Assembly (NCBI RefSeq): GCF_001642725.1
Contig: NZ_LSUQ01000005.1
Span: 62,001 to 118,532, forward strand
Length of the DNA: 56,532 bases
From: Ferroacidibacillus organovorans
GTDB lineage: Bacteria; Bacillota; Bacilli; Alicyclobacillales; SLC66
Reading direction: 5' to 3'
Below are positions 1 through 56,532 of the stretch, piece after piece. The position numbers and the translations under genes were made by a program. Every line of letters begins with the position of its first letter. The first letter of the stretch is position 1. Below the pieces are notes generated by a model. It had not been told where the DNA came from. It worked only from the letters and a program-made list of their open reading frames with translations, and did no database searches.

Positions 1-146
1 CGGCAGAGTCTGACCCGGCAGAAAACAAGATCTCCAATGAGAGTCCAGTTGGGCGGGCGCTCCTTGGAAAATCGGTCGGGTCGACGGTTGAAGTCACCGT
101 ACCCGCGGGAACCATTCAGTACGAGGTTCTCGATATTCGGAAGTGA
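1..146 (+). CDS. greA: Transcription elongation factor GreA, C-terminal part (5' end outside window)
   Basis: Frame from nt 3 reads [47 protein letters not shown], the Gre-factor ISxxSPxGxALLG motif; sits directly upstream of lysS as in many Bacillota. Confidence 0.93.
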
Positions 147-150
147 CCGT

Positions 151-180
151 GAGGACGCCGATTCGTCGGCGTCTCTTTTT
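151..180 (+). terminator. Intrinsic terminator after greA
   Basis: GACGCCGA-ttcg-TCGGCGTC stem-loop followed by tcttttt. Confidence 0.75.
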
Positions 181-205
181 CGATGAATTGATTGGAACAT
201 TTTGA

Positions 206-1789
<1,584 letters not shown>

Positions 1790-1798
1790 AGGTGTCAC

Positions 1799-3127
1799 AT
1801 GACGTTATCGAGGATTGGGCATCGCAGAGAAATGAAAAAGGGGCGAGAAAAGCTCCCGTCACTTGCGCAGTTTTTTCGAACCTCAGAGGGTAAACCGATC
1901 GGCAGCTTGCGTTCGCGCCACTCGACTCAATACGTGCTCTCTTCGCAGGAAGTTCCAGTCAGTGGACTCGCGTTTACGTATTGGCTTACTGCCGTTTGGC
2001 AGAGGCAGTTAGGCAAGCGTGTGGAACACGGATTTCCGTTTCGCACGGTAGGTGAACTTCCGATGGACCTCGATCCACAAGGATTGTCTCTGGTGGAGCT
2101 TCCCGGTCTTCGCACACAGTACCGACGTACGCTTGATGCGTATCGTCGCACCTATGAAAGTGTGGGTGTGTCAGGATTGAAACGGCGTTCTGGCGCACGC
2201 CGCGCAGATGATCACAAGGATGTGCTCGACGCGTATCTGGCGATTCATTTTGGGGATCGACTGGCTCGTCGCTACGATTACATTCGCGGTTTGAAACGTC
2301 CGATCTTAGAAGACTGTGCAGCGTTTGCCTGGTACGGCGCGGTTTCTGTAGAGGGAATTGCGCGAGAAGAAGTGGCGCGCGGCGATTTGCTAGAGCGGAT
2401 TAAGCAGGATATCACGCGCCTTGCAGGAGAATACGTTGCGGATGTAAAGGATGTGCGTGAACTTGCTGTCCATCACGCCATCCCTTTTGGCGCGGCTCTC
2501 GGACAGCCAGGGGCGGCTGTGGATGCTGTGATGGATGGGCGAATGCTAGAAGTGAAGACAGCGCGTCATCTCGCGGTGGAGGGGGCGTGTGATCAACTTT
2601 TTTCCTATTATCTACTCGAGCAACTTGAGCGCGATGATCGCTCCGTGGAAACGCTCTCCTTCTATTTGGCGCGCCACGGTTGCTACGTGACAGCAAGTGT
2701 AGCGGAGATTCGCGAATCGTTTCCAGTGGATGCATTTTTTAGACTTCTGCTGGAAGCGGAACGTGCACATGTTGATCGGGTGCTCGAGCAATCCTTCACT
2801 GCCTTCTGTGAGCATCAGCGGGTGGCTGCCGGCGTGCGCGCCTGGGAGAAGGAAGATGAGATTGTCAGCATTGGGAGGCGCTATGAGCGGGCGGGACGAA
2901 TCGGGGTCACGGAGATTGCAGCCGTGCGTGCTGTGCCGGATGTTCTGAATGTATCGTTTGAGCAGGGGGACGATCGAGTGCTGGCGGGACGCATTCGCCA
3001 AATTGCGGAGGCGGATCGTCTCGAAGCGCAGTGGGAGATTGCGTATGAGATGCGCCGAGAAACGTATCTTCGCCAGTCTGCACAGTTGGCATTGCTCGAA
3101 GAAAAGGCACACGAGCGTGGAGTGTAA
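1799..3127 (+). CDS. Hypothetical protein with PD-(D/E)XK nuclease-like motif
   Basis: 442-aa ORF with GAGGTG RBS, 9 nt after the lysS stop; contains AVDAVMDGRMLEVKT...DQLFSYYLL (D..E-x-K plus QxxxY of RecB-like nucleases). Confidence 0.65.
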   Translation: MTLSRIGHRREMKKGREKLPSLAQFFRTSEGKPIGSLRSRHSTQYVLSSQEVPVSGLAFTYWLTAVWQRQLGKRVEHGFPFRTVGELPMDLDPQGLSLVELPGLRTQYRRTLDAYRRTYESVGVSGLKRRSGARRADDHKDVLDAYLAIHFGDRLARRYDYIRGLKRPILEDCAAFAWYGAVSVEGIAREEVARGDLLERIKQDITRLAGEYVADVKDVRELAVHHAIPFGAALGQPGAAVDAVMDGRMLEVKTARHLAVEGACDQLFSYYLLEQLERDDRSVETLSFYLARHGCYVTASVAEIRESFPVDAFFRLLLEAERAHVDRVLEQSFTAFCEHQRVAAGVRAWEKEDEIVSIGRRYERAGRIGVTEIAAVRAVPDVLNVSFEQGDDRVLAGRIRQIAEADRLEAQWEIAYEMRRETYLRQSAQLALLEEKAHERGV

Positions 3128-3181
3128 ATTACATATTGCAACTTTCGGCGTTCTCTGATAAAATTTATTTCTATTCAATTC

Positions 3182-3210
3182 TTGCCTTTCTGGATTGGCT
3201 ACGTTATAAT
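3182..3210 (+). promoter_or_regulatory. Sigma-A promoter of tRNA operon
   Basis: TTGCCT-17 nt-TATAAT with an AT-rich UP-like tract upstream. Confidence 0.85.
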
Positions 3211-3222
3211 ACTTTTTGTTGC

Positions 3223-3297
3223 GCGGAAGTGGCTCAGGGGTAGAGCATCGCCTTGCCAAGGCGAGGGTCGCGGGTTCGAATCCCGTCTTCCGCTCCA
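3223..3297 (+). tRNA. tRNA-Gly (GCC)
   Basis: Cloverleaf GCGGAAG...TCGCC-ttGCCaa-GGCGA...GTTCGAATC...CCA. Confidence 0.97.
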
Positions 3298-3302
3298 TTG
3301 AT

Positions 3303-3379
<77 letters not shown>

Positions 3380-3388
3380 GGAAATTGT

Positions 3389-3465
3389 GTGCCCGTAGCT
3401 CAGCTGGATAGAGTACTTGACTACGAATCAAGGGGTCGGGAGTTCGAATCTCTCCGGGCACGCCA
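3389..3465 (+). tRNA. tRNA-Arg (ACG)
   Basis: CTTGA-ctACGaa-TCAAG anticodon arm, T-loop GTTCGAA, encoded CCA. Confidence 0.97.
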
Positions 3466-3474
3466 TATTTATGT

Positions 3475-3548
3475 GCGGGTGTAGTTCAATGGTAGAACTT
3501 CAGCCTTCCAAGCTGATAGCACGGGTTCGATTCCCGTCACCCGCTCCA
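3475..3548 (+). tRNA. tRNA-Gly (TCC)
   Basis: TCAGC-ctTCCaa-GCTGA anticodon arm, GCGGGTG acceptor stem, encoded CCA. Confidence 0.97.
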
Positions 3549-3560
3549 AACGAAAGAAAT

Positions 3561-3599
3561 AGGCCGTCTTAGACTAAAAGAGATCTAAGGCGGCTTTTT
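3561..3599 (+). terminator. Terminator of tRNA operon
   Basis: GGCCGTCTTAGA...TCTAAGGCGGCT stem followed by a T-run. Confidence 0.8.
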
Positions 3600-3618
3600 G
3601 CTGTACGGGGGTGATACT

Positions 3619-4002
3619 GTGACTTCTGATGAGCAGCAAGTTGTAGAACAGGTCGTTCGTCAATTGGTTGATACATTCCCGATAGAACGAATCGTATGAT
3701 TTGGTTCCCGTGCACGGGGCGATGCGGATATTGATAACGATTATGACTTTCTGATAATCATGGACACCGACGTTAAACCTTCAAGGCGTGCATTAATGGT
3801 TCGCCAAAAAGAACTTGTCACTGGAGTGCCAATGGATTTTATGGTGCGTACACCTGATGAATGGCAGCGTGGGTTTCCCTTGAAAAAGGAGATTGTTGCC
3901 GAAGGGAAGATCATCTATTGCCCTAACCGGGGGGCTTTTTTGCTTGCCTACGCGACAACAGCCCCCACGCTGGGTAGATTGCGCATAATTATTTGTGCTT
4001 GA
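3619..4002 (+). pseudogene. Minimal nucleotidyltransferase (MNT, HEPN-MNT antitoxin type) interrupted by in-frame TGA
   Basis: GTG start after a GGGGGTG RBS; reads MTSDEQQVVEQVVRQLVDTFPIERIV*FGSRARGDADIDNDYDFLIIMD...GKIIY; GS..DxD motif intact, TGA at 3697-3699. Confidence 0.8.
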
Positions 4003-4090
4003 CGTTATATGATTGAAAAAATAAAGGCGCGAGAGAAATCATCGTTCTCGCGCCGCACACAGCTCTAGTCTATACCATGTGATGCCGCAG

Positions 4091-4306
4091 CTACTTGTTG
4101 CGCTCGTCCTGAGTCGCTGTCGCTTCCCCAACGCGTTCTCCGACTTTGTTGCCCAAAGCTCCGCCTGCTACGGCGCCAGCAATTGTGCCTAACGGTCCAA
4201 GGACGGATCCTACTGCAGCTCCGGTCGCAACACCGCCTACTGTACCTACGGCTTCACCAGTCCTATGGGAACCTTTTCGATTTCGCTCGTTGTTTTCGGT
4301 CACCAT
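4091..4306 (-). CDS. Small glycine-zipper protein
   Basis: 71 aa with repeated GxxxG (GTVGGVATGAAVGSVLGPLGTIAGAVAGGALG); GGGGGTGAG RBS. Confidence 0.8.
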   Translation of the reverse strand: MVTENNERNRKGSHRTGEAVGTVGGVATGAAVGSVLGPLGTIAGAVAGGALGNKVGERVGEATATQDERNK

Positions 4307-4370
4307 CTCACCCCCTGTTATGATTTAGATGCAAGCATAGGATTCCCAACCGACTCGCGGTTATCCTTTC

Positions 4371-4490
4371 TTATTCATTCGGCCAGATCTCCCCGATCTC
4401 CATGTTTAGCACCTTTGCAATCTTCCTCGCGTGATCTAAAGTGGGTGAACGCTTTTGCTGCACGATCTCATTCACTGTCCCTTGAGTCGA
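4371..4490 (-). pseudogene. Truncated XRE/Cro-C1 HTH regulator (C-terminal half only)
   Basis: TQGTVNEIVQQKRSPTLDHARKIAKVLNMEIGEIWPNE* matches XRE helices 3-5; no N-terminal half or start. Confidence 0.6.
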
Positions 4491-4494
4491 TCGA

Positions 4495-4851
4495 GAAGAT
4501 TGATAGCATCGCAAAAGTGGATAGCTCGTCCAGGACGGTGCTGGTCGCTCCTCTGCGCTGGAATCCCAACCTACAACAAACTTAGAAATCGTGGAGCACG
4601 GTAAGCTGCTCATTGCAGCAGCATCGGGTGAACCTCTTGATGTATCTCCGCTGCAGCTTCTGCTTTTCGGGCGTTCTGTCGAAGGCTGGCATAGCGGTAC
4701 TGGTAAAGACTCGGAGGATACATTAAACTTAAGTGTGTTAACTGGTGTCCACCCACGCATTGAAACCTTCCATCTCGAACAAGTGAACGAAGCATACGAA
4801 GATAGGATGTCAGGACAGGCTAGGTTTCGAGTCGTCTTGAAAATGTCGTAA
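4495..4851 (+). pseudogene. Zn-dependent alcohol dehydrogenase remnant with internal deletion
   Basis: One frame gives SLLCAGIPTYNKLRNRGAR (ADH PLLCAG motif); another frame gives the C-terminus GKLLIAAASGEP...IETFHLEQVNEAYEDRMSGQARFRVVL; the Rossmann segment is missing. Confidence 0.75.
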
Positions 4852-5002
4852 CCCAGATGCAGATCTCGTTTCCCCGAGTGAGTTTTCTGCTCGGGGAAAC
4901 TGGATTCAGATCGCAAAGACATCGGGGGATGAGGATATCCGTTATCAATACCTCATTGATTTGTTGATTCAATTTTTCCAATGAAATGGGGAGGAAATCA
5001 CC

Positions 5003-5743
5003 ATGGTTGAAAATAAGGTTGTCGTTATCACGGGAGCCAGTAGCGGTATTGGACAGGCTACGGCAGCGCGTCTGGCACAAGGTGGAGCGAAGGTTGTTTT
5101 ATCCGCACGAAGAGCGGAACGCTTGGCAGAGACGGTGCACAAAATTACACAAGCTGGTGGGATGGCCAGCTATTTTAGTGCAGATGTTACATCGATGGAG
5201 GACGTTCAAGCTTTGGCGGAGTTTGCCTTGAAGACGTACGGAACAATTGATGTCTGGGTAAATAATGCGGGGCTCATGCCTCTCTCGTTTTTAAATAAAC
5301 GTAAGATTGACGAGTGGGATCAAATGGTAGACGTAAATATTAAAGGCGTTCTTTATGGTATTGCAGCTGCAATACCCATCATGGAGAGGCATCAAAGTGG
5401 CCATATCATCAATGTCTCTTCTGTCGCAGGCCATCGAGTTGGGATGGCAGGGGCAGTATACAGTGGAACGAAGTTTGCAGTTCGAGCCATTACAGAGGGT
5501 CTCCGTATGGAGTTGTCACCAACCTCTAATATTCGCGCGACCATTATCTCGCCCGGATTGGTAGAAACGGAGTTGCTGACGACGATTACCGATGAAGATG
5601 CGTTATCTGCATTGAAGTCTCGAGGTGCGGCACAGGCATTGCAATCAGGTGACATTGCAAACGCAATCTTCTATGCGATTGACCAACCGGAACGGGTGTC
5701 CGTCAATGAAATTCTCGTTCGACCGACCACTCAACCGTCGTAA
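5003..5743 (+). CDS. SDR family oxidoreductase
   Basis: TGASSGIG, NNAG and YSGTK (YxxxK) motifs; GGAGG RBS. Confidence 0.95.
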   Translation: MVENKVVVITGASSGIGQATAARLAQGGAKVVLSARRAERLAETVHKITQAGGMASYFSADVTSMEDVQALAEFALKTYGTIDVWVNNAGLMPLSFLNKRKIDEWDQMVDVNIKGVLYGIAAAIPIMERHQSGHIINVSSVAGHRVGMAGAVYSGTKFAVRAITEGLRMELSPTSNIRATIISPGLVETELLTTITDEDALSALKSRGAAQALQSGDIANAIFYAIDQPERVSVNEILVRPTTQPS

Positions 5744-5815
5744 TTGCTTTGTTTCCCAAAACCGACCATCACAATTGAGGGCAGGGAAAGACAAATTCAA
5801 ATCTGAGGTGACGAA

Positions 5816-6535
5816 ATGAGTTTGCATGGGAAAATTGCATTAATAACAGGAGCAGGAAAAGGGATTGGCAAAGCCATCGCTGTGAAACTTGCGTCTGAAG
5901 GTGTTCATCTTGGACTCCTTGCAAGGACACGTACAGATATTGAGTCCTTAGCAAATACGCTTCAGAAGTCATATGACGTTCGTGTTAGTGTGGCTACTGC
6001 TGACGTGTCGAATCGCACAGAGGTGGAATCAGCTATTGAAGTATTGAGCAAGGATTTGGGGCCGATTGACATTCTCATAAACAACGCTGGGACTGCGAAG
6101 TTTGGTTCCGTTGCTGAAATGAATCCGGATGATTGGGAACACATCGTCAAAGTAAACTTGTTTGGGACCTACTATGTGACACGTACTGTACTGCCGGACA
6201 TGATGAGGCGGAATACAGGAAATATTATCAATGTCAGTTCTACGGCGGGTCAGCGAGGAAACGCAACAACATCAGCATATTCCGCATCCAAATTCGGCGT
6301 TATCGGATTTACAGAATCACTGATGCAGGAAGCGCGTAAATCCAATATTCGTGTGACGGCACTGACCCCGAGTACCGTGAATACAGAACTTGCTTCGAAC
6401 ATTGGACTGAAGGTTGGCGATGAAGACCGCATGATGCAACCAGAGGATGTGGCGGATCTTGTGCTTTCCATCTTGAAACTTCCACAACGGGTGTTCGTCA
6501 ATCAAGCTGGAATTTGGACTACGAATCCACAGTGA
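5816..6535 (+). CDS. SDR family 3-ketoacyl-ACP reductase-like (YoxD-like)
   Basis: TGAGKGIG, NNAG, YSASK motifs and C-terminal IWTTNPQ. Confidence 0.93.
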   Translation: MSLHGKIALITGAGKGIGKAIAVKLASEGVHLGLLARTRTDIESLANTLQKSYDVRVSVATADVSNRTEVESAIEVLSKDLGPIDILINNAGTAKFGSVAEMNPDDWEHIVKVNLFGTYYVTRTVLPDMMRRNTGNIINVSSTAGQRGNATTSAYSASKFGVIGFTESLMQEARKSNIRVTALTPSTVNTELASNIGLKVGDEDRMMQPEDVADLVLSILKLPQRVFVNQAGIWTTNPQ

Positions 6536-6643
6536 TTCCTTGGTTTCGCGTGCTTCTAGTGTATCTGATTGGTGGCGGAAATCCACCCTGGGTTAGACGG
6601 CGCTCTTCCTATCGAAGGGGCAGGCGAAGGTATCCTCGGCTAT

Positions 6644-6679
6644 AAAAAATAAAAAAGGCACTCCTCGAAAGAGGAGTGC
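6644..6679 (-). terminator. Intrinsic terminator on minus strand with no upstream ORF (candidate sRNA end)
   Basis: GCACTCCTC-tttc-GAGGAGTGC stem followed by a long T-run on the minus strand. Confidence 0.7.
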
Positions 6680-6789
6680 AAGGATCTAGAGGGGGTAATC
6701 ATCAACGAGATTTAGCTTAGCAGTGAATGCTTGAAAGTACCTTTAACCTATTATTTTGTGCGATCAAATAGAATACGGCGTTTTTCATC

Positions 6790-6811
6790 TGAATATTATT
6801 CATAATATTCA
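6790..6811. promoter_or_regulatory. Palindromic operator upstream of acyl-CoA ligase
   Basis: TGAATATTAT-tc-ATAATATTCA, a perfect 10-bp inverted repeat 19 nt before the ATG. Confidence 0.6.
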
Positions 6812-6830
6812 ACCTAAACGGAGGAACGCC

Positions 6831-8495
6831 ATGCTGACAAACCATTTTCGCCATTGGCCTAACCGGGTTCCGTTCAAGCTCACAGTCCCCGAGACAACGC
6901 TTTATGACAATCTCGCGGTGTCAGCCCGACGCTATCCAAACAAAGCGGCCATTCATTACTATGGCGCGACCCTCACGTATCGGCAACTGAAAGAGCAGGT
7001 TGACCATCTGGCTGGTTACTTGCGACACGTGTGCCAAGTCAGAAGAGAGGATCGCGTGGTTCTTTACATGCAGAATTCACCGCAGTATGTCATCGCATTT
7101 CATGCGATTCTGCGCGCGGGCGGGGTTGTCGTGCCTGTGAATCCGATGAACCTTACAGACGAATTGGCCTTTTACTTCGAAGACAGCCGCGCGTCCACCG
7201 CTGTTGTTGGACAAGAATTATACCCTCGCATCGCGCCACTTCACAACGCAGGAGATTTAGCTTATGTGATTTGTGTGGCCTATTCAGATGTTCTTCCCGC
7301 TTCATCTGCGTACGAGTTACCGGAGGAGGTAAAGGCGGACGCTCAGCGCGAATTCACGGCATCCGTTGCACTGTGGAGACAAGTGCTTGAACAAAAGTTG
7401 GATCCCGGGCCAGAGATCGGGGCAGCAGATGATCTCGCGGTGCTTCCTTACACATCAGGAACCACTGGACGTCCCAAAGGATGCATGCATACGCATCGCA
7501 CGGTGCAGGCCAACGTGTTGGGTGCAGCTCATTGGTTTGGCGCAACGGCAGACGGTGTCATCTTGACGACACTGCCGCTGTTTCACGTAACTGGGATGGT
7601 TCACAGCATGCTCCTATCCGTTTATACGGGTGCGACCATGGTGATCATGACACGCTGGAATCGAGAAGTGGCGGCGCAGCTTATCGAGCGCTTAGGGTGT
7701 ACACACTGGACCAACATCGCAACGATGGTCATTGACTTTTTAGGGAATCAGAACCTGGATCAATTCAACCTGTCCTCTCTTGCGGTCATCGGCGGAGGCG
7801 GCGCTACGCTCCCTGAAGCCGTCGGTGAACAACTGCTCAAACGCACTGGGCTTCGCTATGTGGAAGGGTATGGTCTGTCCGAGACGATTTCGCAAACCCA
7901 CTTTAATCCACCTGACCGTCCGAAGATGCAGTGTATGGGCGTACCGTCGTTTGCGGTCGATGCGCGTGTGATCGACCCTGAGACAATGCGTGAGTGTGGG
8001 CCTCATGAAGAAGGAGAAGTCATCGTTTGCGGGCCGCAGGTTTTCCTCGGTTATTGGCAGCGCCCGGACGAGAATCAAAAGGCCTTTATAGAATGGGATG
8101 GGAAGCGGTTTTTTTGCACAGGCGATATCGCAAGGTATGACGATGAAGGTTACTTTTTTATGGTAGATCGCGTGAAACGAATGATCAATGCCTCTGGGTT
8201 TAAAGTGTGGCCGACAGAAGTGGAGGCACTTCTCTACGGGCATTCGGCGATTGAACAGGCTTGTGTGATCGGCATTCCTGACGAGCGAAGGGGAGAGACC
8301 GTAAAAGCGTTCGTTGTTCTAAAGCGGGATTCAAGTTCTTCCGTTACAGCAGAAAGCATCATGGAATGGGCAAAGGATCATATGGCCGTGTACAAATGTC
8401 CAAGGGTCATCGAGTTTGTCGAACGATTGCCTGTATCGGGCAGCGGCAAGGTTTTGTGGAGAGTGCTTCAGGAGCAAGAGCAAGCAAAGCGATGA
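6831..8495 (+). CDS. Long-chain fatty acid--CoA ligase (ANL superfamily)
   Basis: YTSGTTGRPKG, EGYGLSET, TGD and DRVKRMINASG motifs; start set at ATG 6831 after GGAGG. Confidence 0.95.
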   Translation: MLTNHFRHWPNRVPFKLTVPETTLYDNLAVSARRYPNKAAIHYYGATLTYRQLKEQVDHLAGYLRHVCQVRREDRVVLYMQNSPQYVIAFHAILRAGGVVVPVNPMNLTDELAFYFEDSRASTAVVGQELYPRIAPLHNAGDLAYVICVAYSDVLPASSAYELPEEVKADAQREFTASVALWRQVLEQKLDPGPEIGAADDLAVLPYTSGTTGRPKGCMHTHRTVQANVLGAAHWFGATADGVILTTLPLFHVTGMVHSMLLSVYTGATMVIMTRWNREVAAQLIERLGCTHWTNIATMVIDFLGNQNLDQFNLSSLAVIGGGGATLPEAVGEQLLKRTGLRYVEGYGLSETISQTHFNPPDRPKMQCMGVPSFAVDARVIDPETMRECGPHEEGEVIVCGPQVFLGYWQRPDENQKAFIEWDGKRFFCTGDIARYDDEGYFFMVDRVKRMINASGFKVWPTEVEALLYGHSAIEQACVIGIPDERRGETVKAFVVLKRDSSSSVTAESIMEWAKDHMAVYKCPRVIEFVERLPVSGSGKVLWRVLQEQEQAKR

Positions 8496-8592
8496 AAAGC
8501 CTAGGAGAATGGGTGAGCGCTGTGGCGAAGATTCAAACCTAGACAGGTGCGATCCGGTTAAACGCCGCACGGCTATCAACCGGATCATTTTT

Positions 8593-9336
8593 TCACATTT
8601 GGACTTTTGTGTCGATCCGGCGTTGCAACGCGACGGAACCGATAAGAAATAAGAGCGTCCACCCCAGCAGGACAAGGATGTCCGACGCTTGGATCGATTG
8701 GCCTGCGAGGATACGCCACGCGGGATGGGCATAATGGTAGGTAGGCGTCCATTTTGCGATGGTTTGCATGACGCTTGGCAACGCCTGAATGGGTGTCCAC
8801 AGCCCGCCTAGCATGGAGGCCACCAAGTACATCAGTGTTCCAAGCGGTTGCGCCGCGTTGCCGGTCAGTCCGATGAATACGCCGAGCGCGGCAAACGGCA
8901 GGGAACCGATCCAGAGCCACAGCGTAATCGTAAGCCACTCGCCGCCAGAGAGCGAGACGTTCTGAGAGAAGTGCGCGACGAGAAAGATGCAGAGAATGAT
9001 AAGAAGAGAGAGTGTCAATTGCGTCAAGATTTTCGCGATCGCGTATCCAAAAGATGAGAGCGGAGTCGTTCGCAAATAGCGGACCCAGCCGCTCTGCCGT
9101 TCTGCGGCTAAGCGTACGCCGAGCGTATTGATCGAAGAGCCGACGACGCCAAACGATGCCATGGAGACCATAAAGTAGTGACTCCAAAATGTCCCCGCAA
9201 TTCGCAGCGCGCCACCCTGTTGATTGATAAAGACGAAATAGAAGATGACAGGCATTCCGAGTGTGAGGAGAAAAAAGCGGCGATCACGCAATGTGCGTAT
9301 GAGCTCGTATTTCCAGTAGGTCAAGGTTGCTCTCAC
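8593..9336 (-). CDS. ABC-2 type transporter permease (YvfS-like)
   Basis: Six hydrophobic segments, ER..GW.RYLRTTPL motif; GTG start overlaps the ATPase stop (GTGA). Confidence 0.9.
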   Translation of the reverse strand: MRATLTYWKYELIRTLRDRRFFLLTLGMPVIFYFVFINQQGGALRIAGTFWSHYFMVSMASFGVVGSSINTLGVRLAAERQSGWVRYLRTTPLSSFGYAIAKILTQLTLSLLIILCIFLVAHFSQNVSLSGGEWLTITLWLWIGSLPFAALGVFIGLTGNAAQPLGTLMYLVASMLGGLWTPIQALPSVMQTIAKWTPTYHYAHPAWRILAGQSIQASDILVLLGWTLLFLIGSVALQRRIDTKVQM

Positions 9337-10238
9337 TGCGATTCGCCCCCTTCCGCGGTCAAGCGCACAAACGCGTCTTCCAAGCCCCCACCGTGCACCT
9401 GAATATCCCGGATATCCCACGCCTCGAGGATGAGTGTTTTTAGCAACGCGTCCGAATTCTGCGTGCGCACGGTCACCTGCCGACCCACCGTCTGCACGTC
9501 CGTCACATCAGGAAGCATCCTGAGTCGCTCGAAATCGATGTCCGGACCCGCGACAAAGGAGACGGTGCGTCCGCCGAATTGCATCTTGATCGACTCAGGC
9601 GGTGCGTCCGCAATCACAGCGCCATTCTGCATGACGACGATGCGGTCAGCGAGCATGTCAGCCTCTTGCAGATCGTGCGTGGTCAGCATCAATGTTTTGC
9701 CTGCGCGTAAAAATGAGCGTACCTCATCCCAGAACGTCCTGCGGGATGCCACATCCATGCCGACCGTCGGCTCATCAAGAAAGAGTACGTCTGGGTCGCC
9801 AGCTAAGGCAAGCGCGAACTGAAGTCGCCTCATCTTGCCGCCAGAGAGCTTTTGCGCCATCGTTTTTTGATCTTCTGTGAGCCCGCTCACCTGCAGCAGG
9901 CGATCTGTCGGCAGTGGCTTTGGATAGAATCCGCGAAACATATCGATCGTCTCGCGCACGCTGAGGCGCGGTGGGACACTGACTTCCTGTAGCATCACAC
10001 CGATACGCTCGTGGGACGTCGCGCTTTTGGGATCACCGCTAAACAGGCATACACGACCTGATGTGGGCTTTGTCAAACCGAGCATCATCGCGATGCTTGT
10101 TGTTTTTCCGGCGCCGTTTGGCCCGAGCAGCGCTACAGAATGTCCGCGCTCCATCGCAAAGCTCATCGAATGAACGGCGCGCTTCTTACCAAACACTTTT
10201 GATACGTTTTCCATCTCGATGACCGTCGACACGCACAT
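9333..10238 (-). CDS. ABC transporter ATP-binding protein (YvfR-like)
   Basis: Walker A GPNGAGKT, LSGG signature, LFLDEP Walker B. Confidence 0.96.
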   Translation of the reverse strand: MCVSTVIEMENVSKVFGKKRAVHSMSFAMERGHSVALLGPNGAGKTTSIAMMLGLTKPTSGRVCLFSGDPKSATSHERIGVMLQEVSVPPRLSVRETIDMFRGFYPKPLPTDRLLQVSGLTEDQKTMAQKLSGGKMRRLQFALALAGDPDVLFLDEPTVGMDVASRRTFWDEVRSFLRAGKTLMLTTHDLQEADMLADRIVVMQNGAVIADAPPESIKMQFGGRTVSFVAGPDIDFERLRMLPDVTDVQTVGRQVTVRTQNSDALLKTLILEAWDIRDIQVHGGGLEDAFVRLTAEGGESQ

Positions 10239-10318
10239 TCACTCCCGCGTTCTCAGACTTCCATTATGGTACAAGTGTAGCGTGCGCGCATGGATCGCGC
10301 ATCCATCTGCAGCGTGAA

Positions 10319-10350
10319 GAGGGTCCTCTATCTGCAGATAGAGGACCCTC
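10319..10350. repeat. Perfect 32-bp palindrome between response regulator and ABC ATPase
   Basis: GAGGGTCCTCTATCTG|CAGATAGAGGACCCTC is exactly self-complementary. Confidence 0.85.
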
Positions 10351-10374
10351 GCTGCGGGAGTATTAGCAGGGCTA

Positions 10375-11103
10375 TCAGCGGACGAGTCCGCAGCGCAGGG
10401 CGTAAACGACCGCCTGTGTTCGATCTTCTACATTCATTTTTTGCAGGATGCGGTGCACATGCGTTTTGACCGTCCCCTCGGAGATATAAAGCGTTGTGGC
10501 GATCTCTACGTTTCGTTTCCCGTAGGCCATCTGCTGCAAGACGTCGACCTCGCGCTCGGTCAAAGGCTCGGTAAGCGTCTCCTGCTGCGAATACACGGGT
10601 AGATTAACATCGTCCTTCCGTACAGATTCAGGCACAACGTCCTGCGCGGTATCGTGGAAAGATTGCCGAGAATGGGCCACCGCTTGCGAGATCATCTTCG
10701 CCGCAAAACAGGTGCGATATACGGCCTGACCGCTGTGTACTGCGCGAATCGCGTCAAACAGGTCGCTCGTACTCGCGTCTTTGAGGAGATAGCCGACGGC
10801 GCCAGCCCGAATGCCTTCAAAAACGTACGCTTCATCGTCAAATGTGGTGAGCAGAATGATCTTGATTGCAGGGGCGCTGTGCAGGATCGAGCGCGTGGCT
10901 TCGATTCCGGTCGCATTTGGCATCCGAATGTCCATCAAGATCACGTCGGGGCGCGTTTTTGCGGAGAGTGTGGCCGCCTCCTGCCCATCACACGCTTGCG
11001 CGACCACCTGGAAATCGGGTTGCGTGCTAAGGATATAGACAAATCCTTGGCGAATCAGCGCCTGGTCATCGGCGACAAGGATATGGATCGGACGGGTCGT
11101 CAT
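10375..11103 (-). CDS. NarL/LuxR-family response regulator
   Basis: ADD, LMDIRMP receiver motifs; LTEREVDVL...ISEGTVKTHV LuxR HTH. Confidence 0.96.
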   Translation of the reverse strand: MTTRPIHILVADDQALIRQGFVYILSTQPDFQVVAQACDGQEAATLSAKTRPDVILMDIRMPNATGIEATRSILHSAPAIKIILLTTFDDEAYVFEGIRAGAVGYLLKDASTSDLFDAIRAVHSGQAVYRTCFAAKMISQAVAHSRQSFHDTAQDVVPESVRKDDVNLPVYSQQETLTEPLTEREVDVLQQMAYGKRNVEIATTLYISEGTVKTHVHRILQKMNVEDRTQAVVYALRCGLVR

Positions 11104-12298
11104 AGCGATCTCCTTTCAAGCCAAGGGGATGGAGGGGGAGCGTTGCCTCAATGATCATGCCGTGCGGCTCATTTGCGCGAATGATAAGCGTACCACCCGC
11201 CTCTCGACTGCGTTCGCGCATCTGGGAGATGCCGTAACCGACGGGTGGATCGGCGTGCCGTGTGAAGATTCCGTCATCGACAACGCGCAGCGTTACTTGT
11301 TCATCTGCTTCTTCAACGCATACGGTCAATGTGGAGGTCTTTGCGTGTCGAACCGCATTCGTGAGCGCCTCTTGCAGGATGCGGTACAACGTTACACTGA
11401 CCGAGTTTGGCCATTCAACCTGTTTTGCGTCTGCGTGGAAGGTACTGGGGATGCCAGCGCGCGCTTCTGTCTGATGAACCAATCCGCGCAGCGCAGAGAG
11501 TCCTAGCTTTGTCTCATCCTTCGACCACGCAATCACTGCGCTCCGCACATCAGACATGGATTCGCGCGCGACACTCAGAAGTTCGGGAATCCGCGTTTTT
11601 GCGCCGTGCGGATCATCAGGCAGCATGAGATCGATTGCCTGAAGCGAGACGATCAGTGAGGTGAGCTGGTGACCGACACCGTCGTGAATGTCACGCGCGA
11701 TGTGCGCCCGCTCTGCGAGTGCGGCGGACTGCATCGCTTCGGCGGTTGCCGCTTGAAGCTCGTCGTGCGCGCGCTGCAGTTGTTGATGTGCCACTTCAAG
11801 CTCGGCGAGTCGGCGACGATCAAGTGTCCGCGCTTCGCGGCGCACGCGTCCGGCGTAGACACCAGCGTACGTCCCGATGAGCGGAAAGAGTACCTGCGGA
11901 GCGCTTTGCAGATCACGGCCAAGGCTGATGATACTCGCGGCGATCAGGCTGAGCAGAACTTGAATGGATTGGCGGCGAGAGAGGCGCGGAATGGCTGCGA
12001 CGGAGCCGGCCGGGATAATGAGCAGGTTTGAAAGAATCGGTTGCAGATGAAACAGGTTGACGGCGACAAGGCAGTAGACGGCTGAACCGTAGAGAAAGCC
12101 TAGGATGACGGGCATTGGTTTATAGCGTAGGGGGAGCCAAAGGAAAATTGCCCAGAGGATGATGTACGTATAGACCCACGGTCGCGCCGTAAGGGAACCC
12201 CAGTATTGAAGCCCGTAAATGGCGAAGATGATCAACATCGTTAGGGTGAGGCGCCTGAAGCGGCGTAGTTCGCTATTCGAAGGGGTAGGATGGCTCAA
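11066..12298 (-). CDS. Sensor histidine kinase (HisKA_3, DesK-like)
   Basis: Multi-TM N-terminus, ERAHIARDIHD H-box, QEALTNAVRHA N-box, DDG and GYGI motifs. Confidence 0.95.
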   Translation of the reverse strand: MSHPTPSNSELRRFRRLTLTMLIIFAIYGLQYWGSLTARPWVYTYIILWAIFLWLPLRYKPMPVILGFLYGSAVYCLVAVNLFHLQPILSNLLIIPAGSVAAIPRLSRRQSIQVLLSLIAASIISLGRDLQSAPQVLFPLIGTYAGVYAGRVRREARTLDRRRLAELEVAHQQLQRAHDELQAATAEAMQSAALAERAHIARDIHDGVGHQLTSLIVSLQAIDLMLPDDPHGAKTRIPELLSVARESMSDVRSAVIAWSKDETKLGLSALRGLVHQTEARAGIPSTFHADAKQVEWPNSVSVTLYRILQEALTNAVRHAKTSTLTVCVEEADEQVTLRVVDDGIFTRHADPPVGYGISQMRERSREAGGTLIIRANEPHGMIIEATLPLHPLGLKGDRYDDPSDPYPCRR

Positions 12299-12494
12299 GG
12301 GCTCCGTCTCCCGGTCTTAGATCGTCTCGTGTCGTCGTCATCGTACGCGATCGGAAAAGGAGTTGCAAGGGGAGCGGTTTGTTGTCGCCCTGCGCAAAAG
12401 GGAGGCTTCCTAAAGGAGCCTCCGAGAAGCGCGTTTTTCTTGTCTCGCGTCATGCGTGGCGAAGGGTCGGAAATGCGCGATGAAGGGGGGGCGA

Positions 12495-13475
12495 TCAGCG
12501 GAATCCGAGCACAGGGTGTGGCACGTAAGGCTCTTCCATGCGCGCAATCTCATCTGCTGTGAGTACGACGGAGAGCGCGGCGACTGCATCGTCCAGATGG
12601 TGCATTTTGGTCGCTCCGACGATCGGCGCGCTGACCGCTGACGTTTGCAGTACCCAGGCGAGCGCGACTTGCGCGCGGGGAATCTCCCGCTTTGCGGCGA
12701 CTTCGGCGACGCGCTCGACGACCTTTTTGTCGGCGTCAGCCGTGTCCGCATAGAGTGTCTTCCCAAACTCGTCAGTCTCTGAGCGCGCACTTTTTTCATC
12801 CCAGTCACGGGTGAGACGTCCACGCGCGAGCGGACTCCAGGGAATCACGCCGATGGATTCACTCTCGCAGAGCGGGAGCATCTCGCGCTCCTCTTCGCGG
12901 TAAAGCAGATTCACATAGTTTTGCATCGAGGCAAAGCGCGTCCAACCGTGTTTCTCAGACGTATGTAAGGCTTTGAGAAACTGCCACGCATACATGCTGG
13001 AGGCGCCGATATAGCGCGCTTTTCCCGCTTTGACTACATCGTGAAGCGCCTCCAGCGTCTCTTCGATCGGCGTTTGGTAATCCCAGCGGTGGATTTGATA
13101 GAGGTCGACATAATCGGTACCCAAGCGTGTTAAACTCTGATCGATCTCGCTCATGATCGCTTTGCGGGAAAGTCCCGCGCCATTCGGTCCCACGTGCATG
13201 CGCCCGTGCACTTTCGTCGCGATCACCACTTCGTCGCGTGTTGCAAAATCGCGGAGGGCGCGTCCAACAATCTCTTCGCTGGTGCCATCAGAGTAAACGT
13301 TTGCCGTATCGAAAAAGTTGATGCCGAGTTCTAAGGCGCGTTTGATAAAAGGGCGACTCTGCACTTCGTCGAGCACCCAGCGATGGTTGCCGCGTTCAGG
13401 GACGCCGTAACTCATGCAACCGAGGCAGATGCGGGAAACCTCAAGTCCTGTACGGCCAAGTTTCGTATACTCCAC
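12495..13475 (-). CDS. Aldo/keto reductase
   Basis: LGCMSYG, FFDTANVYS, IATK, DYVDLYQIHRWD, PWSPLARG motifs. Confidence 0.96.
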   Translation of the reverse strand: MEYTKLGRTGLEVSRICLGCMSYGVPERGNHRWVLDEVQSRPFIKRALELGINFFDTANVYSDGTSEEIVGRALRDFATRDEVVIATKVHGRMHVGPNGAGLSRKAIMSEIDQSLTRLGTDYVDLYQIHRWDYQTPIEETLEALHDVVKAGKARYIGASSMYAWQFLKALHTSEKHGWTRFASMQNYVNLLYREEEREMLPLCESESIGVIPWSPLARGRLTRDWDEKSARSETDEFGKTLYADTADADKKVVERVAEVAAKREIPRAQVALAWVLQTSAVSAPIVGATKMHHLDDAVAALSVVLTADEIARMEEPYVPHPVLGFR

Positions 13476-13593
13476 GTCGTGACGCCTTCTTTCCTTTGGT
13501 CTCCTCTCATTTTAACGCTTTCTCCAAAATGCGGATAGGCGTTTTAGAGACATGGTGCTATGATGAGAGTGATACGTTTTAAGGGGGAGTTTC

Positions 13594-15648
13594 ATGCAGA
13601 GCCCGATGGCGAAACGCATTCCACATGTACATACATTGCATGACGATCAACGCGTCGATGATTACTACTGGTTGCGGGAAAAGACGAACTCTGAGGTACT
13701 TGAATATCTTGAGGAAGAAAACCGCTATTATGACGAAAAGATGAAACCGCTTCAATCGCTGAAAGACCGCATTTTTGAAGCGATGAAAGCGCGTGTCCCA
13801 GAGGTAGAGATGCAAGTTCCGGTGCAAAATGGGGACTACTTTTATTATGCGCGTCAGGAGAAGGCGCTGCAGTATCCGATCTATGCGCGAAAGTGCGCGA
13901 AAAATCGCGATGAACTGCGTGATGCGCGCGAGGAGATCGTGCTCGATCTGAATGAGCTGGCGCGCGCTGGCGGCTATCTGAGTGTGACCGTTCAGCGCAT
14001 CAGCCCGGATCAACAAAAACTTGCCTATCTTGAGAATCGGGATGGTACGGATCAGTACACGGCGTATGTCAAAGACTTGGCGACAGGGGAACTCCTCTCG
14101 GATCAGATTCCGAACGTGTTTATCGCGGGGAGTCTTGAGTGGGATGGTACGGGGCGCTATCTGTTTTATGTCACAGTTGATGAAACGCAGCGTCCGTATC
14201 GGCTTTATCGGCACGAGCTAGGGAGCACGCAAGAAGATGAGCTGATCTACGAAGAGCGCGACACGGCGTTTACGATCGATGTGTATAAAGCTCGATCGGG
14301 AAGATTTCTCTTCCTGCAATGTTCGACAAAGGCCACGAGCGAAGTTCATTTTTTAGAGGCGGACAGGCCACGCGAATCCTTCCAATGCTTTGAAGCGCGC
14401 AGAGACGGCATTCTATATGAACTGGAACATTGGCGTGATGACTTTTTGCTTCTCACAAATGAGAATGCGGCGAACTTTACGGTGTTTACATGTTCGATCC
14501 GTGGTGACGACCCCGCGCGAAAAAAAGAATTGGTTCCGTATGACGCGGCGCGCTATCTTCAGGCGCTGCATCCGTTTGCGGATCACTTGTTGCTTGAAGG
14601 GCGAGCGGGCGGATCGACGCAGATCTGGCGCTATGAGGATCGGCGGTTGGAGCCGCTCACTTGGGATGAGTCGGTGTACACGGTGAACGTTGGCAGAAAT
14701 CCGGAGTATCGGGCCAGCGAAGTGTTGATTGAGTATCAATCCTTTTTGACACCGCGCACGACGATCGCGCTCAGGCTGAGTGATGGTCAAAAGACGGTAC
14801 TGCAAGAGAGTCCGGTGGCGGGCGAGTATGTACGCGACGCCTATCGCCAAGAGCGACGATTTGCGATCGCTGAAGATGGGACGCGCGTGCCTTATCTTTT
14901 GGTGTATCATCGCGACGCCATGACGAAAGGACCAGCCCCGCTCCTTCTGTATGCGTACGGGAGTTACGGCATCAACATGGACGCCCATTTTGATCCGCAG
15001 CACATTCCGCTCCTTGACGCGGGATTGGTCATGGCGATTGCGCAGATCCGCGGTGGATCGGAGATGGGGCGCACATGGTATGAGGATGGGAAACTGTTTC
15101 GCAAGCGCAACACCTTTACGGACTACATTGCGGTCGCGAAGGATTTGCTTGCGCGCAACGACACGAGTAAAAAGCTGCTTGCCGCGCGTGGGGGAAGCGC
15201 AGGCGGTCTCTTGATGGGGGCTGTTGCGAACCTCGCGCCGGAGCTTTTTCAAGTCGTCATCGCAGATGTTCCGTTTGTGGACGTTGTCACGACGATGCTT
15301 GATACGTCGATTCCGCTGACGAGTCTTGAGTGGGATGAGTGGGGAAACCCACAGGATGCAGCGTACTATGCGTATATGAAGTCGTACAGTCCGTATGATC
15401 AGGTGGAGGCAAAAGCGTATCCAAACATGCTCGTCACAACCGGGTTAAACGATCCGCGCGTCGGCTACTTTGAACCGGCGAAGTGGGTGGCGCGCCTGCG
15501 TGCGACGAAGACGGATGATCACACACTGCTACTCAAAACGCATATGGGGGCGGGCCATTTTGGTTCCTCCGGGCGATTCAGCCATATGGAAGAGATGGCG
15601 GAGCGGTACGCATTTTTATTTCACCATCTCGGGCTATCGTTTGCTTGA
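13594..15648 (+). CDS. ptrB: Oligopeptidase B (S9A)
   Basis: DDYYWLR N-terminus, GGSAGG nucleophile, EWDEWGNP, DPRV and GAGH motifs. Confidence 0.93.
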   Translation: MQSPMAKRIPHVHTLHDDQRVDDYYWLREKTNSEVLEYLEEENRYYDEKMKPLQSLKDRIFEAMKARVPEVEMQVPVQNGDYFYYARQEKALQYPIYARKCAKNRDELRDAREEIVLDLNELARAGGYLSVTVQRISPDQQKLAYLENRDGTDQYTAYVKDLATGELLSDQIPNVFIAGSLEWDGTGRYLFYVTVDETQRPYRLYRHELGSTQEDELIYEERDTAFTIDVYKARSGRFLFLQCSTKATSEVHFLEADRPRESFQCFEARRDGILYELEHWRDDFLLLTNENAANFTVFTCSIRGDDPARKKELVPYDAARYLQALHPFADHLLLEGRAGGSTQIWRYEDRRLEPLTWDESVYTVNVGRNPEYRASEVLIEYQSFLTPRTTIALRLSDGQKTVLQESPVAGEYVRDAYRQERRFAIAEDGTRVPYLLVYHRDAMTKGPAPLLLYAYGSYGINMDAHFDPQHIPLLDAGLVMAIAQIRGGSEMGRTWYEDGKLFRKRNTFTDYIAVAKDLLARNDTSKKLLAARGGSAGGLLMGAVANLAPELFQVVIADVPFVDVVTTMLDTSIPLTSLEWDEWGNPQDAAYYAYMKSYSPYDQVEAKAYPNMLVTTGLNDPRVGYFEPAKWVARLRATKTDDHTLLLKTHMGAGHFGSSGRFSHMEEMAERYAFLFHHLGLSFA

Positions 15649-15845
15649 TGGGTGTGCAGGGGCGGATGTTGATGGAGCCGTCCCTGCACAATCAGAAACC
15701 AAAAATCTCGAAAACCTGAATTGGGTTGCACAATTTGTATTTTCTATGCATAATATTTCGGTACACGTAATAGATTGCTGGGATTTTAGCAGTGCTATTA
15801 AATCGCACTATACTTCCATAAATCAGGGATCTATTAAGAATTGGA

Positions 15846-17063
15846 GTGAATGCAGTGACATCTCGCACAACCGACGTAACCGACGCGCATAGGCAAACGC
15901 ACAATTCGTTTTCGCTCTCCTACTTTCGTCAACCGCTCGCCGTCTATGCCGTCGCGTTCGCGTGCGTCATCGCGTTTATGGGGCTAGGGCTGGTCGATCC
16001 GATTCTTCCGGCGATTTCGAAGCAACTGCACGCGACACCGAGTCAGGTCGAGCTTCTTTTTAGCAGCTACAATCTTGTCACAGGGCTTGCGATGATCATC
16101 ACAGGCGCGGTTTCTTCGCGTATCGGCTTTAAGTCCACCCTCTTAACCGGACTTTTAATCATCGTCATCTTCTCCGCACTGGGTGGGAGTGCGCACTCGA
16201 TTGCGCAGATCGTCTGGTTTCGCGCAGGCTGGGGGCTTGGCAATGCGCTCTTTATCGCGACAGCGCTCGCCGTCATCGTAGGCGTGGCGAACGGTGGCAC
16301 GGCAGGGGCGATTATCCTGTATGAGGCGGCGCTTGGCCTTGGCATCTCGGTCGGGCCGCTGCTTGGCGGCGAACTTGGAAGCATTTCCTGGCGCGGACCC
16401 TTTTATGGCGTTGCGACACTCATGGCGCTCGCCTTCATTCTCGTTTCGGTGCTACTGAAAAAAGTCCCACGCTCTGCGCGCCGGTCAAGCGTCACGGAGC
16501 CATTTCGCGCGCTGCGCCACAAGGGACTCTTGACGATGGGGATTACCGCGTTTCTCTACAATTTTGGTTTCTTCACGCTGCTCGCGTATACCCCGTTTGT
16601 CTTAAACATGGATGCGCACCATCTGGGGTACGTGTTTTTCGGGTGGGGCGTGATGCTCGCGATCACGTCCGTGTTCGTCGCGCCGAGCCTGCGTGTTCGC
16701 TTTGGAACGCGCACGACACTCTACGGAGTGCTCGGATTGATCGCGCTCGATCTTTTCGTCATGGGAATCGGATTAGCCTCCATCCCACTCCTTGTGACGT
16801 GCGTCATTGTGGCGGGCGCGTTTCTCGGAATAAACAACACCGTCATCACCACCGCAGTGATGGACGTTTCGCCTTTTGAACGGCCGATTGCGTCAGCGGC
16901 ATACAGTTTTGTGCGTTTCATGGGAGGGGCGATTGCGCCGTGGCTTTCCGGCAAGCTGGCCGTCTGGTTCAATCCGCACGTTCCTTTCTATGTCGGCGCG
17001 TTTGGTGTCTTCCTTGCGATTGTCACACTGGTTATCGGTCGCAGACATCTCGCCAACGTGTAA
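15846..17063 (+). CDS. MFS transporter (YfmO-like multidrug efflux)
   Basis: About 12 TM segments; FMGLGLVDPILP and LYEAALGLGISVGPLLGG motifs. Confidence 0.9.
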   Translation: MNAVTSRTTDVTDAHRQTHNSFSLSYFRQPLAVYAVAFACVIAFMGLGLVDPILPAISKQLHATPSQVELLFSSYNLVTGLAMIITGAVSSRIGFKSTLLTGLLIIVIFSALGGSAHSIAQIVWFRAGWGLGNALFIATALAVIVGVANGGTAGAIILYEAALGLGISVGPLLGGELGSISWRGPFYGVATLMALAFILVSVLLKKVPRSARRSSVTEPFRALRHKGLLTMGITAFLYNFGFFTLLAYTPFVLNMDAHHLGYVFFGWGVMLAITSVFVAPSLRVRFGTRTTLYGVLGLIALDLFVMGIGLASIPLLVTCVIVAGAFLGINNTVITTAVMDVSPFERPIASAAYSFVRFMGGAIAPWLSGKLAVWFNPHVPFYVGAFGVFLAIVTLVIGRRHLANV

Positions 17064-17157
17064 TCATGCGTGGGCTTCTTGCCGTTTTGTGGTAGGCTAG
17101 TGACGAACGAAACGTGGCAGTGCAGTCCATCCAAAGATGAAGTGGGGGCGCAATACA

Positions 17158-18402
17158 ATGGATGATCTCATCCGTAAATATGCCGAACTCGCCGTGCGTG
17201 TCGGCGTCAATGTACAACCTGGACAACCGCTGGTCATCGGCTTTGGCCTGCGTCAGGTTCTTCCCGAACATATCGCGTTTGCGCGTCAACTCACAGAGGC
17301 GGCCTACGCGGCGGGGAGTTCGTATGTCCATGTGGAGTGGGGTGATGAGGCGTGGAGCCGTGAGACGCTTAAGCACGGCTCACTCGCACTGCTTGATCAA
17401 CGCGCCGCGTGGCATGCGCAGTGGATTGAGAAGCTCGCGGCAGAACAGGCGGCGTTCATCGCGATCTCGGCGACGGACCCGAGCTTGTACGACGGAATCG
17501 CGAGTGATCGTGTCCATCAATACAACTCGGCGGTGGCGAATGAACTGCGCGCGTTCAATCAAAAGCGCACAAATGACGAATACGCGTGGACGATCCTTGC
17601 GGCACCGACGCAGGCATGGGCAAACTGGGTCGAGCGTCACCTCCCAGAGCGTGAGCGCGTCGCGGCGCTGTGGGATGACATTCTCTTTTGCACGCGCGCA
17701 ACGGCTGACGATCCGGTCGCGGAATGGAAGGCGCATCTTCACGCTCTGTCCGCGCGAAGCGCGTGGTTAAACGAGTTAAATATCACGAAATTTCACTACC
17801 GTTCGGCAGGAACCGATCTTGAAATCGCCATGCCAAACGGATACTATTTCACGGCAGCGCAGCACAAGACGCCGTCTGGCGTTCCGTTCACAGCGAATAT
17901 CCCGACCGAAGAGGTCTACTCCGTGCCAAAGCGCACGGGTGTAAACGGCTACGTGACGAGCACAATGCCGCTCAATCATCAGGGGAGCCTCATCGAAGGC
18001 ATCTTTTTGCGCTTCGTGAATGGACGCATCGTGGAGTATCGCGCCAGTAAAGGGCAGGATGCGCTGGCAAAGATCGTCGAGTCGGACGAAGGCAGCCACT
18101 ACCTCGGCGAGATTGCGCTTGTGCCGAAATCTTCGCCGATCGCCAAACGCGGGCGGCTGTTTTACAATACACTGTTTGACGAAAACGCGTCGTGTCACCT
18201 TGCGATCGGCGAATCGTATCCACTGATCGAGGGTGGCCATTTACTCTCAAGAAGCGAGTGGGCGGCAAACGATCTGAATGAGAGCGTCAAGCATGTCGAC
18301 TTTATGATCGGGTCGAATGATTTGAGCATTGACGGTGTGGATCGCGAAGGACGCGTCATCCCAATCTTTCGCGATGGTACCTGGGCGAATGAACTGCGTT
18401 AA
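17158..18402 (+). CDS. Aminopeptidase, M29 family (AmpS/AmpT-like)
   Basis: KYAELAVRVGVNVQPGQ, NIPTEEV, LGEIALV, FYNTLFDENASCHLAIG, SVKHVDFMIG motifs. Confidence 0.95.
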   Translation: MDDLIRKYAELAVRVGVNVQPGQPLVIGFGLRQVLPEHIAFARQLTEAAYAAGSSYVHVEWGDEAWSRETLKHGSLALLDQRAAWHAQWIEKLAAEQAAFIAISATDPSLYDGIASDRVHQYNSAVANELRAFNQKRTNDEYAWTILAAPTQAWANWVERHLPERERVAALWDDILFCTRATADDPVAEWKAHLHALSARSAWLNELNITKFHYRSAGTDLEIAMPNGYYFTAAQHKTPSGVPFTANIPTEEVYSVPKRTGVNGYVTSTMPLNHQGSLIEGIFLRFVNGRIVEYRASKGQDALAKIVESDEGSHYLGEIALVPKSSPIAKRGRLFYNTLFDENASCHLAIGESYPLIEGGHLLSRSEWAANDLNESVKHVDFMIGSNDLSIDGVDREGRVIPIFRDGTWANELR

Positions 18403-18436
18403 ACGCAGTTGAAGCAAGCCCTCCTTGACTCGAGTG

Positions 18437-18482
18437 AAAAACCCAGCGGCGTATCCTGAACGTGGGATGCGCGTTGGGTTTT
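18437..18482. terminator. Terminator after aminopeptidase
   Basis: AAAACCCAGCG...CGTTGGGTTTT hairpin. Confidence 0.6.
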
Positions 18483-18560
18483 GCGGTAAGGGGTCGAATC
18501 CCCCTTAAAAATCATCTATACTATCGGTATAGCTTGTGAGAAAATCCAGCATGGCGAGAG

Positions 18561-19181
18561 GTGCGTACATCGTTCGTGGATCACACATCGAATTTGACCG
18601 AAGTGAAGTTAACCGTTACAAAAGAAGATTTTCATAAACAAAATGGCCATCGGAGCACGGCGATCTGGTTGACGGGGTTGTCAGGGGCAGGCAAATCGAC
18701 CATCGCAACGGCGCTTGAGACAGAGCTATTTCGTCGCGGTATTCATACGTATCTATTAGACGGAGATAATGTGCGACTGGGGTTAAATCGAGACTTGGGT
18801 TTCTCAGAAGAAGATCGTCGCGAGAACATTCGACGTGTCGCCGAAGTATCGAAACTGTTTGTCGAGGCAGGGACGGTAGTGATCGTTGCGTTCATCTCAC
18901 CGTATCGCAACGACCGGGATGAGGCGCGCGCGCGGTTTGAAGAAGGTGAGTTTCTTGAAGTGTTTGTCGACTGCCCAATTGATGTGTGTGAAGAGCGAGA
19001 TCCTAAAGGTCTGTATAAAAAGGCCAAGGCGGGAACCATTCCGCAGTTTACGGGAATTTCTTCTCCTTATGAGCCGCCACTCCAACCGGAATTTCACTTG
19101 AGAACGGACTTGCACTCCCCCGAAGCGTGTGTCGCGTTGTTGGTCGAGGGGTTGCTTGAGCGCATCACGCCCCGCGCGTAG
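18561..19181 (+). CDS. cysC: Adenylyl-sulfate kinase
   Basis: [13 protein letters not shown]-loop, [32 protein letters not shown] motifs. Confidence 0.97.
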
Positions 19182-19266
19182 CAAAAGGGTCTCCGCGTGA
19201 CGATCAAAAAAGTGGATCGCATCGCTGTCGCGCGATGGTGGCGTGCGATCCCAACCTAGGAGCTTC

Positions 19267-20292
19267 ATGATGACAGCCAATCTGGATTATGAGACCGTCA
19301 AGTCAGTCCTTCGCTCGGAAAATCAGTTTATTCTCGTGACCCATCGTCGAGGAGATGCGGATTCGGCGAGCGCATTCGCGCTTGCTGAAGCGCTTCAGAT
19401 CATGGGGAAGCGCGTGGGGGTTCTCCATGATGTGCCAGGCTATCTTGAATGGCTCTTTGCACCGTATCGCGTGCAATCGCTGGATCGGACTCAACCGATC
19501 TGCTTTGTCGCACTCGATACGGGAAACTATGCGCGCCTTGCGCTGCCAGAAGAGATTCGCGCTAAGATAGAACAAATGATTCGCGAGGCAGGGCGAGAAG
19601 ACAAGGTGGAACGAGGCGCACTCCACGCGCTGCTTCCGTTTGATCTTGTCATTGATCACCACGCGTCCAATCCGGGGTACGGCCGCTGTAACTGGATTGA
19701 TCCAACAGCGAGCAGCACGTCTGAGTTGTTGACGATGCTCCTGCTCGATCTGGAACAAGAGACGAACCATACGCTCTTCACTGAAGCGATCTGTCAGAGT
19801 CTATTTGCGGGAATTGTATCTGATACGCAGTGGTTTTTGCGCGACACGACTGCGCGCACGTACGAGATGGCAGGCGTGCTTGAACAGCGCGCGACACTCG
19901 ACAAAGCGGATATCGCCGCGAATCTCTTGCAGCGTTCCCCTGCCTACGTGGAACTCGGCACCGTGCTTCGCAAAAACATGCGCGTGACAGGCGCTGTCGC
20001 GTGGTCATTTCTAGATTACGCCTCGATTCGCACGCTCGGCGCAGATGCAGAAGAAGCTGCGTTGCTGATTGAAGAGTTGGAGAAGATCCCATGTAAGATC
20101 GCCGTGCTCTTTGTCGAAGAGACCGTTGGCACGATTCGCGTTCGCCTGCGCGGCAAAGGAATACCTATTCTTGAACTGGCAAAACGTCACGGAGGCGGTG
20201 GACATTTGCGACGGGCCGGCGTAATGCTGAAAAATCGTCAAGAGGTCGCCCGCTTCATTGAAGACGCAGTAAAGGAGTCGAATCGCACGTGA
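19267..20292 (+). CDS. DHH/DHHA1 phosphoesterase (NrnA-like nanoRNase/pAp phosphatase)
   Basis: THRRGDAD, LDT, IDHH, GIVSDT and GGGGH motifs; stop overlaps the sulfotransferase start. Confidence 0.88.
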   Translation: MMTANLDYETVKSVLRSENQFILVTHRRGDADSASAFALAEALQIMGKRVGVLHDVPGYLEWLFAPYRVQSLDRTQPICFVALDTGNYARLALPEEIRAKIEQMIREAGREDKVERGALHALLPFDLVIDHHASNPGYGRCNWIDPTASSTSELLTMLLLDLEQETNHTLFTEAICQSLFAGIVSDTQWFLRDTTARTYEMAGVLEQRATLDKADIAANLLQRSPAYVELGTVLRKNMRVTGAVAWSFLDYASIRTLGADAEEAALLIEELEKIPCKIAVLFVEETVGTIRVRLRGKGIPILELAKRHGGGGHLRRAGVMLKNRQEVARFIEDAVKESNRT

Positions 20293-21185
20293 TTCCAAAT
20301 TTTTTGATCGTCGGTGCCGCCAAATCAGGAACGAGTTCCCTTGATCGCTACTTGGCGCAACACCCTGAGGTATACATCCCAACGAAAAAAGAAGCGCATT
20401 TTTATTCCATCCAAGATTTCCCGAAAAGGTTTACGGGGCCTGGCGATGAAGGCATGAATGAAGAGACGATTCGCAATCGCGCTGATTACGAGGCGCTGTT
20501 TAAAGCGCGCACGGATGAACCTGCGGTGGGTGAGTCGTCCGTTTTTTATCTCTACTATAAAGGAACGGCTGCACGAATCTATGCGGATAATCCAGACATG
20601 AAGATCATCATGGTGCTGCGCGAGCCTGTTGCGCGAGCGTACTCAGCATATATGCATTTGATTCGCGATGCGCGTGAGACGCTTACATTTGAGGAGAGTC
20701 TTGCCGCTGAAGAAGAGCGAAAGAAAAATGGGTTTGAGCCGATGTGGCTGTATCGAGATCTCGGCCGCTACAGCGAACAGGTTGAGCGCTATGTGGACGT
20801 GTTTGGCGCAGAGCGAGTTCACGTCATGCTTTTTGATGAGTTTACAAAACGGAGCGAGCACTTCGTACGCGGTGCGTTCCGTTTCTTAGGTGTCGATGAG
20901 CAAGCAACGGTTGACACGCAACTCCATCACAATGAGTCGGGTGTGCCGCGGTCACGCGCCGCGTTTGACTTTATATCAAAGCCGCACCCTCTCAAAGAGT
21001 TGGTCAAGCCATTCATTCCATCGAGTGTTCGCGAGCGGTTAGGAAATCGTGCGAAATCCATGTTGCTCGAACGCACCTCCATGCTGCCGGAGACGCGTAG
21101 AGAACTGGCTGCGTACTTCGCACCAGATCTCGTGAAACTTGAGAAGATTCTTCATCGCGATCTCTCTCACTGGAAGAAATCGTAG
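20289..21185 (+). CDS. PAPS-dependent sulfotransferase
   Basis: 5'-PSB loop GAAKSGTSSL, KEAHFY, 3'-PB motif LREPVARAYS. Confidence 0.93.
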   Translation: MIPNFLIVGAAKSGTSSLDRYLAQHPEVYIPTKKEAHFYSIQDFPKRFTGPGDEGMNEETIRNRADYEALFKARTDEPAVGESSVFYLYYKGTAARIYADNPDMKIIMVLREPVARAYSAYMHLIRDARETLTFEESLAAEEERKKNGFEPMWLYRDLGRYSEQVERYVDVFGAERVHVMLFDEFTKRSEHFVRGAFRFLGVDEQATVDTQLHHNESGVPRSRAAFDFISKPHPLKELVKPFIPSSVRERLGNRAKSMLLERTSMLPETRRELAAYFAPDLVKLEKILHRDLSHWKKS

Positions 21186-21221
21186 CGTAGAGACGGCCAA
21201 TTGGAGCGGTGGAGGGTAAAC

Positions 21222-22409
21222 GTGAAACGAGTCCTGATGGTTTCTTATTTTGCGCCTCCGACCCTAAACGCGGAAGCGATCCTCGTCTGGAAAACGCTGC
21301 GCGTGTTGTCGCAGCTTCACCGGATTACACTTGTCACAAACGCGCCGCAGTGTAAGCAGGGGGACCCTGATATGCGCATACCACCGGGTGTGGACGTGCG
21401 TGCGCATGGCGGTGTGACATTCCGCTCGGCGTTTGCAAACAAAGTGGCAGAGCGGTTGACGGGAAAACTCGACGATGAAAATCTGCTGTGGGCGCTGCGC
21501 GTCCCCCAGGTTAAAAAAGGCGATTTTGACGTACTCTACAGTCGCTCGCATCCAGGTGCAAGCCACATTCTGGCGGCCTCGCTCTGGAAGCGCACGCAGT
21601 TGCCGTGGATCGCTCAGTTCAGTGATCCGTGGTCGGCGAATCCCTACCATTCCCACCACACCATCATTCGGAAGCTGCGCGACCAGGAGCACGAACGATT
21701 TGTCATCGCGCATGCGGATCAACTCATCTTTCCGACCGTTGAAATCCAGGAAATCTACGAAAAGGCGTATCCTTTGCAAGCGATCAACGCCCGGTCGGTG
21801 GTCTTGCCCCATCACGTCTCAGAAGAGCTCTACAGCGTGAGAAATGCGAGCGTTCCGACGGAAGCCGGCAAGATGCTCCTGTCCTATTTTGGCGATTTCT
21901 ATGGCTTGCGCTCACCCGCGCCGCTGTTTGACGCGTTGCGGCACATTCACGCGCGAAACCCGGACAAGCTTGCGCGTGTCGAGATTGGCCTTTTTGGAAA
22001 CCTCGAGAAAAAGTTTGTCCCTCTTCTGGAGCAGGTGCCCGTCCGCATTCATCGCGGCCGCTATACGTATCTTGAGAGCCTGTCTGCAATGAGAAAGAGC
22101 CACGGTCTGTTGCTGATTGATGCGCCAAACGACACAGGAGTAAACCCGTTTCTCGCCTCAAAGTTGATCGACTACATTGGCGCTAAACGACCGATTCTTG
22201 GCGTCACCGAGGAACGCGGCACGGCGGCAAATTTCTTGCGTCAGGGTGGGCAGTATGTCGCGGCGCCCCGCGCGGTGGACAAAATTGCGTACGGGCTGGA
22301 ACAATTGATCGATTCAGCAAAGGTGACAGCAAGAATGGAGCGTCTGGCCGCAGCGTTTACATCAGAGAGGATCGTGGGTGAACTCGCGCAATGGTTGGAC
22401 AAGCAATAG
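21222..22409 (+). CDS. Glycosyltransferase, GT-B (family 4-like)
   Basis: MKRVLMVSYFAPP N-terminus, PWIAQFSDPW, SKLIDYIGAKRPIL C-terminal motif. Confidence 0.8.
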   Translation: MKRVLMVSYFAPPTLNAEAILVWKTLRVLSQLHRITLVTNAPQCKQGDPDMRIPPGVDVRAHGGVTFRSAFANKVAERLTGKLDDENLLWALRVPQVKKGDFDVLYSRSHPGASHILAASLWKRTQLPWIAQFSDPWSANPYHSHHTIIRKLRDQEHERFVIAHADQLIFPTVEIQEIYEKAYPLQAINARSVVLPHHVSEELYSVRNASVPTEAGKMLLSYFGDFYGLRSPAPLFDALRHIHARNPDKLARVEIGLFGNLEKKFVPLLEQVPVRIHRGRYTYLESLSAMRKSHGLLLIDAPNDTGVNPFLASKLIDYIGAKRPILGVTEERGTAANFLRQGGQYVAAPRAVDKIAYGLEQLIDSAKVTARMERLAAAFTSERIVGELAQWLDKQ

Positions 22410-22417
22410 ACAGCGCG

Positions 22418-22455
22418 ACGATGCGCCTGGCGAAAACCTCCAGGCGCATCGTTTT
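22418..22455. terminator. Hairpin between convergent sulfation and cytochrome b operons
   Basis: ACGATGCGCCTGG...CCAGGCGCATCGT followed by ttt. Confidence 0.7.
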
Positions 22456-22476
22456 GTGCAGGATAGCATGCTCGAT

Positions 22477-22701
22477 TCAGGAGATGCGTTGGGCTTTTGT
22501 GATGCGGTTTTTCCGGTAGAATTGCCGAGCGGACGCCCACAGATTGCCAGTCATCCAGATGCCGACGAGCAGCGTTGGCAAGCCGTAGATGAGTGTGTAA
22601 GGTTTGTCGCTTGTGATGCCGCTGTATACAAGTGATGTTCCGTAAACGCCGGCGATCAGTGACAAGAGCCAAATGAACCACAACCGAATACCCATGTTCA
22701 T
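22477..22701 (-). CDS. Small two-TM membrane protein
   Basis: 74 aa, two hydrophobic helices, basic C-tail, GAGGGGG RBS; last gene of the cytochrome b operon. Confidence 0.75.
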   Translation of the reverse strand: MNMGIRLWFIWLLSLIAGVYGTSLVYSGITSDKPYTLIYGLPTLLVGIWMTGNLWASARQFYRKNRITKAQRIS

Positions 22702-22728
22702 ATCAACTTCCCCCTCATTGGTTTACCC

Positions 22729-23814
22729 TCACGCATTCCCATTTCGAGACTGATAGCAGTTGGGCAATTCGCCCGCGAGCACGCCGCCCTTTTTCCCGCG
22801 AAACTCTTGACTGCACGAATCTCTGAGCGGGCAATTTGCACACGCATTTTGTTTTGACAGACCGCGATACCAGTCACGCCAGATCAACCGATGAACTGGG
22901 AGCACTTTCGGGAGCTTATTAAGCCCCGGAACCCAAGGTACAAGCACTAAGAGCGTAAAGAGAATGCCAATGGTGTAGGCGGCCATCTCATCGCCAGATG
23001 CGGACGTTGAGTACGGTGGAATCTGATACAAGAAGGTGTACGGTGTCAGCCACCATGGGCCGGGAAGCGCTGTCTCATCGTGATTGATGCCCCACTGATT
23101 GCCCTGCATATTGATCGTGTTGGCAATGTTGTGCAGGGTTGTACCTTGCAGGAACAACAGGTCGCCGCTTACGTCATAGCGGTAGACGCCGCCGTTCGTT
23201 TGGCGGTCGAGCGCACCTGAGAGAAGCCCAGATTTGGCGAGTTGCAACTCAGAATTCATCATGAGTGCCACGGGGCCATAATTGCCGAATGGCGTGACGA
23301 CGGCACCTTTAGAAACGGTCGCTTTATTGAGTGCATTGCTGTAATTTGTATCCCACTTTTGTTGCTGTGCGTAGGATGCGTTCTGATACTGTTGCAGCGC
23401 TTGGCTCAGTTTGTTGTTGGAAGAAGCTGTTGCCAGCATCTGCAGGGGTGCCATGATGTCGTTTTGTGCGGTATTCCAGTGATAGGGGGTCCCCCACCAG
23501 GTCTGAGGCGAGAAGCCCATGATCGATTGAATGGATTGCGCCTGACCGTGCCAACCGTGATTGTAAGGAGGGCCATAGCTTGCAATGGAACCTGTACCTG
23601 ACAGATCGCCGATGGCCGTCTGCTCGATGATTAAGGGAGAACCTAGTGCAATCTGTTGATTTGTGACGGCCGGGCGATACGGCGCGCCGAAGATGGCAGA
23701 AGCGCCAACAATCAGGACACCGATGATCCCGAGGCTGATGACACCCTCCTTGACCATGTCAAAGTCGCGTTGTGGAAAGCGCAAGGTGTCGCGTGTGAAT
23801 CGATCTTTTTTCAT
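22729..23814 (-). CDS. Cytochrome b6 subunit-IV-like membrane protein with large extracytoplasmic domain and Cys-rich tail
   Basis: N-terminal DMVKE-TM helix, about 200-aa N/Q/S/T/G-rich region, PGPWWLTPYTFLYQIPP (PEWY-equivalent position), TM helix ending VPWVP, tail CANCPLRDSC...C; ATGA overlap with the cytochrome b gene. Confidence 0.7.
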   Translation of the reverse strand: MKKDRFTRDTLRFPQRDFDMVKEGVISLGIIGVLIVGASAIFGAPYRPAVTNQQIALGSPLIIEQTAIGDLSGTGSIASYGPPYNHGWHGQAQSIQSIMGFSPQTWWGTPYHWNTAQNDIMAPLQMLATASSNNKLSQALQQYQNASYAQQQKWDTNYSNALNKATVSKGAVVTPFGNYGPVALMMNSELQLAKSGLLSGALDRQTNGGVYRYDVSGDLLFLQGTTLHNIANTINMQGNQWGINHDETALPGPWWLTPYTFLYQIPPYSTSASGDEMAAYTIGILFTLLVLVPWVPGLNKLPKVLPVHRLIWRDWYRGLSKQNACANCPLRDSCSQEFRGKKGGVLAGELPNCYQSRNGNA

Positions 23815-24425
23815 GCGTGCTCATCTCGCTTCTTTGCAGAAATCGAATAGGGTGGAACCACACCTTTGCTTCGCACGGCTAAGAGATGGATGCTGACGAG
23901 CCCGATAAGAATGGCAGGAAACACCGCGATGTGGAGGCCATAGACCTGCCCGTTGTTTAAGATGTTGAGAAATCCGTCGAGCCCTGCACCGTTAAACGCG
24001 TCCTTACTTTGAACCTGATTCCATTGTGAGAAAAAATCGCCCCTTGAGAGATACCCGGTGAACGCTTCAATAACCGATACGGCGAAGGAGAGCGCGCCAA
24101 CAACCCATGTGAGCGCGCGACCTTCGCGCCAGGATCCCATAAAGAACTGTCCAACGAGGTGCATCGTAGTAAAGAAGAAGAATGCCTGAACGCTCCAGTA
24201 GTGAACGCTTCGCAGAAACTCGCCGAGGCTTGAGGTCTGGTACCAGAGTGGACCTTTAGCCGACATGATGATTCCGCTTGCGATGCAAAAGACAAGACTG
24301 CTGAGTGTGAAGACGCCGAAGCTGTAGACGAGAGAGTTCACGTAGACGGGTTGTTCAGACGGCAACAAGTTATCCCAGGTAAGCTTTTCCGTTGCGGATT
24401 TGCGAAGTGATTTTGTCCAGTTCAC
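23811..24425 (-). CDS. Cytochrome b N-terminal (b6-type) di-heme protein
   Basis: RSVHYWSVQAFFFFTTMHL (H-x13-H), YGLHIAVFPAILIGLVSIHL (H-x14-H), R.LTWVVG and AFTGYL motifs. Confidence 0.92.
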   Translation of the reverse strand: MNWTKSLRKSATEKLTWDNLLPSEQPVYVNSLVYSFGVFTLSSLVFCIASGIIMSAKGPLWYQTSSLGEFLRSVHYWSVQAFFFFTTMHLVGQFFMGSWREGRALTWVVGALSFAVSVIEAFTGYLSRGDFFSQWNQVQSKDAFNGAGLDGFLNILNNGQVYGLHIAVFPAILIGLVSIHLLAVRSKGVVPPYSISAKKRDEHA

Positions 24426-24544
24426 GAACGATCACCGCGTTTCCCGTGTGGATACGTAAAGAGTGCGAAACTCGCAAACACGATGAGCCAGATGACACCG
24501 ACATAGATGTTCGGCCATGCATTCGATGTGTTAATCACCGTCAA
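24422..24544 (-). CDS. 40-aa single-TM peptide (not in ORF track)
   Basis: TTG start after AGAAAGGCAGGCGG; MTVINTSNAWPNIYVGVIWLIVFASFALFTYPHGKRGDRS*; stop overlaps the cytochrome b GTG start (GTGA). Confidence 0.65.
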   Translation of the reverse strand: MTVINTSNAWPNIYVGVIWLIVFASFALFTYPHGKRGDRS

Positions 24545-24787
24545 CCGCCTGCCTTTCTCTTATGGCTCTAGCATACGATCTGCGGCGAAAGGTGTTGAGA
24601 CCCGATCGAGTGTTCTTTTCCGCGAATTGGAGCTATTTGTGCATAGTCGGAATGGACCAGGGGAAACGACATTCTACCATTGACATGCTAGAATCTCAGG
24701 ACTAGCATGAGGGTACATCATCCTCCATCGCGAATGCCCCAAAAATTTCCCGTGCTTGATTGGCGAACGCATTCGTCTTTGGATGAC

Positions 24788-25924
24788 ATGGAGGTGAGTC
24801 AAGTCACGCTATCGATTATTGTTCCGACTTATAATGAGTTAGATAATCCAAAACGCTTAATAAATGAAATAATGCGTTATCTTCCTGATGGAACGTTTGA
24901 AGTGATCTTTGTCGATGACAGTTCAGATGAGCGATCGATCGAGTGGCTTAATGCTTTGTGTAAAACGTATCCTTTCGTGCGTCTGTTTCATCGCGTGCAG
25001 GAGCGCGGTCTCGGCAGTGCGGTCGTGCGCGGATTGGAACTTGCTTGCGGTGAATGGATCGCAGTGATGGATGCCGATCTGCAGCATCCGGCGAGTGTGC
25101 TCCCCGAGATGATGCGTGCGCTTTCAGCCGGATATGACGTGGTTATCCCGAGCCGCTTTGTCCCTGGAGGAAGTGACGGAGGGCTCTCGCTCCCGCGCAA
25201 GTGGATTTCTTTTACGGCGCGGTTGATCGGTCGTTTGGCGCTCAAGCGGCTGCGCAAGGTGTCCGATCCGACGAGTGGCTTTTTTATGATGAAGCGCGCC
25301 GTGATCGAAGGTGTTGCGCTGCGCCCCGTCGGGTGGAAGATTCTCATCGAAATTCTCGCGCGAGGGTCATACACGCGCATCCTAGAGATTCCGTACACGT
25401 TTGAGGCGCGCGCGTTTTGTGAGTCGAAAATGTCGCTCTACGAGCAGTGGAACTATCTCCGTCATCTCGGGCGCTTGATTCTTGACAGCCCTGAGGAAAG
25501 AAGAGTCTACCTCTTTGCGCTCGTTGGCGCATCAGGCGTTTTTGTCAATGAACTGTTCTATGACGTGCTGATTCATCTCCAAGTAGCGCTTTGGATAGCA
25601 GGCATGCTATCTGGCTTTATCGCGATGGTAACCAATTTTGTTCTCAATGATCGATTAACGTGGGTGGACGCGCGCGCGGGACAAGCGCATCGTCGTTTTC
25701 TCAAATATGTGATCACATCCTTGATTGGCATCGCGATCAGCACCGTAGTGCTCTCCTTTCTTGCGTATGGGGAGCGGGTGAACTCGCTCTATGCTAACGG
25801 GGCGGGAATCGCCGTCGCGACGGTCTGGAACTTCTACATCAACAATTTTTGGACGTGGAGAAAAAAGCATCGCGTTGTCGATATCGTCATTTCTTCGGTA
25901 GGCACGAGTACAGAGATTCGTTAG
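24788..25924 (+). CDS. GT2 polyprenol-phosphate mannose synthase-like (DPM1) fused to GtrA flippase-like domain
   Basis: SIIVPTYNE, FVDDSS, MDADLQHP, SDPTSGFF motifs, then four-TM GtrA segment (FALVGASG...NFVLNDRLTW...WNFYINNFWTW); start uncertain. Confidence 0.88.
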   Translation: MEVSQVTLSIIVPTYNELDNPKRLINEIMRYLPDGTFEVIFVDDSSDERSIEWLNALCKTYPFVRLFHRVQERGLGSAVVRGLELACGEWIAVMDADLQHPASVLPEMMRALSAGYDVVIPSRFVPGGSDGGLSLPRKWISFTARLIGRLALKRLRKVSDPTSGFFMMKRAVIEGVALRPVGWKILIEILARGSYTRILEIPYTFEARAFCESKMSLYEQWNYLRHLGRLILDSPEERRVYLFALVGASGVFVNELFYDVLIHLQVALWIAGMLSGFIAMVTNFVLNDRLTWVDARAGQAHRRFLKYVITSLIGIAISTVVLSFLAYGERVNSLYANGAGIAVATVWNFYINNFWTWRKKHRVVDIVISSVGTSTEIR

Positions 25925-25935
25925 GGGGATAGGTC

Positions 25936-27303
25936 GTGCAACTGATTCTTTTATCTGGTGGTTCAGGAAAGCGTTTGTGGCCGCTCTCCAATGACGTCCG
26001 CTCAAAGCAATTTCTGCGCGTGTTAGAGGGGCATGATCAGAATCTCGTGTCGATGGTTGAACGCGTTTGGGGGCAACTCTCTGCGCTTAGGATGGACGGT
26101 TCGACCTATTTGTGCGCATCAAAGCTGCAGAAGGATCTGATCCACGCTCAACTGGGGGATGTCAGCGTCATCGTTGAACCGATGCGCATGGATACATTTC
26201 CGGCGATTGCCCTCGCGACAACCTATTTGGCGGATCAGGTTGAGGAAGATGACATCCTCGTCGTGGCGCCTGTGGATCAGTTTGTTGAAACGGGTTATTT
26301 TGAGCACTTAAAACGTCTTCCAGAGGTGCTCGTCGCATCTGGCTCGGAGATGGCCTTACTCGGTGTCAAGCCAACGCATCCATCGACACAATATGGGTAC
26401 ATATGTGTGGAACAGGAACGTGCGGCGGGATCATCCTATGCGCGTGTATCGTCGTTTCGCGAAAAACCGGAGCGAGCGCGTGCACTGGAGTGGATCGAAC
26501 AGGGTGCGCTGTGGAATTGCGGGGTATTCTGCTTTCGTAAATCGTATCTGATGCGCTTGCTTTCGGAGCGCGGTCTTCCGATTCACTATCGCGAGATGGT
26601 TGCGACGTTTCACGAAATGCCAAAGCGCAGCTTTGATTATGAAGTGGTCGAACAGACGGAAAAAATTGTCGTCGTACCGTACGATGGCGCATGGAAAGAT
26701 CTTGGGACATGGGAGACGCTTGCGCCGGAGATGCGCTCTTCCTTTCTTGGAATTGGTGTGGCGGACGATTGCGAAAACTCCCATGTTGTCAACGAGCTCT
26801 CCATTCCGATTGTCGCAAAAGGGTTAAAGAATTTGATGGTTGTGGCGAGTCCAGATGGGATCCTGGTGGCCGCGAAAGACCAGAGTGGTGGGATCAAAGA
26901 TCTCGTTGCCCCTTATTGCATCCGTCCCATGTTTGAGGAGCGGCGATGGGGATCTTACAAAGTGCTGGATTATCAGAAACTCCCTGACGGGAATGAGGTT
27001 TTAACAAAACAGGTCACGCTGCGCGCCGGCGCGAATATTAGTTACCATCGACACCATCTCCGAGAAGAGGTGTGGACGATGGTAGCTGGGGATGCTGTTC
27101 TAGCGCTGGACGGTAGAATGGTCAGCATTACGGCGGGGGATGTCTTTCGCGTTTGTCGCGGTCAGTGGCATGGCATCATGGCGAAGACGCAGGTTATTTT
27201 TGTCGAAGTGCAACGCGGGGAGACAATCACGGAAGAGGATTGTGACCGTCGCTTTATGGAGTGGGAGCATGTCATTGAACACTGTGAAGTTCTCGAACGG
27301 TAG
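25936..27303 (+). CDS. manC: Mannose-1-phosphate guanylyltransferase / mannose-6-phosphate isomerase (cupin)
   Basis: LSGGSGKRLWPLS..SKQF, FREKP, WNCG, WKDLGTW, then ERRWGSY and SYHRHHLREEVW cupin. Confidence 0.9.
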   Translation: MQLILLSGGSGKRLWPLSNDVRSKQFLRVLEGHDQNLVSMVERVWGQLSALRMDGSTYLCASKLQKDLIHAQLGDVSVIVEPMRMDTFPAIALATTYLADQVEEDDILVVAPVDQFVETGYFEHLKRLPEVLVASGSEMALLGVKPTHPSTQYGYICVEQERAAGSSYARVSSFREKPERARALEWIEQGALWNCGVFCFRKSYLMRLLSERGLPIHYREMVATFHEMPKRSFDYEVVEQTEKIVVVPYDGAWKDLGTWETLAPEMRSSFLGIGVADDCENSHVVNELSIPIVAKGLKNLMVVASPDGILVAAKDQSGGIKDLVAPYCIRPMFEERRWGSYKVLDYQKLPDGNEVLTKQVTLRAGANISYHRHHLREEVWTMVAGDAVLALDGRMVSITAGDVFRVCRGQWHGIMAKTQVIFVEVQRGETITEEDCDRRFMEWEHVIEHCEVLER

Positions 27304-27440
27304 ACGGTGTGGAGGACGGATGGGCATGTCTTTGCGAATTTCGCCTGAATTGGAACAGGTTGCCCCTTGACGTTTTCTCTTAGACTGGTATTCTGTTCTG
27401 CGGACCTTATGTCTATGCAGGAACAGAAAAGAGGCATGCC

Positions 27441-28865
27441 ATGAGTGCGAATTATGATGTGATCATCGTGGGAGCAGGTCCTGCAGGGCTGTACGCCGCG
27501 TATGAATTTACGAGAAAAGCGCCGCACGCGAAGGTGCTCCTGATCGATAAAGGCGTCGAAGCGAAGTATCGGCATTGTCCAATCATGGAATTGAAGATTG
27601 ATAAGTGTCCGCCTGCGAACAAAATCAAAACGTATGCGAGTTGCTGGCCTGCGTGTGGTGTGATCAACGGCGCCGGTGGCGCTGGGAGCTTCAGCGACGG
27701 GAAGTTCAATATCACCTCAGAGTTTGGCGGGTATCTGACGGAGTATCTCTCGTCGTCAACCGTTCTGGAACTGATTCGCTATGTCGATGCGATCAATCTG
27801 GGGCACGGCGCGCCCGGTGCGATTACCGACCCTACAACGCCCGCAGTGGCGATGATCGAGCGACGAGCGGTTGCGGCGGGCTTGAAGCTCTTGCGCGCGC
27901 AGGTTCGGCACATCGGCACTGACAACAATCTGCGTCTGATGAACGAGATTTTTGCGTATTTGGAAAAGCATATCGAGATGCGCTTTCGCTCGTTTGTAGA
28001 AGATATTTTGGTAGATGAAAATCACATAAAAGGGGTTGTGCTTCGCGACGGAACGGAGTTGCGTGCGCCAAACGTCTTGCTGGCGCCAGGGAGAGATGGC
28101 TCCACCTGGCTCTCCGAATTATTGCGTCGTCACCATGTCAAAATGACGAACAATCAGGTCGACATCGGGGTTCGCGTCGAGACGACCAACGTCGTGATGC
28201 AAGAAATCAATGAACACCTCTATGAGGGCAAGTTTATCTATCACTCCCCGTCGACAGGACTGCGCGTTCGCACTTTTTGCAGCAATCCGTCTGGACATGT
28301 GGTCGTTGAGAATCACACAGGAATTATGGCAGCCAACGGGCATGCATATAAGGAACCATCGATGGGTTCGTCCAATACAAACTTTGCGCTGCTTGTGAGC
28401 CATCGGTTTACAGAACCGTTCAATCGTCCGAATGAGTTTGCGCGGCAAATCTGCACGCACGCAAATGAATTGTCGGATGGCTCGATCATTGTGCAGCGCT
28501 ATGGCGATCTCCTGAAAGGACGACGCAGCACGCGTGAGCGATTGGCGGAGGGGTTTGTCGAGCCGACGTTAAAAGAAGCGGTACCAGGCGACCTCGGTCT
28601 TGTTCTCCCTTATAAAACGATGCTTGCTTTACACGAGATGATCAGGGCGCTTGACCACGTCACGCCGGGGATTGCTCAAGAGCACACACTCTTTTACGGG
28701 GTAGAGGCAAAATTCTATGCGGCGCGCGCAGAGGTAAATGCGCATCTGCAAACGAAGATTGAGGGACTGTACTGCGCGGGGGACGGGCCTGGACTAACGC
28801 GCGGCATTGCGCAGGCGGCGAGTAGCGGCGTGTATGTCGCGCGCCACATCACCGCTTCGCTCTGA
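27441..28865 (+). CDS. NAD(P)/FAD-dependent oxidoreductase
   Basis: VGAGPAG Rossmann motif, Cys-rich insert, GAGGAGSFSDGK, VRTFCSNP, GDGPGLTRG. Confidence 0.9.
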   Translation: MSANYDVIIVGAGPAGLYAAYEFTRKAPHAKVLLIDKGVEAKYRHCPIMELKIDKCPPANKIKTYASCWPACGVINGAGGAGSFSDGKFNITSEFGGYLTEYLSSSTVLELIRYVDAINLGHGAPGAITDPTTPAVAMIERRAVAAGLKLLRAQVRHIGTDNNLRLMNEIFAYLEKHIEMRFRSFVEDILVDENHIKGVVLRDGTELRAPNVLLAPGRDGSTWLSELLRRHHVKMTNNQVDIGVRVETTNVVMQEINEHLYEGKFIYHSPSTGLRVRTFCSNPSGHVVVENHTGIMAANGHAYKEPSMGSSNTNFALLVSHRFTEPFNRPNEFARQICTHANELSDGSIIVQRYGDLLKGRRSTRERLAEGFVEPTLKEAVPGDLGLVLPYKTMLALHEMIRALDHVTPGIAQEHTLFYGVEAKFYAARAEVNAHLQTKIEGLYCAGDGPGLTRGIAQAASSGVYVARHITASL

Positions 28866-28925
28866 AGCTGCCGAACAGCATGCTGACGTGCTAGCACAAG
28901 CGTGCGACCTTGCGCGAAGTGCTTG

Positions 28926-29372
28926 TCACTTTTTCTTTCCGCCGTGAAACACCAAGCGGACGTGATCAAGGCCGTGACGCTGAAATTCTTGTTCATACTG
29001 TTCCTTGCGACGCCAAAGACGCATCTCTTGCTCCTTGGTGATTTCCTCACCCGATGCTGACTGTACAAGCGTGTCGCGATACGCCAAATGGTGAGATAAT
29101 ACATCCCAGAAGGTCTCCTCGTCGTATGCGTCAATGATTGGGGTGAGCGCTTCTTCGAGCAAGGGAGTCGGGTGGTGGCCGCCGCATCCGTCACAGTATT
29201 GCACAAGATCTTCTGCGCCGTATTCGGGCGCCGCGGCATAGAGCGCGTCTGCTGTCTCAAGCAGGTCTTTATACATTTCTCCACCTTCTGGCGCGCCGTT
29301 TACGACCCACTCGCCAAGAAAGACGAGCGACAACATCTTTTTGTATTGTTCTTCACTGATTTCCAGCTTCAT
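28926..29372 (-). CDS. Hypothetical protein, acidic, with CDGCGGHH motif
   Basis: 148-aa ORF with GAGGTG RBS. Confidence 0.75.
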   Translation of the reverse strand: MKLEISEEQYKKMLSLVFLGEWVVNGAPEGGEMYKDLLETADALYAAAPEYGAEDLVQYCDGCGGHHPTPLLEEALTPIIDAYDEETFWDVLSHHLAYRDTLVQSASGEEITKEQEMRLWRRKEQYEQEFQRHGLDHVRLVFHGGKKK

Positions 29373-29413
29373 TGGACACCTCGTTTGTAAGAAGAAAGGA
29401 TTGACATGCGAAA

Positions 29414-29737
29414 ATGAAAGAATTGAAATCGATTGAAGCGTTTCACGACATGGTTCAATCGGGTAAAACCGTGATTGAATTTTACGCGGATTGGTGCACA
29501 GACTGCAAGCGTATCGAGCCTAACCTTGACACATGGGCTGATCAGTTTGCGGGGCAATTCGCGATGGCGCGCATCAACTGTGAAGAGGTGCCGGAGATCG
29601 CTGAGCAGTTTGAGGTCGTTGGTATTCCATCTTTTCTCGCCTTTGATCACGCAAAGCTCGTCAATCGCTTGTACAGCCGCGACGCAAAATCAAAGCAACA
29701 AGTGGAATCTTATTTGCAATCCGCATTTGACGTGTAA
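29414..29737 (+). CDS. Thioredoxin family protein
   Basis: FYADWCTDC active site, GIPSF cis-Pro motif. Confidence 0.93.
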   Translation: MKELKSIEAFHDMVQSGKTVIEFYADWCTDCKRIEPNLDTWADQFAGQFAMARINCEEVPEIAEQFEVVGIPSFLAFDHAKLVNRLYSRDAKSKQQVESYLQSAFDV

Positions 29738-29788
29738 CGGCCGGAGGCTATGTCCACGCCGCGCCTTTCATCGTAACGTACACGGTGT

Positions 29789-29851
29789 AGAGCGGGTGTG
29801 ACACATGAAGTGTGGCGTGAGGATCCACGCTTCATGTGTCACACCCGCTCT
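29789..29851. repeat. Long inverted repeat (22-bp perfect arms, extendable to about 27 bp)
   Basis: AGAGCGGGTGTGACACATGAAG...CTTCATGTGTCACACCCGCTCT between convergent genes. Confidence 0.85.
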
Positions 29852-29869
29852 CCTTTTGAACGCTCATCA

Positions 29870-30043
29870 TTAGATATAGCCGCGTGAAAAGCCGATGACG
29901 ACGAGAACAAGCATGATGAGAATGTAAACTCGCAGCCCCCAAAATACGCTGCTCACCCACCCTTTTACCTGTGCGCGCTCGAGCGGCGGAAGTTGCTCCA
30001 GATCGTTTTCTGGATAAAATGTCTCAAATGTTTTTTCACGCAT
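29870..30043 (-). CDS. 57-aa single-TM protein downstream of Mg transporter (not in ORF track)
   Basis: GGGAGGT RBS; MREKTFETFYPENDLEQLPPLERAQVKGWVSSVFWGLRVYILIMLVLVVIGFSRGYI*. Confidence 0.78.
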   Translation of the reverse strand: MREKTFETFYPENDLEQLPPLERAQVKGWVSSVFWGLRVYILIMLVLVVIGFSRGYI

Positions 30044-30073
30044 GGTACATACCTCCCGATTGCGATTTGGATT

Positions 30074-31420
30074 TTAGAAGAGTTTTGGCATGACGACCGA
30101 TAGTCCGTACACAGCGTTCAATCCAACCAAAAGTGCCACAATCACGACGGCCGAAACGTTTTGCCACTTGCGGTTGACGTGAGCCCCCATAATGTGTCGA
30201 TCGTTCAGCAGGAGCACTAAGAAGAGCAGCGCGGCTGGCATAAAGATCGACGCGATCACCTGCACTGTCAGGTTGAGAAAACCGAGCGGCGCATTCGGAA
30301 TCAAAACGATGCTTGCGGCAAGAACTGCGCTGAGGATGCCCGGCAAATAAAACTTCCACGCGCGCCGCGCCGGCATGTTGATGCTTTTTGGCCAGTGAAA
30401 CGCTTCGCCCATCGCCCACGATGTGCTTGCCGTCAGCGCGATCATCGAGATGGTGCCCGCTTCGACCATTCCCAGTGCAAAGAGGGTTTCTCCCGTATTC
30501 CCCAAACGCTGTCCGATCACAGTGAGAATTTGTTGGATGCTCAGATTGGAAGCACCGTTCATTCCGTGGACAACCGTTCCTGTCAGGATTACGAGCGCGA
30601 GTGCAACGGCGACCATGGCGACGGTTCCTACTGCAGTATCCATCTGGCCGTGGCGGATATCCTTCACGGTCAATCCCTTGTCGACGACCGCTGACTGTTG
30701 GAAAAACAGCATCCACGGAGCAATCGTCGTTCCGAAGTTTGCGAGGATGATAAAAACGAACGCCGGCGTGAAGCCGCCAGGAACCTGCCAGTGGGCAAAC
30801 GCGTCGGCGACCACCGACCAGTGTGGGTGCGCCATGAACGCCAGTGGAATAAAAATGAGGTTGCCTGCCGCGATCCAGAGCGAGACGCGCTCCCAAGTGT
30901 AGTAGCGCAGTACAAGCAGCACCACGGCGTCAAGCGAAATGGCAAGCAGGGCGCTCAGCCAGTGCGGTACGCCAAACACGGAGAGTCCGAGCGTAATGCC
31001 GATAAATTCAGTAATCAGCGTGAGAATGTTGGCAAGGACAAGATCGACGAGTGAGAACCAACCCCAGAAAGCGCCGTAGCGTCCCCAGATCAGTTCAGCG
31101 TGACCGCGGCGTGTCACTGCGCCGAGGCGAACGGTCATCTCTTGCACGATGTACGCGATGATGCCTGACAGAATGAGTGCGGGGATGAAGAATCCGATGC
31201 CGTAGGTTGCGCCGGTTTGGGAATAGGTGATCACACCGCCGGCGTCGTTGTCTGCGATCATCACGAGGACGCCGGGGCCAATCAAGACGTAACCAAGTAA
31301 AATTCTTGAGAGCCATCCACGTTTTTGGCGGAGTGTGTCAATTCGAGCTTGGTCTTTCGCGCGGATCGCTGCATCTTCGGAGTCAATGGAACGTACGTAA
31401 ACAGCTTGTTGTTGGATCAT
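30074..31420 (-). CDS. NRAMP-related divalent cation (probably Mg2+) transporter
   Basis: GPG..MIADNDAGG.TYSQ.GA, QEMTVRLG, GTTIAPW motifs (not the canonical DPGN); AAAGGAGG RBS before ATG 31420; M-box upstream. Confidence 0.92.
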   Translation of the reverse strand: MIQQQAVYVRSIDSEDAAIRAKDQARIDTLRQKRGWLSRILLGYVLIGPGVLVMIADNDAGGVITYSQTGATYGIGFFIPALILSGIIAYIVQEMTVRLGAVTRRGHAELIWGRYGAFWGWFSLVDLVLANILTLITEFIGITLGLSVFGVPHWLSALLAISLDAVVLLVLRYYTWERVSLWIAAGNLIFIPLAFMAHPHWSVVADAFAHWQVPGGFTPAFVFIILANFGTTIAPWMLFFQQSAVVDKGLTVKDIRHGQMDTAVGTVAMVAVALALVILTGTVVHGMNGASNLSIQQILTVIGQRLGNTGETLFALGMVEAGTISMIALTASTSWAMGEAFHWPKSINMPARRAWKFYLPGILSAVLAASIVLIPNAPLGFLNLTVQVIASIFMPAALLFLVLLLNDRHIMGAHVNRKWQNVSAVVIVALLVGLNAVYGLSVVMPKLF

Positions 31421-31442
31421 GGCAGAGATCCTCCTTTCTGGG

Positions 31443-31529
31443 TTAACGGGCATGGCAAAACGATGCAAAGCATTGTTGCTGAATTTGAAGCTGATTTTGT
31501 AAATCGCCTATACTAGGACCGCTTTCCAT
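31443..31529 (-). CDS. 28-aa ORF between M-box terminator and transporter (not in ORF track)
   Basis: GGGAGGTGA RBS; MESGPSIGDLQNQLQIQQQCFASFCHAR*; stop just before the transporter RBS. Confidence 0.5.
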   Translation of the reverse strand: MESGPSIGDLQNQLQIQQQCFASFCHAR

Positions 31530-31569
31530 GCCCATCACCTCCCAGAAAGAGTGTTCCCTACGGATACTC

Positions 31570-31610
31570 AAAGAAAATCCCCCTGTAGAATGAACAGGGG
31601 GATTTTCTTA
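31570..31610 (-). terminator. Riboswitch-controlled intrinsic terminator
   Basis: AAGAAAATCCCCCTG...CAGGGGGATTTTCTTT hairpin immediately downstream of the M-box aptamer. Confidence 0.85.
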
Positions 31611-31627
31611 CACGGGAATATACCGCG

Positions 31628-31787
31628 CATCCCCCTTGTTGAGCTTTAGCACTATGCGTCGTAGAGTTTTCACTCAGCCACATTAAGTAAAGCCTTAGTC
31701 CGGCAATACCTGTTCAACCCATTGGCGTCTCTCGACGTTTCCGGGCAGTGGCGTGTTTCCGCATAGAAGCCTCGCCTAACGAGGATT
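31628..31787 (-). ncRNA. M-box (ykoK) Mg2+ riboswitch
   Basis: Minus strand CTCGTTAGGCGAGGCTTCT...GCCACTGCCCGGAAACGTCGAGAGACGCCAATGGGTTGAACAGG...TAAGGC...GTGCTAAAGCTCAAC matches the ykoK consensus; upstream of a Mg transporter. Confidence 0.95.
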
Positions 31788-31801
31788 CGACTCTCAATTG
31801 T

Positions 31802-31830
31802 AGCGTATCGAATGTATTGTGGTTCGTAAA
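31802..31830 (-). promoter_or_regulatory. Putative sigma-A promoter for M-box leader
   Basis: TTTACG-17 nt-TACGCT just upstream of the aptamer. Confidence 0.6.
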
Positions 31831-31925
31831 CTCTTTGTATTCATACCATGCATAAACGCACTCGTCAATCCTTTTTTGCCCTACTGCGTGTTAAGGAATT
31901 GTGAATATAGAGATGCGTGACGCTT

Positions 31926-33095
31926 TCACGAAGAAGTTCGCGGATAAGGCTTCGTTTCATAGATGCGCAGCGTGATAAAACTCGCGAGCGCACCGAGTAG
32001 GCTGATGAGAGAGATCGCGACAAATCCTCCGCGGAGCCCGCTTGTGCGGCTGATGAGCCCGACGAGAACAGGTCCGCCGAACATGCCAATCGAGTAGACA
32101 GCTTGAAAGAAGCCCATCGCCGTTGCGCGGAGATCTTCGCGTACGTGGCGGATGGATAGCCCCATCAATTGAGGCATGCAGATGCCCTGGCCAAGTCCGT
32201 TAAACGCTTGTGTGATAAACAGCCAAATCATGGAGGTCGAATACGGAATTGCAAGCGTTGCGACTGCCGAGAGAAGAAATCCAAACGTCACGAGTTTGCG
32301 CGGCCCAAAGCGCTGCATAAACGGGCGGCTGCTCAGATAGCCGGCGAGCGCGTTTGGAAGCGTTGACAGCACCGTGAGCTCGCCGAGTTGGGCGTGGGTT
32401 GCATGTAGGTGAGCCGCCTTTATGGGCGTAAACCCAAACAGGGTGGTAAACGTGACGGCCTGTGCCAGCGCAGCGAGCAACGATGCGCGTAGCGTGCGTG
32501 GATCGGCGGCCATGCGCAAGAGGGAAGGGGGCTTTTCCGTCGCGCGTTTTGGCGTTTCTTGAAGCCAGAGCGCGATGAAGAGTCCGATGACCCCGCCGCA
32601 CGCGGCGATGACAAAAACGAAATGGATGCCGAATTGACCTGCGAGAATGCCGCCGAGCAGCATCGCGATCATTTGTCCTAGGCTCGCGTAATAGCTGAGC
32701 AGACTCATGGCGCGCGGCGCCTCGTCGGACGAGAAGAAGCGTGCGAACATGACAGTGTATGCGACCCACGCGCCAGCTGCCACACCGGCAAGGCTGCGCC
32801 AGAGCAGGGCGAGTGCGGGTGCTGGAAAGAGGGCGAAACCAGCGCTTGACAGTGTGCCAACGAGCAAACCGGCGATGACGTATGGTTTGCGGCGACCCGT
32901 TCGATCGGCGGCGATGCCAATCGGAATGCGCACGATCATCTGGGTGAGGCCATAGCTGCCGAGCACGAGGCCGACCGCCGTGAGACTGAGGCCCATCTGA
33001 TTTAAGTAGGGTGGAAAAATGGGGACATAGGTATAGACGCTGAACCAGTAGAACATGGTGACAATCGGGAGCAGAATCGGGTTGAGGCGCTGCAT
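31926..33095 (-). CDS. MFS transporter
   Basis: About 12 TM segments, GIAADRTGRRK motif A, AMGFFQAVYSIGMFGGP. Confidence 0.92.
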   Translation of the reverse strand: MQRLNPILLPIVTMFYWFSVYTYVPIFPPYLNQMGLSLTAVGLVLGSYGLTQMIVRIPIGIAADRTGRRKPYVIAGLLVGTLSSAGFALFPAPALALLWRSLAGVAAGAWVAYTVMFARFFSSDEAPRAMSLLSYYASLGQMIAMLLGGILAGQFGIHFVFVIAACGGVIGLFIALWLQETPKRATEKPPSLLRMAADPRTLRASLLAALAQAVTFTTLFGFTPIKAAHLHATHAQLGELTVLSTLPNALAGYLSSRPFMQRFGPRKLVTFGFLLSAVATLAIPYSTSMIWLFITQAFNGLGQGICMPQLMGLSIRHVREDLRATAMGFFQAVYSIGMFGGPVLVGLISRTSGLRGGFVAISLISLLGALASFITLRIYETKPYPRTSS

Positions 33096-33216
33096 GGTTC
33101 GCTCCTCTCGGTTAGGCATTGCGATTCACCCATCGTACACAATATCTTCGAAATGAGAAAGGCTCATGGTATGATCTAACGAGATTATTTGAACATTCAT
33201 TAAAGGGGTTGTCGCA

Positions 33217-34293
33217 ATGGAAAAATTAGAACTGAACCTCTTTAAACTGCTCAGTCTCTCAGGGCCGTGTGGGTTTGAACATGAAGTGGCGCGCGCGATT
33301 TATGAACACGCAACGTTGTTTGCGGACGAGTGTCGCATCGATGGGCTAGGCAACGTGTGGGTGGGTGTCAGGGGCGCAAAGGATGGCCCGACACTGCTCG
33401 TCGCTGCACACATGGATGAAGTAGGGTTCATGGTCAAGACGATTGATGCGAATGGATTTTTGCGACTTGAACAGTTGGGCGGGCACGATCCGCGTACGGT
33501 GCTCGGCCAGGATGTGGTCGTGCTGACCGAACATGGACAAGTTCCTGGCGTTGTCGGGACGTTGTCTGTCCATTTTTTGCGCTATGACGATCCAGCGCGG
33601 GCGCCTAAGTTTCACGAGCTTTATGTGGATTGCGGCGCGACATCGCGCGAGCACGCGCACGCGATGGGAATTCGCGTCGGTCAGGCGGTGGCGTATGAAC
33701 CGTCTGTGAGGCGCATTGGGGAGACGCGCATCGCCTCTAAATCCCTTGACGATCGCGCCGGGTGCGCGGTCTTGCTCACAGCGCTTGAAACGATTGACCG
33801 CGCGCAACTGCACGGCACGGTGTGGGGGTTGTTCTCCGTGCAAGAAGAGGTAGGGCTGCGCGGCGCCAAAGCGGCGGCGGCGGCGCTTCGCGCAGATGTG
33901 GCGCTCGCTGTCGACACGACGGCCGTTTCGGATACGCCCTATCCACACGCGCCAGTGGATCACGGTCTCGCGTTAGGGCAGGGTGCCGCGATTAAAGCGA
34001 TGGATTTCAGTCTCATCGGAAGCCTGAGCGTTCGCCGTTTGCTCGAGCGGGTTGCGCGGGAGCGCGCGATTCCTGTGCAGACTGAAGTGTTTGCGGGCAT
34101 TGGAACCGACGCGGGCGCACTTCACATGGAGGGCGGGGCGGTTCCCTCTGGCGTCATCTCCATCCCGTCGCGTTACACGCATTCTCCGATTGAGATGATC
34201 GATTTGAACGATCTGAACGGATGTTATCGATTGTTGCGCGGATTCATGGAAACCATGAGTTCGGTTGAGGAATTTTCGTTTTTGCATACGTGA
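33217..34293 (+). CDS. M42 family metallopeptidase
   Basis: AAHMDEVG, SKSLDDRAG, VQEEVGLRGA, GTDAG, RYTHSP motifs. Confidence 0.95.
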   Translation: MEKLELNLFKLLSLSGPCGFEHEVARAIYEHATLFADECRIDGLGNVWVGVRGAKDGPTLLVAAHMDEVGFMVKTIDANGFLRLEQLGGHDPRTVLGQDVVVLTEHGQVPGVVGTLSVHFLRYDDPARAPKFHELYVDCGATSREHAHAMGIRVGQAVAYEPSVRRIGETRIASKSLDDRAGCAVLLTALETIDRAQLHGTVWGLFSVQEEVGLRGAKAAAAALRADVALAVDTTAVSDTPYPHAPVDHGLALGQGAAIKAMDFSLIGSLSVRRLLERVARERAIPVQTEVFAGIGTDAGALHMEGGAVPSGVISIPSRYTHSPIEMIDLNDLNGCYRLLRGFMETMSSVEEFSFLHT

Positions 34294-35546
34294 GTCGGGA
34301 TGTGCAGAGAGGAAGTGTGCCGATGTGCGAACAGACAGGGGACGAGCTTCGCGGCATCGCGCGGCGCATCGCACAAGCGGGTGGACGGATGTATCGCGTT
34401 GGCGGCGGGGTGCGCGACGCGTACCTCGGATTGCCTGCAAAAGACGAGGATTTCTGCATCGTCGGATTCGATGATGAGCTGATTTCGCGCGTGCTTCCGG
34501 AAGCGTTTGCGGTGGGCAAATCGTTTCCCGTCTATCGGCTGCGCAGCGGCGGCAGGGTCTATGAATTGGCATTAGCGCGACGCGAGCGTAAAGCGGGAAG
34601 CGGGCATCGCGGCTTTGCCGTAGAGTTCGGGCAAGAAGTGACACTGACGGAAGATCTGGTGCGCCGGGATCTCACGGTGAATGCGATGGCAATCGATGTG
34701 TTGACGGATGAACACTACGATCCGTATGGTGGACTCGACGATCTCAAGCGGCGCGTTTTGCGCGCTGTATCGGATGCGTTTGCTGAGGATCCACTACGTG
34801 TATACCGCACGGCGCGCTTTGCGGCGCAACTTTCTTTTTCTGTTGAGCCGCGCACGAGCGCGATGATGCAGAGGCTCACGGGTGAGCTTGAGACGCTGAG
34901 TGTCGAGCGGGTGTTTGACGAGTTTCGTAAGGCCTTGCGCACAGCTCAGCCGCTGCGGTTTTTTCAGGCGCTGCGCGACGCGTCTGCGCTATTCCCGCAC
35001 TTCGGGGCGTTTGGCGAGGAAGAGACGTTTCAGCGCCTCAAAAATCTGTTGGCGGCGGACGCGACCGCGACGAAGGCGCTTCAAGAACCGCTTTCTGACG
35101 AGGCGATCTTTGCGATGGTCTTGCTGAGCCTCGCACGTGACGAGGATGCGCACGCCTTCTGCCAACGAATGCGTGTGCCAGAATTGTGGAAGACCGCAGC
35201 CACCCTTTTACGGCAACCACTTTTTGAAGAGAATCTCTCTTTGCATCAGCGCGCGGAGCGTGTAGTGCAACGCATTCGCAAGCTTGAGCGATGTGGCCTG
35301 ACGATACGCGAATACGCGCACATCCGCGCAGTCGCCGAAGGAATCGCGCAAGGATGGACGGCGTATGCGTGGCTACTCGATGTGGCAGAAGGGTTGCGCG
35401 CGATTCGCGGGGAGGATGTCATGCGTGAAAACCCGGCGCTTTCAGGCCCGGCCGTGGGCAGGGGGATTGGGCAGCGGCGGGTAGCCTACGCAATGAACGT
35501 TATGGGAATACGCTATGGGCGCGACGGATCAGTCGACGTTTTATGA
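34290..35546 (+). CDS. cca: Class II tRNA nucleotidyltransferase (CCA- or A-adding)
   Basis: VGGGVRD..DED, EDLVRRDLTVNAMA, FAEDPLRVYRTARF motifs; start may be ATG 34323. Confidence 0.85.
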   Translation: MSRDVQRGSVPMCEQTGDELRGIARRIAQAGGRMYRVGGGVRDAYLGLPAKDEDFCIVGFDDELISRVLPEAFAVGKSFPVYRLRSGGRVYELALARRERKAGSGHRGFAVEFGQEVTLTEDLVRRDLTVNAMAIDVLTDEHYDPYGGLDDLKRRVLRAVSDAFAEDPLRVYRTARFAAQLSFSVEPRTSAMMQRLTGELETLSVERVFDEFRKALRTAQPLRFFQALRDASALFPHFGAFGEEETFQRLKNLLAADATATKALQEPLSDEAIFAMVLLSLARDEDAHAFCQRMRVPELWKTAATLLRQPLFEENLSLHQRAERVVQRIRKLERCGLTIREYAHIRAVAEGIAQGWTAYAWLLDVAEGLRAIRGEDVMRENPALSGPAVGRGIGQRRVAYAMNVMGIRYGRDGSVDVL

Positions 35547-35663
35547 ACGCTTACGGAGATGGACGAATGCACCGTTCCTTTTTAAAGCTTTCTTCAAGTC
35601 GGGGTTTGTTCATACTTCGATTCGCCCTTTTTCGCTATGATAGGTGTATCGTAGAATTGAGGG

Positions 35664-37334
35664 ATGGCATCTATGGTTAATGTTTCACTCTATCGCATTG
35701 TTGCCATCGTCTGGATGTCCGTGTCGTTCTTTCTCCAAATCTGGTGGTTTCAGAAGCGCCATCGACAACCGTGGTCTGCAGAGACGTCCGCTCATTTCGA
35801 GAGATTGATCGTCAAACAGGCGGCGACGTACCGGGAGACCGCGATTCGCTTGCAGGGGTTGCTGATTAAATTCGGACAGTTTTTGAGTACGCGAGCAGAC
35901 CTGCTCCCAGACGTATTTCTGCGTGAATTGTCCACACTTGTCGACCAAGTTCCGACGGTGCCGTGGGAACAGGTTCGCCCGCTGCTTGACGCGGCGTGGG
36001 GTGGAGCCTACGGGGAAGTTCTTGAACGCATCAGCGCGGCGCCTGTCGCATCCGCTTCGATTGGCGTGGTGTATAAAGGCTATCTGCACAGCGGTGAAGC
36101 GGTTGCCGTGAAGGTTCGGCGTCCGGGGATTGAACGGATCATTCGCGCGGATTTTCAGGCGTTGCGCATCGTGACGTTTCTGACGAAACGGTTTACAAAG
36201 CTCGGCAAAATGGCCGATTTGCCCGCGCTTTATCAGCAAGTGGTCAGCATTATCGGCGATGAGATGGATTTTCAGAAAGAGCTTGCAAATGGGGAGTATT
36301 TTGCGACGCGCTTTCACGATTTTGAAGGCATCGAGATCCCCACGTATTATGCGCGATACTCGACGCGCTCCGTGCTTGTCATGTCTTGGATGGAGTCGGC
36401 AAGGGTGACGGACCTCGTTTTTATCGAGGAGCACGGGCTCGATCGGCACGTCATTGCTGAGCGGCTCGTTCGCAGCTTTGCCATCCAGTTGTTTCAGGGT
36501 GGACGTTTCCACGCCGATCCGCACCCTGGTAACATTTTGCTGCGCGAAGACGGCACAATCGTTCTGATTGATTTTGGCATGATCGGAACCATTCGCGATG
36601 AGGACGCGCGCGCCATTCGCGTGTTTGTCGAGGCGTTGATTTTTGGAAACGCGGATCAGATTGTCGAATCCCTCGAACGCTTGCGTTTTTTATTGCCGCA
36701 TGCAGATAAGGCGGCGCTGCGCGATGTGGTGATGACGCTGTTTCGCGCGTATACTTCAAAAAACACACCGCTATTTGATGACGTTGCATTTGAACGGGTT
36801 TTAATCGATGTACAGAATACAATCAAAAAGCAACCGATCCAACTGCCGAGCGAGTTTGCCTTTTTGGGGCGCACACTCTCGACGCTGGTAGGCGTCTTGC
36901 ACATTCTTGATCCTGGCATCGACCTGGTGGCAGTTGCGCGACCGGTGGTGACGGATTGGCTGAATGCGCAAGGCGACGCGAAGAAGGAGCAGGAAGACGG
37001 CCTGAATTGGCTGAAGATGGTTCGCGATTGGGCGTCTCCACTCGTGCAACTGCCGGTGCTCTTGACCGATTCGCTGCGCGCAGTTGAACGGAATCGCGAA
37101 GCAGACAGGCGTCAGCACTATGAGCGCTTGACACAGCAGGCGTATTTGCGCAATCACCTCTTTTCCTTCATCGTGTTTGCTTTGACTGGTGTCGGCGCCT
37201 ACCTCGCGTGGGATTTGAAGCAGTGGAGCCTTTTTGACGGCACTGGATTGATTTGCGTGATCTCACTTGTGATCATGTGGCAGATTCGACGAAAGCATCA
37301 CCGCTTTTTACAGCGACTGAGAAAGGGGATTTGA
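35664..37334 (+). CDS. ABC1/AarF/UbiB family atypical kinase
   Basis: IKFGQFLSTR, ASASIGVVY, VAVKV, FHADPHPGN, IDFG motifs; C-terminal TM pair. Confidence 0.95.
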   Translation: MASMVNVSLYRIVAIVWMSVSFFLQIWWFQKRHRQPWSAETSAHFERLIVKQAATYRETAIRLQGLLIKFGQFLSTRADLLPDVFLRELSTLVDQVPTVPWEQVRPLLDAAWGGAYGEVLERISAAPVASASIGVVYKGYLHSGEAVAVKVRRPGIERIIRADFQALRIVTFLTKRFTKLGKMADLPALYQQVVSIIGDEMDFQKELANGEYFATRFHDFEGIEIPTYYARYSTRSVLVMSWMESARVTDLVFIEEHGLDRHVIAERLVRSFAIQLFQGGRFHADPHPGNILLREDGTIVLIDFGMIGTIRDEDARAIRVFVEALIFGNADQIVESLERLRFLLPHADKAALRDVVMTLFRAYTSKNTPLFDDVAFERVLIDVQNTIKKQPIQLPSEFAFLGRTLSTLVGVLHILDPGIDLVAVARPVVTDWLNAQGDAKKEQEDGLNWLKMVRDWASPLVQLPVLLTDSLRAVERNREADRRQHYERLTQQAYLRNHLFSFIVFALTGVGAYLAWDLKQWSLFDGTGLICVISLVIMWQIRRKHHRFLQRLRKGI

Positions 37335-37600
37335 TGATGTCTGACAAACGGGAAAAAGTAATGCGGGAAGCGGATGGATCGTGCGGTCCTTTTGATTTTC
37401 GGGTAGAAGGGTTTGAAGATGGGTATCGTCTCACGTTTCACGGTGATCGCGAGCGCATTCGAGACGGTCGCCGCGTGTCGGGCGCATTTCTCAACTTTTT
37501 GCAGCAAGCTGATCGTGTAGGGCTGCGCCTGCCGTTTCCGTTTCGCATGTTGTTGCGATTTTGGAAGAGATACAACCGACGTCCTCACGATGACGATTGA
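37334..37600 (+). CDS. Hypothetical small protein coupled to UbiB-like kinase
   Basis: AAAGGGG RBS, ATG overlapping the kinase stop; 88 aa. Confidence 0.55.
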   Translation: MMSDKREKVMREADGSCGPFDFRVEGFEDGYRLTFHGDRERIRDGRRVSGAFLNFLQQADRVGLRLPFPFRMLLRFWKRYNRRPHDDD

Positions 37601-37668
37601 GCGCGCAATGCGTAGAATAGCATGAATTTCGTGTGCCACGCCACGCCATCACGCGTTAGGAGGATGAC

Positions 37669-38490
37669 ATGACCAAACTCTTTTTTGCGTCGGACATCGA
37701 CGGAACGCTTCTGACGACAGACGGACGCTTGACGGAACGCACCTTGAAAATCCTTTCGCAAACGCGCGAAAGGGGTCACTATGTCACACTGGCGACTGGA
37801 CGTTCTCTTCAAGCGACATTGCCGATTGCAAAGCAGGTTGGGGTCAATGCACACGTGATCACGCTAAACGGCGCACAGGTGGTCGACGGGACAGGTCGCA
37901 CCGTCATGCAGCAGGCACTCTTTGAAGAGCCGCTAAAAGAACTGTGTGCACTGTTAGAGGCGCGGCGCTACCCGTACTGCCTGATGACGGCCGACTGGTT
38001 TGTGGTGAGTGAAAAGGCGCTCTCAGCGCATTCGAATCCTGCCTTCGCAAAGCGCAAAGACGTGACATCTCGCCCTGTTCTCGCGAATTTTTTATTGGAT
38101 GCGCCACAGCCCGTGCTGAAATTGTCGCTGCGCTGTCCTGATCAGGCAGCGTTTGATTCCCTTCTTCAAATGCTTGTGGAGACGGATGCGTATGAAATTA
38201 GTTGTGGTGAACTGTTTTCCATCAATCTCACAGCAAAAGGGGTTACCAAATGGACGGGAATTGAGTATGTCATCAAGGAACTCTCCGTTGCGCCAAGCCA
38301 TGTGGTTGCTTTCGGAAATGGCGACAATGATCTTGAGATGTTACGCCGCGCTGGGCGAGGATACGCGGTGGCGAATGCAGAAGAGCGTGTTTTGCGCGCA
38401 TATGATTGCTTTATCGGCACGAATGATGAGGATGGGGTGGCCATAGAGATGGAGCGGATTGTCGAAAACCTATCGGGGCAAACCGCGTGA
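37669..38490 (+). CDS. Cof-type HAD-IIB hydrolase
   Basis: ASDIDGTLL, LATGR, LNGA, K..GI, FGNGDNDLEM motifs. Confidence 0.94.
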   Translation: MTKLFFASDIDGTLLTTDGRLTERTLKILSQTRERGHYVTLATGRSLQATLPIAKQVGVNAHVITLNGAQVVDGTGRTVMQQALFEEPLKELCALLEARRYPYCLMTADWFVVSEKALSAHSNPAFAKRKDVTSRPVLANFLLDAPQPVLKLSLRCPDQAAFDSLLQMLVETDAYEISCGELFSINLTAKGVTKWTGIEYVIKELSVAPSHVVAFGNGDNDLEMLRRAGRGYAVANAEERVLRAYDCFIGTNDEDGVAIEMERIVENLSGQTA

Positions 38491-38576
38491 AAATGGACAA
38501 AAATGTTCCGAAAACCGTAGCGTTTTGTTTTGGGAAAGATTAGCATAGGAAGGTGAACAATAAAGGAGGGGTTTTA

Positions 38577-40385
38577 ATGGCCGTGCGGGATCGTGAGTTG
38601 ATTGAAGAGGCCTTCAAGTGGTCGATTGAAGCGATGTACGAATCGGATGAGGCATGGGAGAAGGAGTACCAGGCGCTGCGGGCGCTTTTGCAAGATGACC
38701 CATTTGTCGACTTTCGCGCCCATTTGGCTGACGGCGCAGAGCGCGTAAGCGAGTTTTTGAAAATCAATCTTGAAGTGACTGAACGGCTACAGCGGTTGCA
38801 CGTGTATGCACACATGAAATCGGATCAGGACACACGGGTCGCGTCTGCGCAATCGATGAATAGCCGCGCGTCCACCTTGTTCGCGCACTACGGCGAGCGC
38901 GTGAGTTTCTTCATTCCTGAGATGCTCGCTCTTTCGGAGGAGACGTGGGCGACGTACCTCGCGGATGAGCGCCTCGCGGAAGAACGGCATGCACTCGATG
39001 ATCTGCTCAGACAAAAGGCGCACACACGATCCGCCGAGACGGAAGGGGTTCTCGCGAGTCTTTCGGATGCGCTCTCAGGACCGGGGCAAGCGTTTCGGCA
39101 ATTCTCAAATGCAGATTTTGATTTTGGGTCGTTTGAAGTGGATGGCGCCGTCTATCCCGTTTCCGAAGGTAGTTATGGTGTGTATGTGCGCAATAAGGAT
39201 CGTCGGGTGCGCTATGAGGCGTACGCGAAACTGTTCGATACATACATGGCGCATAAAAACGGAATTGCGACACTCTATGCGGCGAATGTGAAACGGAACG
39301 TTACGATGGCCAATGTGCGCGACTTCGCGTCGGCAAGGCATGCTTCGCTCCATCGCAATAACATTCCGGTCAGTGTGTACGATTCGCTGCTTGAAGGGGT
39401 TCATCACGGGCTTCCTCATCTTCATCGCTACACTGATTTGCGCGCGCGCGTCCTTGGACTCGAGAAGATGGCGCACTACGACCGCACGGTGTCTCTCGCC
39501 GAGGCGGATCTCAGCGGGTACGATTATGAGAAAGGTTATGAGATGATTCTCACAGGCCTGGCGCCGCTTGGCGCCGCGTATCAGGAGATTCTTCAACGCG
39601 CCAGAGCGGAGCGCTGGGTGGATGTTTATGAGAACAAGGGAAAACGTAGCGGCGCTTACTCGACAGGATTTTACGGCACGCGACCCTATATTCTCATGAA
39701 TTATCAGGATGACTACAACAGCGTCTCGACGCTCGCGCATGAACTCGGTCACAGTGTCCATACGTACCTCTCTTCGCGCCATCAGTTGCCGCAGTACAGT
39801 GACTACTCGATTTTTCTCGCCGAGATTGCGAGCACGGTCAATGAGACGCTGCTCGTTAATCACCTCTTGCGTGAATCGACTGACCCGCAAGTGAAAGCGG
39901 CGCTGCTTGACCAACAGATTGAGACGATCATGGGGACGATCTTTCGGCAGACGCAGTTTGCGGAGTACGAACTAAAGGCACATCAGGCAGTGGAATCTGG
40001 TGAGGCGTTGACGCATGAGTCGCTGTCAAAGATCTTTGGCGAACTGGCACAACAGTACTATGGACCGCGCTATGACTTGGATGAGCGTGCGGCGTATGAG
40101 TGGGCGCGGATTCCTCATTTCTACAATGAGTTTTACGTGTTCCAATACGCGACGGGTCTGAGCGCGGCGCTCGTCTTCGCGGATCGCATTCTCAAAGGGG
40201 AGCCAGGAGCGGTTGACGCGTATCTTGGCTTCTTAAAGAGTGGATCGAGCGCGTATCCGCTTGATGTGTTAAAAAGGGCTGGGCTTGATATGACCGATCC
40301 GTCCATCGTGCAACGCGCCATGGAAATTTTCGGTGGGCTTGTCGGGGAACTCGAGAATGCGCTTGAAGCGTCAAAGGTTCTCTGA
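38577..40385 (+). CDS. pepF: Oligoendopeptidase F (M3B)
   Basis: TLAHELGHSVH (HExxH), GKRSGAYS, AEIASTVNE, WARIPHFY motifs. Confidence 0.96.
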   Translation: MAVRDRELIEEAFKWSIEAMYESDEAWEKEYQALRALLQDDPFVDFRAHLADGAERVSEFLKINLEVTERLQRLHVYAHMKSDQDTRVASAQSMNSRASTLFAHYGERVSFFIPEMLALSEETWATYLADERLAEERHALDDLLRQKAHTRSAETEGVLASLSDALSGPGQAFRQFSNADFDFGSFEVDGAVYPVSEGSYGVYVRNKDRRVRYEAYAKLFDTYMAHKNGIATLYAANVKRNVTMANVRDFASARHASLHRNNIPVSVYDSLLEGVHHGLPHLHRYTDLRARVLGLEKMAHYDRTVSLAEADLSGYDYEKGYEMILTGLAPLGAAYQEILQRARAERWVDVYENKGKRSGAYSTGFYGTRPYILMNYQDDYNSVSTLAHELGHSVHTYLSSRHQLPQYSDYSIFLAEIASTVNETLLVNHLLRESTDPQVKAALLDQQIETIMGTIFRQTQFAEYELKAHQAVESGEALTHESLSKIFGELAQQYYGPRYDLDERAAYEWARIPHFYNEFYVFQYATGLSAALVFADRILKGEPGAVDAYLGFLKSGSSAYPLDVLKRAGLDMTDPSIVQRAMEIFGGLVGELENALEASKVL

Positions 40386-40799
40386 TTCAAGGAATTCATG
40401 GACGGCGCGCAAGAGCATCTTTGGAGATTTGCGCACCTCGCGCAGACGCATGGCAAACGCGATATAGGTTGGGCCTTCTGGGCTCAGAATAAATTCAAGC
40501 GTGTCAGGTCGCAGGGTTTGGGAGAATCGATCCCAAGCCTTTTCGGCGCTTTCACTCGCAATCGAGATCGTGTCGCGCAATTCCGGGAACGGAGAGTCGT
40601 GTTGCTGCAAAAGATCATAGATAGAGACGGAGAGTGCCTCGGCGAGTCGATAGACATAATCGATCGAAGGGCTCTTGCGGCCACCTTTTTCAAGTTGTGA
40701 GATATGGCTCAGAGAGACTCCGCTGCGCAGCGAAAGGTCGGCCAGCGTGTATCCGTGTTTATGCCGCAACGCTTTGAGGCGGCTTCCGTCAAATTGCAC
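40371..40799 (-). CDS. XRE-family (SinR-like) HTH regulator
   Basis: LKALRHKHGYTLADLSLRSGVSLSHISQLEKG..SPS. Confidence 0.88.
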   Translation of the reverse strand: MQFDGSRLKALRHKHGYTLADLSLRSGVSLSHISQLEKGGRKSPSIDYVYRLAEALSVSIYDLLQQHDSPFPELRDTISIASESAEKAWDRFSQTLRPDTLEFILSPEGPTYIAFAMRLREVRKSPKMLLRAVHEFLESENL

Positions 40800-40941
40800 C
40801 GTCGATTTGATGACATTTCCTCCTTTTCGGGGGATCTTTCGCTATTATACAAATGTGTAATGATGAAGTGCAACTGCATGAAAAAGCGAGGGGCGCACAA
40901 GCGCATCCCTCGCATCTCGTTCTGTCTTTGATTCGGGTTTG

Positions 40942-42390
40942 TCAGTAGGCCCGCCCAAACCACACCGTGTGGGTTGCCGGCTTTTGACAATGCACGCATG
41001 TCTTTTGATGAACGGGCGGATCAAAAGGTATGTTGCGGCTTGTCGCTCCGGTTTGCTCTTTGACGGCGGCCTCACAAGCTTCGTCACCACACCATCCTGC
41101 CAAGGCGAATCCGCGCGCCTCGCGCACGCGCTCTTGCAACGCCTCCATCGTTTCGACAGGACTGCTGTGTTCCTCGCGAAACGCGCGCGCGCGATCAAAC
41201 AGGGAGCGCTGAATCACATCGAGCAGTTCGCGCACGCGTTCCACCAGTTCCTGAACAGGGACGAGTATCTTTTCGCCAGTATCGCGGCGCACCACAACGA
41301 CTTGGTCGGCGGCGAGATCGCGCGGCCCGAGTTCAATGCGCAGCGGGATGCCGCGCATCTCATACTCGTTAAACTTCCAGCCAGGACTCACGTCCTCACG
41401 GTCATCGATGCCTACGCGGTAACCGACCTGGCGAAGCGTCGCGACAAGCTCGTGCGCGGCAGGCACAACGTGTTCACGCATTTTCGCAGGTCCAATCGGT
41501 ATTACCATCATCTGCGTTGGTGCGATGCGCGGAGGTAACTGCAGCCCGCGGTCGTCGCCGTGCACCATGATCAGCGCGCCAAGAATGCGGGTGCTCATGC
41601 CCCACGATGTGGTGTACGCCAGTTTTCGCTCGTTATCTTTGTCGAGGAATTCAATTTTGAAACTGCTTGCAAAGTTTTGACCAAGATTGTGTGACGTACC
41701 TGCTTGAATCGCTTTTCCGTCGCGCATCATCGCTTCGATCGAATAGGTGGCAACGGCGCCGGGAAATTTTTCTGACGGTGTCTTTTGCCCGCGGATAACA
41801 GGCACGCTCAAGACTTCCTCCATAAACTCGGTGTAGACGTCGAGCATCCGGAGGGTTTCTTCCTGTGCCTCTTGCGCTGTCGCGTGAGCGGTGTGCCCCT
41901 CTTGCCACAGAAACTCGCTTGTCCGTATGAAAGGCAGTGTGCGCTTTTCCCAGCGCACGACGTTCGCCCACTGGTTGAGAAGGAGTGGGAGATCGCGATA
42001 GGACTGAATCCACTGGCTGTACATGTGTCCGATGATCGTTTCGGATGTAGGGCGAACGGCGAGCCGCTCTTCCAGTTTGTCATCGCCCACCTGAGTGACC
42101 CACGGCAGTTCAGGATTGAATCCCTCGATGTGTTCCTTCTCTTTCTCAAAAAAACTTTCTGGGATAAACAGGGGAAAATACGCGTTGCGATGACCCGTCG
42201 CCTTAAAACGCTGATCGAGTTCTCGCTGACAGGCTTCCCACAGTTCAAAGCCGTCTGGTCGAAATACGATACATCCACGCACAGGCGAATAATCCATCAA
42301 CTGCGCTTTCGTGATGACTTCGATATACCATTTGGAGAAATCCTCCCCTTGTGGCGTGATTTCTTTTACAAATTCCTTTTCCTTAGCCAT
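40942..42390 (-). CDS. proS: Proline--tRNA ligase, archaeal/eukaryote-like type
   Basis: DFSKWY, RPTSET, RTSEFLWQEGHT, QAGTSHNLGQNF, C-terminal Cys domain ending FGRAY; no editing insertion. Confidence 0.97.
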   Translation of the reverse strand: MAKEKEFVKEITPQGEDFSKWYIEVITKAQLMDYSPVRGCIVFRPDGFELWEACQRELDQRFKATGHRNAYFPLFIPESFFEKEKEHIEGFNPELPWVTQVGDDKLEERLAVRPTSETIIGHMYSQWIQSYRDLPLLLNQWANVVRWEKRTLPFIRTSEFLWQEGHTAHATAQEAQEETLRMLDVYTEFMEEVLSVPVIRGQKTPSEKFPGAVATYSIEAMMRDGKAIQAGTSHNLGQNFASSFKIEFLDKDNERKLAYTTSWGMSTRILGALIMVHGDDRGLQLPPRIAPTQMMVIPIGPAKMREHVVPAAHELVATLRQVGYRVGIDDREDVSPGWKFNEYEMRGIPLRIELGPRDLAADQVVVVRRDTGEKILVPVQELVERVRELLDVIQRSLFDRARAFREEHSSPVETMEALQERVREARGFALAGWCGDEACEAAVKEQTGATSRNIPFDPPVHQKTCVHCQKPATHTVWFGRAY

Positions 42391-42451
42391 CGTGTCCTCC
42401 TGATCGCTGTCCTACAATAAAGCGGTTTCCAAACAGTATATCAGATTCTGG

Positions 42452-43039
42452 TTATTTCGCAGAGCAATCCGTCCATTGACGAGGCTCGAGACGAAAGAGC
42501 GCGGCGGGCTGTTGCAACGCGTGTTCAAGCTGTATTCGCAAAGGAATGGCGCAGATTACTGCTTGTTCGGAGATTTGTTCGGCGGCCATCTGCAAAAGGG
42601 CGCGAATGGCATATGGATTGGCCGCGCTGACGATGCAGTAATACGTGTCCACATGCTCTGCGAGTTGCGTGAAAAGGGCTGTCTTGACCGTCCGATGGAA
42701 CCCTTTTTGGCGAATGCGTTGGGTCAGGTAGGTACCGAGTAGCACGCTGCGATCCCTTCGCTCGTAAAAGCTCACACTGACGAGTGCAATGCAGTGGTCA
42801 TCGTCGTCGACGTAAGCGTACGCCCCAGGCAGATCATCGACGGTGTTCGCGAGAAGACTCACGCCGTAGTCAAGCGCTGCGAATTCATCGCAAAATGGCC
42901 ATTCATAGCGTCGAACAGAGTCAGGAATGACCCCCCCATAAAAATCGACGCATTGTTGATAGAGCGCGCGCGCGTCATGCAGTTGAAAGGGACGCAGGTG
43001 ACGTGAAATGGCGTGTGATTTCTTAGTGATTTTTATCAA
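42452..43039 (-). CDS. Putative GNAT (RimJ/RimL-like) acetyltransferase
   Basis: LRPFQLHDARALY start, GTYLTQRIRQKGFH (acetyl-CoA loop-like), VSAANPYAIRAL; start uncertain. Confidence 0.6.
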   Translation of the reverse strand: MIKITKKSHAISRHLRPFQLHDARALYQQCVDFYGGVIPDSVRRYEWPFCDEFAALDYGVSLLANTVDDLPGAYAYVDDDDHCIALVSVSFYERRDRSVLLGTYLTQRIRQKGFHRTVKTALFTQLAEHVDTYYCIVSAANPYAIRALLQMAAEQISEQAVICAIPLRIQLEHALQQPAALFRLEPRQWTDCSAK

Positions 43040-43045
43040 TCCCCG

Positions 43046-43076
43046 ATTGTATAATTGAATTATGCAATTGTATAAT
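43046..43076. promoter_or_regulatory. Operator-like repeats between divergent GNAT and XRE genes
   Basis: TTGTATAATT-g-AATTATGCAA inverted repeat (1 mismatch) and ATTGTATAAT direct repeat x2, overlapping TATAAT boxes. Confidence 0.55.
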
Positions 43077-43142
43077 CTGGGTGGAGTACAAGAAGAATGC
43101 AATCCACAGTGAATTGGGGTTGTGCCGTTCAGGAGGTGTCCC

Positions 43143-43352
43143 TTGAAAAGCGGGCTAGGCGCACGAATGAAGGAACGACGAAAACAGATTGGCATGTCTG
43201 TCCAGGAGTTGGCGCTTCGCTCCCGCGTCTCTGTGAGCTACATCTACGCCATTGAAGCGGGGTCTCGTGGGTCGCATATCGATAAATTGACGCGAATTGC
43301 CCAGGCGCTTGACATGACCATCGATGAATTGTGGACGGATTCCTCTTCGTGA
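43143..43352 (+). CDS. Small XRE-family HTH regulator
   Basis: AGGAGGTG RBS with TTG start; LGARMKERRKQIGMSVQELALRSRVSVSYIYAIEAG. Confidence 0.88.
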   Translation: MKSGLGARMKERRKQIGMSVQELALRSRVSVSYIYAIEAGSRGSHIDKLTRIAQALDMTIDELWTDSSS

Positions 43353-43454
43353 TGAGTCCGCACACCTCCTTCTTATGCTGCACGTTTCCCAACGTCCCGC
43401 ATCCATTGCCATCCCGAAAGGGATGAGGGTACAATAGGATCGGGAGGGCTTCCC

Positions 43455-43898
43455 ATGCAAACAGATGTGTACATGACAACGTTAAAAGATCGCGGGTATC
43501 GCTTGACGGGTAAACGTCGAGAGATCCTCGATTTTTTGTTGCGAAACAATCGCTATGTGACGGCGCGCGAATTGATTGACCATCTTCGCGAATCGTACCC
43601 GACACTCAGTCTTGAAACGGTCTATCGCAATCTAAAGACGTTGCGCGACGAAGGCATCATTGAAGAATCCCGTTTTGATGAGTTGGAAGCGCACTACCGA
43701 ATGGCTTGCCAAAATGGCCATCACCATCATTATATCTGTGTCATGTGCGGAAAAACCATCATGCTCGATCACTGCCCGATGCCAGCGGTCGGATGTGCGC
43801 CCTCAGGGTTCACCGTCTTGCAACACCGCTTTGAGGTGTTGGGCTACTGTTCTGACTGTCAGTCGACGTCTGAATCGTCCAAAGAGAAGAGAGACTGA
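43455..43898 (+). CDS. Fur-family regulator (Zur-like)
   Basis: GYRLTGKR, SLETVYRNL, HHHHYICVMCG, CSDC motifs. Confidence 0.92.
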   Translation: MQTDVYMTTLKDRGYRLTGKRREILDFLLRNNRYVTARELIDHLRESYPTLSLETVYRNLKTLRDEGIIEESRFDELEAHYRMACQNGHHHHYICVMCGKTIMLDHCPMPAVGCAPSGFTVLQHRFEVLGYCSDCQSTSESSKEKRD

Positions 43899-43909
43899 AC
43901 AGAAGGGGG

Positions 43910-44209
43910 ATGGGTGTGATGCAACTCGACCGCATACGGGATCGTTCGACGGATCAACTCTTTGAGGCGATCCTTCTCTTAGAAAACCTGGACGAGTGTT
44001 ATCGCTTTTTTGAAGACATCTGCACAATCGGCGAGGTGCAATCACTCGCACAGCGGCTTGAGGTTGCCCGCATGTTGCGGGGTGGGCTTACGTACAGTCA
44101 CATTGAGGCGGAGACGGGCGCGAGCACCGCGACGATTAGCCGCGTCAAACGATGTCTACACTATGGATCAGACGGATATCATTTGGTGCTCGATCGCATG
44201 AAAGAGTAG
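43910..44209 (+). CDS. yerC: YerC/YecD family TrpR-related protein
   Basis: ECYRFFEDICT..E.QSLAQRLEVA..TGASTATISRVKRCL. Confidence 0.93.
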   Translation: MGVMQLDRIRDRSTDQLFEAILLLENLDECYRFFEDICTIGEVQSLAQRLEVARMLRGGLTYSHIEAETGASTATISRVKRCLHYGSDGYHLVLDRMKE

Positions 44210-44238
44210 ACGGTTTCGTGCGTGACACGGAGGAAGAT

Positions 44239-44919
44239 ATGGATTCATGGGAAAGACTGCTAAAGCTCGACCCGGATCGCGCACACACGGAGGCGATGCT
44301 CGATCAAGCGTGCAAGGCGCCCGTTGATGCGCTGATCCTTGGCGGGACATGGGGCGTGACGACGCGAAACGCCACAGATCTCGCGCTTGCACTTCGCGCG
44401 CGAAAGGTGCGAAGGCCAATCTGGCAAGAGGTGTCGTCAGACAATGGCATTGCGTTTGGGGTGGACGGGTACCTGTTCCCGATCGTTTTAAACGCACTCG
44501 ACATCGACGTTTTCGCGCGAAGCTATGTGAAGGCGTTACGCTTGTATCGCTCCGTCATCCCGTGGGACAAATGTGAATCGATTGGGTACGTGGTGATGAA
44601 TGAGGCGTGCGCTGTGGCGAGGCGTGCGCGAGCGGAGATACCGAGAGATCTTGAGGATGTTCTCGCGTACGCTGCATATGGGACGAGACTTTGTGGAATG
44701 AAAGCGCTTTACCTTGAATACAGCGGGACGCTCGGCGATGTGCGCGTGCTACAGAGTGTGAAGCGCGCGTTTCCGCATATCCATCTCGTCTATGGCGGCG
44801 GAATCGAAACCTTAGAGCAAATGGAGATCATGAAGCGCTTTGCAGATACGGTGGTCGTTGGCAATGTACTCTATGAGAAAGGGCTTACTCGATTTTTGAA
44901 GGCAACCTGCACAACGTGA
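44239..44919 (+). CDS. pcrB: Heptaprenylglyceryl phosphate synthase
   Basis: KLDPD, ILGGT, LYLEYSG, YGGGI, ADTVVVGN motifs; follows yerC. Confidence 0.9.
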   Translation: MDSWERLLKLDPDRAHTEAMLDQACKAPVDALILGGTWGVTTRNATDLALALRARKVRRPIWQEVSSDNGIAFGVDGYLFPIVLNALDIDVFARSYVKALRLYRSVIPWDKCESIGYVVMNEACAVARRARAEIPRDLEDVLAYAAYGTRLCGMKALYLEYSGTLGDVRVLQSVKRAFPHIHLVYGGGIETLEQMEIMKRFADTVVVGNVLYEKGLTRFLKATCTT

Positions 44920-45062
44920 TTTGTGCGTAAATTCAGGCCATCGCGTGAAACCTTGAGAGCGCTCTACCGTCTATAGGATGAATGCTTGAAACGTTCGGCC
45001 GTATTGCAGGCTGAATGTGTGAGTCTAGTGATTCTATAAGCGGATCAAAGGGGAGATCACGT

Positions 45063-45833
45063 GTGGCAAAACGCAATTGGATGGTTGGCGGGGCGATTAC
45101 GGTGGCACTCTTGGTGGGTGGCGTCACGAGCCCACTGGTGCTCGGGGCGCACGCAATGGGAATGGGCAATACGCCTTCGAGTACGACAACGACTGCGACG
45201 CAGACGCCGAATACAATTACGGTGACAGGCATCGCCGGTGTGTACTCCACAGACAATGTTGCCACAGTGAATATGAGTATGAACATCAATGATCAAACGG
45301 TGCTTGCGGTCACCCGCGACGAGGCGCATATCGCGGGGCAGTTGACGCAGGAATTCCGTCACTTGGGCATTCCACAAGGGGATATCTCGACACTGTTTCA
45401 AGGGATCAATAACAATGGAAATATGTCGAATGAATCAGGGAATTTGAATGTCAACGTGACGGTTGCATCGGCGAGTCTCCTTCCCAAAGTGATGAACTGT
45501 CTGTCGACGCTTACAGAAGGATACGTGAGCAACGTGTATTCCAATGTTCAATACGCACCGATGAATCTCCCGACGATTCGCACGCAGCTCTTTGCCAAGG
45601 CGCTGGCTGACGCGAAGAGTCAGGCGCAGACACTGGCGAGTGACGTTGGCGCAACGGTCGGATCTGTCGTTAGCGTGACGTCTCCGGCGCCTGTCAATAC
45701 AAATGTTATGAACGGTCCCGCACTGCCGAATCAATCGCTCGGCGGTATCAGCACGACGTATGGCTATGGCGGAAATTCGCAAAACTATGTCAGCTCGCAA
45801 GTCACGGTGACGTACCAGTTGATTCAGGGTTAA
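45063..45833 (+). CDS. Secreted SIMPL (DUF541) domain protein
   Basis: Signal peptide, TITVTG, ALADAKSQAQTLA, C-terminal VTVTYQL. Confidence 0.8.
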   Translation: MAKRNWMVGGAITVALLVGGVTSPLVLGAHAMGMGNTPSSTTTTATQTPNTITVTGIAGVYSTDNVATVNMSMNINDQTVLAVTRDEAHIAGQLTQEFRHLGIPQGDISTLFQGINNNGNMSNESGNLNVNVTVASASLLPKVMNCLSTLTEGYVSNVYSNVQYAPMNLPTIRTQLFAKALADAKSQAQTLASDVGATVGSVVSVTSPAPVNTNVMNGPALPNQSLGGISTTYGYGGNSQNYVSSQVTVTYQLIQG

Positions 45834-45920
45834 ATGGTGCATATGATACCATGAAAAATCGAGTGGCCGTTCGCGCGCCTTCTCGGCTTTTTCATGGAAT
45901 TGGGAAAGCGGCGTACGCAA

Positions 45921-46742
45921 TTAGAGGGACATTTGTCGCTTGCGAAACCCGACGATTGCGATTGCAAAACAGGCAATGGATGCGCCAGCGAGGCCGCTTG
46001 CGATAGCAGAAAAGTCTCCGCTTCCATGGATGAGATTTTGCGCGTTAAAGGCGGCGAAGATTGTGACGTGATTTAGCCACGAAAACATATGGCTCAGTTT
46101 GGCAACCGTGTTTAGCAGATAGAAGGCGAGCGTGAGGATCACTGACGCACGGAGTGCGGTTCGTTCGTCTTTGGCGAGACACGAAAAAATGAAGCTGTAG
46201 CCGCCAATCACGAGAAACAAGAGTGCGCCAACGACGTTCAGTTCGATAAAATGAAGCGGATTCAGGTGTGTGTCGTGAAGAAATAAGTGAACACCGAGCA
46301 GTCCTCCGAGGGTAGAGAGCGCTCCGATGAACAGGATCCCGAGTCCCAAAAGCGCAGCCTGTGTTCGTGCAATGTTTCCGCGTGCGACAGGCGTCGCCAA
46401 CAGATACGCAAGAGAACCGTTGTCGACCATGTGTGCGACGAGTTTAGTGGCGGTGACGACTGTGAAGATCGCCATGATGATGATATAGATGAGACCATAA
46501 AACTCCCCCGCCAAAAAGTCGCTCACATTTGTAACCCCGGATTGATAGCCGACGAGATTGACCCAGCCTTGAGGCAAACTTTTTAAAAGCGTGTTCAGCG
46601 CAGCGGATTTCGCGATCGAAGGGTAGATCCAGATGAAGATCAACTCGTAAAAAACGATCCCACACCCGTAACCCAGCACGGTTCTTAGATTGGATTTGAG
46701 CATCAAGTCCTTGCGCGATCCAGGTGACGGCGGAAATGACAT
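45921..46742 (-). CDS. ABC-2 type permease without adjacent ATPase (N-terminus possibly truncated)
   Basis: FLAGEFYG, VDNGSLAYLLATPVAR, GFRKRQMSL; six TM segments. Confidence 0.8.
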   Translation of the reverse strand: MSFPPSPGSRKDLMLKSNLRTVLGYGCGIVFYELIFIWIYPSIAKSAALNTLLKSLPQGWVNLVGYQSGVTNVSDFLAGEFYGLIYIIIMAIFTVVTATKLVAHMVDNGSLAYLLATPVARGNIARTQAALLGLGILFIGALSTLGGLLGVHLFLHDTHLNPLHFIELNVVGALLFLVIGGYSFIFSCLAKDERTALRASVILTLAFYLLNTVAKLSHMFSWLNHVTIFAAFNAQNLIHGSGDFSAIASGLAGASIACFAIAIVGFRKRQMSL

Positions 46743-46819
46743 GCTCCATCGTCAGTCCCGCTTGGGGCGAAGGCATTTGATTCACCTCGAATAGAACTGA
46801 ATGACCTTCATTCGGAAGA

Positions 46820-47623
46820 GTGACCGCATGGTCACGATTGGCGTATTCTTCGCTCCAACGGGTGTCAAGTGTTGTGAATTCTTTTGTGCGCGCAAAGAGT
46901 AATGGAGTCTATAATAAGGCAAATGGGATAGGTTGTTTTAGGCTTTGGAAAATTGCGAAACTCGGTAAGGTGGTGGAGGAAGTGGCATTTGAAAGGCCCA
47001 CACGTTGGGGTGAAATCCCGGTTAAGCATCTGTTTCAAAAGCACGCGAAGAAATCTTCAAAGCTCGCCGTGCTGTTTCCGGGCAGAGAGTATCCGCAATC
47101 TGCTCCGCTCATGTGGTATGCAGCAAAATCTGCTTTCTCTGCCGGTTATGATGTGCTTGGCATCGAGTATGGGTATCAGGCGAATCGCACGGATTTACGA
47201 ATGGATGATCTTGATGTGTTGGTTTCGGAGGCGATTGACGCAATGGATCAAGTGATGCCAGATTCATATCGTGAGGTTACATTTATAGGGAAGAGTTTGG
47301 GGACGATGGTGCAAGCAAGTGTTGCTCAGAAGATTTCCTTTTCCGTGGGGAGTCATGTGTTTCTAACTCCGTTAAAACCTGTGATTCCGTTTATTCAAGA
47401 GACGCAACGTTCGCTTGTCATTGTGGGGGATTGCGATCCCCTGTTTGAAGCAACGGATATCCCCCACATTGCGAATCGCTCCAACGTGGACGTATCCGTC
47501 ATTGCAGGTGCGAATCACGCGTTAGAAACGGAGGATGTCAGCGAATCGATTCGAATTTTGGGTCAGACGGCTACCTTATGCGAGGATTTTTTAAGAAACG
47601 CGAAGGATGGGAACGGGGGATGA
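46820..47623 (+). CDS. Alpha/beta hydrolase
   Basis: LFPG, GKSLG nucleophile elbow, GDCD and GANH; true start probably downstream of the ORF start. Confidence 0.8.
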   Translation: MTAWSRLAYSSLQRVSSVVNSFVRAKSNGVYNKANGIGCFRLWKIAKLGKVVEEVAFERPTRWGEIPVKHLFQKHAKKSSKLAVLFPGREYPQSAPLMWYAAKSAFSAGYDVLGIEYGYQANRTDLRMDDLDVLVSEAIDAMDQVMPDSYREVTFIGKSLGTMVQASVAQKISFSVGSHVFLTPLKPVIPFIQETQRSLVIVGDCDPLFEATDIPHIANRSNVDVSVIAGANHALETEDVSESIRILGQTATLCEDFLRNAKDGNGG

Positions 47624-47626
47624 GGG

Positions 47627-48241
47627 TTGGCAGAATCGGTGTGGAAACGTCGCTTAAAAGAAACCTATGACCACTATGCGAAGGAACGAGACCAAGTCGT
47701 CAAAGACGATTGGAAACTCGCGGAGCGCAACATGTTCCTTTCGCGTTTGCAGCGTGAGAATAGGGCGAAACTGCTAGAGATTGGCGCGGGGACGGGGCGC
47801 GACAGCATGTTTTTTGAAGAAAATGGATTGTTGGTCACAGCGACTGATCTGTCAGGCGAAATGGTTTTGCTCTGCCGTGAGAAAGGACTTTCGGCAGAGC
47901 AGATGGACGCGAGTGACCTGCAGTTTCCGGATGGGCACTTTGACGGGGTGTGGACGATCAATTGTCTGCTGCACGTGCCAAAGAGGGATTTGCCGGGTGT
48001 GCTGGCGGAAGTGCGGCGAGTTCTCAAACCGGGTGGACTCTTTTATTTTGGCGTGTATGGCGGGATGGATTTTGAGGGCGTCTGGGAGGCGGACCGCTAT
48101 GATCCAAAACGCTTCTTCTCATTTCATACGGATGCGGCCATCCAGGAAACGGTCCGCCGCTTCTTTACGTTAGAATCGTTCAGGACGATCGACTATGGGA
48201 ACGAAATCTTGCATTTTCAAGCGATGGTTTTAAGGCGTTGA
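47627..48241 (+). CDS. Class I SAM-dependent methyltransferase
   Basis: LLEIGAGTG, FDGVW, LLHVP, RVLKPGG motifs. Confidence 0.93.
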   Translation: MAESVWKRRLKETYDHYAKERDQVVKDDWKLAERNMFLSRLQRENRAKLLEIGAGTGRDSMFFEENGLLVTATDLSGEMVLLCREKGLSAEQMDASDLQFPDGHFDGVWTINCLLHVPKRDLPGVLAEVRRVLKPGGLFYFGVYGGMDFEGVWEADRYDPKRFFSFHTDAAIQETVRRFFTLESFRTIDYGNEILHFQAMVLRR

Positions 48242-48304
48242 TAGAAAATGGTGGGTGAAACCGTGTATTCTGTTGGTTCGAGGTGAAAAGAGGGGAATGG
48301 GATC

Positions 48305-48847
48305 ATGTTTAGCTACAGCGTCAATGCGGACACGCAAATGAGGTTGTTGGAAATCCGAGATGCGGATCCGCTCTTTGCCCTGTTAGACCAGTCGCGCAGT
48401 TATCTACGGGAATGGCTGCCTTTTGTGGACGGGACGCGCGCCGTCGAGGACACAAAAGATTTCATCCAGGGTGGGTTGCAACAATACGCATCCAACAACG
48501 GTGGTGAACTGGGAATATGGTATCGCGGCGAACTCGCGGGGGTCCTCGGTCTCCACTACATCCATGGGTCGAATCGACTGACGAGTATCGGGTATTGGAT
48601 GGGTGAGAGGTTTCAAGGCAAAGGCATCATGACAAACGCTTGCCGTGCGCTTATTGACATCCTTTTCAAGGAGTACGGATTGAACCGTGTTGAAATACGG
48701 GTCGCTCCTCAAAACCTGAAGAGCAGGGCCATTCCTGAGCGGTTGGGATTTCAAAATGAAGGATGCAGACGGCAAGCCGAATGGTTGTATGACCATTATG
48801 TTGATCACGTGATCTACGGCATGCTTGCGCAGGATTGGAAGGCTTGA
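48305..48847 (+). CDS. RimJ/RimL-family GNAT acetyltransferase (YdaF-like)
   Basis: LREWLPFVD, IGYW...FQGKGIMT, NLKSRAIPERLGF motifs. Confidence 0.93.
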   Translation: MFSYSVNADTQMRLLEIRDADPLFALLDQSRSYLREWLPFVDGTRAVEDTKDFIQGGLQQYASNNGGELGIWYRGELAGVLGLHYIHGSNRLTSIGYWMGERFQGKGIMTNACRALIDILFKEYGLNRVEIRVAPQNLKSRAIPERLGFQNEGCRRQAEWLYDHYVDHVIYGMLAQDWKA

Positions 48848-48913
48848 ACGGATGGGTCGCATCATTTTGCCACATCGCTGCAACGCCGCATTTATGGAAT
48901 GTGAAATGAGGAA

Positions 48914-50209
48914 ATGAGCATCGAATCGTTAACCCCCGCACCATCAGCACCATCAATGCACAACGACGCAGCGCGCCACACCTCGGGGCTGTTCAGCCCG
49001 CTACGCCAATCCCGCAATTTTACAGCGTTGTGGCTCGGCCAATCGCTGTCTCAGTTTGGCGACTCAGTATTATGGGTCACGTTGCCATTGGCGGTGTTTC
49101 ACACGTCGAATTCTACGGTACAACTCGGGATCATCATGGGTCTTTTTATGCTGCCGCAAGTTGTGCTGCTGCCGTTTACCGGAATTCTTGCAGACCGGAT
49201 CTCTCGAATCAAGGCCATGATGGTCACGGACGTCGTGCGCTTGCTGCTTGTTGTTGTGCTCGCGATGCTCTATGTGGCGCGACTGATGGACACGCGCATC
49301 TTAGGCGTCTTTGTGCTGATGTATGGAGCGATGGAAGCGGTCTTTAATCCGGCTTATTCGGGCGCGCGTCAGCAGGTGTTCACGCCGGAGATCCGCAGTG
49401 CGGCCATCTCGCTCACGCAGATCACTATACAGAGCGCGCGCCTTCTCGGCCCTGCGCTCGGCGGAGCACTTGTTGGCCTGGCAACGCCTGCCGCCGGTTT
49501 CTTGCTTGACGCATTGATGTTGCTCGCGTCGGTCGTCAGTCTGCTCTTTTTGCGCATCCCTCCTCCGCAGAAAGATGCGGCGTCGCTACAAGGGACAGGG
49601 ATGCGCGGCTACTTTCATGAACTGCTCGGTGGCTACCATGAACTCCGGAAGCATCCGTGGCTGTGGATCACGATTGTGGCGTTCGCCTTTTTAAGCATTG
49701 CGAGCGCGGGGCTGGCCACCATCCTCGTGCCGTGGCTTGTCAAAGTCCATCTGCATCTTTCAGATTTCACCTATGGTCTCGTGAGCAGCGCCTCGGGCGT
49801 CGGCGCCATCGCCGCGGCGTTCGTCTATAGCCGCAAAAGACAGTGGGGGCATCGGGCGTACCTTGCGTACGGCGGCTTGGCCGCCAACGCATTGGCGCTG
49901 TTTGGACTTACGTTCGCGCATACAACGTGGATGCTCATGGCAATCATGGCCGTGGCGAGTGCGGGTTCCATGATGTTTGGCGTGGTGTGGGAGGGAAGCA
50001 TGCAAGAGTTGGTAGCCCCTGAGGCGTACGGACGCGCTGCAAGCCTTGATTATTTCGGCTCGTGGGTGCTTCTGCCCGTCGGCAATGTCCTGATCGGGTG
50101 GCTCGCCTCGCGCGTGGGCGGGATTCACACCGTCTGGGCTGCGTCTCTTTTTATGGTGATGATCACGGTCATCACCATGTCCGTACCGGCCGTCCGTCGA
50201 TTCAATTAG
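48914..50209 (+). CDS. MFS transporter (DHA3/H+ antiporter-like)
   Basis: NFTALWLGQSLSQFGD, GILADRISR, ARLLGPALGG motifs. Confidence 0.92.
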   Translation: MSIESLTPAPSAPSMHNDAARHTSGLFSPLRQSRNFTALWLGQSLSQFGDSVLWVTLPLAVFHTSNSTVQLGIIMGLFMLPQVVLLPFTGILADRISRIKAMMVTDVVRLLLVVVLAMLYVARLMDTRILGVFVLMYGAMEAVFNPAYSGARQQVFTPEIRSAAISLTQITIQSARLLGPALGGALVGLATPAAGFLLDALMLLASVVSLLFLRIPPPQKDAASLQGTGMRGYFHELLGGYHELRKHPWLWITIVAFAFLSIASAGLATILVPWLVKVHLHLSDFTYGLVSSASGVGAIAAAFVYSRKRQWGHRAYLAYGGLAANALALFGLTFAHTTWMLMAIMAVASAGSMMFGVVWEGSMQELVAPEAYGRAASLDYFGSWVLLPVGNVLIGWLASRVGGIHTVWAASLFMVMITVITMSVPAVRRFN

Positions 50210-50223
50210 AATTTCCCGCTCAT

Positions 50224-50253
50224 TTGACGCCCCACTTTTTAAGGTGGTATAGT
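50224..50253 (+). promoter_or_regulatory. Sigma-A promoter for tRNA-Pro
   Basis: TTGACG-18 nt-TATAGT with TG extension. Confidence 0.8.
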
Positions 50254-50265
50254 AGTCAACGTCGA

Positions 50266-50342
50266 CGGAATGTAGCTCAGGTTGGTAGAGCGCACGGTTC
50301 GGGACCGTGAGGCCGCAGGTTCGAATCCTGTCATTCCGACCA
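50266..50342 (+). tRNA. tRNA-Pro (CGG)
   Basis: CGGAATG acceptor stem, CACGG-ttCGGga-CCGTG arm, GTTCGAATC, encoded CCA. Confidence 0.96.
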
Positions 50343-50426
50343 TTGTGCATGGCCCGCTCAGTAAACAGCTTCTTTGTTTACAGAAGCGGGCTTCTTCTTA
50401 TTTTTAAGCGTGTGGAGAGATGAACG

Positions 50427-50948
50427 GTGAACGAACACATAGAGCATGAAACCGCACAAGTCGGCGTCATTATGGGGAGCGCGTCCGATTTTGAGACGAT
50501 GAATCATGCTATTCAGATTCTAAAATCGTTTGGCGTCGCGTATGAAACGGAGATCGTATCGGCGCATCGCACGCCAGACAAGCTGTTCTCCTACGCAAAG
50601 ACGGCGCGCGAGCGCGGGCTGCGCGTGATTATCGCCGGCGCGGGTGGCGCGGCGCATCTTCCTGGAATGACTGCCGCCATGACGACGCTTCCAGTTATCG
50701 GAGTGCCTGTGCAGTCAAAGGCACTTCAGGGACTCGACAGTCTGCTCTCCATCGTTCAGATGCCGGGCGGCATCCCCGTGGCGACGGTTGCGATCGGGGC
50801 AGCGGGCGCGAAGAACGCGGGCCTGCTTGCCGTGTCGATCCTCGCGTTGCAAGAGGTCGAACTCGCGATAAAGCTTGAAGCATACCGCGAAACCCAGCGC
50901 GACGCGGTGCTTGCGACGTCACTGCCAGAGGGAGGCGTGGAGTCGTGA
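50427..50948 (+). CDS. purE: N5-CAIR mutase
   Basis: [30 protein letters not shown] motifs. Confidence 0.98.
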
Positions 50949-52135
50949 AAAAGAGTGAGAAGCCGTTTGTTCTTGGTCTGCTTGGCGACGGGCAGCTCGC
51001 GCAAATGACTGCGCTTGCCGCGCGCTCGCTCGGCATGAAAACGCACGTTTTTGCATCGAGTCGCGAAAACCCAGCCGCGTTCGTGGCGGACGAGGTGACA
51101 CTCGGCGATCTCGCGGATGAGGCAGCGCTCGTGTCGTTCGCAAAAAGCGTGGATGCGCTCACCTATGACACAGAGAATCTACCTTATGAGGCCATTTGCA
51201 AAGCGGCCGCGCAGACACCCGCCTTTCCCGACCCAAACATCCTGCACATTGCGCAGCATCGCATCCGCGAGCGCACCTTTTTGGCTACGTTAGGCATCCC
51301 CATCCCGGATGTCGCGGTCATCACCTCTGAAGCGGAATGTGAGCACGCGACGCGTGTGTTCACATTCCCAGCCGTGCTAAAAACGGCCGCGTTTGGATAT
51401 GACGGCAAAGGGCAGCGCGTCGTGCGCGAGGCGAGCGAATTGCGCGACGCGTGGCGCGACCTCGGCGATCAGCCTTGCGTGCTTGAAGCGTTTGTCACTT
51501 TTGAGCGCGAGATGTCGGTGATCGTCGCCCGCGCGCAAACAGGTGAGATGCAGACCTTTGGCGTGATAGACAACGAGCATCGCAATCACATCCTGCACGC
51601 CTCTGTTTCTCCATCGTCACTATCCGCGACGATGCAGCAGGAGGCGCTGCGCATCGCGCAAACGATCGCGGTTTCGCTCAACCTTGTGGGATTGCTCGCC
51701 GTCGAGATGTTCGCCACAGAGGATGGGCGCGTTCTCGTGAATGAGCTCGCGCCGCGTCCCCACAACTCAGGGCACGTTACCCAATGCGCGAATGCGCTCA
51801 GCCAATTTCACAAGCTGTGCCTCGCTGTGAGTGGACAGGCACTCGGCGCGATTGACGCGCGCCCTGGCGTGATGGTCAATCTGCTCGGTGATCTCTTTCC
51901 CGATGGGGTCGAACCGATTTTCCGGCGAGTAGGGTTCGTCGAACCGCCGCTCGCAGCGACGCCTGGCACTGCGGTGACCGCTTACTTTTATGGAAAGCAA
52001 GAGGCGCGTCCGGGGCGCAAAATGGGTCATTTGATCGCCGTCGCCGACACAGTCGCCGACGCATACGAGATGGCGGAGCGCGCATATCAAGTGTACGTTC
52101 ACGCAGCGGCTGTGGCAGGCGGGTCCCGCGTATGA
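50945..52135 (+). CDS. purK: N5-CAIR synthase
   Basis: [33 protein letters not shown] motifs. Confidence 0.96.
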
Positions 52136-52593
52136 CCGATGAAGAGGCGCGCGTGATTCTGCGCGAAACACTCACCGACGATGTGATGCGCGAAGAGCGC
52201 TTGCGCGTGATGCGCGCGGTTCGTAACCAGGCGACAACGATGCTAGGGGCGCTCGGCATGCCCCAGCTTCTCGCCGAAGATCGACTCTCTGAGCAGCTTG
52301 CGCGCTACGAGACGGCGCATCACATTCCAGGGGATCATCTGTGGCAGGCGATGCAGTTTTTCTTTCGCGTGGCGCGTGAAGGCGGCGACGAGCAAGACCA
52401 AACGCTGATTGCGCACTATGCGGCGATTGTGCGCCAAACGCTGTTCACACCCGCGTATCGCCGCGCGCCGCAGATTCCCGATCCATTCTGGGAGACGCCG
52501 CTCGGACTGGCCATGCGTTTTGTGGAGCAGGGCGTGACAGCCTGTGCAGACGCGCTGCAAAAACTCGCGAAAGAAGGTGAATCATCATCATGA
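52132..52593 (+). CDS. Hypothetical protein
   Basis: 153 aa, ATGA overlaps with both purK and pcrA. Confidence 0.75.
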   Translation: MTDEEARVILRETLTDDVMREERLRVMRAVRNQATTMLGALGMPQLLAEDRLSEQLARYETAHHIPGDHLWQAMQFFFRVAREGGDEQDQTLIAHYAAIVRQTLFTPAYRRAPQIPDPFWETPLGLAMRFVEQGVTACADALQKLAKEGESSS

Positions 52594-54812
52594 GCGCGAT
52601 GCAACCGGAATCGTTTGATATCCTGGAGGGGTTGAATCCGCAACAGGTACAGGCGGTCATCCACAAGAACGGCCCGCTGCTTATCGTGGCAGGCGCCGGG
52701 AGTGGCAAGACAAGCGTTCTCACGCGCCGCGTCGCCTATCTGATCGAGCACGAGGAGGTTCTCCCGTGGAGCATCCTCGCCATCACGTTTACCAACAAGG
52801 CGGCGCGCGAGATGAAGTCGCGAATGGACAGGCTTGTCGGGCTTCGCGCGAATGACATCTGGGTGTCGACCTTTCACGCGATGTGCGTGCGCATACTGCG
52901 CCGGGAGATTGAGAAGTTGGGGTACACGTCGTCTTTTACGATTCTCGACGCGACCGATCAACTTTCTGCGGTCAGGCGGTGTTGTCAGGAACTCAACATC
53001 GACACCAAGAAGTTTGAACCGCGCAGTCTGCTCGCGGCGATGAGCAGCTACAAAAATGCGCGCATCTCGCCAGGGGCCGCGACGGTAAAGGCTGTCACGC
53101 TTTTTGAGCAGATGGCGGCAAGAGTTTACACGCTCTATCAGCGGCGCCTTAAAGAGCAGAATGCACTTGATTTTGACGATTTGATCGAAAAAACCGTGGA
53201 ACTTTTTACCGAACACGACGATGTGCTCGCGTTTTATCAGCGCAAGTTTCAATATATTTTGGTGGATGAATATCAAGATACAAACCGCAGTCAATATGAA
53301 CTGGTTACGCTCCTTGCCAAACGCCATCGCAACCTGTGTGTCGTCGGCGACGCGGATCAGTCGATCTACGCGTGGCGCGGCGCAGATATTTCAAACATTC
53401 TTTCGTTTGAGAAGGATTATCCTGACGCAGTCGTGGTCAAACTTGAACAGAACTATCGCTCCACACAGTCCATCCTCGATGCGGCGAACGCCGTGATCAA
53501 AAACAACCGCAACCGTCCGGAGAAGCGTTTGTGGACGGCGAATGAAGGCGGTTCGCGGGTGCGGGTGCACATGGCGATGGATGAACGCGAAGAGGCGCGC
53601 TACCTCGTCGAAGAAGCGCAGCGCCTGCACGATGAGCGAGACGTCCCTTATTCCGAGATGGCGGTGCTTTATCGCACGAATGCGCAGTCGCGCGTCGTCG
53701 AGGAATTGTGCCTGCAGGCGGGCATTCCGTACCGGGTCGTTGGCGGCACGCGATTCTATGAGCGAAAAGAGATCAAAGACGTGGTCGCGTACCTTCGCTT
53801 GATTGCCAATCCGCGGGATGACATCGCGTTTTCACGCATCATCAACGAACCGCGGCGTGGCATTGGGGAGGGGACGCTCAGCAAGCTGATGGCTTATGCG
53901 GCGCTTTCTAATGTGTCACTGATCGACGCGATCCACGCGGGGGAAGCGACGGGGCTCAGTCTGCGCTTTCGCGAGGCGCTCGCGGGTTTTGCGCAGATGA
54001 TCGAGACGCTGCACACGATGTCTCAGTACCTCAGTGTGACGGAGTTGGCGGAGGAACTCTATGCGATGAGCGGGTATCGCAGGGTACTCTTGGAGGACAA
54101 GACGATCGAAAGCCAGGCGCGCGTCGAAAACCTGGACGAGTTTCTCTCGCTGACTCAGGAGTTTGACATGACCCATGAGACTGGATCGCTCGTCGATTTT
54201 CTCACGGAGAATGCGCTTGAAACCGACTTGGATCGTGCGCGCAGCGATGAGGATGCGGGTGTCACCCTGATGACCTTGCACAGCGCGAAGGGGCTCGAGT
54301 TTTCGGTCGTCTTTCTCATTGGCATGGAAGAAGGCATCTTCCCGCACAGTCGCGCGGTCGACGATGAGGGTGAGATGGCCGAGGAGCGCCGGCTCTGCTA
54401 TGTGGGCATCACGCGCGCAAAGCAGGAACTGACGCTGTCGTGCGCCTATTCGCGGATGCTTTTCGGGCAGACGCGCGCGAACATGCCGTCGCGGTTTTTA
54501 AAAGAGATTCCTCAGGAACTCGTCGAGCCGATTGGTTATACGCGCCGCGCGGTTGCCGCGCCAGAACGGATGCGTCGCGAGGCGAGTCCAGGTACGTCGG
54601 CGCGAAGCCATGTTCCCCAAGGGTTTGGCGGTGATGTAGCGGCGAACTGGCAAGTAGGTGATTGTGTAGAACACCGCAAGTGGGGTAACGGCATCGTGAC
54701 GCACCTCTCAGGCTCCGGGGATGACATCGAGATCACGGTGACCTTTGACCCGCCCATCGGGTCGCGGAAATTGATGGTGCGGTTTGCACCGATCACGAAG
54801 GTGGAGGGATAG
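52590..54812 (+). CDS. pcrA: ATP-dependent DNA helicase PcrA
   Basis: AGAGSGKT, TFTNKAA, VDEYQD, TLHSAKGLEF, EERRLCYVGITRA motifs; C-terminal Tudor-like domain. Confidence 0.98.
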   Translation: MSAMQPESFDILEGLNPQQVQAVIHKNGPLLIVAGAGSGKTSVLTRRVAYLIEHEEVLPWSILAITFTNKAAREMKSRMDRLVGLRANDIWVSTFHAMCVRILRREIEKLGYTSSFTILDATDQLSAVRRCCQELNIDTKKFEPRSLLAAMSSYKNARISPGAATVKAVTLFEQMAARVYTLYQRRLKEQNALDFDDLIEKTVELFTEHDDVLAFYQRKFQYILVDEYQDTNRSQYELVTLLAKRHRNLCVVGDADQSIYAWRGADISNILSFEKDYPDAVVVKLEQNYRSTQSILDAANAVIKNNRNRPEKRLWTANEGGSRVRVHMAMDEREEARYLVEEAQRLHDERDVPYSEMAVLYRTNAQSRVVEELCLQAGIPYRVVGGTRFYERKEIKDVVAYLRLIANPRDDIAFSRIINEPRRGIGEGTLSKLMAYAALSNVSLIDAIHAGEATGLSLRFREALAGFAQMIETLHTMSQYLSVTELAEELYAMSGYRRVLLEDKTIESQARVENLDEFLSLTQEFDMTHETGSLVDFLTENALETDLDRARSDEDAGVTLMTLHSAKGLEFSVVFLIGMEEGIFPHSRAVDDEGEMAEERRLCYVGITRAKQELTLSCAYSRMLFGQTRANMPSRFLKEIPQELVEPIGYTRRAVAAPERMRREASPGTSARSHVPQGFGGDVAANWQVGDCVEHRKWGNGIVTHLSGSGDDIEITVTFDPPIGSRKLMVRFAPITKVEG

Positions 54813-56532
<1,720 letters not shown>

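Follow-up and report, generated by a model that had tools for sequence, protein, structure and literature searches.

Cytochrome b is among the best-studied membrane redox proteins. In the sections cited here, phylogenomic surveys place it at the centre of Rieske/cytochrome b complexes (PMC5600118, PMC3509893). In the b6f core and in Bacillus-type QcrB-QcrC it is one half of a split pair, where a four-helix cytochrome b (about 200 aa; H-x13-H, H-x14-H and the CxGG cysteine) comes first and a second subunit follows. That second subunit (subunit IV or QcrC) has a transmembrane (TM) helix at its start and, ahead of the following helix, an outer loop rich in Pro and Trp; subunit IV has three TM helices, and the motif of the bc and b6f proteins is PEWY or PDWY. 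A Rieske protein and cytochrome c/f accompany the pair. The long cytochrome b (QcrB) of bc1 and of actinobacterial bcc complexes combines both parts, b6 and subunit IV, in one chain.

Short di-haem cytochromes b are also found in other settings. Escherichia coli cytochrome b561 (CybB) is a stand-alone di-haem four-helix bundle that connects the quinone pool with a small outer-side substrate; it is self-contained, with no FeS or c-type partners. Geobacter ExtP (cluster extHIJKLMNOPQS) is a short b6-like cytochrome b outside the classical bc1/b6f context, and in the cited part of its description it adjoins the Rieske protein ExtO, the 16.8-kDa membrane protein ExtQ and several multihaem cytochromes c (PMC5877670). 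Cyanobacterial cytochrome b subfamily K is short, lacks CxGG and is additional to the canonical complex; the survey passages that treat it call its function obscure, report replacement of the helix-2 haem-ligand His and give most members no subunit IV of their own (PMC5600118).

How does the locus described here compare? The window, a stretch of 56,532 nucleotides (56.5 kb) of the Ferroacidibacillus organovorans genome, carries an operon whose core is a cytochrome b gene followed by a gene for a 361-aa protein. Gene order, the size of the cytochrome and its histidine spacings are those of b6f and QcrBC, but the CxGG cysteine and the Rieske and cytochrome c/f genes are missing here. The second subunit has two predicted TM helices instead of three, about 200 extra outer residues whose fold has no PDB match, and PGPWW where PEWY or PDWY would stand. 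Fused members of the family (554-674 aa) echo the long cytochromes b, which give the best PDB sequence and fold matches, but they have only six or seven predicted helices, carry a large insertion on the outer side and lack Rieske or cytochrome c1 neighbours. Unlike ExtP, as far as the cited description of its cluster goes, the pair has no ExtO, ExtQ or multihaem cytochrome neighbours. It shares with subfamily K a short cytochrome b without CxGG but, set against the same survey passages, keeps all four histidines and has a dedicated partner (PMC5600118). CybB, which has neither a second subunit nor an outer domain, belongs to a different family by sequence, and the comparison with it is of the works-like kind only.

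The original prediction called the complex uncharacterised. That agrees with the literature searched, where no paper on the family, or describing a Rieske-less cytochrome b pair of this family, was found. The names Alicyclobacillus, Aaci, Sulfobacillus, Thermaerobacter and Kyrpidia do not occur in the text supplements of PMC5600118; the family may nevertheless be present, unnamed, in the tree of that survey. The pair looks like an apparently undescribed branch of a textbook respiratory enzyme family.

The operon, its cytochrome b and the small subunits

Four open reading frames on the minus strand, of 40, 204, 361 and 74 aa in the ORF list, make up the operon as predicted. They start with TTG, GTG, ATG and ATG, respectively. 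Both expected overlaps are present: GTGA sets the stop of the 40-aa gene (p40) on the start of the cytochrome b gene, and ATGA sets the cytochrome b stop on the start of the 361-aa gene. The 74-aa gene (p74) comes after a 27-nt spacer that contains a purine-rich stretch. About 125 nt upstream of the first ORF, a consensus scan finds a promoter-like site, CTGAGA-17-TAGAAT with TG (24671..24699, minus strand; 9/12 matches), which is weak because the region has 4 such sites where shuffled sequence would give 1.9. A 13-bp stem-loop (22418..22452, minus strand) lies between the end of the operon and the convergent gene at 21201-22409; it is a likely terminator, missed by a simple terminator scan because the U-run is absent. 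The RNA of 22405-22476 folds at -29.7 kcal/mol (z = -3.26), a stability matched by 2 of 200 shuffles. Rfam gives no RNA family in 22350-24760 at E<=1.

The 204-aa protein (23811..24425, minus strand) was predicted to be a cytochrome b with all four haem histidines, and the proposed HMM search bears this out. It scores 56.6 bits against a cut-off of 27 with Pfam PF13631 (Cytochrom_B_N_2) and 35.8 against 27.2 with PF00033. In hhalign its family matches canonical cytochromes b over 168 columns (probability 99.1%, E 1.2e-18), and every PDB sequence match is a cytochrome b or b6. More specific models stay below their cut-offs. The best NCBIfam model, ExtP NF040969, reaches E 1.6e-18 but 67.3 bits against an equivalog cut-off of 290; the 'cytochrome b6' subfamily has E 8.4e-15 and a score of 55 against 325, bc1_QcrB_actin 47 bits against 500, and the prokaryotic cytochrome b561 family (PF01292) 27.1 bits against 30.1.

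Predicted haem ligands are His75/His89 and His165/His180, which give H-x13-H and H-x14-H. In 79 aligned relatives from many phyla they are kept in 79, 79, 78 and 78 sequences (H75, H89, H165 and H180), and the haem-packing glycines of helix A, Gly37 and Gly51, in 78-79. The H165-x14-H180 spacing and a gene separate from that of the second subunit are b6-type features. The b6 CxGG motif with the haem ci/cn cysteine is not present: residues 34-38 read YSFGV, as originally noted, with Ser35 where b6 has the haem ci Cys, and the five commonest residues at position 35 (S, L, M, F or T) account for 76/79 relatives. Invariant polar or aromatic residues occur in the N-side and P-side loops (W99, R100, R103, Q134, W135, Q139, K141, N145), and the cd loop has a family-specific sequence. 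As judged from these alignments, the 204-aa protein is a b6-type four-helix cytochrome b that keeps both bis-His sites and is missing the haem ci cysteine.

The small proteins on either side are also conserved. p40 (24422..24544, minus strand) has one TM segment, at residues 9-33 in a hydropathy scan, as the original prediction of a 40-aa TM peptide had it; like p74, it is conserved as a protein at a syntenic position. Residues N8, W10, N12, L20, F23, F26, Y31 and P32 are invariant in 17 homologues, and a profile places p40 directly upstream of the cytochrome b gene in 34/80 loci, mostly with a 4-nt overlap. It has no Pfam or NCBIfam family, and its profile has no match at E<=0.01 among 468 proteins; an hhalign match to the N-terminal extension of fused forms (probability 5.1%, E 0.0077) is a weak lead. 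p74 (22477..22701, minus strand) has two hydrophobic segments and a basic C-terminus. It was described as a two-TM protein; both stretches are there, but only one is above threshold in this sequence, the second reaching it in several homologues. W11, G18, G21, L37, G52 and A58 are invariant in 19 homologues, which give no Pfam family and only chance-level matches. By profile, p74 lies directly downstream of the 361-aa gene in 38/80 loci, with second copies in two of them (L001 and L018). Its profile does not resemble the C-terminal helices of canonical cytochrome b (probability 0.17%). The occurrence of p40 and p74 shows that, in the branch of the family tree dominated by Bacillota, both are part of the module.

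The second subunit and its outer domain

The 361-aa protein (22729..23814, minus strand) stands apart from known families. The proposed HMM and structure searches, which placed the cytochrome, assign this subunit to no significant Pfam or NCBIfam family and to no PDB fold at E<=0.001. Its AlphaFold2 model (mean pLDDT 80.9) has 0 Foldseek matches in the PDB at that threshold (best E 2.6), and the family profile finds nothing among PDB sequences below E 1.3. In the ESM Atlas the whole protein matches only unannotated clusters (0.81-0.82), and residues 47-250 give no usable named match. Relatives are nevertheless plentiful, with 517 and 573 in two protein collections at E<=0.001. With these relatives, the Pfam score of the cytochrome and the syntenic small ORFs, the operon goes well beyond chance.

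A hydropathy scan gives two TM segments, TM1 (18-46) and TM2 (276-299). These and the K/R-rich ends point to a topology with the N-terminus inside, residues 47-250 outside and the tail in the cytoplasm. The predicted low-charge extracytoplasmic domain of about 200 aa is thus recovered, on the outer side by predicted topology, as residues 47-250 (23065..23676, minus strand). It is mostly alpha-helical, has 18/204 charged residues (8.8%) and is modelled with pLDDT 91-98 over residues 111-200. Its conserved residues are chiefly Pro, Gly and aromatics; in a 65-sequence alignment no Cys, His or Met of the domain is invariant or nearly so, leaving none to hold a redox cofactor.

Directly after the domain comes PGPWW (residues 251-255; 23050..23064, minus strand), which opens the conserved stretch PGPWWLTPYTFLYQIPP of a Trp-rich loop and is the proposed equivalent of PEWY and the ef loop. 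The absence of Glu from this segment, part of the original prediction, extends to the family: P251 and W255 are invariant and G252 is kept in >=90% of 65 sequences, and distant members read PGQAW, PGQPW or PGLPW. The cytoplasmic tail carries four cysteines (Cys325, 328, 334 and 353; 22756..22842, minus strand) in the pattern C-x2-C-P-x4-C ... C, modelled with pLDDT 56-63, and may be a metal site. The pattern is found in 28 of the 120 best relatives (P0001-P0028, each >=61% identical) and in 0 of the other 92; the median Cys count across the 120 is 0.

Is this protein a subunit IV? Gene position says so, as it directly follows cytochrome b in 78/80 loci or is fused to it. Pfam PF00032 (Cytochrom_B_C), by contrast, matches 0/65 family members even at E<=10, and no PEWY-type (PxWY) motif is found in the 361-aa protein. 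Profile comparisons are weak: TM1 against the start of helix E of canonical cytochrome b gives a probability of 7.1% (E 0.0051), and PGPWW with TM2 against PKPEW..FLFLYQ and the next TM helix gives 8.5% (E 0.0039), or only 0.8% against a single canonical sequence. The outer domain alone, an internal control, gives 0.27%. These matches, at 2-9% probability overall, are collinear, with TM1 as helix E, the PGPWW loop as the ef loop and TM2 as helix F.

A model of the fused member P0124 (554 aa; pLDDT 85.5, pTM 0.81) has 56 PDB matches at E<=0.001, and all among those listed are cytochrome b or b6. It superposes on b6 chains with a TM-score of 0.66-0.69 and rmsd of 4.3-4.8 A. Its alignments to long cytochromes b cover 446-577 columns, but the rmsd is near 20 A and the TM-scores are 0.35-0.51, so that an extension past the b6 half is not proven. 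The term 'subunit-IV-like' stands only weakly. Collinear weak profiles, natural fusions and fixed gene order agree with it, the last two being a stronger argument than the profile scores, but with PF00032 at 0/65 and probabilities of 0.8-8.5% the assignment is not statistically established at the sequence level.

Distribution and gene neighbourhood

The family was found at 511 loci in species genomes, and 80 were kept for neighbourhood analysis. A cytochrome b gene lies directly upstream of the partner gene in 78 of the 80 (three partial or in two pieces); of the two exceptions, L065 is cut by a contig end and L010 is genuinely without one. Fusions of the two proteins occur in P0124, in P0129 (639 aa) and in 83 proteins of 633-674 aa, the 83 having only cytochrome b N-terminal Pfam domains and no additional domain. 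This adjacency, together with the fusions, shows the 361-aa protein to be an obligate partner of cytochrome b. No other gene is conserved around the pair in the 80 loci. Up to three paralogous pairs are present per genome or bin, and L001 and L018 have back-to-back pairs.

At least nine phyla are represented among the 80 loci, and members occur in Chloroflexota, Pseudomonadota, Spirochaetota, Actinomycetota, Gemmatimonadota, Ignavibacteriota, Calditrichota and others. The partner tree tracks the phylum labels, with 9 changes against a minimum of 8 and a shuffled mean of 26.1. This sequence distribution marks an old and broad family. The labels of two loci and one protein read Patescibacteria / Colwellbacteria, groups in which quinones are generally not expected; should the bins prove clean, these members would argue against a quinone-linked role.

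Rieske and c-type cytochrome genes are rare around the pair. Stop-to-stop frames of at least 60 aa in the whole window contain one CxxCH and one Rieske-like motif, both antisense to identified genes; as predicted for the operon, and in the window as well, there is no Rieske or CxxCH gene. Across the related loci, 21 CxxCH ORFs and 7 Rieske-motif ORFs lie within 6 kb of the pair, and 17 were scanned with Pfam. A true Rieske gene adjoins the pair in one locus of the 80 (L043), together with its own canonical long cytochrome b/c; these Rieske and cytochrome b/c genes begin 14 nt after the pair, so that the pair could be cooperating with that canonical complex. Within 6 kb, only L043 and L071 have real c-type cytochromes, those of L071 being cbb3 oxidase subunits by Pfam, about 5.6 kb away; in neither locus are they part of the pair. 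ORFs upstream of cytochrome b in L071 and L061 were dropped as Rieske or cytochrome c candidates, having no Pfam match. Homologues that usually sit beside Rieske or cytochrome c genes had been named as part of one outcome that would speak against the prediction; a Rieske gene adjoins the pair in one locus of 80.

Possible roles of the complex

The four genes have about an even chance of encoding one membrane complex, a self-contained and Rieske-independent member of the cytochrome b superfamily through which electrons cross the membrane. The 361-aa protein would be a strongly diverged counterpart of subunit IV, with the helix E, ef loop and helix F correspondences given above, into which a new helical domain of about 200 residues has been inserted on what topology predicts to be the outer face, where a Rieske head would otherwise dock. 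Electrons would traverse the membrane via the two b haems, between a putative retained Qi-like quinone site at the inner end and, at the outer end, a putative pocket formed by the conserved cd loop and the Trp-rich loop, with the outer domain as a cap. Without a Rieske centre there would be no bifurcated Q-cycle, and without bifurcation the complex would be a simple transmembrane quinone-linked electron wire. Its logic would be comparable to that of stand-alone di-haem cytochromes b, and it may be a general bacterial device, neither acidophile- nor iron-specific.

Could the pair instead belong to an ordinary Rieske/cytochrome b complex, with the Rieske protein and c-type cytochrome encoded elsewhere, the 361-aa protein as an odd subunit IV and a normal Q-cycle? 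The cited parts of two surveys (PMC3509893, PMC5600118) describe haloarchaea and anammox bacteria in which the Rieske gene lies apart from the rest, and the Rieske gene of L043 starts 14 nt after the pair. That Rieske gene, however, is the single case and has its own complete long cytochrome b/c; the PEWY equivalent has no Glu, the cd loop is family-specific, and by topology the outer domain occupies the face on which a Rieske head must dock. The presence of up to three paralogous pairs per genome or bin, back-to-back pairs in L001 and L018 and fused long forms with no additional domain fit poorly as well, and an ordinary complex is unlikely. Equally unlikely is a redox sensor that monitors the quinone pool or outer medium and reports to neighbouring two-component or cyclic-nucleotide signalling proteins. 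The nearest gene on one side falls in the response-regulator/kinase protein cluster in 14/80 loci, GGDEF proteins are nearby in 8, all 16 signalling neighbours checked carry kinase, receiver, PAS, GAF or HD domains, and the four-Cys tail of the closest clade could serve as an output or switch. These neighbours differ in architecture (HisKA, HisKA_2, HisKA_3, PAS, GAF, Cache) and are therefore not one conserved partner; several of the 14 loci are mutually close relatives, and the count stands without a background rate. Neither core protein has a recognisable output domain, and no signalling gene adjoins the operon in the window, where the nearest kinase/regulator pair (10375-12298) is about 10 kb off.

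The original prediction named Fe(II)/Fe(III) or a sulfur species, in an acidophile, as examples of the outside partner. The attraction of such a specialised extracellular conduit lies in some of the closest named relatives, Sulfoacidibacillus ferrooxidans, Fodinisporobacter ferrooxydans and Alicyclobacillus ferrooxydans (Alicyclobacillaceae), whose names indicate iron oxidation; Fodinisporobacter, in the cited part of its description, oxidises ferrous iron and has MK-7 as sole quinone (PMC11123200). Paralogues are multiplied in Alicyclobacillaceae genomes, the four-Cys tail is confined to the closest clade, and L002 and L008 have a VIT-family iron transporter (Pfam) as well as SQR-like and rhodanese-fused flavoproteins near the pair. 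The VIT1 cluster recurs in L003 and L005, but the four loci are close relatives and the context in the window differs. A spread over at least nine phyla, largely along phylum boundaries, argues against an acidophile- or iron-specific role; the outer domain has no conserved metal- or cofactor-binding Cys, His or Met, and the four-Cys tail is cytoplasmic by topology. The suggested iron or sulfur link is, on these grounds, quite improbable. Still more improbable is that the haems are structural or cargo, in a non-respiratory role such as the handling of haem or hydrophobic molecules at the outer face via the Trp-rich loop. The QWGI-H-DE...PGPWW stretch may be likened, by composition alone, to the outer loops rich in Trp of proteins that handle haem, and no redox partner is conserved nearby. 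Set against this, the four bis-His ligands and the two haem-packing glycines are conserved just as they are in cytochromes b that transfer electrons, and neither Pfam nor NCBIfam shows a resemblance to a haem-handling family.

The Rieske-independent electron-carrying complex is accordingly the reading preferred here, and it can be taken a step further, more tentatively. Beside bc1 and b6f, the family might represent a third and ancient kind of cytochrome b complex, with no Rieske centre and no c haem. An outer domain of new fold would stand in for the Rieske head and cover a remodelled Qo pocket, and electrons would pass between quinone pool and outer-side substrate without bifurcation, possibly in either direction. 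In the iron-oxidising Alicyclobacillaceae clade the complex might have gained a four-Cys cytoplasmic metal site and two small subunits, perhaps adding an inner-side entry for electrons.

The family is a sizeable one without a Pfam model, and its outer domain is without a solved relative. If the proposal is correct, the di-haem core can serve another reaction, with a cofactor-less domain swapped in for the Rieske partner, and the family would offer a natural test case for how a Qo pocket functions without bifurcation. The gene pair would then also be one that is now mislabelled 'cytochrome b6' in genome-based respiratory reconstructions.

The operon and its cytochrome b

The four minus-strand reading frames lie exactly where the original prediction placed them: a 40-aa peptide (p40, 24422-24544), a 204-aa cytochrome b (23811-24425), its 361-aa partner (22729-23814) and a 74-aa protein (p74, 22477-22701). 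The p40 frame overlaps the cytochrome b gene by four nucleotides (GTGA), as the cytochrome b gene does the partner gene (ATGA), and a 27-nt spacer with a purine-rich stretch separates the partner gene from p74. A weak promoter-like site is present about 125 nt 5' of the p40 frame; after p74 there is a 13-bp stem-loop (-29.7 kcal/mol, z -3.26), which faces the convergent gene at 21201-22409. No Rfam family matches in the operon region. All the predicted motifs are found in the sequences, i.e. H-x13-H (His75/His89), H-x14-H (His165/His180) and YSFGV (residues 34-38) in the cytochrome b and PGPWW in the partner.

How is this cytochrome b related to those already named? In Pfam, the 204-aa protein scores above the thresholds of both Cytochrom_B_N_2 and Cytochrome_B. 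In NCBIfam it comes nearest to the models for ExtP, cytochrome b6 and actinobacterial QcrB, but every score is far under its cut-off (67 bits against 290 for ExtP), and the protein is thus not an equivalog of any named protein. Cytochrome b561 is also missed, at 27.1 bits against a cut-off of 30.1. When a profile of 26 family members is compared with one built from canonical long cytochromes b, the match has a probability of 99.1%, and the family is closest to b6-type cytochromes b. It differs from the b6f and Bacillus bc complexes, however, in having no haem ci cysteine, Rieske protein, c haem or PF00032 match; at the ci position, 76 of the 79 aligned members have S, L, M, F or T.

The di-haem core is conserved, with the four haem histidines kept in 79, 79, 78 and 78 of these 79 sequences and both helix-A glycines in all of them. 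In the loops at either face of the membrane, many residues do not vary from phylum to phylum, which points to a conserved redox function with putative conserved sites at both sides. Surveys of cytochromes b describe subfamilies A-N, always framed as Rieske/cytochrome b complexes, with some short forms, cyanobacterial subfamily K among them, noted as obscure (PMC5600118, PMC3509893); nothing in the available portions of these surveys matches the cytochrome b-partner pair. A full-text literature search found no paper on the family, which may nevertheless have an unnamed place in published cytochrome b trees.

The partner and the place of subunit IV

The 361-aa partner has no significant match in Pfam or NCBIfam. 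Its relatives at E<=0.001 number 517 in one collection and 573 in another, and some carry the source label 'cytochrome B6'. Two TM helices with K/R-rich ends are predicted (residues 18-46 and 276-299), so the approximately 230 residues between them should face outward. Only 18 of the 204 residues at 47-250 are charged, in keeping with the low-charge outer domain originally proposed. The AlphaFold2 model is mostly helical (mean pLDDT 80.9; 91-98 over residues 111-200). A Foldseek search of the PDB with this model gave no match at E<=0.001, the partner profile matched no PDB sequence, and the ESM Atlas returned unannotated clusters only. Conservation among 65 sequences falls mainly on Pro, Gly, Trp and Tyr, and on some Gln and Asp. 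In the outer domain, not one Cys, His or Met comes close to invariance, which makes it unlikely that the domain has its own redox cofactor.

Not mentioned in the original prediction is a cytoplasmic four-Cys tail (Cys 325, 328, 334 and 353; 22756-22842, minus strand). Among the 120 best hits, the 28 closest keep the pattern C-x2-C-P-x4-C...C and the other 92 lack it, with a typical Cys count of zero. This tail could be a candidate inner-side metal site.

Is the partner a subunit IV, as the 'subunit-IV-like' designation implied? Direct tests fail: none of 65 family members matches PF00032, even at E<=10, and residues 251-255, the proposed counterpart of PEWY in the ef loop of canonical cytochrome b, read PGPWW and not PxWY. 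Profile alignments (hhalign) are consistent with subunit IV but weak. Residues 8-41, the segment before TM1 and TM1 itself, align with the beginning of helix E in canonical cytochromes b (probability 7.1%, E 0.0051), and residues 245-310 with PKPEW..FLFLYQ and the next helix (8.5%, E 0.0039; 0.8% with a single sequence); the outer domain by itself gives 0.27%. Gene order and fusions are the stronger argument for a subunit IV role. A scan of species genomes gave 511 related loci, of which 80 were kept for analysis, and in 78 of these the cytochrome b gene is directly 5' of the partner gene (three are partial or split). One of the two exceptions, L065, is cut by a contig end; the other, L010, truly lacks a cytochrome b gene. 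The L010 partner gene (8001-8987) has none within its 12.6-kb locus, which also holds a weak second partner-like fragment at 7116-7229. The 361-aa two-TM protein, with its probably cofactor-less outer domain, is an obligate partner of the cytochrome b.

The two proteins also occur as one chain: P0124 and P0129, both partner relatives, are such fusions, and so are 83 proteins of 633-674 aa, which contain no other Pfam domains. At E<=0.001, the model of the fused P0124 (pLDDT 85.5, pTM 0.81) has 56 PDB matches, every listed one a cytochrome b or b6. Long cytochromes b align with it over 446-577 columns, but with an rmsd near 20 A and TM-scores of 0.35-0.51; b6 chains superpose at 4.3-4.8 A. The conclusion is that the partner occupies the place of subunit IV, while membership of that family is not demonstrated; it is probably a diverged homologue.

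The small proteins p40 and p74 are real genes. Homologues of p40 share an NAWPN...YP pattern and are found just 5' of the cytochrome b gene in 34 of the 80 loci, most with the same 4-nt overlap; in 38, a p74 homologue comes just 3' of the partner gene. Since 16 and 18 of these loci, respectively, supplied the sequences for the profiles, independent detections are limited to the rest. Neither small protein occurs outside the half of the family tree in which Bacillota dominate. The third position is taken by a different two-TM protein (119-142 aa, five loci) in the clade that holds two Colwellbacteria-labelled loci, and the pair stands alone in Pseudomonadota, Spirochaetota and most Chloroflexota loci. 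The fused proteins P0129 and P0387-P0468 (633-674 aa) are extended at the N-terminus by about 100 residues, which include one TM helix. This extension aligns weakly with p40 (hhalign 5.1%, E 0.0077), and a p40-like part, cytochrome b and partner may thus be joined in one chain in these lineages.

Distribution and gene neighbourhood

No Rieske or c-type partner is found near the pair. In the 56.5-kb window, stop-to-stop frames of at least 60 aa contain one CxxCH and one Rieske-like motif, both antisense to identified genes. Across the 80 loci, 21 frames within 6 kb of the pair carry CxxCH and seven a Rieske-like motif, but Pfam, applied to 17 of them, confirms only two cases, L043 and L071. Proximity to Rieske or cytochrome c genes, named beforehand as evidence against the proposal, is therefore not the usual arrangement. 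The description of a Rieske-less, uncharacterised cytochrome b module was right. At L043, in a Calditrichaceae bin (7376-11403), the next gene after the pair, at +14 nt, encodes a Rieske protein; behind it comes that protein's own long cytochrome b, with c-type cytochrome domains fused to it. All these genes share one strand, and it is the sole such link among the 80 loci. At L071, cbb3 oxidase subunits lie about 5.6 kb from the pair.

There are no conserved neighbours besides the pair. A signalling gene is nearest in 14 of the 80 loci, and all 16 signalling neighbours checked are kinases, regulators or PAS/GAF/HD proteins, of unrelated architectures; this is a lead only.

In a tree built from 83 partner proteins, the branches track phylum labels (nine changes, against a minimum of eight and a shuffled mean of 26.1), and paralogous pairs are seen, up to three per Alicyclobacillaceae genome or bin. 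Loci L001 (4361-8845) and L018 (7187-12628) each have two pairs back to back, in convergent (tail to tail) order, with the second copies on another branch. The window's partner is within a fully supported 27-row clade, nearest to three Bacillota bins and then Sulfoacidibacillus thermotolerans. The family members L034, L035 and protein P0102 are on contigs labelled Candidatus Colwellbacteria or Patescibacteria.

The surroundings of the window's operon, with genes for sulfation and glycosyl transfer, differ from those of even the closest loci. Loci L002 and L008 have genes for a VIT1 transporter, SQR-like flavoproteins and 2-oxoacid:ferredoxin oxidoreductase, L002 with a radical-SAM gene in addition. 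In the window, plus-strand genes at 18561-22409 encode an APS kinase, a DHH/DHHA1 phosphoesterase, a sulfotransferase and a 402-aa protein without a Pfam family; beyond the operon, at 24707-27303 (plus strand), come a gene for a GT2-GtrA glycosyltransferase and one that is mannose-1-phosphate guanylyltransferase-like. The whole set resembles an envelope cluster for a sulfated glycan, split by the operon, which runs in the opposite direction. Elsewhere, an M-box (magnesium) riboswitch (RF00380, 31625-31790, minus strand, 154 bits) is directly 5' of an Nramp-family transporter gene (30074-31468, minus strand), which suggests magnesium control of its expression. A four-tRNA gene cluster is at 3223-3545 and a single tRNA gene at 50266-50339, both on the plus strand.

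A possible transmembrane wire

What might the complex do? The iron or sulfur conduit of an acidophile, as originally envisaged, is unsupported, and a role specific to either at low pH is disfavoured because the family is broad; a lineage-specific adaptation in Alicyclobacillaceae may still have occurred. The Patescibacteria-labelled loci, if genuine, would sit uneasily with any quinone-dependent model. The two haems would carry electrons across the membrane, linking a quinone site on the inner side to a pocket on the outer side. The quinone site is proposed from b6-like motifs in the N-terminal and C-terminal parts of the cytochrome b; Asp19 and Lys22, nearly invariant and placed ahead of TM1 in the partner, would be further evidence for it. 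The pocket would consist of the cd loop and the Trp-rich loop, beneath the outer domain. With no high-potential one-electron acceptor, a bifurcated Q-cycle would not be possible, and the complex may represent a simple transmembrane wire to a substrate on the outer side.
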